Below, in pieces: positions 1 through 45,884 of a stretch of 45,884 nt of DNA. Each line of letters starts with the position of its first letter. Position 1 is the first letter of the stretch. The stretch is taken from sequence record DRR723986_1354. One strand, given 5' to 3'. Position numbers and translations under genes: made by a program. The notes beneath the pieces were generated by a model. The model saw only the letters and a list, made by a program, of their open reading frames with translations, was not told where the DNA came from and ran no database searches.

Positions 1-1
1 T

Positions 2-1999
2 CGCCCGGCCAGCTTCTCGTTCATCGAGGTCGACGGCACCGTCGCCAACCTGACCTATCAGGGCAACGACGGGGCCTCCTGCCGCGCGCCCGGGCCCTTC
101 GTCTCGACGGTCTTTGCCGAAGGGTCGATTTCCGGCACCCTCTACGAGGACGCCAACGGCAATGGCGGGCGTGACCCGGGCGAGGCCACCCTGCCCGCCG
201 GGATCACGGTGCAGCTGTTCGATGACAACGGCACGCCGGGGGACCTTTCCGACGACAGCCTTGCGGCCAGCGTCGAGACCCGGGCGGATGGCAGCTATGT
301 CTTCGATCAGGTCGACGCGACGCGCACATGGCGGATCGAGGTCGACCAGACCGACCCGGACATTCCCGCGACGCTCGTGGTCTCGACGACGAGCCCGATC
401 ACCGGCGTCACCGTCACCCAGGGCGCAGAGACGACCGATCAGGACTTCGGCTTCAGCGCCGGATCGCCCGAGGCCGACCTCTCGCTGACCAAGCAGGCCT
501 TCGACGCCACCGGCACGCCCATCGGGCTGGCCCCCGCCGGCACCGAGATCGACTTCGTCCTGAGCGTCACCAACGACGGGCCCTTCCCCGCCACGGGCGT
601 GCGGGTGCGCGACCGGATCCCCACGGGCTTCACCTATGTCTCCGACGATGCGGCGGCGCAGGGGGGCAGCTATGACGCGGGCACCGGCGTCTGGGTGGTG
701 GGCGACGTGGCCAATGGCGCGACCCGGACGCTGACCATCCGCGTCACCATGAACGCCGCCGGCGATCACACCAACGCCGCCGAGATCATCGCCTCGGACC
801 AGCCCGACCCCGACAGCGACCCCTCGACCGGCGCGCTGACGGACGACCTTGGCGACGGGGTGGCCGACGATGACGAGGCCAGCGCCACCGTGGTCTTCGA
901 CGGCACGGGCGCGACGCTTGCGGGGGTCGTCTTCCTCGATCACGGCGGCGGCGGCACCGGTACGGCCTATGACGGCGTGCAGGACGCGGACGAACCGGGC
1001 ACCGGGGCCGCCATCATCGAGGTCTTCGACAGCACCGGCGCGCTGGTGGGCAGCCCCGTGGTGGCCGCCGACGGACGCTGGTCGCTGACCCTGCCCGAAG
1101 GCTATCTGGATCGGGTGACCATCACGGTCACGCCCTCCAACGCCTACCGGGTGGTGTCCGAGGATCCGCGGACCCCGCCGGGCCTGTCCAACCCCGACCC
1201 GCGCGACGGCAGCTACAGCTTCCAGCCCGGACAGGGGGCGGATTACACCGACCTGCGCTTTGGCCTGATCCAGGACGCGCGCCTGACCGAAAGCCAGCAG
1301 GCCGCGATCCGGGCCGGTCAGGTGGTCGCGCTGCGTCACGACTATGTCGCGAATGCCGAGGGCACGGTGCAGTTCTCGACCGCGCTGATCGAGGAAAGCG
1401 TCTCCGGGCAGTTCGCGGTCGCCCTGTTCCTCGATCCCGCCTGCGACGGCACGCCCGTCACGGCGGTGGACGGGCCGGAGACCGTCGCGGCGGGCACGCG
1501 GATCTGCCTCGTGGCGCGCGTCACCGCCTCTGCGGCGGCGGCTCCGGGATCGACGATCGCCTTCGATCTGCTGGCGCAGACGACCTACGGGAGCAGCGGC
1601 CTGACCCAAGATCTGAGCAACACGGACGTGGTCCGGGTGGAAGGCTCGGACGGGCGGCTGGAACTGCGCAAGACCGTGCGCAACCTGACACAGGGCACGC
1701 CCGAAGGGGTCAGCAACGGCGCCGCGCTGGGGGACGTGCTGGAATACCGGATCTATCTGGAAAACCCCGGCAGCCTGTCGGCCACCCAGATCGTCATCCA
1801 CGACCGCACGCCGCCCTACACGCAGCTGGCCGAACCCGTGCCCAGCCCCGTCTCGGTCAGCCCGGACGTCGATTGCACCCTCGCGGAGCCGGCCTCGAAC
1901 ACCGTGGGCTATGCCGGATCGCTGCGCTGGGAATGCACGGGCACCCATGCGCCGGGCGCGACCGGGTCGGTCGCCTTCCGGGTCACGATCGCGCCTTAG
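2..1999 (+). CDS. C-terminal part of a large secreted DUF11/SdrD-B-like repeat protein (5' end outside window); candidate fibre tip/adhesin subunit
   Basis: Frame is open from nt 2 (RPASFSFIEV...GSISGTLYEDANGNGGRDPGE, SdrD-B-like). It has a complete DUF11 (ADLSLTK..VTNDGP..VRDRIP..HTNAAEI) and a terminal truncated DUF11 ending VAFRVTIAP*. Confidence 0.85.
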   Translation, partial: RPASFSFIEVDGTVANLTYQGNDGASCRAPGPFVSTVFAEGSISGTLYEDANGNGGRDPGEATLPAGITVQLFDDNGTPGDLSDDSLAASVETRADGSYVFDQVDATRTWRIEVDQTDPDIPATLVVSTTSPITGVTVTQGAETTDQDFGFSAGSPEADLSLTKQAFDATGTPIGLAPAGTEIDFVLSVTNDGPFPATGVRVRDRIPTGFTYVSDDAAAQGGSYDAGTGVWVVGDVANGATRTLTIRVTMNAAGDHTNAAEIIASDQPDPDSDPSTGALTDDLGDGVADDDEASATVVFDGTGATLAGVVFLDHGGGGTGTAYDGVQDADEPGTGAAIIEVFDSTGALVGSPVVAADGRWSLTLPEGYLDRVTITVTPSNAYRVVSEDPRTPPGLSNPDPRDGSYSFQPGQGADYTDLRFGLIQDARLTESQQAAIRAGQVVALRHDYVANAEGTVQFSTALIEESVSGQFAVALFLDPACDGTPVTAVDGPETVAAGTRICLVARVTASAAAAPGSTIAFDLLAQTTYGSSGLTQDLSNTDVVRVEGSDGRLELRKTVRNLTQGTPEGVSNGAALGDVLEYRIYLENPGSLSATQIVIHDRTPPYTQLAEPVPSPVSVSPDVDCTLAEPASNTVGYAGSLRWECTGTHAPGATGSVAFRVTIAP

Positions 2000-2021
2000 G
2001 CCGGGCATCATCGCTGACACG

Positions 2022-2051
2022 AGGGGCCGCTTCGTCCGAGGCGGCCCCTTT
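2022..2051 (+). terminator. Probable intrinsic terminator after the DUF11 gene
   Basis: AGGGGCCGC-ttcgtccgag-GCGGCCCCT followed by TT, about 20 nt after the stop codon. Confidence 0.6.
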
Positions 2052-2231
2052 CGCTTGCGCAGGGTGCCGGGGGTGGGCGCCCGGCCGGAGCGCCTTGGTC
2101 AGGAACCGTAGGCCGGGCTTTATTGCAGCCGCACGGGGTCGCTCCGTCCGGGGGTGACGCCTTTCGCTTGTTCAGGGTCCCGACAGGGGCCGCCCTGCGC
2201 GCGCGCCCCGACCCGGGAACCGTGCAGGGCA

Positions 2232-2263
2232 GAAAAAAACCGCCCTTCCCGAGGGAAGGGCGG
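2232..2263 (-). terminator. Intrinsic terminator on the minus strand (kinase transcript and/or sRNA)
   Basis: Minus strand reads CCGCCCTTCCC-tc-GGGAAGGGCGG-TTTTTTT. Confidence 0.85.
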
Positions 2264-2420
2264 CCGGGGTCAGCGGTCCGTGAGTGGTGGCCTGAAGGGA
2301 GGGGGACAAACCCTTTCCACAACGGGAGGGGTCGGTCCGGCGGCCATCGCTGTACCCCGCAGGTAGGAGGGCATCGAAGCCCTCAGGGGGTACAGACACC
2401 CTACCGTTCAAGGGTGTCGC
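2232..2420 (-). ncRNA. Candidate structured small RNA or 3'UTR-derived RNA with CCCCUCCC motifs
   Basis: Consecutive hairpins at 2395-2418, 2350-2395 and about 2264-2340, two CCCCTCCC anti-SD-like motifs, then a strong terminator. No credible ORF. Family not recognised. Confidence 0.45.
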
Positions 2421-2447
2421 GGCGGCGGGCCATAAAGTTCAGGGTGA

Positions 2448-5054
2448 CTAGTCTTTCGTACAGGAGGGTATCCCTTGAGCGACCCGCGCCTCCCAAGCCT
2501 CGCGGGTGGCGGCGAAGGCCGCAGGGGCGTCGGCGATCAGGGCCTCGGCCTGCGCGGTCCTGCCCCCCTTGCAGGCCTGTTCGATATCCTTAAACAAAAG
2601 CCGCATCCGCTGCGCGCCCATCATCCCGCACATGCCCGAGAGGGCGTGCGCCCCCTCTTCCATGGCAGCCCGATGCCCCTGCGCGGCGGCAGTCTCGAGC
2701 TGCTGGATCTGGCGGTCGGCATCCCCGCAGAAGGCCTCGTACCGCTCTTGCAGCTGCTCTGGCCCCAGCAGGTCCTCGAGGTCGGATATCTGCTCTTCGT
2801 CCAGCAGGGAGACCGCGCTCCCCGCCTCTCCGGGCCGGTCTTCGGGCGTTTCGGGGGCATCGTGGTCCTTGACCAGACAGGTCCACAAGGCGTGCCGGCT
2901 GACCGGCTTGAGGAGAAGGCCGTTCATCCCGGCCTCGCGGAAGACTTCCTGCTCCTGCGGGAGCGCATGGGCCGTGAAGGCGAGGATCGGCGTGTCCCTG
3001 TTCGGGCCCTTGTTCTGGCGGATCGTCCGGGTGGCCTGCGTGCCGCTGATCCCGGGCATGGAAATATCCATCAGGATCAGGTCGAAGGGCTGCTTGGCGG
3101 TCAGGTCGATGGCGGCCTGCCCACCGTCCGCCAGCGTGACCACCTGCCCGAACATCTCGAGCATCTTGCGCAGAAGATCGCGGTTGATGGCGTTGTCATC
3201 CACCACGAGGACCCGCTTGGGCGTCATGTCCGGTCGGGCCGCGGCGCTGCGATGCGCGCTGTCCGGGCTGGCGTCGGAGGTTTCGTGCGTCGGCAGTTCG
3301 ACGATGAAGGTCGTGCCCTCGCCAATCTCCGAGTCACAGCGGATGGTGCCCTTCAGGCGTGTGGTAAAGCGGCGCACGATGCCCAGACCCAGACCCGTGC
3401 CGCCCGTGCGCCGTTCATACCGGCTGTCGAGAGAGACGAAATCCTCGAAGATCCGCGTCTGGTCCTTGGGGGAAATGCCGATCCCGGTATCGGCGACCTC
3501 GAAGACGAGCCTTCCCGGCCGGTGTCCGTCCTCCGACGGCGTGTAATGCGCAAACAGCGAGACCGCCCCCTTGGGCGAGAACTTGATGGCATTGCTCAAC
3601 AGGTTGGTGAGGATCTGCTGCAGCGCCCGCGGCACCGTCATCAGCATCCGCCCCTCCAGACCCTTGGTCTGCAGATCCAGAGCAACGCCCACCGCCGCCG
3701 CCTGAGCCTGCATCATGCCGACCATGCTGGCGCAAAGCGCCCCGACATCGCAGGGCGTGCTCGTCAGATCCTCGTCGCTCTCGCTGCGCTCGATGGCCAG
3801 AACGTCGTTGATGTGCGACATCAGGATATCGCCCGAAAACAGCGCCGTCCGAAGGTAGCCGAGCTGTTCCTCGTCGAGCGGGCTTTCCTCGAGAAGGTAG
3901 AGCGCGGACAGCACCCCGTTCAGGGGGGTGCGCATCTCGTGGCTCATCATGGCAAAGTAGCGCGAACGCTCTCGGTAGGCCTGCACCGCCGCATCGCGCG
4001 CCTGCAGGATCTCGGCCTCGTAGCGCTTTTCCATGGTGACATCCCGGATGTACGAGATGACGATCGGCTTGTCGTCGGTCTGTGCGGTCGAAGAGGTGAA
4101 CTGCACCGGAAATTCGGTGCCATCGGCCCGCATCAGAACCATTTCCTGCGGACCGCGATCTATGATCGACGTCCCTCCGGTCTCGCGGTAGCGCCTGAGG
4201 CCGTCGGCCGCCTGACTGCGGGTGGCTTCGGGCACCAGAAGCGTGACGCTGTCCCTGCCCAGCACCTCCTGCGCCTTGTGGCCGAACATGGTTTCGGCGG
4301 AGCCGTTGAAGTCGACCACCCGCCCGGCGCTATCCGTCACCACGATCGCATCGAGCGACCCGTTCAGGATGACCTCCAGCTGTTGCTGCTTTTCGTTGGT
4401 GAGGATCGACGCCCGGTGCAACAGGACTGTGCGTCGGATCAGGAAGCCGATCGCCAGCACGAGGACAAGCGTGGTGAGCACGATCGTGCCCAGCATCACC
4501 TCGAGCAGCCATGCGATCCGCTCCCGCTCCGCCGCCCGGTCCTCTGCCACGCCCCGGATCGACCCGAGGGCGATGATGCGGGGCGATTGCTCGTGCTCGC
4601 GGATCATGGCCGCCACCTGGTCCAGCCCGGCGGTCAGCGTCGCGTCGGAGGCGTCGATCAGGGGGATCAACGCGTCCAGACCCTGACGAAGCGCCGTCAA
4701 TCTCGACAGGGCCTCCGGATCCAGCGTGTCTTCCGCGATCAGCGGAACGCGGCTGTAGAAGACGTCAAAGCGCTCTCGGAGGCGGTCGAGTTCGGACTCC
4801 CCGGGGGCGCGTTCGGCGACAGCCGCGGCGGCGGACAGCTTGAGGAATTCCACCTCGAGCTGCACGGCCCGCCACTGCGCCTGATCCTGCTGGGCCACAC
4901 CCAGATCCCGGACATACCCGCGCACGGAAAAGAACAGGCTGATGGCCAGAGCCAGGGCCAGTGCCGCAACCAGCGTCAGGGCGACCTGACCCTTGTAGGG
5001 TATGCGTCCTGCCGCTGTTTTCGCCATCCTTCCCCTTCCGAGGCCTGATGTCAT
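2448..5054 (-). CDS. Hybrid sensor histidine kinase (2 TM, PAS, HisKA, HATPase, REC, HPt)
   Basis: H-box SHEMRTPLNG, N-box NLLSNAIKF, G-boxes DTGIG and GGTGLGL, REC DLILMDISMPG, HPt AHALSGMCG. Start overlaps the upstream stop (ATGA); an alternative start is at 5027. Confidence 0.93.
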   Translation of the reverse strand: MTSGLGRGRMAKTAAGRIPYKGQVALTLVAALALALAISLFFSVRGYVRDLGVAQQDQAQWRAVQLEVEFLKLSAAAAVAERAPGESELDRLRERFDVFYSRVPLIAEDTLDPEALSRLTALRQGLDALIPLIDASDATLTAGLDQVAAMIREHEQSPRIIALGSIRGVAEDRAAERERIAWLLEVMLGTIVLTTLVLVLAIGFLIRRTVLLHRASILTNEKQQQLEVILNGSLDAIVVTDSAGRVVDFNGSAETMFGHKAQEVLGRDSVTLLVPEATRSQAADGLRRYRETGGTSIIDRGPQEMVLMRADGTEFPVQFTSSTAQTDDKPIVISYIRDVTMEKRYEAEILQARDAAVQAYRERSRYFAMMSHEMRTPLNGVLSALYLLEESPLDEEQLGYLRTALFSGDILMSHINDVLAIERSESDEDLTSTPCDVGALCASMVGMMQAQAAAVGVALDLQTKGLEGRMLMTVPRALQQILTNLLSNAIKFSPKGAVSLFAHYTPSEDGHRPGRLVFEVADTGIGISPKDQTRIFEDFVSLDSRYERRTGGTGLGLGIVRRFTTRLKGTIRCDSEIGEGTTFIVELPTHETSDASPDSAHRSAAARPDMTPKRVLVVDDNAINRDLLRKMLEMFGQVVTLADGGQAAIDLTAKQPFDLILMDISMPGISGTQATRTIRQNKGPNRDTPILAFTAHALPQEQEVFREAGMNGLLLKPVSRHALWTCLVKDHDAPETPEDRPGEAGSAVSLLDEEQISDLEDLLGPEQLQERYEAFCGDADRQIQQLETAAAQGHRAAMEEGAHALSGMCGMMGAQRMRLLFKDIEQACKGGRTAQAEALIADAPAAFAATREAWEARVAQGIPSCTKD

Positions 5055-5527
5055 TCCTTGGCGCTCAGACGATCCATTTGCCAGATCGAACGGGAATAGA
5101 CAACTTCGGTCTGGAACGCCGGGTCGCTGTCATAGGGATAGATCAGCCACAACGGACCCTTGTCGCGGCGCGACATCGGCTCACCGTTCTGGTGATAGGC
5201 CACCAGCGGGGCCTCTGCGGTGATCTCGTCCAGAGGGATCTCTACGGCGTAATCGTTGATCGCCTGCGCGACGATCACCTCGGCCGAAATGTCGAGGGTC
5301 TCGATCAGGGAAGCCAGCGGCACGCCTTCGAAGGTCTGCGGCCCGTCCGTCCAGATCGTGCTGGTGGTGATCGTGCGGCTGTCTGCCATGGCCTTGAGGT
5401 CTTCGATCGTCAGCCGGGTGGGGACGTCCGTCTGGATGACCGTCAGGACCGTGTCGTCCTGAGCCTGCACGGCCAGCGGGGCAAGAGCCATCGCAGCGGC
5501 GCAGAGAATATGAGAGAACGGGCGCAT
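5051..5527 (-). CDS. Periplasmic molybdopterin-oxidoreductase-fold protein (COG3915-like), probable accessory sensor of the kinase
   Basis: GGAG RBS before ATG 5527. Signal peptide ends AVQA|QD. Motifs T.TIWTDG..FEGVPL, AINDY, NGEPMSRRDKGPLWLIYP, SRSIWQ. Confidence 0.75.
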   Translation of the reverse strand: MRPFSHILCAAAMALAPLAVQAQDDTVLTVIQTDVPTRLTIEDLKAMADSRTITTSTIWTDGPQTFEGVPLASLIETLDISAEVIVAQAINDYAVEIPLDEITAEAPLVAYHQNGEPMSRRDKGPLWLIYPYDSDPAFQTEVVYSRSIWQMDRLSAKE

Positions 5528-5610
5528 CAGTTTCTCCATTGTCGAAGTTGCATACGACGCGATACTAAAGAACAAGGGCGGGACTGGCCCATGGGATTAC
5601 GGCTAGCCCG

Positions 5611-5626
5611 GTATACGAAAGGCTAA
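5611..5626 (+). promoter_or_regulatory. Putative response-regulator operator box GTATAC-GAAA-GGCTAA
   Basis: Lies in the divergent promoter region; similar boxes at 6372-6387 (+), 2448-2463 (-) and 15731-15746 (+). Confidence 0.4.
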
Positions 5627-5678
5627 GAATCCGGTTCGAGCCGGTTCTGGCGTCAGGCACGAAGAAAGCAGGTGCACG

Positions 5679-6299
5679 ATGGCCCTCAGAGTTCTGATCG
5701 CAGACGATCATGACATGGTACGCGACACGTTCACCATGTACCTCGAAACCAGCGGCACGGCGCAGGCGATCACGGCAGGCTCCCTCGACGAGGCGGTGAA
5801 GCTCATGCAGAAGAGCGGCCCGTTCGATCTGGTCCTGCTGGATTACACCATGCCGGGGATGAAGGGGCTGGAGGGCCTCAAACAAGCCCTGTCGATCAGC
5901 GGCGGCACGCCCGTGGGCATCGTCTCGGGCACCGGAACGCGGCTTATCGCGCAGCAGGCGCTGGATATGGGGGCGGCGGGGTTCCTGCCGAAATCCATGC
6001 CCGCCAAGACCTTGGTGAACGCGGTCCGCTTCATGGCCATGGGCGAGATCTACGCCCCCGTGGATTTCATGTCCGGCAAGTCCGACCCCGAAGAGACGGA
6101 CTTCGAGAAGGACCTGTCAGAGCGGGAAAAGCAGGTGTTGCGCGGGCTCATGACGGCGAAGTCCAACAAGGAAATCGCCCTCGACCTCGAGCTTCAGGAG
6201 GTCACGATCAAGCTGCACGTCAAGACACTGTGCCGCAAGATCGGCGCAAAGAACCGCACCGATGCCGCCATGATCGCCCGGGACGCGGGCTTCGTCTGA
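5679..6299 (+). CDS. NarL/LuxR-family response regulator
   Basis: REC domain (IADDH, DLVLLDYTMPG, GFLPK) plus LuxR HTH (LSEREKQVL..SNKEIALDLELQEVTIKLHV). Confidence 0.95.
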   Translation: MALRVLIADDHDMVRDTFTMYLETSGTAQAITAGSLDEAVKLMQKSGPFDLVLLDYTMPGMKGLEGLKQALSISGGTPVGIVSGTGTRLIAQQALDMGAAGFLPKSMPAKTLVNAVRFMAMGEIYAPVDFMSGKSDPEETDFEKDLSEREKQVLRGLMTAKSNKEIALDLELQEVTIKLHVKTLCRKIGAKNRTDAAMIARDAGFV

Positions 6300-6371
6300 C
6301 GGCCCCCGGGTCCGTACAGCCCCCATTGTGGCGCGGAGGGCGTGCAGCGCACCTCCAACCCGGTACATCGC

Positions 6372-6387
6372 CTATACCGAGGGCTAT
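6372..6387 (+). promoter_or_regulatory. Putative response-regulator operator box CTATAC-CGAG-GGCTAT upstream of the DUF11 operon
   Basis: Matches the box at 5611; lies in an AT-richer intergenic region about 140 nt before the 6530 start. Confidence 0.4.
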
Positions 6388-6529
6388 AAGACTAACTTTG
6401 CGGAACGTTAATTAACCCTTCGCCACCCCACCCTTTTCCCTTTTTCCGGGCATCCCGGAGAGGCGTCGCAGGCTTTGCCCCGTCGCGCCTCAACCGCCGG
6501 ACCAGCCCCGGCTTCAAAGGGAAAAGCAA

Positions 6530-7042
6530 ATGTCATACTCCATCGCCAGCGTCAGCAAGGCCGTGGTCGCCGGTCTGAGCCTCAGCTTGGCCGCGACCGC
6601 GGTCTCGGCAGACGCGCTCGAAAGCACCTTCTCCTTCCGCATCGTCGAAGCCGACGCCGCAGGCGTGGAAACGCTGGTCGAGCGCAGCTCGGTCAAGCCC
6701 GGCGAAGTCATTCACTACGAGCTTCGCCACGAGAACAAGACCCAAGAGGACATGGCCGGTCTGGTCATCGCCGCCCCCGTCCCCGCCGGTGTGACCATCA
6801 CGCTGGGCGGCGAGGCAAGCTCTGTCCCGGCCGTCTTCGAGGTGCAGGCAGAGATGGACCCCGACTCCGAGGGGCTGGAATGGTCGACGCTTCCGGCCGT
6901 TCGCAAGGTCGCCGACGCGAATGGCGACCTCGTCGAGGAACCGCTGCCGGCAGACGAGATCGTCGCCGTCCGCTGGAGCCTGTCGGACGCGCTCGAGGCC
7001 GGTGACGCCGCCCTCAATTCCTATCGCGTCCGCGTGAACTAA
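6530..7042 (+). CDS. Small secreted single truncated-DUF11-like protein; candidate chaperone/cap
   Basis: Signal peptide ends AVSA|D. Core VKPGEVIHYELRHEN..LVIAAPVPAG..VRWSL..LEAG...SYRVRVN*. It lacks the canonical Lys and Asp and the terminal hairpin. Confidence 0.8.
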   Translation: MSYSIASVSKAVVAGLSLSLAATAVSADALESTFSFRIVEADAAGVETLVERSSVKPGEVIHYELRHENKTQEDMAGLVIAAPVPAGVTITLGGEASSVPAVFEVQAEMDPDSEGLEWSTLPAVRKVADANGDLVEEPLPADEIVAVRWSLSDALEAGDAALNSYRVRVN

Positions 7043-7090
7043 GCCGGGCCTCGGCCCTGATCCAACCATCCTACATCCGGGAAAATCCTT

Positions 7091-9733
7091 GTGACCCATC
7101 ATTCCGCAATCCTGCGCACCTCGAGTGCCGCAGCCATCTGTGTCGCGCTCGCGTCCATGGCTCATGCCGCCCCCGAAGCGGGCTCCGTCATCGGCAACCA
7201 GGCCGTGGCGACCTATACCAACGCTGCCGGCGACACGATCACCGTCACCTCGAACACCGTGGAAACGGTGGTCCAGCAGGTGGCCGGCGTGACGTTGACC
7301 TCGGACAACACCGAAAACGTCGCCCCCGGCGGCAAGGCCTTCCTGCCGCATATCATCACCAACGACGGTAACGGCGCCGACGCCTTCGACCTGACCGTCG
7401 CCGAGAACGACACCGGCGCGCTGGAGACCTCGCAGCTGGTGTTCTACCCGGACGCCAACATGGACGGCGTCGCGGACAGCGCCACGCCCCTGACCGAGAC
7501 CCCGGTTCTGGCCCCCGGCGAGCAGTTCGGTGTCGTGATCGAGGCCACCGTGCCCTCGACCAATGCCGCAGGCGCCACCGACACCATCACCGTGACCGCC
7601 ATCTCGAAGCTGGACGGCACCGTTCTGGCTACCAACACGGACACGCTGACCGTGTCGAACGACGCCATCATCGAGCTGGTCAAGTCGATGGTCGCCGACG
7701 CCTCCTCTGCCGGTGATCCCAACATCATCGACGCGGGCGACACCGTCACCGTGACCCTGACCTACTCCTCCACCGGCCTCGTCGCGGCGAACAACTACAC
7801 CGTGACCGACATTCTGGACGCGGGCTTCGAATACGTGCCGGGCACCGCCGTCTGGTCCGATGCCGCCGGAACGCTGGACGACAACAACGGCTCGACCGCG
7901 GTGGATGCCACCAACGGCAACGGCGAAGGCATCGCCTGGGATTACGACGACAACCAGACGGTCAACTTCAACATCTCCTCGGTCGGCTCGGGCCGTTCGG
8001 GCAGCGTGACCTTCCAGGCACGGATCGCCTCGACCGCGAATGCCGGGATCCTGACCAACGTCGCCAGCCAGAACGTCGACGGCGTCGACTTCCCGCCGTC
8101 GAACACCGCCTCGGTGACGGTCGCCAGCCAGTATTCGGTCTCCATCGCGGACACCGCGATCAACCCGGACGGCACCGCCAATGGCGCGGTCTCCTCGGCC
8201 ACCGACGACGACGCGGCGCAGAACGATGTCGTGACCGAGACCGGCGACGTCTTCCAAGGCGCCCGGATCCGCCACGAGTTCGTGCTGACCAACAACTCGA
8301 ACGAGGCCGACAGCCTGTCGCTGGACGTCTCGAACGTCGACTACCCGGCCGGGACCACCTTCCAGATCGTGGGCGCCGACGGCATCACCCCGGTCATCGG
8401 TTCGGTCGGACCGCTGGCCATCGGCGAAAGCACCAAGGTCACGCTGATCGCGACCCTGCCCACCAATGTGACCCCGACCGCGGCCGGCGCGACCAACTAC
8501 ACCGCGACCATGACCGTGACCTCGGATGCCTCGGGCGTCACCGACACATCGACCGCCGAATTCACCGGCGCGGTTCTGGCGGCCTCGGTCGACCTCGAAG
8601 CGGCGGGTGGTCTGGGTGACGGCGCGGCGCCCACGAATGGCGGCGCCCCCTGGGTCAGCAACACGACCGATCCGGGCGTCCCCACGACCTTCGACATGGT
8701 GGTCCAGAACAACGGCCCGGTCTCGGACAGCTACAACCTGTCGCTGGCCCAGCCGCTGCCCGCAGGCTGGACGGTGGAATTCCGTGACGCCGACGGCACC
8801 CTCGTGACCAACACCGGCACCATCCCCGCCGGCGGCACCGACACCTTCACCGTGACGGTCATTCCCGCAGCCGATGCGCCCCCGGCGGACACGCCGATCG
8901 ACATCCAGCTGGAAAGCGCCGTCTCCGGCCAGTCGGACCGCATCGTCAACCAGGTCACCGTGAACGAGATCTACGACGTGCAGATCCTCGAAGGGCAAAG
9001 CGTTCAGGCCTCGCCCGGTGGCGTGGTGGACATGCTCCACACGATCACCAACGAGGGCAACACCGCCATCACCGAGGGTGCGATCACGCAGACCGGCCTG
9101 ACCAACTTCTCGGGTGCGATCTTCTGGGACCAGAACGGCAACGGCGTGCTCGATGCAACGGACCCGGTGATCGACAACTTCGACGATCTGACCGACGGCA
9201 TCGCGCCGGGGACGAACGGTCTGGCCGCGGGTGACACGATCTCCGTCATCTACCGTGTGCAGACCCCCTCGACCGCGACTCCGGGTGTGTCGGAGGTCGG
9301 CACGCTGGCGGTCGGCACCTCGCTGAACGGTGGCACGGCAACGGATGCGGATACCGCGGACAACGCCAACGAGGACCGCATCACCATCATCGCCGGCGAC
9401 GTGACGCTGACCAAGTACCAGTACATCGACGCCGCCTGTGACGGGACCGTGGGCACCTTCACGAAGACGCGCCAGCCGGTCGAGCCCGGCCAGTGCATCC
9501 GCTACATGATCGAGGCCGAGAACACCGGCAGCTTCGCGGCGGATGATGTGGTCATCTCGGATGCGGCGCCTGCCTACACCACCATCACCAATTGCGGTGG
9601 ATCGTGCTCCGAAACGCTGTTCCCGGCTGGCAGCACTGCGACGATCACGTCCAGCGCCGTCTCCAGCGACCATGGAACGGTTCTGCCTGGTGGCGTCGCA
9701 CGGCTCGAATTCACCGTACAGGTGGACAACTGA
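7091..9733 (+). CDS. Secreted 880-aa multi-Ig/DUF11 protein; candidate major fibre subunit
   Basis: Signal peptide ends AHA|A. Rich in T/A/G/D/V/N, repeated TNxGN Ig domains, one complete internal DUF11 and a truncated C-terminal DUF11. No membrane or cell-wall anchor visible. Confidence 0.9.
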   Translation: MTHHSAILRTSSAAAICVALASMAHAAPEAGSVIGNQAVATYTNAAGDTITVTSNTVETVVQQVAGVTLTSDNTENVAPGGKAFLPHIITNDGNGADAFDLTVAENDTGALETSQLVFYPDANMDGVADSATPLTETPVLAPGEQFGVVIEATVPSTNAAGATDTITVTAISKLDGTVLATNTDTLTVSNDAIIELVKSMVADASSAGDPNIIDAGDTVTVTLTYSSTGLVAANNYTVTDILDAGFEYVPGTAVWSDAAGTLDDNNGSTAVDATNGNGEGIAWDYDDNQTVNFNISSVGSGRSGSVTFQARIASTANAGILTNVASQNVDGVDFPPSNTASVTVASQYSVSIADTAINPDGTANGAVSSATDDDAAQNDVVTETGDVFQGARIRHEFVLTNNSNEADSLSLDVSNVDYPAGTTFQIVGADGITPVIGSVGPLAIGESTKVTLIATLPTNVTPTAAGATNYTATMTVTSDASGVTDTSTAEFTGAVLAASVDLEAAGGLGDGAAPTNGGAPWVSNTTDPGVPTTFDMVVQNNGPVSDSYNLSLAQPLPAGWTVEFRDADGTLVTNTGTIPAGGTDTFTVTVIPAADAPPADTPIDIQLESAVSGQSDRIVNQVTVNEIYDVQILEGQSVQASPGGVVDMLHTITNEGNTAITEGAITQTGLTNFSGAIFWDQNGNGVLDATDPVIDNFDDLTDGIAPGTNGLAAGDTISVIYRVQTPSTATPGVSEVGTLAVGTSLNGGTATDADTADNANEDRITIIAGDVTLTKYQYIDAACDGTVGTFTKTRQPVEPGQCIRYMIEAENTGSFAADDVVISDAAPAYTTITNCGGSCSETLFPAGSTATITSSAVSSDHGTVLPGGVARLEFTVQVDN

Positions 9734-9749
9734 CCTGGTCCACCTGACT

Positions 9750-9777
9750 GGCCCCCGCCTTCGGGCGGGGGCCTTTC
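9750..9777 (+). terminator. Intercistronic GC hairpin with UUCG loop (leaky terminator or mRNA stabiliser)
   Basis: GGCCCCCGCC-TTCG-GGCGGGGGCC followed by TTTC, between the 880-aa and 1926-aa genes. Confidence 0.7.
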
Positions 9778-9828
9778 CCTGACGATTTTCCCCCCGTTTC
9801 CCACACCCTTCCCCCAGGAGCGAAACTG

Positions 9829-12800
9829 ATGCGCAGTTTTCTTCGCTTTGCCGGCCCGGAAGTGACCAGGTTCCTTGTCCTTGCCGCTGCCGCGCTTTTC
9901 CTTGCCCTCCCTGCGGGACCCTCGGCTGCCCAGCCGTCCGCCGCCGGAACGGTCATCCGAAACATCGCTCAGGTCACCTATTTCGACACCGGCCTCGGCA
10001 CGCTCGTCACGCTCGAGTCCAACGCCGTCGAAGCACGCGTCAGCGTCGTTCCGGCGCTCGAGATCTCCGGCCGCGAAACCCTGCTGCTGTCGCGCGGCGC
10101 GCTGGACCAGTTCCTCTTCGAGATCGCCAATACCGGCAACGTCGCGCTGGACGTGATCCCCGCCGTGACCCTGACGGGGGACGCGGGCCAGATCCGGAAC
10201 CCGCGCCTTTTCCTCGACCTCGATGGCAACGGCCTTGTGGACGCGGGAGAGCCGGAAGTCGCCGCCGGGGACACCCTCGAGCTTTCCGCAGGGCAGCGGC
10301 TGGACCTGATCTACAGCTTCTCGCTCGCCTCCACCGCCCGGATCGGCGACGCCGTCGACGTGACCCTGACCGCCGTGGCGACGCCGCGCCTGTCGCCGGG
10401 CACGGATGCACCCCTGGACCTCACCCCGGTGTCGGGATCGGGTCTTGGCCGCGTCGAGGTTCTGGACGCCACGCTGGAGATCGAGAAATCCCAGGCCCTC
10501 ACGCCCGGCGCCGGGGAAACGCAGATTTCCTACGGCCTTGCGCTGCGCAACAACTCCGACGCGGTCGTGGCCGGCTATGCAGAGATCGACGGCGCGCCCC
10601 TGCGCATCGACGGCGCCGTGGCGACCGGGGTTCTTCTGCGCGATGAAATCCCCCTCAACGCCCGGTTCTCCGCGATCACCCGCAGCGGCGGCATGACCGC
10701 GCTTTATCACCGCGCCGGGAGCGCGCCGCACGACTACACCACCACCGCACCCGCCGACGCCGCCGACATCGACGCCGTCGCCTTCTTCCTGCCCGGAGAT
10801 TTCCCCGTCGGCCGGTCCGAGGACACGGGCTTCGCCGTCGTCGTCGAGCACGCGCTCGGCGCGGTGGAGGTCGAAAACACCGCCACGGGCTTTCTGTCCA
10901 CGCCCTCGGGCCTCGCCGAGGTGCCCTCGAACAGCGTGCGCACGGTTCTGAACGACGCCACCCCCGGGCAGCTTGCCTTCATCGACCCGGTGACCGGGCA
11001 GGACACGCCCTTTGGCGCGCTCGACAGCAATCTCGTGACCCGTCTGGTGGCGGGTGCCTGCAACCTTTCCACCGCGCCCGAGACCGTCGAGATCACCCTG
11101 CAAAGCCTCCAGACCGGCGATGTCGAAGTCACCACGGCGCGCGAGACCGGACCCAACACCGGCGTCTTCCTGATCGCGCCGCTGCCGGTGGCCGAGATGG
11201 CCCTTTCGCGGGCCCGCGACGGGGTGATGGCTTCGGGCCGGGGCGACACGATCCGCGCCACCGCGCGCTGCGCAGGCCAGTCCCTTGCCGCCAGCATCGC
11301 CATCGCGCCGGGCAACGTCGTCTTCGACGCGATCGGCAACGACCCCGTCGAGGGCGTGGACATCGTGCTGGTCGACGCCGCCAGCGGCATCGCCGCCGCG
11401 CGCGCCACCACCGATGCCCGCGGCTACTTCGCCTTCGGCGACATCCCCGCGGGGCGTTACGCCTATAGCGTTCCCGATGCACCGGCGTGGCGGTTCCCCT
11501 CGGTCCGCAGCGACTTTCGCGGCTTTGGCCGGATCGTCACCGATGCGGGCTTCGGCGCCGGGTTCGACCATGCGGGCGGGTTCCTGATGCCGTCGGACGT
11601 CCCGCTCGACCCGGCCTATGCCACCCCCGTGGCTCTGGAAAAGACCGCCGACCGCGAGCGCGTGACGCAGGGCGAATTCGTGACCTACTCGCTGACGGTG
11701 ACGAACAACATGCGCCAGGCGCTGTTCGGCGCCGAGATCCTCGACCGCCCGCCCCACGGAATGGTCCTCGTCGAGGGCTCCGTGACGCTGGACGGCAAGC
11801 GGATCGCGGACCCCATCCGCGACGCACAGGGCGACCTGCGCTTCGAGCTTGGCAGCGTTGCGCCGCTCGACCGGCTGGACCTGACCTACGTCCTCTCCGT
11901 CGGCGCCGCCGCGCGCGAGGGGACGCTGGAGAACACGGCGCTTCTGTCGGGCCGTCAGGCCGGCACCGGCAGCCTGATGCAGTCGGCCCCGGCCCGCGCC
12001 CTCGTGCGGCTGGACAACTCCGGCGGCGTCTTCGCCCGGCAGGGCACCGTCGTCGGCACGGTCTTCATGGATTGCGACGGCAACGGCATCCGGGGCGACT
12101 GGCGCGAGCCGGGCATCCCCGGCGTGCGCATCGTCACGCAAGAAGGGCTATTCGTCGTCACCGACCGCAACGGGCAGTATTCCCTGCCCGGCCTGCGCCC
12201 GGCCACGCATGCCTTCCAGGTGCAGGCCGCGACCCTGCCCGAGGGCACCGAGGTCACGGTGACGCGCACCAATGACCTGCGCCGGGGCGGATCGCGGATC
12301 GTGCCGCTGCGCCGGGGTGAATTGCGCAGCGAAAATTTCGCGGTCGAGGCCTGCACCCCCGCCGCCATGGCCGAAATCGAGGCGCGCCGCGCGCATTTCG
12401 ACGAAGCCGCCACCCCGGACACCATGCGCGCCGCGGACATGCCCATCGAGGGGCTTCGCAATCCGCAGCGCTCCACCCGGACAGAGGCGGGCGTGGCGAC
12501 GACCACCCAGCTGACCCCCGCCATGATGGCAGCGGCCGCCGCCACCTCCGGCGAAGAGGCCAGCGCGCAGGTCTTGCCGCCGCTGGCCACCAAGGCCCGC
12601 GAGGCGCGTCGCCCGCTGGAGGCCATGGTCAAGGCGCTCGACCCAGAGCCCGGCTTTCTCGACATCGAGGACGGCGAAACCCTGACCCGCCGCACCCGGA
12701 ACATCCGGGTGAAGGGCAAGGCCGACCTGACGCTGGGCCTGCTGCTGAACGGCCGCGCCCTTGGCGCCGACCGCATCGGCGAGCAAAGCAGCTGGGCCGC

Positions 12801-15609
12801 GCGCAACGTGCAGGCGGCCGAGTTCGTGGCGGTCAAGCTGCGCCCGGGCGAGAACACCCTGACGCTGGTCGGCCGCGACGGTTTCGGCATCGAACGCATG
12901 CGCCACGAGATCACCGTGACCGCCCCCGGCGACCCGGCCCGGATCGAGATCACCGCCCCCGCAGAGGCCAGCGCCGATCCGGTCAGCGGCGTGCCCGTCG
13001 TCGTCCGCATCCTCGACGCGCGCGGCCTGCCGGTTCCGGCCTCGGCCACGGTCACGCTGGGCGCCGACCGGGCGCTGTGGGACGTGACCGACATCCGCCC
13101 CGGCACCCCCGGCGTGCAGGCCTATATCGACAACGGCGAGGCGACCTTCACCCTGATCCCGCCGCAGGTTTCCGGCCCCGACCTCATCACCGTGACCAGC
13201 GGCTTTGCCCGCGCCGAGGCGCGCATGGTCTTCACCCCCAACCTCGACGAGCGCATCCTGATCGGCGTGATCGAGGGCGCGGTCTCGCTGGGGGGCACGA
13301 ACCGCGGCGCGATCCTGCCCAAGGAGCAGTTCAGCCATTTCGAGGACACCGTCACCGGCCTGCGCGGCGAGCTCTACCTCAAGGGCGCGATCCGTGGCGA
13401 TGCGCTGCTGACCCTGCGCTACAGTTCCGACACCGACACCGAAGACCGCCTGTTCCGCGACATCCGGGGCGACGAATACTACCCGGTCTACGGCGACAAT
13501 TCGGAACGCGGCTGGGACGCGCAATCCTCGACCAACCTCTTCATCAAGGTGGAAAAGGGCCGGTCCTACGCACTCTACGGCGATATCGCGATCCAGCCCG
13601 AGGCATCCTCGTTCAAGCTGGGCGGGATGCAGCGCGTGGCCACCGGCGCCAAGGCGCATTGGGAGAACGACCGCGTTGCCGTCACCGTCTTTGCCGCGCG
13701 CACCGCGCAGGAGCAGAAGATCGTGGAATTCGCCGGGCGCGGCGTCTCGGGGCCCTACGATCTGGCGCTCGACGGCTATGTCGACGGCTCCGAACGGGTC
13801 GAGATCCTCGTCCGCGACGAGGACGGCGGCGACATCCTGCAAAGCATCCCGCTGCGGCGCGGCACCGACTACGTCCTCGATTTCTTCCGCGACACGATCA
13901 CCTTCGACGATCCGGTCCGGCAGTTCGACTTCGACGGCAACCCGGTGTCCGTCCGCGTGACCTACGAGGTCGAGAACGACGAGGCGGAGCGCTACTGGCT
14001 TTACGGCGGCGAGGTGAACTATGCCGCGACCGACCGCACCAGCCTTGGCCTGCGCGCCGTTCATGCGGATGCGGCCATCGGCAACCCCGCCCGCGAGCGC
14101 CTGCAATCGGCCTATGTGCGCCACGAGACCCTGCGTGGCGGCATCTGGGAGGCCGAGGTCGCCCGCTCCGAGGACAAGGATCAGCGCAGCGACATGGCCG
14201 CCCGCCTGTCCTATGACATCGTCACCGAGACCGAGCGCCTGTCCTTCGAGGCGATCCACACCGGGCAGGACTTCCGGGCCGGGGGCCTTGCGCGCCCGGG
14301 CACCACGCAGCTGCGCCTGAGCTACGGGCTGGAGATCGACCCCAAGAGCGATCTGGAACTGGCAGCGGAATACGTCCGCGACCGCAACGCCGACAGCACG
14401 CGCACCACCGTAGAGGCCGTCTATTCGCGGCGGTTCAACGATGGTTTCCGCGGAGAGATCGGCGTGGAGCTGGCCCGCACGGATCGCGACGGCCGCGTCG
14501 ACGATCAGGCAGCGCTGCTGCTGGGCGGCCACTGGAACCCGGTAAACCGGCCCGGTGTGTCGGTGCGGGCCGAGTTGCGCCTGCCCTTCGCCGGCGACAA
14601 CCGCGACCCTGCCGAACTGACCCTTGGCATGTACCGCGAGGCCAAGCCCGGCTGGCGCGTCCACAGCGAGATCGAACTCAGCTTCGGCGACGACACGATC
14701 ATGACCCGCGCCCGCTATGGCATGGAATACCAGCTCAACGACTGGCTGTCCGGCAGCACCGAGTTCAGCCAGGCCGCCGGAGAGCTGGAGGAGACGTGGC
14801 ATCAGGGCGTTTCGGCGGTCTGGCAGGTCAACGACCTGACCACCCTGCGCGCCGACATAGAGCATTCGCGCGGCGCGCAGACCGGCGAGGATGCCCTGAC
14901 CAGCGTCGCGCTGGGGGCGAAATGGCACGACAGTTCGGAAAGCCTCGTGGGTGATGCGGACTTCGACGCCACCTTCGAGGACAGCGGCAACACCTACTAC
15001 GCCTCGCTGGGCATGGCCGCACAGCTGAACGACGAATGGACCATGCTGGGCCGGACCCGGATCGCCATCGACCAGCGCAACGGCGAGGATCACCTGCGCG
15101 CACGCACCCGCCTTGGCGCCGCCTACCGCCCGAAGGAGGAGTCGCGTCTCGACGTTCTGGCCTGGTACGAGCATCGCCTCGAGCAGAAGCACGGCCGCAC
15201 CGAATCCCACCTGTGGTCGGTGGACGCGAGCTATGAGGCGAACGAAGATCTGCGGCTGAACGGAAAATACGCCGGTCAGCACCAGACGGTGTCGGGCAAC
15301 GGCTTCGAGGCCTCGACCACCACGCAACTGGTTCAGGCGGGGGCCTACATGGACTTTGCCGACGACCGGTTCCAGCTTGGCCTGAACGCCACGCATCTGT
15401 GGGACAGCCGGGGCGGCAGCACCACCGGGCTGGGCGCCGAGCTTGGGTTCTCGCCCGCCGAGGGCACCCTGCTGGCGGTCGGTTACAACTCTGTCGATGG
15501 CCGCGTGGCCGGGATGCAGGGTCTCTATCAGGACGGCGTCTACTTCCGCTTCAACCTGCTGTTCGACGACAGCCTCTGGAGCAAGCTCGACGGATTTCTC
15601 GGCAACTGA
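9829..15609 (+). CDS. 1926-aa secreted protein: N-terminal Ig/DUF11/SdrD-B domains plus a large C-terminal outer-membrane beta-barrel
   Basis: GGAG RBS; signal peptide ends SAA|Q; two complete DUF11 domains; SdrD-B-like GTVFMDCDGNGIRG..EPGIPGVRI. The region from about 13255 consists of amphipathic beta-strands and ends GVYFRFNLLF plus a short tail. Confidence 0.88.
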   Translation: MRSFLRFAGPEVTRFLVLAAAALFLALPAGPSAAQPSAAGTVIRNIAQVTYFDTGLGTLVTLESNAVEARVSVVPALEISGRETLLLSRGALDQFLFEIANTGNVALDVIPAVTLTGDAGQIRNPRLFLDLDGNGLVDAGEPEVAAGDTLELSAGQRLDLIYSFSLASTARIGDAVDVTLTAVATPRLSPGTDAPLDLTPVSGSGLGRVEVLDATLEIEKSQALTPGAGETQISYGLALRNNSDAVVAGYAEIDGAPLRIDGAVATGVLLRDEIPLNARFSAITRSGGMTALYHRAGSAPHDYTTTAPADAADIDAVAFFLPGDFPVGRSEDTGFAVVVEHALGAVEVENTATGFLSTPSGLAEVPSNSVRTVLNDATPGQLAFIDPVTGQDTPFGALDSNLVTRLVAGACNLSTAPETVEITLQSLQTGDVEVTTARETGPNTGVFLIAPLPVAEMALSRARDGVMASGRGDTIRATARCAGQSLAASIAIAPGNVVFDAIGNDPVEGVDIVLVDAASGIAAARATTDARGYFAFGDIPAGRYAYSVPDAPAWRFPSVRSDFRGFGRIVTDAGFGAGFDHAGGFLMPSDVPLDPAYATPVALEKTADRERVTQGEFVTYSLTVTNNMRQALFGAEILDRPPHGMVLVEGSVTLDGKRIADPIRDAQGDLRFELGSVAPLDRLDLTYVLSVGAAAREGTLENTALLSGRQAGTGSLMQSAPARALVRLDNSGGVFARQGTVVGTVFMDCDGNGIRGDWREPGIPGVRIVTQEGLFVVTDRNGQYSLPGLRPATHAFQVQAATLPEGTEVTVTRTNDLRRGGSRIVPLRRGELRSENFAVEACTPAAMAEIEARRAHFDEAATPDTMRAADMPIEGLRNPQRSTRTEAGVATTTQLTPAMMAAAAATSGEEASAQVLPPLATKAREARRPLEAMVKALDPEPGFLDIEDGETLTRRTRNIRVKGKADLTLGLLLNGRALGADRIGEQSSWAARNVQAAEFVAVKLRPGENTLTLVGRDGFGIERMRHEITVTAPGDPARIEITAPAEASADPVSGVPVVVRILDARGLPVPASATVTLGADRALWDVTDIRPGTPGVQAYIDNGEATFTLIPPQVSGPDLITVTSGFARAEARMVFTPNLDERILIGVIEGAVSLGGTNRGAILPKEQFSHFEDTVTGLRGELYLKGAIRGDALLTLRYSSDTDTEDRLFRDIRGDEYYPVYGDNSERGWDAQSSTNLFIKVEKGRSYALYGDIAIQPEASSFKLGGMQRVATGAKAHWENDRVAVTVFAARTAQEQKIVEFAGRGVSGPYDLALDGYVDGSERVEILVRDEDGGDILQSIPLRRGTDYVLDFFRDTITFDDPVRQFDFDGNPVSVRVTYEVENDEAERYWLYGGEVNYAATDRTSLGLRAVHADAAIGNPARERLQSAYVRHETLRGGIWEAEVARSEDKDQRSDMAARLSYDIVTETERLSFEAIHTGQDFRAGGLARPGTTQLRLSYGLEIDPKSDLELAAEYVRDRNADSTRTTVEAVYSRRFNDGFRGEIGVELARTDRDGRVDDQAALLLGGHWNPVNRPGVSVRAELRLPFAGDNRDPAELTLGMYREAKPGWRVHSEIELSFGDDTIMTRARYGMEYQLNDWLSGSTEFSQAAGELEETWHQGVSAVWQVNDLTTLRADIEHSRGAQTGEDALTSVALGAKWHDSSESLVGDADFDATFEDSGNTYYASLGMAAQLNDEWTMLGRTRIAIDQRNGEDHLRARTRLGAAYRPKEESRLDVLAWYEHRLEQKHGRTESHLWSVDASYEANEDLRLNGKYAGQHQTVSGNGFEASTTTQLVQAGAYMDFADDRFQLGLNATHLWDSRGGSTTGLGAELGFSPAEGTLLAVGYNSVDGRVAGMQGLYQDGVYFRFNLLFDDSLWSKLDGFLGN

Positions 15610-15634
15610 CCGAACCTGAAGGTTGCCGGGAAAC

Positions 15635-15669
15635 GGGCCACACCGCGCAGCGCATCCGCGGTGTGGCCC
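15635..15669. terminator. Perfect 13-bp inverted repeat downstream of the barrel gene
   Basis: GGGCCACACCGCG-cagcgcatc-CGCGGTGTGGCCC; no U-tract. Confidence 0.5.
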
Positions 15670-15825
15670 ATCTGGGTCAGGGCCCGAGGGCGCCCGCCGG
15701 AGGGGTGCGCTGTCCCATCAGGATCTATCGCTATACTTTCGCAGGCCGCGCTGCCTGATCGCCCCACCCGGTCGAGGCCCCCGGCTTTCTATGGTGCTCC
15801 TGCTCACTTGGTTCAGGAGTAGACA

Positions 15826-16527
15826 ATGAACAGGAAATCACTCGCCGTCGCGGTGTCGCTCGCGGCCCTCTCGATCGCCCCGGATGCCTTCGCGCAGGGC
15901 GTGTCGTTCACCATGAAGGACATCACCGGCGCGGGGGCCGCCGACTTCGGCCTCGGGATCGAGGCCGTGGCCGCGCCCATCTTCATCGACCGCCCCGTCG
16001 TGGCAGAGCCGAGCGGGCAGGCGCCCTTCATCTCGTCCCGGTCGAGCGCCCCTGCCGCGCAGCTGCGCGACCTGATCGGCCACGCCGAAGCCAGCCGCGA
16101 GGGCTATGACAGCGTCCAGCACGGCGCCCGCGTGCGTCCGCAGAAGCGCCCCACGGAGATGACGGTCGCCGAGATCTTCGCCTGGATCAAGGCGACACCG
16201 GGCCAGCCCCATGCCATCGGTCGCTATCAGTTCATCCCCAAGACCCTGCGGGCGCTCGTGCGGCGCGGCGGGATCGACCCGCAGACCCGCTTTTCGCCGG
16301 CCCTGCAGGATCATCTGGCCAACATGCTGCTGGAAGACGCGGGCTACCAGCCCTTCACCGCGGGCGCGATGTCCAAGGAAACCTTCATGTACAATCTCGC
16401 CGGGATCTGGGCCGGGTTGCCCCTGCCCTCGGGGCGGTCGCGCTATCACGGCTACGCCGGGAACCGGGCCACCATCAGCTGGCATCTCTATGACACCGAA
16501 GTGTCCCGGATCTTCGCGGGCCGCTAA
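15826..16527 (+). CDS. Secreted lysozyme-like (muramidase/lytic transglycosylase fold) protein
   Basis: AGGAG RBS; signal peptide ends AFA|Q. Motifs LRDLIGHAE, GYD, AIGRYQFIPKTL, FSPALQD, LAGIWAGLP resemble lambda-R/GH104-like enzymes. Confidence 0.7.
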   Translation: MNRKSLAVAVSLAALSIAPDAFAQGVSFTMKDITGAGAADFGLGIEAVAAPIFIDRPVVAEPSGQAPFISSRSSAPAAQLRDLIGHAEASREGYDSVQHGARVRPQKRPTEMTVAEIFAWIKATPGQPHAIGRYQFIPKTLRALVRRGGIDPQTRFSPALQDHLANMLLEDAGYQPFTAGAMSKETFMYNLAGIWAGLPLPSGRSRYHGYAGNRATISWHLYDTEVSRIFAGR

Positions 16528-16636
16528 GCGGGCGCGACGCAGCCGAAACGCGGCACCGCGCCTCAACGCAAAGGTGGGCGCCATGAAGGCGTCGGGCCGG
16601 GTCTCGCGGGCCAAAGATGGCCCCGGACGGTCCGAG

Positions 16637-16661
16637 GGAACGATGCCCTTGCCATCACGTT
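16637..16661 (+). promoter_or_regulatory. EcfG (general stress ECF sigma)-type promoter
   Basis: Perfect GGAAC-N16-CGTT about 100 nt upstream of the FNT gene. Confidence 0.7.
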
Positions 16662-16759
16662 GCCTCTCGAAGGACCCCCCCTCCGCCGTCCGGGTCTTCG
16701 GGTACGACGGCTTTTCAGGTCATAGTCACGGGCCCCGAGACCCCTTGAACGGAAGATAC

Positions 16760-17635
16760 ATGAACGGTTCGATCAAGCGTCCCCCCGGCATCGACAGGAA
16801 CGGCGAGAAACAGGAAACCATTCACGAAGAGCAGGAGGAAGCCTCTGTCTGGCAGGCCACGCGCCTCTCCGCGCGGTTGATCTACGAGGTCATTCGGCGT
16901 GATGGTGACGAGGAACTGTCGCGCCCCGCCGTGTCGCTGGTCTGGTCCGGGCTGGCCGCCGGTGTCCTCATCAGCCTGTCCGTCATCGCGCAGGCCACGC
17001 TGACCCTTCATCTGCCCGACGCCGAATGGACGACCCTTGTGGCGAGCCTTGGTTATGCGGTCGGGTTCCTCGTGGTGATCCTTGGCCGGATGCAACTCTT
17101 CACCGAGAACACCATCACCACGGTGCTGCCGGTCGTGTCGCGACGGTCCAGATGGTGCCTGCACCGCACGGCGCGCCTTTGGGCCATCGTGCTGACCGCG
17201 AACCTTGTCGGCGCCGGGGTCGCCGCGGGGTTCCTGTCGATCCCGGGCGTCGTATCGCCGGACATGTACCAAAGCCTGCTGGACGTGGCGCATCACGCCG
17301 TCGATGGCGGTGCCGGAGAGAACTTCATGCGCGCCATGCCCGCGGGCGTTCTGATCGCGGCCCTCGTCTGGATCATGCCGTCTGCGGGGGGCAACTCTTT
17401 CTTCGTCATCCTGACGCTGACGTGGATGATGGCGGCGTCGGGCTTTGCCCATGTCGTCGCCGGGAGCGTGGAACTCGGGCTGTTGCTTTGGGGCGGTGAT
17501 CTGGGGGTTCCCGAAGGCGTCGGGCGGTTCCTGCTGCCGGTCCTCGCCGGGAACATCTTCGGGGGCACGGCGGTCTTCACCATGCTGATCTGGGGGCAGG
17601 TCAGGGCCGAGGTCAGCACCGGCGAGGATGCCTGA
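16760..17635 (+). CDS. Formate/nitrite transporter family protein (YfdC-like)
   Basis: IYEVIRRDGDEELSRP, GRMQLFTENTIT, FAHVVAGS, AGNIFGGT and several TM segments. The real start is ATG 16760 within the longer ORF. Confidence 0.88.
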   Translation: MNGSIKRPPGIDRNGEKQETIHEEQEEASVWQATRLSARLIYEVIRRDGDEELSRPAVSLVWSGLAAGVLISLSVIAQATLTLHLPDAEWTTLVASLGYAVGFLVVILGRMQLFTENTITTVLPVVSRRSRWCLHRTARLWAIVLTANLVGAGVAAGFLSIPGVVSPDMYQSLLDVAHHAVDGGAGENFMRAMPAGVLIAALVWIMPSAGGNSFFVILTLTWMMAASGFAHVVAGSVELGLLLWGGDLGVPEGVGRFLLPVLAGNIFGGTAVFTMLIWGQVRAEVSTGEDA

Positions 17636-17665
17636 GGTCGACAAGCCGCACGCGTCCCGGGGAGC

Positions 17666-20119
17666 CTAGCCGCCGCCGCCCCAAGCCTCCAGCGCCTCCA
17701 CCACTGAGACGCCGATGCCCTTGGGCTTTACACGCGCAAGGGGGCAGGGTTCATCGAGCCGCGCCGTGACATCGGCGATGTGGAAGCCGTCCGGGCGGTC
17801 GAGCGCGTCCAGTTCCTCCCATGTGACCGGCACGGCGACGGCCCCGCCCGCCCGCGCCCGCAGGGAATAGGGGGCGACGGCTGTGGCGCCGCGTTCGTTG
17901 CGCAGCCAGTCGATGAAGACGCGGCCACCGCGTTTTGCCTTGGACATGGTGGCGGTGTAGCGGTCCGGGGCGCGCTCCGACAGCAGGGCGGCAAAGGTTC
18001 GGGCGAAGCCCTTGACGGTATCCCAGCCCGCCGTGCGGCGCAGCGGCACGATGACATGCACGCCCTTGCCGCCGGTCACCATGGGAACCGATGCGAGGCC
18101 GCAGGCCGTCAGCCCGTCGCGCACCTCGACGGCGGCGGCCTTGACGGCGTCGAAGCCAAGGCCCTCGTCGGGGTCGAGGTCGAAGACCATACGGTCGGGG
18201 CGATCCAGACGGTCGCGGCGCACCCCCCAGATGTGGACCTCCAGCGCGCCCATCTGTGCGGCGCCGACAAGTCCTTCGGCGCTCGAGACGACCATGTGGG
18301 CGGTGGTCTCGCCATCCTTCCCCTCGATATCGACGGAGCCCACGCCCTTGGGGAAGCCCTTCCCCGCGTGCTTCTGGAAGAAGCAGGTGCCCGCCATGCC
18401 TTCGGGACAGCGCAAGAGCGCCAGCGGGCGGTCCGCGGTCTGCTCCAGCATCCGGTCCGCGACCCGCGCGTAATAGTCGGCGACATCGCCCTTCGTCAGA
18501 CCCGCCTCGGGGAAGACGACGCGGTCGGGGCTGGACAGGCGCACACCCGCGACCCAGCGGTCGGACCCCTCGTCCTCCGCCTCGACCTTGGCTTCCCGGG
18601 CCGCGCTGACCTCTTTGGCGCGCTTGTCCTCGCGCAGCCCGCGAAAGACCCCGTGGCGGATACGGCCCTCGGCGGTGAACTCGGTGTACTCCACCTCGAC
18701 CACCCGTTTCGGTGTCACCCAACGCGCGCCATCGGCCTCGGGGGGCAGATCCTCCTCGAACGGCGCCGTCTTGCGGCCAAGGGGCTTGAGAAGCCCGTCG
18801 AGCTTCTCCATCGCCGCCGCGTCGAAGCCTGTGCCGACGCGACCCCGATAGACCAGCGCCCCGTCCTCATAGCTGCCGAGGATCAGGGAGGCGAAGGGCC
18901 GTCCGCGCTTGTCCGAGGGCGACCATCCGGCGACGACGAACTCTGCCCGGCGCAGACATTTCGACTTGATCCACCCGCGCGAGCGTCCACCCCGATAAGG
19001 CGCATCGCGGCGCTTGGACACAAGACCCTCGCCACCGGCGGCGCAGATCGCCTGCAAGGCCGCAGCGCCGTCGCCCTCGATGACCGGACTGATGCGCAGG
19101 GGACCCCGGGACGGCTGACCAGCGAAGATTGCCTCGAGCGCGGCGCGCCGTTCGCTCAGGGGTTCCGCGGTCAGATCCACCCCGTCCCGCGACAGGCAGT
19201 CGAAGGCGTAGAAGGTCAGCGGCCCGCCAGTCTTCAGCGCGTCCTGCAGGGCCGAGAAATCGCCGGCGCCCGCGCCCGCGATCACCTCTCCGTCGATCAG
19301 GGCCGAGCGGCAATCCAGCCGCGCGGCAGGCTCCGACAGGGCGCCGAACCGGTCGGTCCAATCCTTGCCGTTGCGCGAATACAGGCGCACGCCGCCCTTC
19401 CCCAGCGCGATCACGCAGCGATAGCCGTCGAACTTGGCCTCGTGCCGCCAGCCCTCGCCCGAGGGCGGCGCATCCTCCAGCGTCGCCAGCTGGACCTTGC
19501 GAAAGCGCGGCCTCACCAGATCCTGCTTGCCGCCGCCGCCGGGCTCGCGATCGGCCGCGATGGCCCGCATCGCGCGCCCGGTCGTCACGCTGGTGCGGTG
19601 GCGGTTCGTCAGGGCGTCGGCAGAGCGCCCCGCGAAACGATCGCGTTCCTTGATCAGCAGCCAGTTTTCGCGGCGCTCGGTCTTCTTGCCCCGCATCCGG
19701 ACCAGCGCCCAGCCGCCCTTCATCCGCGCGCCATGCAGGCGGAAATGCAGCTTGCCCGCGTCGAGACCCTCTTGCGGGTCGTGCAGGGGCTCCCACCAGC
19801 CGGTGTCCCACAGCATGACCGTGCCGCCGCCGTATTCCTTTTCGGGAATCGTCCCCTCGAACGCGCCATAGGAGAGCGGATGATCCTCGGTCCGCACCGC
19901 AAGCCGCTTTTGCGAGGGGTCGGCAGAGGGGCCCTTGGTCACCGCCCATGACAGCAGCACGCCATCCCACTCCAGCCGGAAATCGTAATGAAGCCGGCTC
20001 GCATCGTGTTTCTGCACCACGAAGGACAGCGTTTCACCCCCGGCGTCGACGAGCGCGGCGCGGGGCTCTGGCGTCACGTCGAAGTCGCGTTTCTTCTCGT
20101 AGGCATCGAGCGACCTCAT
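17666..20119 (-). CDS. ligD: NHEJ DNA ligase D (phosphoesterase-ligase-polymerase)
   Basis: PE domain VVQKHDASRLHYDFRLE; ligase motif EAKFDGYR and EGLVSKR; primase-polymerase motifs FFQKH, DLDPD, TGGKGVH. Confidence 0.97.
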   Translation of the reverse strand: MRSLDAYEKKRDFDVTPEPRAALVDAGGETLSFVVQKHDASRLHYDFRLEWDGVLLSWAVTKGPSADPSQKRLAVRTEDHPLSYGAFEGTIPEKEYGGGTVMLWDTGWWEPLHDPQEGLDAGKLHFRLHGARMKGGWALVRMRGKKTERRENWLLIKERDRFAGRSADALTNRHRTSVTTGRAMRAIAADREPGGGGKQDLVRPRFRKVQLATLEDAPPSGEGWRHEAKFDGYRCVIALGKGGVRLYSRNGKDWTDRFGALSEPAARLDCRSALIDGEVIAGAGAGDFSALQDALKTGGPLTFYAFDCLSRDGVDLTAEPLSERRAALEAIFAGQPSRGPLRISPVIEGDGAAALQAICAAGGEGLVSKRRDAPYRGGRSRGWIKSKCLRRAEFVVAGWSPSDKRGRPFASLILGSYEDGALVYRGRVGTGFDAAAMEKLDGLLKPLGRKTAPFEEDLPPEADGARWVTPKRVVEVEYTEFTAEGRIRHGVFRGLREDKRAKEVSAAREAKVEAEDEGSDRWVAGVRLSSPDRVVFPEAGLTKGDVADYYARVADRMLEQTADRPLALLRCPEGMAGTCFFQKHAGKGFPKGVGSVDIEGKDGETTAHMVVSSAEGLVGAAQMGALEVHIWGVRRDRLDRPDRMVFDLDPDEGLGFDAVKAAAVEVRDGLTACGLASVPMVTGGKGVHVIVPLRRTAGWDTVKGFARTFAALLSERAPDRYTATMSKAKRGGRVFIDWLRNERGATAVAPYSLRARAGGAVAVPVTWEELDALDRPDGFHIADVTARLDEPCPLARVKPKGIGVSVVEALEAWGGGG

Positions 20120-20943
20120 GAGGCCGTCTTGCGGCGCGTCGTCCGCCCACCCTTGCTTTGCTTGAGGCTTTTCTTCAGCGCATCCATCAGGTCGACGACA
20201 TTCTCGGAGCCCTTTCCGTCATCGTCGTCAGAGGCCTTGGCGCGCGGTGTCTTCTTCGACTTCATCTTGCGGTCGATCAACTCGCGCAGGGCAGAGGCGT
20301 AGTGATCCTCGAAGGCAGAGGCGTCGAAGGGCGCGGTCTTCTTGTCGATCAACTGCGTCGCGACCTCCAGCAACTCTTCGTCGGGGGCCTCGTCGGCGAT
20401 GGAAGAAAACAGGGGGTCGGCGTCGCGGATGTCCTTTTCGTAATGCAGGGTCTCCAGCAGCAGGCCATCGCCGCAGGGCCGGATCGCACAGAGGTATTCC
20501 TTCCCGCGCATGGTCATCTGGCCCAATCCCGCCTTTTGTGTCTTGCGCAGCGCGTCGCGCACGACCCGGTAAGCATCCTCGGCCAACTCGTCCGAGGGCA
20601 CGACGTAATAGGGCCGGTCGAACCAGATCGGAGCGATCTCCGAGATTTCGACGAATTGCACCAGCTCCAGGGTCTTTTTCGTCTCCAGCTTTATGGAGTC
20701 GATTTCGCCCTTTTCCAGCAGGATATAATCGCCATCGTCGGTTTCATATCCCTTGAGGATGTCGTCATTCTCCACCGGGCCGACGCCCTGAACCGTCTTC
20801 TGGTAGCGGACGGGCTTGCCCGAGGGTTCGTGGATCTGCCTGAAGGACACCCGGGCGGAAGAATTGCGGGCGGAATGCACCTCCACGGGGATGGAGACCA
20901 GCGACAGACGAAGCTGTCCTTTCCAGATCGCGCGTGAGGCCAC
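20116..20943 (-). CDS. ku: NHEJ Ku protein
   Basis: [45 protein letters not shown] start with a GGAGG RBS; coupled to ligD. Confidence 0.97.
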
Positions 20944-20975
20944 GGCCGTTCCTCCGGTTCAGTTGACACCGGGGC

Positions 20976-21000
20976 AACGCGCAAGACCCCGCCGGGTTGC
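20976..21000 (-). promoter_or_regulatory. EcfG-type promoter of ku-ligD
   Basis: Minus strand GCAAC-N16-CGTT, about 33 nt upstream of the ku start. Confidence 0.6.
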
Positions 21001-21074
21001 ATGGACGCATGGCGCCCCTGTCCGCGCACCTCGGCGGAGCGCCGCCGCCCCTCGCGCCCTTAACATATGTTACC

Positions 21075-21100
21075 GGAACGCAAGCGGCGCTCCGGTGGTT
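21075..21100 (+). promoter_or_regulatory. EcfG-type promoter of the katE operon
   Basis: GGAAC-N17-GGTT, divergent from the ku promoter. Confidence 0.5.
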
Positions 21101-21346
21101 TCCAGCATGACGATACCGCGGACGGGCAACCGCCTGCACGGGAGAGAGCAATGTCCAGAACGTACGACCGGGCCCCGCGCCCGGGCAGGCAGCCCGCAAG
21201 GCGCTGTCCCGATACCCCTGCGCGCCACCGAACGACACGGCGTCGGCGCCCTGTCGCCCCGGCCTGCGCGACCGCCAGAGAGCACGGCGCCGCGCCATCC
21301 TCTTTTCGCTGACACCCCTTCCCATCCTCAACAGAAAGGTCAGGCC

Positions 21347-23406
<2,060 letters not shown>

Positions 23407-23410
<4 letters not shown>

Positions 23411-24432
23411 CACGCACCGAGACACGCCGGGACTTCGCGTCCCGGCACCCGTGGCAGGTGGCCATCACCATTCCGGCCCGCAACGAGGACGCGCGCATCG
23501 AGGCCTGCCTCGATGCCGCCGCAGCCAGTCTGGGCACGCTCGGCGGCATCGTCGTCGCCGAAAACGGCTCCGACGACGAGACCCACGCCCGGGCGGAGTC
23601 CTGGTTCCGGGCCAGCGGCGTGCCCGGCATCCTTCTGCGGCTGCCCGACTGCCCCGGCGTCGGAGAGGCGCGCCGCGCCGCCGTTTCGGCCTGTGCCGAG
23701 GCCCTCGCGCCCGAGGCCGCGATCCTGACGACCGATGCGGACAGCCGGGTGTTTCCGGACTGGGTCGCGGCCAATCTGCATGACCTGCGCAGCGCCGACC
23801 TGATCTGCGGTACGGTGCTGCCGGACCCGGAGGAATTCGTCCGCCTGCCCCCGGTCATCGCCGAATGCGGCGCCGTCGAACGGGCCTATACGGCCCTGAC
23901 CATCGAGGCCCGCAAGATCCTCGACCCGTGCTCCGACGATCCGGACCCGGCCCATCTGTCCGAGCCCGGGGCCAGTCTAGCATTCCGCATGGCGCTATAT
24001 GACGATGTGGGCGGCATACCCGCCCAAAGCTCGGCCGAGGATCGGGCCTTCGCCTGTCGCGCCCTCGCGCGCGGGTGGCGAGTGAAGCATTCGGGCCTTG
24101 CGCGGGTCCACACCTCCTGCCGCCTCGACGGACGCGCCCCCGGGGGCATGGCCGGCGCCCTGTCGGCCCGTCTTTCGGACGCTGATCCGTTTGTCGATGA
24201 GGCCTTGGAACCGGCGGAACAGACGCTCGAACGCGTCGCGGCGCGTGGCCGCCTGCGGCGCGCATTGGCGCTGGCGCAGCCGGGTGAGCGGGGGGCGCTA
24301 CAGGACCGGCTGAACCGGCTGGCCGCCTTCCCCGAGCACCGGATGCGACTGTCGGAAGTGCGCCGGGAACTGCCGCGCCTGCAATCCGCCCTCGACGACC
24401 TGCGCGGGGCGGCGGAAAGGCGGACGGCATGA
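23407..24432 (+). CDS. Glycosyltransferase family 2
   Basis: IPARNE, ENGSDD, TTDADS (DxD), [23 protein letters not shown]. The GTG start overlaps the katE stop (GTGA). Confidence 0.85.
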
Positions 24433-25505
24433 ATGCAAGACCCGGCCCCATCCCGTCGCCCGCAGAGGCCGAGGCCGATGCGCTCGCCTTCATCGCCGCG
24501 CGCGCCCACAAGGCCGATGCGGGCGAGCAGGGGCTGGCCGAAGAGATGCAGGCCCTGCGGCAAAGCGGCCTGCTCGACCGGCTGTGCGGCGACATCGACC
24601 CGGTCGCGGCGGTCACGCTTTTGCGGCGGATCGGCCGGGCCAGCCTTTCGGTGGGCCGCCTTGCAGAGGGTCACATGAACGCGCTGGCCCTGATCCGCCT
24701 TTATGGGTCGGACTGGCAAACCCACCGCGCTGCGGCCCGGGCAGGCATGATCTACGGGGTCTGGGGCGCGGACGACGATCCGCCCGTGCGGATCGAAGAC
24801 AGCGCCGGCCCGCTTTGCCGTCTGAGCGGCGGCAAACGCTTCGCCTCGGGGCTTGGCGTCGTCGGACGCGCGGTGGTGACGGCTCAGACCACCGACGGTC
24901 CCCAACTGCTGATCGCGGAGGTTGGCGACCCGACCCGCGCCGATGCCGCGGCGTGGAACACCTCGGGGATGCGGGCAACCGCCTCGGGCCGCTACGATTT
25001 CGACGGAGCCCCGGCAGAGCGGCTGGGCGCGGTCGGCGACTACCTCAAGGAGCCGCATTTCGAGGGCGGCGTCTGGCGCTACGCGGCGCTTCACGTGGGC
25101 GGGTTGGAGGCCCTCGCGGAAGAGGTCCGCACAGCGGTTCGCGCCTTCGGAGAGGCCGCCTCGGAGCCTCAACTGCACCGCCTTGCCCGGCTGGCGAGCC
25201 TTGCCCATCTGGCCCGTCTGTCGGTCGAGGATGCGGCCCGGCGCGTCGCGGCCCCGGAAGCCGGGCCCGAGGCGGTCGCGCTGGTCCTGGCCGCCCGCGA
25301 AACGGTCGAGCGGGCCTGTCAGGAGGGCATGGCGCTGGCCGATCGGGCCTTGGGGACGCGATCCTTCGCCACCGGGCAGCGGGCAGACCTCGTCCGGCGC
25401 GATTTGGCCTTCTTCCTGCGGCAGGCCGATCTGGACGGCAAGCTGCGCCTCGTCGGGCAAACGCTGTGCGCCGCATCGCGGCCGGTCGGAGAGATCTGGG
25501 AATGA
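24429..25505 (+). CDS. Acyl-CoA dehydrogenase-like flavoprotein
   Basis: GRLAEGHMNAL, LSGGKRFASG, W..SGMRATAS, RRDLAFFLRQ; ATGA overlap with the upstream gene. Confidence 0.82.
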   Translation: MNARPGPIPSPAEAEADALAFIAARAHKADAGEQGLAEEMQALRQSGLLDRLCGDIDPVAAVTLLRRIGRASLSVGRLAEGHMNALALIRLYGSDWQTHRAAARAGMIYGVWGADDDPPVRIEDSAGPLCRLSGGKRFASGLGVVGRAVVTAQTTDGPQLLIAEVGDPTRADAAAWNTSGMRATASGRYDFDGAPAERLGAVGDYLKEPHFEGGVWRYAALHVGGLEALAEEVRTAVRAFGEAASEPQLHRLARLASLAHLARLSVEDAARRVAAPEAGPEAVALVLAARETVERACQEGMALADRALGTRSFATGQRADLVRRDLAFFLRQADLDGKLRLVGQTLCAASRPVGEIWE

Positions 25506-26230
25506 GCGCGCTGACCTTCACCCCGATGATGACCGAAGCGGCCCGCGCCCCGATGGTGGATCTGCCGACCCTGACCGGGGAAGGCGACGTTCTGGTGCTG
25601 GCCCCCCACCCCGACGACGAATCCCTCGCCATGGGCGGTGCCATCGCCGCCGCTTCCGCTGCAGGACACCGCGTTCGCGTGGTGATCGTGACCGATGGCA
25701 GCCGCTCGCACCCCAATTCGCGCAGCCATCCGCCGGACCGGCTGGCCGCCCTGCGCCGCACCGAGGCCGAGGTGGCCGTGGCGATCCTGACGAACGGGGG
25801 GCCGGTGCCGGTCTGGCTGGGCTACACGGACATGGCCGCGCCGGACAGCCCCACGGACTTCGCCGAGATCGAAAGGCGTCTGGCGCCGGACCTCGGTTCT
25901 GCCACGGCGCTCTGGACCATTTGGAACGGCGACCCGCACCCCGACCACCAGCGCGTCTGGCGTCTGGCCCGATGGCTGGCGGACCGGCATCCCGGGCTCC
26001 GGCTGTTCTCCTGCCCGGTCTGGGGCCGCGTGCAGCAGCCCCCCGCCGGCGCCACGACCGAGGGCTTGGTGCGGTTCGACACCCGCGCCCATCGCGAAGC
26101 CAAGGCGCGGGCCGTCGCCGCTCATGTGTCGCAGATGACCGACCTAATCGACGACCCCGAAGGCTTTCGGATGCCCCGTGCGCTGGCCGATCATTTCACC
26201 GAAACCGACGAGATCTTCATTCCGTCATGA
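25502..26230 (+). CDS. PIG-L/LmbE family deacetylase
   Basis: LAPHPDDE, VTDGSRSHP, DPHPDH, KARAVAAHVSQ; ATGA overlap. Confidence 0.9.
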   Translation: MSALTFTPMMTEAARAPMVDLPTLTGEGDVLVLAPHPDDESLAMGGAIAAASAAGHRVRVVIVTDGSRSHPNSRSHPPDRLAALRRTEAEVAVAILTNGGPVPVWLGYTDMAAPDSPTDFAEIERRLAPDLGSATALWTIWNGDPHPDHQRVWRLARWLADRHPGLRLFSCPVWGRVQQPPAGATTEGLVRFDTRAHREAKARAVAAHVSQMTDLIDDPEGFRMPRALADHFTETDEIFIPS

Positions 26231-26817
26231 CCCATGATGCCGCCTATTTCGACCGGCTTTATCGCGAAAAAGGCGATCCGTGGGATTACGAGGTCAGCGG
26301 TTACGAGGCCGCGAAGTATCGCCGGACCCTGTCGATGCTGTCGCGGCAGCACCACCCGGAGGCGCTGGAAATCGGATGCTCCATCGGGGTGATGAGCGCG
26401 CAGATCGCGCGGCGGTGCGGGCGACTTCTGGGGCTCGACTTCGCACCCACCGCCGTCGAGACCGCCCGCCGCCGGGCCATTCCCAACGCCCGCTTCGCCG
26501 TGGCCCGCATCCCCGAGGACTGGCCCGAGGGCGGCTGGGACCTGATCGTGCTGTCGGAAGTCCTGTATTACCTCGACGAGGATGCGCTCGACCGCACCAT
26601 CCGCCGTGTCGCCGACAGCCTTCTGCCCGGTGGCGAGTGCCTTGTGGTCGGCTACATGGGACGCACCGGCACCCGGCTGACGGCCCGCGCCGTGGAAACC
26701 CGGCTACTGGAGGGGCTGAGCGCCGCCCATCCGGCGCATGACATCGTCAGGGACTCTCATCCCTCGTGGACGGCCGCCGTCTTCACCCGTCAGGAGGCGG
26801 GCAGCGGGGAGGGGTAA
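26227..26817 (+). CDS. NodS-like SAM-dependent methyltransferase
   Basis: YFDRLY..DPWDY..YE..KY, ALEIGCSIG, DLIVLSEVLYYL; ATGA overlap. Confidence 0.88.
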   Translation: MTHDAAYFDRLYREKGDPWDYEVSGYEAAKYRRTLSMLSRQHHPEALEIGCSIGVMSAQIARRCGRLLGLDFAPTAVETARRRAIPNARFAVARIPEDWPEGGWDLIVLSEVLYYLDEDALDRTIRRVADSLLPGGECLVVGYMGRTGTRLTARAVETRLLEGLSAAHPAHDIVRDSHPSWTAAVFTRQEAGSGEG

Positions 26818-27599
26818 AGATAGGCCGGATCGAAGCCCGCCATCCGCCGCAGCCGTTCTCGGTCGTGGATGGTCACGCGGCCATCGCCGATCGTGCACAG
26901 ACCCGCATCCCGCAGATCCTTGCTGACGCGGCTGACGTGGACGCTGGACAGGCCGAGGATGTCGGCCAGATCGGCCTGCAGAAGCGGCAGGTCGAACCGA
27001 CCGTCGATCACCGCGCCGCAGGCGTGCAACCGCAGGTCCATCTCGCAGAGAAAGTCCGAGACCGAGGCCATCGCGCGCAGCCGGGCGTTGCGGTAGATCC
27101 AGTGGCGGTGGATCGCGGCATCGACCATGGTCAGCCGCCAGAGCGCCAGAGCGTCCTCCGCATGGTCCGCCATGATCCCCGTCAGGCGGTCGTGCGGAAA
27201 GAAGGCGAGGCGTACATCCGTCAAGGTGCACACGTCGTGATCCAGATGGCCCAAAGGCAGGGCGTGGAGGTCGACGAAATCCCCGGGCACCTGGATCGAG
27301 ACCATGGCCCGGGTGCCACTGTCATCCTCGGACTGCCGGACATAGCGGCACATCATCCCCTCCAGCAGAAGCGCGCTCTGGCGCAGCGGCTCTCCGGCGC
27401 GCGAGAGCATGTGGCGTTTCGGAAGGTCTGCGATCTTCGAGTACGCGTCCCCCAGCCTGCTCCACAGGCGGGAGTCCAGCGTCCCGACCATGCCGCGCCG
27501 GTATCGTTCGGGAATGGTCGGCGGGCTGTTGTCGACAGGGCTTTCGCGGCCCTGCGCGAGGGGGGATCTTGCTGTGTGTCTCGAAGTTTGTCCTTCCAT
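26790..27599 (-). CDS. Crp/Fnr family transcriptional regulator
   Basis: cNMP-like domain (VPGDFVDLH) and HTH LPLLQADLADILGLSSVHVSRV. Its 3' end overlaps the convergent methyltransferase by 28 nt. Confidence 0.88.
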   Translation of the reverse strand: MEGQTSRHTARSPLAQGRESPVDNSPPTIPERYRRGMVGTLDSRLWSRLGDAYSKIADLPKRHMLSRAGEPLRQSALLLEGMMCRYVRQSEDDSGTRAMVSIQVPGDFVDLHALPLGHLDHDVCTLTDVRLAFFPHDRLTGIMADHAEDALALWRLTMVDAAIHRHWIYRNARLRAMASVSDFLCEMDLRLHACGAVIDGRFDLPLLQADLADILGLSSVHVSRVSKDLRDAGLCTIGDGRVTIHDRERLRRMAGFDPAYLYPSPLPAS

Positions 27600-27678
27600 C
27601 GCCAACCCTTTCCGTTCGTCGTCATCACCTTTGCCCGGACCACGGGGACAGCGACGGGCCCCTGCCCCCCGGTCCGTC

Positions 27679-27703
27679 AACACCGTTCACGGCGCCGTGT
27701 TCC
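27679..27703 (-). promoter_or_regulatory. EcfG-type promoter of the Crp/Fnr gene
   Basis: Minus strand GGAAC-N16-TGTT, about 80 nt upstream of ATG 27599. Confidence 0.55.
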
Positions 27704-27957
27704 GGAATAATCCCCCGGGCCGACCGATCTGACAACCCGACGCTCGGCTCGGCCCCGGTGCCAGAACTCGCGGGGCCCCGCGCGGTCCGGGCGCAAGAAC
27801 AGCAGGAAGCACCCGCAAGGAACCGGCCCGTTCGAACGACATGCCCTTTTGCGTGCAAAGTCCCGTCACAGGTCCGGGCCACCATCAGAAAGGATTGGAC
27901 TCCGAACTTTTGTTCGCATAGCATTTTCATATCCATCCAAGAGGACTTCCCCCGATC

Positions 27958-28926
27958 ATGCTCCAGATCCTGCGCCCCGCCGCCATCGCCGGTCTTGTCG
28001 CCACGATGACCTGCACCATGGCCATGGCCGAAACCACGCTGCGCTTCGCGCATTTCTCGGTCGAGGACGATCCCAACCACCGCGCCATCGAAGCCCTTGC
28101 GGGCATGGTCGCCGATGCCACGGATGGCGAACTGGCGATCCGCATCTCGCCGAACTCGCAACTGGGCGGCGAGGTCGAAGTCGTCGAGGGCATCCTTCTG
28201 GGGACCATCGACATGGCGCCCCCGTCCGCTGCGGTGCTCGCCAACTGGGTGCCCGAGATGAACGTGCTGAACATGCCCTTCATCTTCCGCGACTGGGACC
28301 ATTACACCACCGTCCTGAACGGCCCGATCTTCGATGAACTCAGCGCCGCCGCCGCGCCCAAGGGCATCCGCCTGCTGGGCTTCATGACATCGGGGCCGCG
28401 TCATATCATGGGCCGGATGCCCGTCGCCTCGATCGAGGATCTGGCCGGGCGCAAGGTGCGGACGGTTCAGAACCCCGTCCACGTCGCGACCTTCAACGCC
28501 TTCGGGGCCAATGCCACGGCCATCGCCTATCCCGAAGTCTACAGCGCCCTGCAGACCGGCGTGGTCGACGGGGCCGATGCGGCCAACACCAACTACTACA
28601 CCCAGAAGTTCTACGAGGTCGCGCCCCATTGGGCGCAGGTGAGCTGGCTGTTCTACACCAACCCCATCGTCATTTCGGAACGCCGGTTCCAGAAGCTGAG
28701 CGAGACCGAACAAGAGGCGCTTCTGGCCGCCGGGCGGCAGGCGGGGCGCGATCAGCAGGCGGACTGGAAAGCCACGGACGCAAGCCTTCTGGACGTGCTG
28801 AAAGAGAACGGCGTCACCGTAACCACCCCGGATGCGGCCCCCTTCCGCGCCGCGGCCCAGCAGGTCTATGACGAGTTCCTCGCCACGGACGACCAGAAAA
28901 AGCTCCTGCAACTCATCATCGAGTGA
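27958..28926 (+). CDS. dctP: TRAP transporter substrate-binding protein
   Basis: Signal peptide; PNSQLGGE, MPFIFRD, DLAGRKVR, EVYSALQTGVVDG. Confidence 0.93.
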   Translation: MLQILRPAAIAGLVATMTCTMAMAETTLRFAHFSVEDDPNHRAIEALAGMVADATDGELAIRISPNSQLGGEVEVVEGILLGTIDMAPPSAAVLANWVPEMNVLNMPFIFRDWDHYTTVLNGPIFDELSAAAAPKGIRLLGFMTSGPRHIMGRMPVASIEDLAGRKVRTVQNPVHVATFNAFGANATAIAYPEVYSALQTGVVDGADAANTNYYTQKFYEVAPHWAQVSWLFYTNPIVISERRFQKLSETEQEALLAAGRQAGRDQQADWKATDASLLDVLKENGVTVTTPDAAPFRAAAQQVYDEFLATDDQKKLLQLIIE

Positions 28927-28938
28927 TTTCACGGCGTC

Positions 28939-29436
28939 ATGAAAACGGTGCTCTCGTCGATCCGCCGGATCTCTACCGGTATGGCCATCCTGTTCTACAG
29001 CTACATGGTTCTGGCCGTACTGGTGCAGGTTCTGGGCCGCTATGTCCTGCCGATCAACGTCGGCAACGCGGTCGAGACGGCGGCTTTCGCGCAGGTCTGG
29101 CTGGCCTGTATCGGCGCGGGCCTCGCCATGCGCCACGGGGCGGTCTTCGCGGTCGATGCCCTGCCCGCGATGCTGCCCCTGCGGCTGGCGCAGGCGGTGT
29201 CCGTGCTGATCGCGCTGGGGTCGCTGATCTTTCTCGCCGTGCTGATCTACGGCGGCACGATCCTTGTGCGGCAGGGGGTCTTCCAGACCTCTCCGACCCT
29301 GTTGCTGCCCATGTGGCCCGTCTTTGCCGCCGTTCCCGTCGGCATGGGGATCATGGCGATAGAGGTGGTCGCCCGCGTCTATGAGCGCTGGCACGAACCC
29401 TTCGGACAACTCGACGATCAGGCGGATGTGGCATGA
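28939..29436 (+). CDS. dctQ: TRAP transporter small permease
   Basis: Four TM segments, QVLGRYVL; located between dctP and dctM. Confidence 0.88.
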   Translation: MKTVLSSIRRISTGMAILFYSYMVLAVLVQVLGRYVLPINVGNAVETAAFAQVWLACIGAGLAMRHGAVFAVDALPAMLPLRLAQAVSVLIALGSLIFLAVLIYGGTILVRQGVFQTSPTLLLPMWPVFAAVPVGMGIMAIEVVARVYERWHEPFGQLDDQADVA

Positions 29437-30716
29437 GCCTGTTTGGCGGGATGGCCCTGTTGCTACTGGCCACAGGCGTGCCGATCTTCTTCGTCCTCGG
29501 CCTGACCGCCCTCGTGGCGGTCATACAGGCGGACCTGCCGCTGGTCCTGCTGGCGCACCGGTTCTACTCGGGGCTGAACAGCTTCACCCTGATGGCGATC
29601 CCCTTCTTCATCCTCGCCGGCCTTCTGATGGATGCCGGCGGGCTGTCGCGACGGATCGTGGATTTCTCCATGGCGCTGATCGGCTGGGTCACCGGCAGCC
29701 TGCTGATGGTCGCGATCGTCGCCGCCACGGCTCTGGCGGCCATGTCCGGATCGGGCAGCGCCGATACGGCGGCGGTCTCGGCGGTGCTGCAACCCGAGTT
29801 GCGCAGGCGCGGCTACAACGTCGATTTCGCCGCGGCGCTGATCTCCGTCTCGGGCACGCTGGCGCAGGTGATCCCGCCCAGCCTGATGCTGGTGCTGATC
29901 GGGGTCATCAACAACCAATCCATCGGCGCGCTGTTCATGGCCGGGATCCTGCCCGGGCTTCTGGTGCTGCCGGGGCTGTTCTTCATCGCCTATCGCCATG
30001 CCGCGAAGGGCGGGCCGCAATACCGCGCCACCGAACGCTTCGATCTGCGCCTGCTCGGCCGGCGCTTCGTGCTGGCGATCCCCGCCTTCGGGCTGGCGGT
30101 CATCATCATGGGCGGCATCCTCGGAGGCATCTTCACCGCGACCGAAGCGGCCGGCGTGGCCGTCGGCTACGCGCTTTTCGTCGGAGCCTTCGTCTACCGG
30201 GAACTGACGTGGGCGCGGCTCTGGAAGGCCATGGCGCAGGCCAGCGCCTTCACCTCCGGCATCCTGATCCTCGTCGCCGCGGCGACGACCTTCAACTGGC
30301 TGATCGCCGATGCCGGGGTGCCGCGGCAGATCGCCGACTGGTTCACCGCCAACGTCGACGACGTCTGGACCTTCCTGCTGATCGTCAACGTCCTGCTGAT
30401 GGGGCTGGGCATGGTGATGGAGAGCCTTGCCATCATCCTGCTGCTCAGCCCGATCCTGCTGCCCATCGCCACGGGCTACGGGCTGGACCCGATCCATTTC
30501 AGCGTGGTGGTCGTGTTCAACTGCGCCATTGGCATGGTCACGCCGCCCCTCGGAGGCGCGGTCTTCGTGGCCGCCACCATCGCGCGACGGCCCTTCCTTG
30601 CGGTGGTGCGCCATGTGCTGAAGCCATGGGCCTGGATGACGGTCGTCCTGCTGCTGATCGCCTTCATCCCCGGGATTTCCCTTCTGCTGCCGGGGCTTGC
30701 GGGATACATGGATTGA
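29433..30716 (+). CDS. dctM: TRAP transporter large permease
   Basis: LMAIPFFILAG, SGSGSAD, IPPS, GIFTATEAA, IGMVTPPLG. Confidence 0.95.
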   Translation: MSLFGGMALLLLATGVPIFFVLGLTALVAVIQADLPLVLLAHRFYSGLNSFTLMAIPFFILAGLLMDAGGLSRRIVDFSMALIGWVTGSLLMVAIVAATALAAMSGSGSADTAAVSAVLQPELRRRGYNVDFAAALISVSGTLAQVIPPSLMLVLIGVINNQSIGALFMAGILPGLLVLPGLFFIAYRHAAKGGPQYRATERFDLRLLGRRFVLAIPAFGLAVIIMGGILGGIFTATEAAGVAVGYALFVGAFVYRELTWARLWKAMAQASAFTSGILILVAAATTFNWLIADAGVPRQIADWFTANVDDVWTFLLIVNVLLMGLGMVMESLAIILLLSPILLPIATGYGLDPIHFSVVVVFNCAIGMVTPPLGGAVFVAATIARRPFLAVVRHVLKPWAWMTVVLLLIAFIPGISLLLPGLAGYMD

Positions 30717-30838
30717 CCGCGCGACGGGCCTGACCGCACCGAGGTGTCCTGCGGAAGCCTTGGAAGCGCGGCGCGTACCTCCTGTGCCCCCGCCTTTAAC
30801 TGAAGGCGGACCCCCGGGGCCCTGCGGGGCCAGCGGCG

Positions 30839-31696
30839 TCATGGCCAGTCGGCGAAAGAGACCTCTTTCTGCATCGTCTCGTAGACCGGCGTGTAGGTCC
30901 GGCGAAACTGCGCCGGGGGCAGCCGCTCGTTCCGGCGGAAGAACCGCCCGAAATAGGCCGCATCGCTGAAGCCCAGACGGTAGGCCACCTCCGAGACCTG
31001 AAGGTTCGTCGTCACCAGCAGCGCCTTGGCCTCTTCCATCAGGCGGCGCTGGAGATGCTGGTGCGGGGCAATGCCGATCGCCCGCTTCACGGCGTCCGTC
31101 AGGCGGTCGCGGGTCACGCCGATGCGCCCGGCGTATTCCTCTATGGTCCAGTGGTTCTGAAGGTGCAGCTCCACCAGCGTCAGGAAGCTGTCGGAAATCC
31201 GATGCGGCTGCAGGTCGCGCGATTGCCGCACGGGTCCGGAGGCCCGCCAGATTTCCAGCAGCAGCAGCGCCACGCAATGATGCAGCACGGCGTCGGCCCC
31301 GGCCCGGTCCTCGTGCAGTTCGAGTTCGATCCTGTCGAAGCCCGTGGCGACCGCTGTCGCATGGATCTGCGGCACATCCGCGAGAAAGATCCGCCGGCTG
31401 ACGACCTCGCGCACATGCGACGACAGCGCGTCCCTTGGCAGGGCGCGCCCGATGGCACGCTCGGGCAGGCGCAGGATGCTGCCGCGGGCCCCTGCGGCAA
31501 GAGCGATCTTCGTGGTCCACCCGCTGGGCGCCCAGATCAGGCAGGGCGCCACGATCTCGCGCTCGACCTCTTCCGACAGGAACGTGCCGCGCCCCGCGAC
31601 CAGCAAGAGCAGCACCGCGCGGTCGCCGGTGGTCGTGAATTCGGTGTTGGTCAGCGCGCTGCGGATGCGCTCTGCCTGAATCGTCTTGCGCTCCAT
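30839..31696 (-). CDS. AraC family transcriptional regulator (aromatic-responsive PobR/HpaA-like)
   Basis: HWTIEEYAGRIGVT and VSEVAYRLGFSDAAYFGRFF; divergent from the ABC operon. Confidence 0.88.
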   Translation of the reverse strand: MERKTIQAERIRSALTNTEFTTTGDRAVLLLLVAGRGTFLSEEVEREIVAPCLIWAPSGWTTKIALAAGARGSILRLPERAIGRALPRDALSSHVREVVSRRIFLADVPQIHATAVATGFDRIELELHEDRAGADAVLHHCVALLLLEIWRASGPVRQSRDLQPHRISDSFLTLVELHLQNHWTIEEYAGRIGVTRDRLTDAVKRAIGIAPHQHLQRRLMEEAKALLVTTNLQVSEVAYRLGFSDAAYFGRFFRRNERLPPAQFRRTYTPVYETMQKEVSFADWP

Positions 31697-31867
31697 GCCC
31701 GCCCCTTTTGGAGATACCCGCAAAAGTACCATTCATTCCTCAAAATGTCTATTCCGACATCTTGCGGACCTGCCTAATCTACAGGCACGCCGCGCATTGG
31801 AGGATGCTCGGCCCGCGGGTTCGGCAAGGCCTCAGTCCCTTGCACGCCGCAACAAGGGAGGATTACC

Positions 31868-33106
31868 ATGACGCAGTCACTACCGCAGGCCGCACGCGCG
31901 GTCTGCCGCCGCTCCGCGATGCTTGCAGCCATCGCGGCCCTGTCCGTCGCGGCGCCCATGGCGCTTGCGCAGTCGGATGAAACCGTCACCATCGGCTATG
32001 CCGTGTCCAAGTCCGGCCCGAACGCGGGCGGATCGGACATGACCGTCACGCCCAATTACGAACTCTGGGTCGAAGAGGTGAACGCCGCCGGTGGGCTTAC
32101 CCTGCCCGACGGCAGCCAGCGCAGGATCGAGGTCATCGCCTATGACGACCGCTCTTCCGCCGAAGAGGTGGTGCGCGCCGTCGAACGTCTGGCCACGCAG
32201 GACGAGGTCGACTTCATCCTGCCGCCGTGGGGCACCGGGTTCAACCTCGCCGTCGCGCCGCTGATGGCCAAGTTCGGCTATCCGCATCTTGCGGGGGCCG
32301 CGGTGACCGACAAGGCGCCCGAGTTCGTCAAGCGCTGGGACACCAGCTTCTGGTTCATGGGCGGCAGCGGCGACTACGTCGACGCCTTGACGGAGATCCT
32401 CGTGGCACAGCGCGACGCGGGGGCGATCAACGACAAGATCGCCATGATCTCTGTCGCGGACGGCTTTGGCATCGACCTCGTGAAAGCCGCGCGTCCCGCC
32501 TTCGAAGAGGCCGGGTTCGACATCAGCTACGACAAGACCTTCCCGCCGGAAACCTCTGATTTCGCGACCATCCTCGGCGAGGCTGGCAATGCGGAGGCGG
32601 ATACCTTCGTGGCCTTCAGCTACCCACCGCACACCTTCGCGCTGACCAAGCAGGCCAAAGTCGCGGGCTTCAACCCGCCGGTCTTCTACCTTGGCGTGGG
32701 GGCAGGTTTCCCGGTCTATCCGCAGATCGCCGGAGGCTCTGTCGAGGGCGTCATGTCGCTGGGCGGGATCGACCCGGACAACGCGCTGAACGCAGCCTAC
32801 CGTGCCAAGCACGAAGAGGTGCTCGGGCGGGCGCCGGATTACTGGGGCTCCGTTCTGGTCTATGCCTCGCTGCAGATGCTGGCCCAGTCGATCGAGCGCG
32901 TCGGTCTCGACAAGGCCGCCGTTGCCGAGGAACTGTCCACCGGCACCTTCGCCACCGTGCTGGGCGACGAAACCCGGCTGGAGGACAACCAGCTGCGCGC
33001 GATCAATTGGGTCGGCCAGTGGCAGGACGGGCAGTTCGTCGCCGTCTCGCCAGAGGGGGGCGACGGCATGGCCGCCGTCAAGCTGCCCAAGCCCGACTGG
33101 GATTGA
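31868..33106 (+). CDS. HAAT (branched-chain-type) ABC transporter substrate-binding protein, probably for aromatic compounds
   Basis: Signal peptide; WVEEVNAAGGL, YDDRSS, VDFILPPWGTG; adjacent to liv-type permeases. Confidence 0.9.
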   Translation: MTQSLPQAARAVCRRSAMLAAIAALSVAAPMALAQSDETVTIGYAVSKSGPNAGGSDMTVTPNYELWVEEVNAAGGLTLPDGSQRRIEVIAYDDRSSAEEVVRAVERLATQDEVDFILPPWGTGFNLAVAPLMAKFGYPHLAGAAVTDKAPEFVKRWDTSFWFMGGSGDYVDALTEILVAQRDAGAINDKIAMISVADGFGIDLVKAARPAFEEAGFDISYDKTFPPETSDFATILGEAGNAEADTFVAFSYPPHTFALTKQAKVAGFNPPVFYLGVGAGFPVYPQIAGGSVEGVMSLGGIDPDNALNAAYRAKHEEVLGRAPDYWGSVLVYASLQMLAQSIERVGLDKAAVAEELSTGTFATVLGDETRLEDNQLRAINWVGQWQDGQFVAVSPEGGDGMAAVKLPKPDWD

Positions 33107-33120
33107 GCCAGACCTTGCAA

Positions 33121-33145
33121 GAGGGAGGCGCGCGCCGCCTCCCTC
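33121..33145 (+). other. Intercistronic stem-loop after the binding-protein gene
   Basis: GAGGGAGGCG-cgcgc-CGCCTCCCTC, a perfect 10-bp stem. Confidence 0.6.
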
Positions 33146-33166
33146 ATCAGACCGAACCGGAATCCC

Positions 33167-34030
33167 ATGCTTGAACATATCGTCAACGGGCTCGTGCTCG
33201 GCGGCACCTACGCGCTTGTCGCGATGGGGCTGACCATCCAGTACGGCATCGCCCGGATCATGAACCTTGGCTTCGGCGACACGATCATCGCCGCCTGCTT
33301 CGCCACCTACCTGCTGTTCACGGCGCTGAACGTCGGTCCGCTGCTGGCCCTGCTGGTGCTGGTGCCCGCCGGATACGTCATCAGCCTTGGCATCTACCGC
33401 GTCATCATGAAGCCGCTGGTGGATCGGGCGCCCGACGATGGCGCGCTGGAGGTGGACAGCATCCTCGTGACCTTCGGCCTGCTCTTCGTGATCCAGGGCG
33501 TGCTGCTGACGATCTTCGGGGGCGGTTACACCAGCTACAGCTTCCTCAACCAGCCGGTCGACGTGCTGGGCACCGCCGTGGCCGCCAACCGCCTGCTGGC
33601 GCTGGCGCTGTCCTTGGGGATCGGTGCCGTGCTGGTTCTGGTGCTCTACCGCAGCCGCTGGGGCATGATCCTGCGCGCCGTGGCCGTGGCCCCGCAAAGC
33701 GCACCGCTCTTCGGGATCGACACCGATCGCGCCGCGCGCACCGCCTTTGCCATGGGCGGCGCACTGGCCGCGACCGGGGGCGTGGTGCTGTCGATGTTCC
33801 AGACCTTCACCGCCACCGGAGGCGTGGTCTTTACCATGAAGGCGCTGATCGTGGTGATCCTTGGCGGCAAGGGCAGCGTCCCCGGCGCGATCATCGCGGG
33901 CCTGCTGCTGGGGCTCGTCGAGACCTTCGTCGCCGCCTACATCGACCCCGGGCTGACGCTGGCGGCGGTCTACACCGTCTTCCTCGCGCTGCTTCTGGTG
34001 CGGCCCAACGGCCTGTTCGGAAAGGCGTGA
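33167..34030 (+). CDS. ABC transporter permease (LivH-like)
   Basis: NGLVLGGTYALVAMGLT, ILGGKGS, VRPNGLFG. Confidence 0.92.
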   Translation: MLEHIVNGLVLGGTYALVAMGLTIQYGIARIMNLGFGDTIIAACFATYLLFTALNVGPLLALLVLVPAGYVISLGIYRVIMKPLVDRAPDDGALEVDSILVTFGLLFVIQGVLLTIFGGGYTSYSFLNQPVDVLGTAVAANRLLALALSLGIGAVLVLVLYRSRWGMILRAVAVAPQSAPLFGIDTDRAARTAFAMGGALAATGGVVLSMFQTFTATGGVVFTMKALIVVILGGKGSVPGAIIAGLLLGLVETFVAAYIDPGLTLAAVYTVFLALLLVRPNGLFGKA

Positions 34031-34947
34031 CGATGAAACCGATTCAAGCCCTCCCGCTTGCCGCGCTGATCCTTGCCACGCTGGCCGCCGCGCCCCTCTT
34101 CGTGCCCGACTACTGGACCGGCGTGCTGCTGGGGATGACGGGCTATGTCACCCTTGCCACCGCATGGGCGCTGTTCTCGGGCCCGACCCGTTACGTCTCG
34201 CTCGCCACGGTCGCCTTCTTCGGCGTCGGCGCCTATACGGTCGCCGTCCTGAACGAGGTCCTGCCCTATCCGCTCGTCCTGCTCTGCGCCGCCGGGATCG
34301 GCGCGGTCATGGCACTGGTGGTCGGGCTGTCGACGCTGCGGCTGGCGGGTGTCTACTTCGTCATCTTCACCTTCGGGCTGGCCGAACTGGTGCGCCAGAC
34401 CGTCAGCTGGTGGGAGGTCAACGTGACCTACACCATGGGGCGCTACGTCTTCCTGCCCTTCGAAGGCCGCCACATCTACTGGCAACTGCTGGCCCTGGCC
34501 GCGGTGACGCTGCTGATCTCATGGGGGATCGGGCGCTCGCGCCTCGGGCTGGCGCTGAAGGCCATCGGCGACGACGAGACCGTGGCCGCCCATGCCGGGA
34601 TCGACGTGACGCGGGTCAAGCTGCTGCTGTTCGTGATCTCGGCCACGCTCATCACCCTGACCGGCGCGATACAGGCGCCGCGCTGGACCTATATCGAGCC
34701 CTCCATCGTCTTCAATCCGACCGTCTCCTTCATGACGCTCATCATGGCGCTCTTGGGCGGGGCCATGCGGCTCTGGGGGCCGCTCGTGGGGGCGATCCCG
34801 CTGTTCCTGCTCTTCGAATGGCTCTCGGTCAGCTTCCCCGATCACTTCTCGATCATCCTCGGGCTGCTGTTCATCGTCATCGTCTTCGTCATGCCGCAGG
34901 GCGTGCTGGCCAAGATCGAAGACCTGCGCAACGGAGGTCGAGCATGA
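34027..34947 (+). CDS. ABC transporter permease (LivM-like)
   Basis: LRLAGVYF, SRLGLALKAIGDDE, LLGG..LWGPLVGA, MPQG. Confidence 0.92.
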   Translation: MTMKPIQALPLAALILATLAAAPLFVPDYWTGVLLGMTGYVTLATAWALFSGPTRYVSLATVAFFGVGAYTVAVLNEVLPYPLVLLCAAGIGAVMALVVGLSTLRLAGVYFVIFTFGLAELVRQTVSWWEVNVTYTMGRYVFLPFEGRHIYWQLLALAAVTLLISWGIGRSRLGLALKAIGDDETVAAHAGIDVTRVKLLLFVISATLITLTGAIQAPRWTYIEPSIVFNPTVSFMTLIMALLGGAMRLWGPLVGAIPLFLLFEWLSVSFPDHFSIILGLLFIVIVFVMPQGVLAKIEDLRNGGRA

Positions 34948-35672
34948 GCGCAGAGTTGCATCTGACCGGCCTGCACAAGCGGTTCGGCGGGCTGGTGGCG
35001 GTGAAGGATGTCTCTTTCACGCTGGCCCCGGGCGAGGTGGTGGGGCTTCTGGGGCCGAACGGTTCCGGCAAGACCACGGTGATGAACATGATCTCGGGCG
35101 CTCTGCCCTGCGATGGCGGCCGGGTGCGCGTGAACGACACCGACATCACCCGGATGAAACCGCATCAGGTCGCCCGTCGGGGCGTGGCGCGGACGTTCCA
35201 GCTTGTGCGCCCGCTGCCGACGCTGACGGTGGGCGAGAACGTCCTTCTCTCTCTCGCCTTCGGCCACAAGCGGCACTGGGGCCGCGAGGCGCGGGCGCTG
35301 GTGGACGAAAAGCTCGCCTTCGTCGGGCTCGAGGGGCGCGGCGACGAAGCGGTCGCCAACCTGACCTACATCGACCAGAAACGCATGGAGATGGCCCGCG
35401 CGCTGGCCTCGGAACCAGAGATCCTTCTGCTGGACGAATGGCTTGCCGGGCTGAACCCATCGGAACTGAAGATCGGCATCGACCTCGTCCGGCACCTGCA
35501 GGGGGAAGGCATGACCGTGCTTCTGGTCGAGCACATCATGGAAGCGGTGCGCGCCCTGTGTTCGCGCTGCATCGTGATGAGCGCCGGCGAGGTGATCGCC
35601 GAAGGCGCGACGCAGGACGTGCTGGCCCAACCCGCCGTGATCAAGGCCTACCTCGGAGACGACCATGCTTGA
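34944..35672 (+). CDS. ABC transporter ATPase (LivG-like)
   Basis: KRFGGLVAV, Walker A GPNGSGKT, RTFQ, LLLDEWLAGL, AYLG; ATG 34944 follows GGAGG. Confidence 0.93.
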   Translation: MSAELHLTGLHKRFGGLVAVKDVSFTLAPGEVVGLLGPNGSGKTTVMNMISGALPCDGGRVRVNDTDITRMKPHQVARRGVARTFQLVRPLPTLTVGENVLLSLAFGHKRHWGREARALVDEKLAFVGLEGRGDEAVANLTYIDQKRMEMARALASEPEILLLDEWLAGLNPSELKIGIDLVRHLQGEGMTVLLVEHIMEAVRALCSRCIVMSAGEVIAEGATQDVLAQPAVIKAYLGDDHA

Positions 35673-36375
35673 ACTGGCCAATCTGACGGTGCGCTACGGC
35701 AAGCATCTGGCCGTGGACGCGGTGGACCTGACCGTCGCGCCCGGCGAGATCGTCGTGGTGCTGGGCGCGAATGGCGCGGGCAAATCCTCGCTTCTGAAGG
35801 GCGCGGCCGGCATGGTCCCGCGCGCCGCCGGGTCGGTGCGTCTGAACGGCGCCTCGCTGGACGGCCTGCCCGCGCACCGTCTGCCCGACGCCGGGCTGGC
35901 GCTGGTGCCCGAGGGGCGCGGCATGGTCGGGCCGATGACCGTAGAGGAGAACCTGCGCCTTGGTGCGACCCCGGCCCGGGCCCGCGCCTTGGAGGAACAG
36001 ACGCTGGCGCAGGTCTTCGACATCTTCCCGAGGCTGAAGGAGCGGCGCGGCCAGATCCTGCGCACCATGTCCGGCGGGGAACAGCAAATGGCCGCGGTGG
36101 GGCGGGCCATGATGTCGAAACCGGAGTTTCTGCTGCTGGACGAGCCGAGCCTCGGGCTGGCGCCGATCATCGTGGGCGATCTCTTCCGGGCCTTGGCAAA
36201 GGTCCGCGACACCGGGGTCGGCCTGCTGATCGTCGAGCAGAACGTGACCATCAGCCTGCGCAACGCCGAACGCGGCTACCTGCTGGAGGCCGGGCGGATC
36301 ACCGGCTCTGGCACGGCGCAGCAGCTGATGCAGGACAACGCGGTGCAAAACGCCTTTCTGGGCGGCACCGCATGA
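35665..36375 (+). CDS. ABC transporter ATPase (LivF-like)
   Basis: GANGAGKS, VPEGR, FPRLKER, MSGGEQQM, LLDEPSLGLAP. Confidence 0.94.
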   Translation: MLELANLTVRYGKHLAVDAVDLTVAPGEIVVVLGANGAGKSSLLKGAAGMVPRAAGSVRLNGASLDGLPAHRLPDAGLALVPEGRGMVGPMTVEENLRLGATPARARALEEQTLAQVFDIFPRLKERRGQILRTMSGGEQQMAAVGRAMMSKPEFLLLDEPSLGLAPIIVGDLFRALAKVRDTGVGLLIVEQNVTISLRNAERGYLLEAGRITGSGTAQQLMQDNAVQNAFLGGTA

Positions 36376-36397
36376 CTTACGCGAACGGAGCAAGACA

Positions 36398-37849
36398 ATG
36401 ACCGTACTGGATCTTTTGATCGCCGGGGATAAGCGCGCGGCCGAGGGCGGGCGCACCTTCACCCGCAGGAACCCCCTCACGGGCGAGGTCGCCACGGAGG
36501 CCGCCGCCGCCACCCTTGGGGATGCGGTCGCCGCCGCGGATGCCGCCGCCGCCGCCTTTCCGGCATGGGCAGAGACCGGCCCGGGGCAACGCCGCGCCGT
36601 GCTGATGGCCGCCGCCGACGCCCTCGAGGCGCGCAAGGATGACATCACCGGGGCCATGGCCGCGGAACTGGGGGCCACCGCGGCTTGGGCCGGGTTCAAC
36701 GTGATGCTGGCCGCGGGCATGTTGCGCGAGGCCGCCGCCATGACCACCATGATCAAGGGAGAGATCATCCCGTCGAACCGCCCCGGCTCCATGGCGATGG
36801 CGATCCGCCAGCCGGCGGGCGTGGTGCTGTCGATGGCGCCGTGGAACGCGCCGGTGATCCTTGGCGTGCGCTCCATCGCCATGCCGCTGGCCTGCGGCAA
36901 TACGGTGGTCATGAAATCCTCGGAACTCAGCCCGCGCACCCATGCGCTGATCGTCGAGGCCATGCAGGAGGGCGGCCTGCCGCCCGGGGTGCTCAACGTC
37001 ATCTCCAACGCTCCGGAGGATGCCGCGGAGATCGTCGAAGCGCTGATTGGCCACGCCGCCGTGCGCCGGGTGAACTTCACCGGATCGACCCGCGTGGGCC
37101 GGATCATCGCCAAGCTCGCCGCCGAGCATCTGAAACCGGCGCTGCTGGAACTGGGCGGCAAGGCCCCGATGGTCGTGCTGGACGACGCCGATCTGGACAA
37201 GGCCACCGCGGCGGCTGCCTTCGGCGCCTACATGAACCAGGGCCAGATCTGCATGTCGACCGAACGGCTCATCGTGCACGAGGCCGTGGCCGATGCCTTC
37301 GTCGAGAAGCTGGGCGAGAAGGTGCGCTCCATGGCGGTCGGCGATCCGCGCCGGGGCGACACGCCGCTGGGCTGCGTCGTGGACAAGACCGCCGTGGACC
37401 GCATCCTGCGACTGGTCCGCGACGCCGAGGACAAGGGCGCGACCATCGTGGCGGGGGGCCATGCGGACGGCGTCCTGATGCAGGCGACACTGCTCGACCA
37501 CGTCACGCCGTCGATGCGGATCTACACCGAAGAAAGCTTTGGTCCGACCGCCTCCATCGTCCGGGTCGGCAGCATAGACGAGGCGGTGCGGGTGGCCAAT
37601 GACACCGAATACGGCCTGTCGGCGAGCGTCTTCGGCGAGAACACCCAGCGCGCCATGGCGGTGGCGCGGCGCATCGAAAGCGGGATCTGCCACATCAACG
37701 GCCCCACCGTGCATGACGAGGCGCAGATGCCCTTCGGCGGGGTCAAGGCCTCGGGCTACGGGCGCTTCGGCGGCACGGCGGCCATAGAGGAATTCACCAC
37801 GCTGCGCTGGATCACCGTTCAGGATGGCCAGCCGCATTATCCGATCTGA
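36398..37849 (+). CDS. Aromatic aldehyde dehydrogenase (vanillin/salicylaldehyde dehydrogenase-like)
   Basis: APWNAP, FTGST, ELGGK, catalytic NQGQICMSTER, EESFGP, HDEAQMPFGGVKASGYGRFGG. Confidence 0.88.
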   Translation: MTVLDLLIAGDKRAAEGGRTFTRRNPLTGEVATEAAAATLGDAVAAADAAAAAFPAWAETGPGQRRAVLMAAADALEARKDDITGAMAAELGATAAWAGFNVMLAAGMLREAAAMTTMIKGEIIPSNRPGSMAMAIRQPAGVVLSMAPWNAPVILGVRSIAMPLACGNTVVMKSSELSPRTHALIVEAMQEGGLPPGVLNVISNAPEDAAEIVEALIGHAAVRRVNFTGSTRVGRIIAKLAAEHLKPALLELGGKAPMVVLDDADLDKATAAAAFGAYMNQGQICMSTERLIVHEAVADAFVEKLGEKVRSMAVGDPRRGDTPLGCVVDKTAVDRILRLVRDAEDKGATIVAGGHADGVLMQATLLDHVTPSMRIYTEESFGPTASIVRVGSIDEAVRVANDTEYGLSASVFGENTQRAMAVARRIESGICHINGPTVHDEAQMPFGGVKASGYGRFGGTAAIEEFTTLRWITVQDGQPHYPI

Positions 37850-37858
37850 GGGCCCGCG

Positions 37859-38626
37859 ATGTTCGATCTGGACGGAAAGACCTGTCTGATCACCGGCGGC
37901 GCGGGCTCCATCGGCCTTGCCGCGGCGCGGGTGCTGGCGGAACAGGGGGCACGGCTCGCGCTGGTGGATCTCGACCTCGCGGCGCTCGACAGCGCCTGTG
38001 CCGACAGCTTCGGAGACCGTGCGGCCGAGGTCCTGTGCCTTGCGGCGGATGTGACGGACGAAGGTCAGGTCAAGCGCGCGGTCTCTCGCGCCGCCGCGCA
38101 TTTCGGCGGCCTCGACGTGGTGCTGTCGAACGCCGGGATCTTCGGCACCGTGGCGCCGATCGAGGATTATCCGACCGAGGTCTTCGATCAGGTCATGGCG
38201 GTGCATCTGCGCGGCGCCTTCCTGCTGGCGAAACATGCGGTCCCGCACATGGGCGCGGGCGGCAGCATCGTGCTGACCTCGAGCGTGGCCGCGACCCGCG
38301 GCGATCCGGGCGTCTACGGCTATATCACCGCGAAACACGCCTTGACCGGGCTGATGCGCGTGCTGGCGCGCGACCTTGCCCCCCGCGGCATCCGCGTCAA
38401 CGCCATCGCGCCCGGGCCGGTGTCGAACGGCTTTCAGGCCCGGGTCGAGGATGACCTCGGGCGCATGATCGGGCGCGACGGCACCGCCTTCTTCGACGAG
38501 TTGATCCCCATGGGCCGCCACGCCTCGGCAGAAGAGATCGCCCGTTCGATCCTCTACCTTGCCTCGGCGCAATCGTCCTTTACCACGGGCCATGTGCTGA
38601 TGGCGGACGGGGGGATGTCCGTATGA
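37859..38626 (+). CDS. Short-chain dehydrogenase/reductase
   Basis: TGGAGSIG, SNAG, catalytic YITAK, IRVNAIAPG, DGG. Confidence 0.93.
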   Translation: MFDLDGKTCLITGGAGSIGLAAARVLAEQGARLALVDLDLAALDSACADSFGDRAAEVLCLAADVTDEGQVKRAVSRAAAHFGGLDVVLSNAGIFGTVAPIEDYPTEVFDQVMAVHLRGAFLLAKHAVPHMGAGGSIVLTSSVAATRGDPGVYGYITAKHALTGLMRVLARDLAPRGIRVNAIAPGPVSNGFQARVEDDLGRMIGRDGTAFFDELIPMGRHASAEEIARSILYLASAQSSFTTGHVLMADGGMSV

Positions 38627-38660
38627 CCACTGCCCCGAACCTCGACGGGAAGGAAAGACC

Positions 38661-40388
38661 ATGACCGGAACGATCACCGCAGGCGGCGCCATCTTCGGCA
38701 AGCTCAAGGCGCTTGGGGTCGACTGCGTCTTCGCCAATTCCGGCACGGATTTCCCGCCGATCATCGAAGGCCTGATCGAGGCGCGCCGCGCCGGGCTGGA
38801 TCTGCCGGTGCCGGTGACGGTGCCGCACGAACACGCCGCCGTCTCCATGGCCCATGGCTACTGGCAGGTCACGGGGCGGGCGCAGGCGGTGCTGCTGCAC
38901 ACCAACGTCGGTCTGGCGAACGGGGCCACGGCGGCGATCAACGCGTGGTGCGACCAGGTGCCGATGATCCTGATGTCCGGCCGCACGCCGGTGACGGAGC
39001 ACAGCCGCTTCGGCGCACGCACCGTCCCCATCGGCTGGGGGCAGGAGATGTACGACCAAGAGGCGCTGATCCGCGAGACCACCAAGTGGCACTACGAGCT
39101 GCGCTTTGCCGACCAGATCGCCGAGGTCATGGACCGGGCGTGGGCCATCGCCAATTCCACCCCGAAGGGGCCCGTCTACCTCTCGCTCCCACGCGAGGTT
39201 CTGTGCGAGCCCTGCCCGACGCAGGGGCTGGACGCGCCAGCGCGCATGGCCCCCGTGCTGACGGCCCCCGACCCGGATGCGCTGGCCCGCGCCGCCCGCG
39301 CGCTGGCAGGGGCAGAGAACCCGCTGATCGTCGCGCAGCGCGGCGCCGGCGGCGCGGCGGGCTTCGCCGCGCTGCAAGCCCTATGCGAGACCCATGCCCT
39401 GCCGCTCTCGCATTACTGGTCGAACCAGCTTGCCCTGCCGCTGGGCCATCCCTGCCAGATCGGCGCCGATCCCGGGCCATGGCTGGCCGAGGCCGATGTG
39501 GTGCTGGTGCTCGACGCTCTCGCCCCGTGGTTCCCGGACAAGGTGGCGGTGAACCCGAAGGCCACGATCATCCACGCCGGTCCCGATCCGCTGTTCAGCC
39601 GCACCCCGGTGCGCAACTTCCGCGCCGACATCGCTCTTGCGGGGCCGACCGATCGCGTGATCCGGTCGCTTTCCGACGCCATGGCCGCAGAGCCCGCCGA
39701 CCGCGACCGGATCGCCGCGCGGCGGAGCCGGCTGGCGCAGGCCGCCACGGCGAACCGCGAGGCGGTGCGGGCCTCGGCGCGGCAGGGCGCGACCACGCCG
39801 ATGACCAAGGACTGGGTGAGCCACTGTCTGGGGGAGGCGATCCGCTTTCAGTTCGAAGAGCACGGTCGCCGCGCCACGGTCTTTCACGAGTTGGGCTGCC
39901 CGCTCATGCCGCTGGATCTGGACCAGCCCGACAGCTATTTTCAGGAACCGCATTCGGGCGGTCTTGGCTGGGGCCTGCCCGCCGCCATCGGCGCGCAGAT
40001 GGCCTGCCCGGACCGGCTTGTCTTCGCGACCATGGGCGACGGCAGCTACATGTTCGCCAACCCCACGGCCTGCCACCTTGTCGCCGAAGCGCATGAGGTG
40101 CCGGTGATCGTGCTGGTGCTCAACAACGAGGAATGGGGGGCCGTCCGCCATTCGGTCGAGGGGCTCTACCCCAAGGGCAATGCCCGGTCCGCGAACGAGG
40201 TGCCGCTGACCTCGCTGCGCCCCAGTCCGGATTTCACCCAGACCGCCGCCGCCAGCCGCGCCTGGACCGCGACCGTCACCGAAGGCGCGGATCTGCCCGC
40301 CGCGTTGGAGCGCGCGATTGCCGTGGCCACGACCGAACGGCGGCAGGTGCTGCTCAACATCGCCATTGCCAGAACGGTGCAGCCCTGA
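38661..40388 (+). CDS. Thiamine diphosphate-dependent enzyme (acetolactate synthase/benzoylformate decarboxylase superfamily)
   Basis: FANSGTD, conserved Glu in PHEHAAVSMAHGY, GPVYLSLP, ThDP motif GDGS...NN. Confidence 0.9.
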   Translation: MTGTITAGGAIFGKLKALGVDCVFANSGTDFPPIIEGLIEARRAGLDLPVPVTVPHEHAAVSMAHGYWQVTGRAQAVLLHTNVGLANGATAAINAWCDQVPMILMSGRTPVTEHSRFGARTVPIGWGQEMYDQEALIRETTKWHYELRFADQIAEVMDRAWAIANSTPKGPVYLSLPREVLCEPCPTQGLDAPARMAPVLTAPDPDALARAARALAGAENPLIVAQRGAGGAAGFAALQALCETHALPLSHYWSNQLALPLGHPCQIGADPGPWLAEADVVLVLDALAPWFPDKVAVNPKATIIHAGPDPLFSRTPVRNFRADIALAGPTDRVIRSLSDAMAAEPADRDRIAARRSRLAQAATANREAVRASARQGATTPMTKDWVSHCLGEAIRFQFEEHGRRATVFHELGCPLMPLDLDQPDSYFQEPHSGGLGWGLPAAIGAQMACPDRLVFATMGDGSYMFANPTACHLVAEAHEVPVIVLVLNNEEWGAVRHSVEGLYPKGNARSANEVPLTSLRPSPDFTQTAAASRAWTATVTEGADLPAALERAIAVATTERRQVLLNIAIARTVQP

Positions 40389-40473
40389 CCGGGCAGCGCC
40401 CGACCGGGATACCGGAGCGCGCGAAAAACGGGTAAGGACGCCGGGATCGCCGACCCCGAAGGCATGGAGGCAC

Positions 40474-41370
40474 ATGGACCGGCTGCAGTCCCTCAAGGTT
40501 TTCGTCGCCGTGGCTGAAGCCGAAAGCTTTGCCGGCGGCGCGCGCATGGTGGGCATCAGTGCCCCCTCGGCCACGCGCGGCGTCGGCGCGCTCGAGGCGG
40601 CTTTGGGTGCGAGGCTGTTCACCCGGACCACGCGGCAGGTCCGCCTGACCGAAGTGGGCCGCGCCTACCTCGACGAGGTCCGCGAGATCCTCGCCCGGCT
40701 GTCGGCGGCCGACGATGCGGCGACGGGCGCGGCGGAGCGCCCCGTTGGCAAGCTGCGCATCACCTGCCCGCAGGAGTTCGGGCGGCTTCATGTGGCGCCG
40801 CTGGTGGCGGCGTTCCTCGACCTGCACGAGGGCGTCACGGCCGAGCTTCTGATGCTGGACCGCAGGGTGAACCTCGTGGAGGAAGGGATCGACGTCGCGG
40901 TGCGGATCGGCGCGCTTCCGTCCTCGGATCTCTCGGCGCGAAAGGTCGGAGAGGTGCGCCGCGTCGTCTGTGGCGCGCCTGCCTATTTCGCGCGCCACGG
41001 CCTGCCGCAGGTCCCGGCCGATCTGGCCGGTCATCGGCTGATCGGAACGCCGACCGATACGGCCATCGGGGTCTGGCGTTTCGGCTCCGATGAGACCGAG
41101 GCGGTCAAGGCAAGCCCCCGTCTGGGCATGACCAGCGTGGCCGCCGCCATCGGACTGGCCCGGGACGGCTGGGGATTGACCCGGGCACTGTCCTATCAGG
41201 TGGCCGAGGACGTCAGGGCCGACCGGTTGGGGCTCGTGCTGGAGGACCGAGAGCCCGCGCCCCTGCCCGTCCACCTCGTGCATGTGGAAGGCCGCCGGGC
41301 CGCGGCGAAGGTCAGGGCCTTCCTCGACTTCGCCGCCCCGCGCCTGAAAGCCGTCCTGTCCGGGGGCTGA
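40474..41370 (+). CDS. LysR family regulator (DmlR/CrgA-like)
   Basis: GGAGG RBS; MDRLQSLKVFVAVAE, RLFTRTTRQVRLTE, NLVEEGIDVAVRIG, KVRAFLDF. Confidence 0.93.
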   Translation: MDRLQSLKVFVAVAEAESFAGGARMVGISAPSATRGVGALEAALGARLFTRTTRQVRLTEVGRAYLDEVREILARLSAADDAATGAAERPVGKLRITCPQEFGRLHVAPLVAAFLDLHEGVTAELLMLDRRVNLVEEGIDVAVRIGALPSSDLSARKVGEVRRVVCGAPAYFARHGLPQVPADLAGHRLIGTPTDTAIGVWRFGSDETEAVKASPRLGMTSVAAAIGLARDGWGLTRALSYQVAEDVRADRLGLVLEDREPAPLPVHLVHVEGRRAAAKVRAFLDFAAPRLKAVLSGG

Positions 41371-41414
41371 GTCCGCGCCTTTTCCGAAAGGAAGGCCGCA
41401 GCATCCCGCAGGCC

Positions 41415-41651
41415 CTACCGGCGACGGACGGAATTCCCGCCTGCGATGATGCCGTCGATCAGGGCGGCGACGGCGGCATGAAACTCTGCCATGCCGTCTT
41501 CGCCGGGATCGTTCGAATGCGCGGCAGAGGCATCGCGAAGGATGCCGACGATTTCATGCTCCGGCAAAATGTTGTGGTCATTCAGCGCCAGCAGAAGCGA
41601 CTCGCAGATTGCGAGGGCCGCCACGCCTGACACGTCGGGGGTACTGGACAT
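41415..41651 (-). CDS. Small hypothetical protein (78 aa) divergent from the Crp/Fnr gene
   Basis: MSSTPDVSGVAALAICESLLLAL... has protein-like composition; possible RBS (GGAAGG) upstream; hairpin at 41377-41396 downstream. Confidence 0.6.
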   Translation of the reverse strand: MSSTPDVSGVAALAICESLLLALNDHNILPEHEIVGILRDASAAHSNDPGEDGMAEFHAAVAALIDGIIAGGNSVRRR

Positions 41652-41851
41652 GGACTTGGCCTTCCGTGGGCAGATGTCGTATGTGGGGCGCCCGTCGATG
41701 GGCAGGATTGCACCAGTCTCGCAGGTTCGAAGTACGATGGACTGAGGCAGATCAGTGCCACCGCCGGAATTTGCCTTTATCTCTCGTCTGCACCTATGCC
41801 GCAGCGTCCGTCCTGTCCGACTTTGGACATTTCCCTTCAGAGGAGCGTCTA

Positions 41852-42583
41852 TTGAATGCCATCCAAAGCCCATTCGCGCGCAAGCTGACTGCCTTCGTCG
41901 CCCTGAGCGACAAGGAAATTTCGGCGCTCGACCGGCTGCACGGTCGGCGCAAGGTCTTTCCCGCCGGGAAGGACATGGTGCATCAGGGCCAGTCCGATCA
42001 GGCGGCCTATATTCTGGCATCGGGCTGGGTCTGTTCCTACAAGATCCTCGCGGGCGGCACGCGGCAGGTCGTCGACTTCCAGATCCCCGGCGATTTTCTT
42101 GGTCTGAGGTCGGTTCTGTTCCGCACGTCGGATCACAACATCGAACCCGTCACCAAGGTCGAGGCGTCCGAGGTGCTCGTCAGCGATCTGCTGGAGACCT
42201 TTGGCGAGACGCCACGCCTTGCCACGGCGGTGCTGTGGGCCGCGTCGCGCGACGAGGCCATGGTGGTCGAGCATCTCGTCAGCATCGGTCGCCGGGATGC
42301 GAAGGAGCGTACCGCGCATTTCCTGCTTGAACTGGGCGCGCGTCTCAAACTGGTCGGTCTGGGCACGGCCCTGGGATATGCCTGCCCGCTGTCGCAGTAC
42401 CTTCTGGCCGATACCCTTGGCCTGAGCGCGGTGCACGTGAACCGCGTCCTGCGCGAATTGCGCGAGGACGGTCTGGTCACGTTCCAGCACGGACAGGTCG
42501 AGATCCACGATCTGGACGGGCTGGTGCAGCTTGCAGGGTTCGACAAGACCTATCTCGATCAGGACGGCCCGCTGCTGAAGTGA
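41852..42583 (+). CDS. Crp/Fnr family transcriptional regulator
   Basis: TTG start after GAGGAG; GWVCSYK, QIPGDFLG, SIGRRDAKER, PLSQYLLADTLGLSAVHVNRVLRELR. Confidence 0.9.
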   Translation: MNAIQSPFARKLTAFVALSDKEISALDRLHGRRKVFPAGKDMVHQGQSDQAAYILASGWVCSYKILAGGTRQVVDFQIPGDFLGLRSVLFRTSDHNIEPVTKVEASEVLVSDLLETFGETPRLATAVLWAASRDEAMVVEHLVSIGRRDAKERTAHFLLELGARLKLVGLGTALGYACPLSQYLLADTLGLSAVHVNRVLRELREDGLVTFQHGQVEIHDLDGLVQLAGFDKTYLDQDGPLLK

Positions 42584-42962
42584 CGAGGCTCCGCCCCGCT
42601 GACAGGGGCGCCATCATCGTGCGCCGGGTAGACGACGACCCCCGCCACCCTGTCCGCAGTGCTGTGGCGCGTCTCCGGGACGCTCGCCGCGAAGGCGCGG
42701 TGCAGGGTCGCGGGGCCGGCGCCCTCCTCGCCCGATACCATCCGGCTGTCGCTGGGCGGTGCCGGTCAGGCGGGCTGGCCGGTTTGCCCGTGGGTCGTCG
42801 GCGCGGGTCTCGTCCTACATCCCGGCGACCACTCCGGCGGCGCATGGGCGATCCTTCACCGGTTTCCTGCAGCGCCGTCGCGAGAACTGACACAGGTTAG
42901 TGCAGGCGACCGGTGACTGTATGACGCTGAACTCCGGTTTACCTCGCAGTGAAACAGCTTTC

Positions 42963-44273
42963 ATGCATTTGACTTCAAACGCTTTCCCTGCGCTGCGGCG
43001 CAAGACCTCGGCCGCCGTGATCCAAGGGTGGGTCCGCGCCCCGCTCATGGCCGGAGCGGTCTTGGCAGCGATGGCGGGGCTGGCGGCGGCTCAGGACAGC
43101 GGTGATGCAGACTATGCGATTTCCATTGGCGATGTGCTTCAACTCGACTTCCTCGACGACGAGGCAGAACCCTATGTGGTTTCCGTCGGCGCGGACGGGG
43201 CGGTCCAACTGCCGTTTGTGGGCACCGTGGGCCTGATGGGCATGCCCCTCGCAGAGGCCGGAGAGACCATCGTCGCGCTCTACGTGGACAAGGACATCCT
43301 GATTGCGCCACGGATCGACCTGTCGGTTCTGAACCTTCGGCCCTTTTCCGTTCTGGGCGACGTCACGGCCCCCGGTTTCTTCGACTATCGCCCCGGCATC
43401 TCGGTCGAGCAGGCCGTGGGCCTTGCCGGGGGCCCGGTGCGCCCCGTCGCCGGAGAGGAGGCGCGGTCGTTGCAACGGCTGTCGTTGCGCGCCGAAATCG
43501 CGGTGGTCGAAGCCTCGATGCTGCGCGAGGCAGCGGCTGCGGCACGGCTGACGGCGCAACTTGCGGCGGCCGAGCGGATCGACATCGACGCCGTCCATGT
43601 CGCCGACATCCCGCAACCGGACCGCAGCCTGATCGAGGCACTTGTGGCGCAGGACGATGAAATCATCGCGGCCGAGCGCGTGCATTTCCAGCAATCCCGC
43701 GCGCTGCTCGAACAGGCCATCGTCGAGATCAACCGGCAGATCACGCTGACCCACGAGCAGATCGCGGCGCAACACAGACAGATCGACAGCTACGATGCAG
43801 AGCTTGCCCGCAACGAGGAACTGACCGAGCGGGGGCTTGTGACGGCGCCGGTTCTGGCGCGGCTGCAACGGCAGGTCGCGGATGAAGAGACGACGCTCTT
43901 GCGATTGGAAACGGGCCTTGCCGCAACGCAACGCGAATTGACCGGGCTGCAGCGACAGGTGCTGGACCTCGATTTCGGTCGCGTGCAGCGCTGGCGGCTG
44001 GATCTGGCAGAGGTCAAGACGCGGGCGGCCCAGCTTCGGGCCACGCGGGCGTCGGTGCTGGACAGGCTGGCGCTGCTGGAAGACTGGTCGACGAGGGCCG
44101 CGGGGACCGAGACCGGGCTCAAACTGGAGTACATCGTGCGCCGCCGCACGCCGGACGGCGGGCAGGTCACGATCAGCGTGGGCGGCACCGATCCGCTTGC
44201 CCCGGGCGACGTCCTGATCGTCCGGCTGCTCCGGCCCCTGCCGGCGTCGGCGGACGGGCTGGTACCGGGATGA
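42963..44273 (+). CDS. Polysaccharide export protein (Poly_export/SLBB, ExoF/Wza-like); start uncertain (42921, 42963 or 43047)
   Basis: YAISIGDVL, DGAVQLPFVG, PFSVLGDVTAPG, VEQAVGLAGG, a coiled coil, LAPGDVL. Confidence 0.85.
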   Translation: MHLTSNAFPALRRKTSAAVIQGWVRAPLMAGAVLAAMAGLAAAQDSGDADYAISIGDVLQLDFLDDEAEPYVVSVGADGAVQLPFVGTVGLMGMPLAEAGETIVALYVDKDILIAPRIDLSVLNLRPFSVLGDVTAPGFFDYRPGISVEQAVGLAGGPVRPVAGEEARSLQRLSLRAEIAVVEASMLREAAAAARLTAQLAAAERIDIDAVHVADIPQPDRSLIEALVAQDDEIIAAERVHFQQSRALLEQAIVEINRQITLTHEQIAAQHRQIDSYDAELARNEELTERGLVTAPVLARLQRQVADEETTLLRLETGLAATQRELTGLQRQVLDLDFGRVQRWRLDLAEVKTRAAQLRATRASVLDRLALLEDWSTRAAGTETGLKLEYIVRRRTPDGGQVTISVGGTDPLAPGDVLIVRLLRPLPASADGLVPG

Positions 44274-45884
44274 ACCATCACGCCTCCGATCACGACCCGC
44301 GCTCTTGGCGCCTGACGACACCGCGCACCCCCGAGCCCGACGGCATGGAACTCGCCTCCCTTTTCGCGGCGCTCTGGCGCAACAAATGGCTGATCCTCGT
44401 CTGCATCGCCATGGCCGGAGGCATTGCCTACTCCGTGCTGCGGACCGTGCGTCCGAGCTATTATTCCTTCGCCGAAGTCCTGCTGGACACCCGGCAGGAA
44501 CGTGTCGTCGGGGTGGAGCAGGTGACATCGGACCTGACCGTCACCAATTCCGTCGTCGCGGGCGAGATCGCAGTGATGCGGTCCAACATCCTGCTGGGAC
44601 GGGTGGTCGATGATCTGGGGCTGATGGAACATCCGGATTTCGACCCGCGTCTGGTCGCCCCTCCGGGGCCGCTGCAACGCTGGACGGAGGCCGCGATGGT
44701 AGCCCTCGGTTGGGAGGAAGAGGCCGCCGAGCCGATGCCGACACCCAGCGCGGACTCGAACACGGGGCTCAGCGATCAGGACGCCCGGAACATCGTGATC
44801 TGGCAGGTGCGGCGCAACCTCTCCGTCTACCAGAGCGGGATTTCCTACGTCATCTCCATCTCCGTACAGGCCCATGATCCCGCCATAGCCGCCGCCATCG
44901 CGAACGCGGTCGCCGCGCATTACATCCAGGATCAGCTGGCCGCGAAACTGGCGGCCACCCAGCGCGCCATCACATGGCTCGACAATCGCCTGATCGAGCT
45001 GGAGGGGCAGTTGCGCAACGCCGAGGACGCGGTGGTCGAATTCCGCGCCCAACAGGTGTTGGAGGAAGGCGGCGACGAAGGCAGCGTCGCGCAGCAGTTG
45101 ACCGAGATGAACCGCGCCATCGTCGCGGCGCGCACCGACCGGGCCGCCGCCGAAGCGCGGCTGGCCTATGTGCGCCGCTTGGCGGCCGATGGCGGGCCAG
45201 AGGCCGCGGCGGCCACGCTGAGCACCCCGCGCCTTGCCAGCCTCGACGCCGAATTGGCCAATCTGGAGCGGCAGCGCGCGCAGCTTTCCACCCGACTGGG
45301 GCCGCGCCACCCCGAGATGCTGACGCTGCAACTGGCGATCGACGAACTGCTGCGCGACCGGGGCGCCGCGATCCGCGCCGCCATCAGCGATCTCGAAGCG
45401 GCCGTCGCGCAGGCCTTGGGCAGAGAGACCGCGATCCGGGACGACATCGCCCGGGCGCAGCTTCTGCAGGTGCAGCTGTCCCGCTCTTCGGTTCGGCTCA
45501 GCCAGCTGGGACGCGCCGCCAGCGCGATGCGGCAGGTCTACGAAAGCTTCCTTGCGCGGTTTCAGGAGACGACCCAGCAGCTCGAATTCCAGCGCCCCGA
45601 TGCGCGGGTCATCACCGAGGCGCAGCCGTCCCTTGCGCCCACGCGACCCCGCACAAAGCTGATCCTCGCGGTGGCGCTGGTGCTGGGGGCGATTCTGGGC
45701 GTCGTGGCCTCGTTGATCCGCGCGGCGCTGGATTTCACGGTGCGCACGCCGCGAGAACTGGCGCGCCAGACTGGCTTGCCCGTTCTCGGCGTCCTGCCCC
45801 TGCTGCGCAACATGAACAAGGGATGGCAACGCAGCGAACTGCGGCGGACGAAGCTGTCGCGCTACGCAGAGGGGCTGCGGCAGG
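44270..45884 (+). CDS. GumC/ExoP/Wzc-like polysaccharide co-polymerase, truncated by the window end (not in the ORF track)
   Basis: ATGA overlap with the export gene. Reads MELASLFAALWRNKWLI..EIAVMRS..LGRVVDDLGL..AAAIANAVA..LGPRHPEM..DARVITEA..PTRPR..TGLPVLGVLP; no stop seen before the end. Confidence 0.88.
   Translation, partial: MNHHASDHDPRSWRLTTPRTPEPDGMELASLFAALWRNKWLILVCIAMAGGIAYSVLRTVRPSYYSFAEVLLDTRQERVVGVEQVTSDLTVTNSVVAGEIAVMRSNILLGRVVDDLGLMEHPDFDPRLVAPPGPLQRWTEAAMVALGWEEEAAEPMPTPSADSNTGLSDQDARNIVIWQVRRNLSVYQSGISYVISISVQAHDPAIAAAIANAVAAHYIQDQLAAKLAATQRAITWLDNRLIELEGQLRNAEDAVVEFRAQQVLEEGGDEGSVAQQLTEMNRAIVAARTDRAAAEARLAYVRRLAADGGPEAAAATLSTPRLASLDAELANLERQRAQLSTRLGPRHPEMLTLQLAIDELLRDRGAAIRAAISDLEAAVAQALGRETAIRDDIARAQLLQVQLSRSSVRLSQLGRAASAMRQVYESFLARFQETTQQLEFQRPDARVITEAQPSLAPTRPRTKLILAVALVLGAILGVVASLIRAALDFTVRTPRELARQTGLPVLGVLPLLRNMNKGWQRSELRRTKLSRYAEGLRQ

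What the first reader, a model, noticed from the sequence alone, without database searches (positions are those of the whole stretch)
9829..15609. Giant outer-membrane barrel protein that begins like a fibre subunit: anchor and possibly translocon
Seen: after the signal peptide come the same donor hairpin (Asn45, nt 9961) and the same following Ig domain as in the 880-aa protein (IANTGN..LFLDLDGNGLVD..LSAGQ versus ITNDGN..FYPDANMDGVAD..LAPGE). About 780 C-terminal residues are amphipathic strands, much longer than a 12-strand autotransporter barrel. Inference: it is an usher-like pore that exports subunits and also terminates and anchors the fibre with its own donor hairpin.
Basis: partly seen in the sequence, partly recalled or inferred. 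Interest (0 to 1): 0.76.

Follow-up and report, generated by a model that had tools for sequence, protein, structure and literature searches.

The report
Giant barrel anchor of split-domain fibre
This 1,926-residue protein joins a pilin-like plug-in tip and a stalk of Ig-like domains to a huge predicted outer-membrane barrel, and it probably roots, and may export, a click-together surface fibre of a kind I could not find described in print.

Summary
ORF 9829-15609 encodes a 1,926-aa secreted protein. Its mature N-terminus repeats the first 170 residues of the upstream 880-aa protein (29% identity, E 2e-7). AlphaFold2 folds its last ~770 residues as one very large beta-barrel (about 38 strands, range 36-40) that matches only outer-membrane barrels.

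The shared N-terminal hairpin is the missing end of a DUF11/CLIPPER isopeptide domain. The 880-aa protein's last domain stops exactly where that hairpin should begin. It keeps the bond-forming Lys and Asp, while the hairpins carry the Asn.

The three genes (170 aa, ~900 aa, ~1,900-2,300 aa) recur in this order across Proteobacteria, Verrucomicrobiota, Acidobacteriota and Nitrospirota, and no other partner gene is conserved.

Best reading: the giant is the cell-proximal subunit. Its hairpin plugs into the shaft subunit, probably locked covalently, and the barrel anchors the fibre. That the barrel is also the export pore is plausible: it is very large, has a plug-like insert where ushers have theirs, FimD is among the top structural matches, and no other secretion gene is conserved. 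This is unproven, and there is no sequence similarity to ushers. The complex prediction could not be run. I found no published description.

The parts
6530..7042 (+). 170-aa secreted single-domain protein: an incomplete CLIPPER-like domain that ends on the same final strand as the shaft's acceptor domain but lacks the Lys and Asp. Candidate non-covalent hairpin acceptor (tip cap or periplasmic hairpin chaperone).
   Evidence: 56 sequences, no conserved K or D. hhalign against the shaft's last domain: probability 91.5%, E 8.7e-7. tblastn hits in 56 of 80 related loci, 55 of them upstream on the same strand.
7091..9733 (+). 880-aa shaft subunit: signal peptide, N-terminal donor hairpin, chain of Ig-like/CLIPPER domains, and a last domain that lacks its terminal hairpin.
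   Evidence: A 600-1100-aa ORF with the hairpin motif and the terminal-strand pattern is present in 52 of 80 related loci plus the window.
7178..7276 (+). Donor hairpin of the shaft subunit (residues 30-62, Asn36).
   Evidence: I34, N36, A38, A40, S54 and N55 are invariant in 32 of 32 sequences. It is the most conserved 33-residue window of the protein: the five best of 822 windows start at residues 30-34. It aligns to columns 131-160 of a complete internal CLIPPER domain (E 1.4e-4).
9386..9730 (+). Acceptor domain of the shaft subunit (residues 766-880): a CLIPPER domain truncated before its last hairpin, with Lys775 and Asp824.
   Evidence: Pfam DUF11 profile positions 8-84 of 114, ending at the protein's end. 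hhalign to columns 5-124 of 161 of a complete domain, probability 97.6%, E 4e-12. K in 48 of 53 and D in 53 of 53 sequences.
9750..9773 (+). GC-rich RNA stem-loop between the shaft gene and the giant gene: possible attenuator that sets a many-to-one subunit ratio.
   Evidence: 10-bp stem with UUCG loop, MFE -29.5 kcal/mol, z -3.07. The simple terminator scan did not call it.
9829..15609 (+). The giant gene (1,926 aa).
9829..9930 (+). Signal peptide (about residues 1-34).
   Evidence: Hydrophobic helix 10-26 in the model. The Ala-rich cleavage region was read by eye.
9943..10041 (+). Donor hairpin of the giant (residues 39-71, Asn45).
   Evidence: G40, I43, A47, S64 and N65 are conserved in at least 90% of 32 sequences. 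At position 45: N in 24 of 32 rows, S in 4, A, G and V in one each, and one gapped row. Four short strands span 42-70, with block pLDDT 70-82.
10042..12348 (+). Stalk: about six beta-sandwich domains (residues 72-840). They include a DUF7925-like domain, a carboxypeptidase-regulatory-like domain (498-548), a complete CLIPPER domain (about 600-730, with K605, D639, N702) and an SdrD_B domain (744-813).
   Evidence: Pfam. AF2 pLDDT mostly 85-95. K605, D639 and N702 are at least 90% conserved.
12349..12663 (+). Helix plus low-confidence, poorly conserved linker (residues 841-945).
   Evidence: pLDDT 28-55 over 861-921. Conservation 0.33, the lowest of the protein.
12676..13248 (+). Two Ig-like domains directly N-terminal to the barrel (residues 950-1140).
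   Evidence: AF2 pLDDT about 87-91. Conservation 0.52.
13255..15564 (+). Predicted outer-membrane beta-barrel, about 38 strands (residues 1143-1912), followed by a 14-residue helical tail.
   Evidence: Matches: SlpA Z 17.5, rmsd 6.9, 367 aligned; FimD Z 17.9 to 15.5; LptD, MtrB and SprA by Foldseek. No Pfam or PDB sequence relative.
13336..13608 (+). Most conserved stretch of the giant (residues 1170-1260, 'LKG..GD.LLTLRY' ... 'RLFRDI..DEYYPVYGD'). Function unexplained.
   Evidence: Conservation 0.70 against 0.47 overall. Invariant columns. Residues 1203-1230 are modelled at pLDDT below 50.
13741..13941 (+). Small beta insert (about residues 1305-1371) after the 6th or 7th barrel strand: plug-like by position.
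   Evidence: DSSP strands at fragment positions 224-260. FimD translocation domain 3ohn_A residues 206..654 align to model 141..564. The usher plug lies in the beta6-beta7 loop (PMC4356140, passages).
15826..16527 (+). 233-aa secreted lysozyme-like protein. It neighbours the cassette in Rhodobacteraceae only and may remodel peptidoglycan.
   Evidence: phrog_90 endolysin, E 7.3e-16. No Pfam hit. Found in 9 of 80 loci, eight directly downstream on the same strand and one (L010) about 2 kb further on and on the opposite strand.
5679..6299 (+). LuxR-type response regulator upstream, with hybrid histidine kinase 2448-5054 (-): likely regulators of the operon.
   Evidence: Pfam and NCBIfam. Response-regulator hits in 18 of 80 loci, seven of them Rhodobacteraceae loci at the same upstream position.

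Best explanation
The giant is the cell-proximal subunit and membrane root of a surface fibre built from a split CLIPPER (DUF11) isopeptide domain.

Shown by sequence: the 880-aa shaft protein ends in a CLIPPER domain that lacks its last beta-hairpin. That hairpin, carrying the bond-forming Asn, sits at the mature N-terminus of both the shaft protein and the giant.

Inferred assembly: each hairpin inserts into the unfinished domain of the neighbouring subunit, so the subunits join head to tail. The Lys (K775) and Asp (D824) of the acceptor and the Asn (N36 of the shaft, N45 of the giant) of the donor then form a spontaneous intermolecular isopeptide bond. This is a natural counterpart of SpyTag/SpyCatcher.

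The giant donates a hairpin but has no acceptor domain. It therefore ends the chain on the cell side: hairpin, about six Ig-like stalk domains, a flexible ~100-residue linker, two Ig-like domains, then an outer-membrane barrel of about 38 strands.

Inferred topology: the linker runs through the barrel lumen, as in autotransporters. The two Ig-like domains and a small plug-like insert sit at or in the periplasmic mouth.

Less certain: the same barrel is the conduit for the folded stalk and shaft subunits.

The 170-aa protein is an acceptor-type domain without Lys or Asp. It probably binds a hairpin reversibly, either as a distal cap or as a periplasmic chaperone.
For: (1) N-terminal homology between the giant and the shaft: 29% identity over 168 aa, E 2e-7.

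(2) Split-domain tiling. The shaft's last domain aligns to columns 5-124 of a complete internal CLIPPER domain (probability 97.6%, E 4e-12), and the N-terminal hairpin aligns to columns 131-160 (E 1.4e-4). Pfam DUF11 covers profile positions 8-84 of 114 and stops at the protein's end.

(3) In crystal structure 9IFR the isopeptide Asn806 lies in the 'l.N.a.v' motif, Lys715 in strand A and Asp748 in 'v.v.D.l' (PMC12617251 passages; alignment). These are the positions of N36/N45, K775 and D824.

(4) Conservation. N36, K775 and D824 are invariant in 32 of 32 shaft homologues from several phyla. In the wider set, K is present in 48 of 53 and D in 53 of 53. The hairpin is the most conserved window of the shaft protein. 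The giant's hairpin frame is at least 90% conserved, with N45 in 24 of 32 rows.

(5) All 52 shaft homologues plus the window's end within 0-3 residues of the strand that precedes the missing hairpin.

(6) The cassette is conserved in order and strand. tblastn hits: small protein in 56 of 80 loci, shaft in 71 of 80, giant in 80 of 80. Clustering of all ORFs found no other widely conserved neighbour.

There are 2,182 cluster representatives at E <= 1e-3.

(8) Barrel: AF2 pLDDT 81.3, pTM 0.72. Only outer-membrane barrels match, namely SlpA, FimD, LptD, MtrB and SprA.

(9) Some relatives carry 9-15 complete tandem DUF11 domains in one chain on the same C-terminal module (P0189, P0197, P0250). So the module roots CLIPPER stalks whether or not they are split.

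(10) A stable RNA hairpin follows the shaft gene, which fits a many-to-one stoichiometry.
Against: There is no experimental or co-folding evidence. The complex prediction could not be run.

N45 is replaced (S, A, G or V) in 7 of the 31 giants that have a residue at that position (32 rows, one gapped), and the acceptor Lys is missing in 5 of 53 shaft homologues. The covalent lock therefore cannot be universal.

The hairpin-alone hhalign match is modest (probability 53%, E 1.4e-4). The hairpin alone finds no Pfam family.

In the monomer model the giant's hairpin is predicted at fair confidence (pLDDT 70-82). That is compatible with it packing on its own chain.

Strand count, barrel closure, lumen occupancy and the side of the membrane on which the stalk lies were not verified, because no coordinates were available. 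Export through the barrel is pure inference.

There is no sequence similarity to ushers.
Confidence: 0.6

Rival explanations
1. Anchor only. The hairpin-mediated attachment is real, but the barrel is merely a very stable membrane root, filled by its own plug and Ig-like domains. The shaft subunits leave the periplasm by another route, for example a type II secretion system or a different copy of the machinery.
For: Nothing tested here shows passage through the lumen. A plug-like insert and two adjacent Ig-like domains could fill the barrel permanently. Large barrels without export function exist, such as SlpA, the joint best structural match (PMC9388160 passages).
Against: Only three genes are conserved around the barrel gene across phyla, and none is another secretion component. 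A mere anchor does not need about 38 strands. FimD ushers tie for the best match, and the insert sits where ushers carry their plug. The giant's own ~800-residue stalk must cross the outer membrane somehow.
Confidence: 0.25
2. Self-contained autotransporter-like adhesin with a two-partner-like cargo. The conserved N-terminal hairpin is an export or recognition signal read by the barrel protein, like a TPS domain, and not a structural donor. The 880-aa protein is released or loosely bound, and no polymer forms.
For: The hairpin is strongly conserved at the mature N-terminus of both proteins, as a targeting signal would be. Some relatives with the same barrel module lack the hairpin and carry their whole stalk in one chain.
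Against: This does not explain why the shaft's last domain is truncated exactly before the hairpin position. It does not explain why Lys and Asp of an isopeptide triad stay conserved there without an Asn in the same domain, or why the hairpin supplies that Asn.
Confidence: 0.1
3. Complementation in cis, or with the 170-aa protein only. Each hairpin folds back on its own chain, or is held permanently by the small acceptor protein. The proteins are then monomeric fibrillar adhesins that merely share an unusual N-terminal element.
For: The monomer model gives the giant's hairpin pLDDT 70-82. The small protein is an acceptor-type domain.
Against: The giant has no acceptor domain for cis completion. 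The small protein lacks the Lys and Asp that are conserved in the shaft's acceptor. A rod of seven or more domains would have to bend into a ring for cis completion of the shaft.
Confidence: 0.07

Closest known systems
Chaperone-usher pili (Fim/Pap): usher FimD/PapC with terminator/anchor subunit FimI/PapH
   Same: Ig-like subunits have an unfinished fold that is completed by the N-terminal element of the next subunit. There is an acceptor-only element and a chain-ending proximal subunit. The outer-membrane barrel has an inserted small beta domain after strand 6 or 7, where ushers have their plug (beta6-beta7 loop; PMC4356140 passages). Ig-like domains flank the barrel. FimD chains tie for best structural match (Z 17.9, rmsd 14.4, 376 aligned; 3ohn_A Z 15.5, rmsd 6.4, 305 aligned).
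   Different: No sequence similarity: no PF00577 hit, and hhalign against FimD gives probability 1.2%. About 38 strands instead of 24. The donor is a two-strand hairpin of a CLIPPER domain, not a single strand of a pilin fold. There is no PapD-like chaperone gene. The terminator and the barrel are one polypeptide. A covalent lock is likely.
CLIPPER (DUF11, PF01345) intramolecular isopeptide domain of fibrillar adhesins, PDB 9IFR (PMC12617251)
   Same: Same domain family (Pfam hits above threshold). Same Lys-Asp-Asn triad positions. The giant and the shaft also contain complete CLIPPER domains.
   Different: In the described cases the bond is within one domain of one chain. Here the domain is divided between two polypeptides, so the bond would join subunits.
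'Exchange and lock' fibres: Clostridium perfringens BsaA (TasA family; bioRxiv 10.1101/2024.11.04.621531, abstract and outline read) and the Sulfolobus thread (PMC9715654, search listing only)
   Same: An N-terminal donor element inserts into the neighbouring subunit, and an intermolecular isopeptide bond follows.
   Different: Different folds (TasA-like and archaeal thread subunit). Those are monoderm or archaeal envelopes with no outer-membrane barrel. The donor there is a single strand.
SpyTag/SpyCatcher-type split isopeptide domains (PMC6539128, search listing; the rest recalled)
   Same: A peptide fragment of an isopeptide domain docks into the remainder and bonds spontaneously.
   Different: Those are engineered from a CnaB2 domain of a Gram-positive adhesin. 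This would be a natural split of a CnaA-like CLIPPER domain, used for polymerisation.
Very large single-chain outer-membrane barrels: SlpA (30 strands; PMC9388160), SprA of the type 9 translocon (36 strands, recalled), and three Deinococcus radiodurans proteins predicted as 38-stranded (PMC9388160 passages; its SI Table S3 not seen)
   Same: The size class is the same. SlpA is a joint best structural match (Z 17.5, rmsd 6.9, 367 aligned). SprA is a protein-conducting pore for folded cargo.
   Different: No sequence relationship was detected. SprA matches weakly (Foldseek E 7e-5, TMq 0.15; VIA Z 10.0). SlpA has an SLH/coiled-coil periplasmic part, not an Ig-like stalk.
Classical autotransporters (type Va secretion)
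   Same: One chain carries an N-terminal passenger, a linker and a C-terminal barrel. The likely topology has the linker in the lumen.
   Different: About 38 strands instead of 12. No Autotransporter Pfam hit. The passenger is made of Ig-like domains and is extended by separate subunits.

Membership tests
Outer-membrane usher (PapC/FimD, Pfam PF00577) | Sequence match to the Usher family | tested here: not met
   No PF00577 hit at E <= 0.01 on the whole protein or at E <= 10 on residues 1100-1424. hhalign of the family profile against E. coli K-12 FimD gives probability 1.2%.
Outer-membrane usher (PapC/FimD, Pfam PF00577) | 24-stranded barrel with an Ig-like plug inserted in the beta6-beta7 loop | tested here: inconclusive
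   About 38 strands by DSSP, not 24. A small four-strand insert does follow the 6th or 7th strand. FimD chains tie with SlpA for best match (Z 17.9-15.5). Ushers were not in the top 50 of the wide search. No coordinates were inspected.
Outer-membrane usher (PapC/FimD, Pfam PF00577) | Partner PapD-like periplasmic chaperone and pilin-fold subunits in the operon | tested here: not met
   The 170-aa and 880-aa proteins hit only DUF11-type families. No other conserved neighbour was found.
CLIPPER / DUF11 isopeptide domain (PF01345) | Pfam match above the gathering score | tested here: met
   Giant: 36.3 bits against a cutoff of 24.6 (residues 601-708). Shaft: 28.7 bits. TIGR01451 repeat: 43.6 and 42.4 bits against a cutoff of 24.
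CLIPPER / DUF11 isopeptide domain (PF01345) | Lys (strand A), Asp and Asn ('l.N.a.v') triad | tested here: met
   Complete domain of the giant: K605, D639 and N702 are each at least 90% conserved. Split domain: K775 and D824 in the shaft, N36 and N45 in the hairpins.
CLIPPER / DUF11 isopeptide domain (PF01345) | The isopeptide bond actually forms (here, between chains) | not testable with these tools
   This needs mass spectrometry or a structure.
Classical autotransporter (type Va) | 12-stranded C-terminal barrel of the Autotransporter family (PF03797) | tested here: not met
   No such Pfam hit. The barrel has about 38 strands.
Type 9 secretion translocon SprA | Sequence or close structural match to SprA | tested here: inconclusive
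   No family hit in Pfam or NCBIfam. Structural matches are weak: 8gl8_A E 7e-5, TMq 0.15; 6h3i_A Z 10.0, rmsd 7.0, 304 aligned.
TasA/BsaA 'exchange and lock' fibres | TasA-like fold of the subunits | tested here: not met
   The subunits hit only DUF11-type and Ig-like families. The resemblance is mechanistic only.

The most novel reading that the evidence does not exclude
This is a new class of pilus in bacteria with two membranes. Its subunits polymerise without a sortase or a chaperone, by inserting an N-terminal beta-hairpin into a split CLIPPER domain and locking it with a spontaneous intermolecular Lys-Asn isopeptide bond. The chain ends in a subunit fused to the largest single-chain outer-membrane barrel yet seen (about 38 strands). 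That barrel is a distant, enlarged analogue of the usher and conducts the folded, covalently linked fibre through the outer membrane.
Probability: 0.4. Interest if true: 0.9.

Novelty: categorically new. Interest (0 to 1): 0.8.

Why it matters
If the reading is right, many Gram-negative lineages carry a self-contained three-gene kit for a covalently linked surface fibre that belongs to none of the textbook pilus classes. Those lineages include marine Rhodobacteraceae, Acinetobacter and Moraxellaceae, Burkholderiales, Geobacteraceae, Verrucomicrobiota, Acidobacteriota and Nitrospirota.

It would matter in four ways:
- It would show that nature uses a SpyTag/SpyCatcher-like split domain to polymerise proteins.
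- It would provide a barrel larger than SprA as a candidate pore for folded proteins.
- It would give function to thousands of 'hypothetical' or 'DUF11 domain-containing' giants.
- It would offer new self-ligating parts for protein engineering.

The system is easy to test in harmless, culturable marine bacteria.

Tried and rejected
Complex prediction (shaft residues 745-880 with giant residues 35-200). Each time the queue was full or the machine gave no usable answer, so there is no result of any kind.

Expression: no RNA holder was listed.

Whole genome: none is held for this window, so paralogues elsewhere were not sought.

Hairpins alone against Pfam: no DUF11 hit, because the sequences are too short. 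A single CLIPPER domain of the giant against PDB sequences found nothing. The profile did find 9IFR.

Rosetta-stone fusions. The longest relatives (P0181, P0183, P0189, P0197, P0250) are not shaft-plus-giant fusions but giants with longer stalks.

Apparent stand-alone barrel on a Devosia plasmid. It aligns over the whole module (probability 100%). It has no signal peptide, and the upstream ORF breaks off just after an SdrD_B domain, so it is most likely one frameshifted giant gene. I rejected it as evidence for an unfused barrel. Four of 16 short representatives inspected (P0207, P0261, P0262, P0263) do start with a signal-peptide-like N-terminus by eye. Their context was not examined.

Ushers were absent from the top 50 of the wide structural search. 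They appeared only in the second look at Foldseek's candidates.

The protein Atlas gave only unnamed outer-membrane or hypothetical clusters.

Literature. Searches found no description of this system. Hits for 'DUF11' with word-start matching were mostly DUF11xx families (for example the tafi paper PMC11821415, which concerns DUF1102). The Litorilinea preprint (10.1101/2025.08.19.671072, passages read) concerns a single-chain 49-domain DUF11 filament. Supplements, including SI Table S3 of PMC9388160, were not seen.
Full report
WHAT IS THERE

The window is GC-rich (about 64-73%). Its closest protein relatives are from Rhodobacteraceae: Marinovum, Salipiger, Sagittula and Aquicoccus, at 77-79% identity over the barrel module. 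The finding's ORF, 9829-15609 (+), is open for 1,926 aa, and an AGGAG lies 8 nt before the ATG.

It is the last of three co-oriented genes:
- a 170-aa secreted protein (6530-7042);
- an 880-aa secreted protein (7091-9733);
- the giant.

Upstream lie a LuxR-type response regulator and a hybrid histidine kinase. Downstream lies a 233-aa secreted protein.

CHECK OF THE OBSERVATION

Both parts hold.

BLASTP of the giant's first 300 residues against the 880-aa protein gives 29% identity over 168 residues (E 2e-7). Asn45 is the N of 'VIRNIAQV', and its codon begins at nt 9961.

AlphaFold2 of residues 1100-1926, with 34 aligned sequences, gave mean pLDDT 81.3 and pTM 0.72. DSSP lists 32 consecutive strands from residue 1372 to 1912, with short loops and mostly alternating hydrophobicity. 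Six to eight further strands lie between 1143 and 1302, and a small four-strand insert sits between the two groups. I estimate about 38 barrel strands (range 36-40).

All strong structural matches are outer-membrane barrels:
- Foldseek: LptD, MtrB, SlpA, BtuB, SprA.
- Wide VIA search: SlpA at Z 17.5 (rmsd 6.9, 367 aligned), then porins at Z 12-14.5.
- Second look at Foldseek's candidates: FimD ushers at Z 17.9, 17.3, 16.9, 16.6 and 15.5, tied with SlpA at 17.5 and 17.4.

The module has no Pfam family and no sequence relative in the PDB.

WHAT THE SHARED N-TERMINUS IS

DUF11 has been renamed CLIPPER. It is a CnaA-like domain with an intramolecular isopeptide bond Lys715-Asn806, catalysed by Asp748, in crystal structure 9IFR (PMC12617251, passages). 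The profile alignment to 9IFR places the residues as follows:
- the Lys in strand A;
- the Asp in the 'v.v.D.l' strand;
- the Asn in the 'l.N.a.v' strand, which opens the final hairpin.

The 880-aa protein's last domain matches DUF11 profile positions 8-84 of 114 and then the protein ends. Profile-profile comparison shows two things:
- This last domain aligns to columns 5-124 of a complete internal CLIPPER domain of the same protein (probability 97.6%, E 4e-12).
- The mature N-terminal hairpin aligns to columns 131-160 (E 1.4e-4, probability 53%).

The two ends of the protein therefore tile one domain.

In 32 homologues from several phyla the hairpin residues I34, N36, A38, A40, S54 and N55 are invariant, and so are the acceptor residues K775 and D824. 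In the wider set of 53 sequences, the Asp is present in 53 and the Lys in 48. The hairpin is the most conserved 33-residue window of the protein: the five best of 822 windows start at residues 30-34. The 52 homologues and the window's own protein all end within a few residues of the strand that precedes the missing hairpin.

The giant carries the same hairpin. G40, I43, A47, S64 and N65 are at least 90% conserved. N45 is present in 24 of 32 rows, with S in 4, A, G and V in one each, and one gapped row. The giant has no truncated acceptor domain. Its own CLIPPER domain (about residues 600-730) has a complete triad, K605/D639/N702.

The 170-aa protein aligns to the acceptor domain up to the same last strand (probability 91.5%, E 8.7e-7). 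It has neither the Lys nor the Asp in any of 56 sequences.

CONTEXT AND DISTRIBUTION

Of these, 597 encode a relative, and the best 80 loci were kept. They come from Alpha-, Beta-, Gamma- and Deltaproteobacteria, Nitrospirota, Verrucomicrobiota, Acidobacteriota, Gemmatimonadota and others.

tblastn results across the 80 loci:
- Small protein: 56 of 80 loci, 55 of them upstream on the same strand.
- 880-aa protein: 71 of 80. A few of these hits fall on the giant's own N-terminal part.
- The giant's stalk: 80 of 80.

Several loci that lack the upstream genes are truncated contigs. Clustering of all ORFs found no other widely conserved neighbour. Response regulators occur in 18 of 80 loci, and the 233-aa protein in 9.

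The representative library holds 2,182 relatives of the barrel module at E <= 1e-3 and 620 at E <= 1e-30. Most are 1,900-2,400 aa long, with the module at the C-terminus.

The cassette also sits on a 55-kb plasmid of Pacificitalea manganoxidans and on a 302-kb plasmid of Acinetobacter haemolyticus, annotated only with domain names.

Relatives P0189, P0197 and P0250 carry 9, 15 and 13 complete tandem DUF11 domains on the same C-terminal module and have no N-terminal hairpin. The module therefore roots CLIPPER stalks whether or not the stalk is divided into subunits.

ANATOMY OF THE GIANT

This comes from AlphaFold2 of residues 1-1144 (31 sequences, pLDDT 83.8), with Pfam:

| Residues | Part |
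|---|---|
| ~1-34 | signal peptide |
| 39-71 | hairpin |
| 72-840 | about six beta-sandwich domains, including a carboxypeptidase-regulatory-like domain, a CLIPPER domain and an SdrD_B domain |
| 841-945 | helix plus a low-confidence, poorly conserved linker |
| 950-1140 | two Ig-like domains |
| 1143-1912 | barrel, with the insert at ~1305-1371 |
| after 1912 | 14-residue helical tail |

The most conserved part of the whole protein is residues 1170-1260 (conservation 0.70 against 0.47 overall). Its centre is modelled poorly. I have no explanation for it.

HOW IT MOST LIKELY WORKS

Shown: a CLIPPER domain is split between polypeptides, the three bond-forming residues are conserved on the appropriate pieces, the gene cassette is conserved, and the giant ends in a very large predicted barrel.

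Inferred: hairpins insert head to tail, and the Lys-Asn bond then forms between chains. The giant donates a hairpin but cannot accept one, so it is the proximal end of the fibre and fixes it to the outer membrane. The small protein cannot bond covalently, so it either caps the free distal hairpin or chaperones hairpins in the periplasm.

The flexible linker probably threads the lumen as in autotransporters. This follows from the usual periplasmic location of barrel termini, which I recall and did not test.

More speculative is that the barrel conducts the folded stalk and shaft. Arguments for this:
- its size;
- the insert after strand 6 or 7, where ushers carry their plug (PMC4356140, passages);
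- FimD among the best structural matches;
- the absence of any other conserved secretion gene.

Arguments against calling it an usher:
- no Usher Pfam hit;
- hhalign against FimD gives probability 1.2%;
- a different strand number;
- no PapD-like chaperone.

COMPARISON WITH WHAT IS KNOWN

The system works like chaperone-usher pili in its logic (acceptor-only element, shaft, chain-ending anchor, barrel with plug), but it fails their membership tests.

The 'insert then lock' chemistry has precedents in other folds. One is C. perfringens BsaA (bioRxiv 10.1101/2024.11.04.621531, abstract and outline read). Another is the Sulfolobus thread (PMC9715654, search listing only). A third is the engineered SpyTag/SpyCatcher system (PMC6539128, search listing; the rest recalled).

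A 2026 review of bacterial surface structures lists chaperone-usher, type IV, sortase and curli assembly, and mentions isopeptide cross-linking only for sortase pili of monoderms. I read passages from the first 300,000 characters of that review (PMC13721041).

The only printed trace of barrels this size that I found is a remark that three Deinococcus radiodurans proteins are predicted to be 38-stranded (PMC9388160, passages; its supplementary table was not seen).

Ten literature searches found no description of the system.

EARLIER NOTES OF THIS SCAN

I had written down the split-domain and isopeptide reading (note) before looking up earlier notes. The look-ups showed that other agents reached the same reading for similar loci in at least eleven other genomes, including an estimate of about 38 strands. 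These are unchecked AI notes and not independent evidence. They gave me the Deinococcus lead, which I checked.

WHAT IS MISSING

No RNA data were listed. No whole genome is held. Topology, strand count and passage through the pore remain unverified.

VERDICT

The system appears undescribed and widespread. Interest 0.8.

Noticed in passing
window 9750-9773: A perfect 10-bp GC stem with a UUCG loop lies 17 nt after the stop of the 880-aa gene and 56 nt before the giant's start (MFE -29.5 kcal/mol, z -3.07). It is followed by only a weak T run. It could be an attenuator that lets more shaft mRNA than giant mRNA be made.
   Followed up: partly
window 15826-16527: A 233-aa secreted protein with a lysozyme/endolysin-like domain (phrog_90, E 7.3e-16; no Pfam hit). 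It neighbours the giant in 9 of 80 loci, all Rhodobacteraceae: directly downstream on the same strand in eight, and about 2 kb further on and on the opposite strand in L010. It may be a peptidoglycan-remodelling helper for the envelope-spanning structure.
   Followed up: partly
window 13336-13608 (giant residues 1170-1260): The most conserved segment of the giant across phyla, with many invariant Gly, Tyr, Asp and Arg residues ('RLFRDI..DEYYPVYGD'). AlphaFold2 nevertheless models its centre at pLDDT below 50. Its role (gate, calcium site or partner contact) is unexplained.
   Followed up: no
window 2448-6299: A hybrid PAS histidine kinase with receiver and Hpt domains (minus strand) and a LuxR-type response regulator (plus strand) lie directly upstream. 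The regulator keeps this position in seven Rhodobacteraceae loci, and response regulators also precede the cassette in some Verrucomicrobiota and Nitrospira loci.
   Followed up: partly
L030, L046, L049, L059, L070 (shaft homologues); P0116, P0118, P0137, P0182, P0229 and others (giants): A minority of homologues lack the acceptor Lys (5 of 53) or the giant's donor Asn (7 of the 31 giants with a residue there). Some lineages would therefore attach non-covalently.
   Followed up: partly
L083 (Pacificitalea manganoxidans plasmid pDY25-D, 55 kb) and hit H2 (Acinetobacter haemolyticus 302-kb plasmid): The whole cassette (regulator, small protein, 'NEW3 domain' 880-aa protein, 2,032-aa 'carboxypeptidase-like regulatory domain' protein) is plasmid-borne in at least one Roseobacter-group strain. 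A distant homologue of the giant is plasmid-borne in an Acinetobacter. The system can therefore travel on plasmids.
   Followed up: partly
L082:1-8550 (Devosia neptuniae plasmid): A protein annotated 'TonB-dependent receptor' (1,118 aa, no signal peptide) is the barrel module of this family (hhalign probability 100%). The upstream 'SdrD B-like' ORF breaks off just after the SdrD_B domain. Together they look like one giant gene interrupted by a frameshift, and the annotation as a TonB receptor is probably wrong.
   Followed up: partly
P0197 (3,080 aa relative): Its N-terminus shows a GDSL-lipase-like motif by eye, ahead of 15 DUF11 repeats and the barrel module. Pfam did not report a lipase family at E <= 1e-5. 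If real, the module can also display enzymes.
   Followed up: no
window 17666-20119 (-): A full-length LigD (phosphoesterase, ligase and primase-polymerase domains) lies next to the locus. A formate/nitrite transporter gene ends at 17635. Both appear unrelated to the fibre genes.
   Followed up: no
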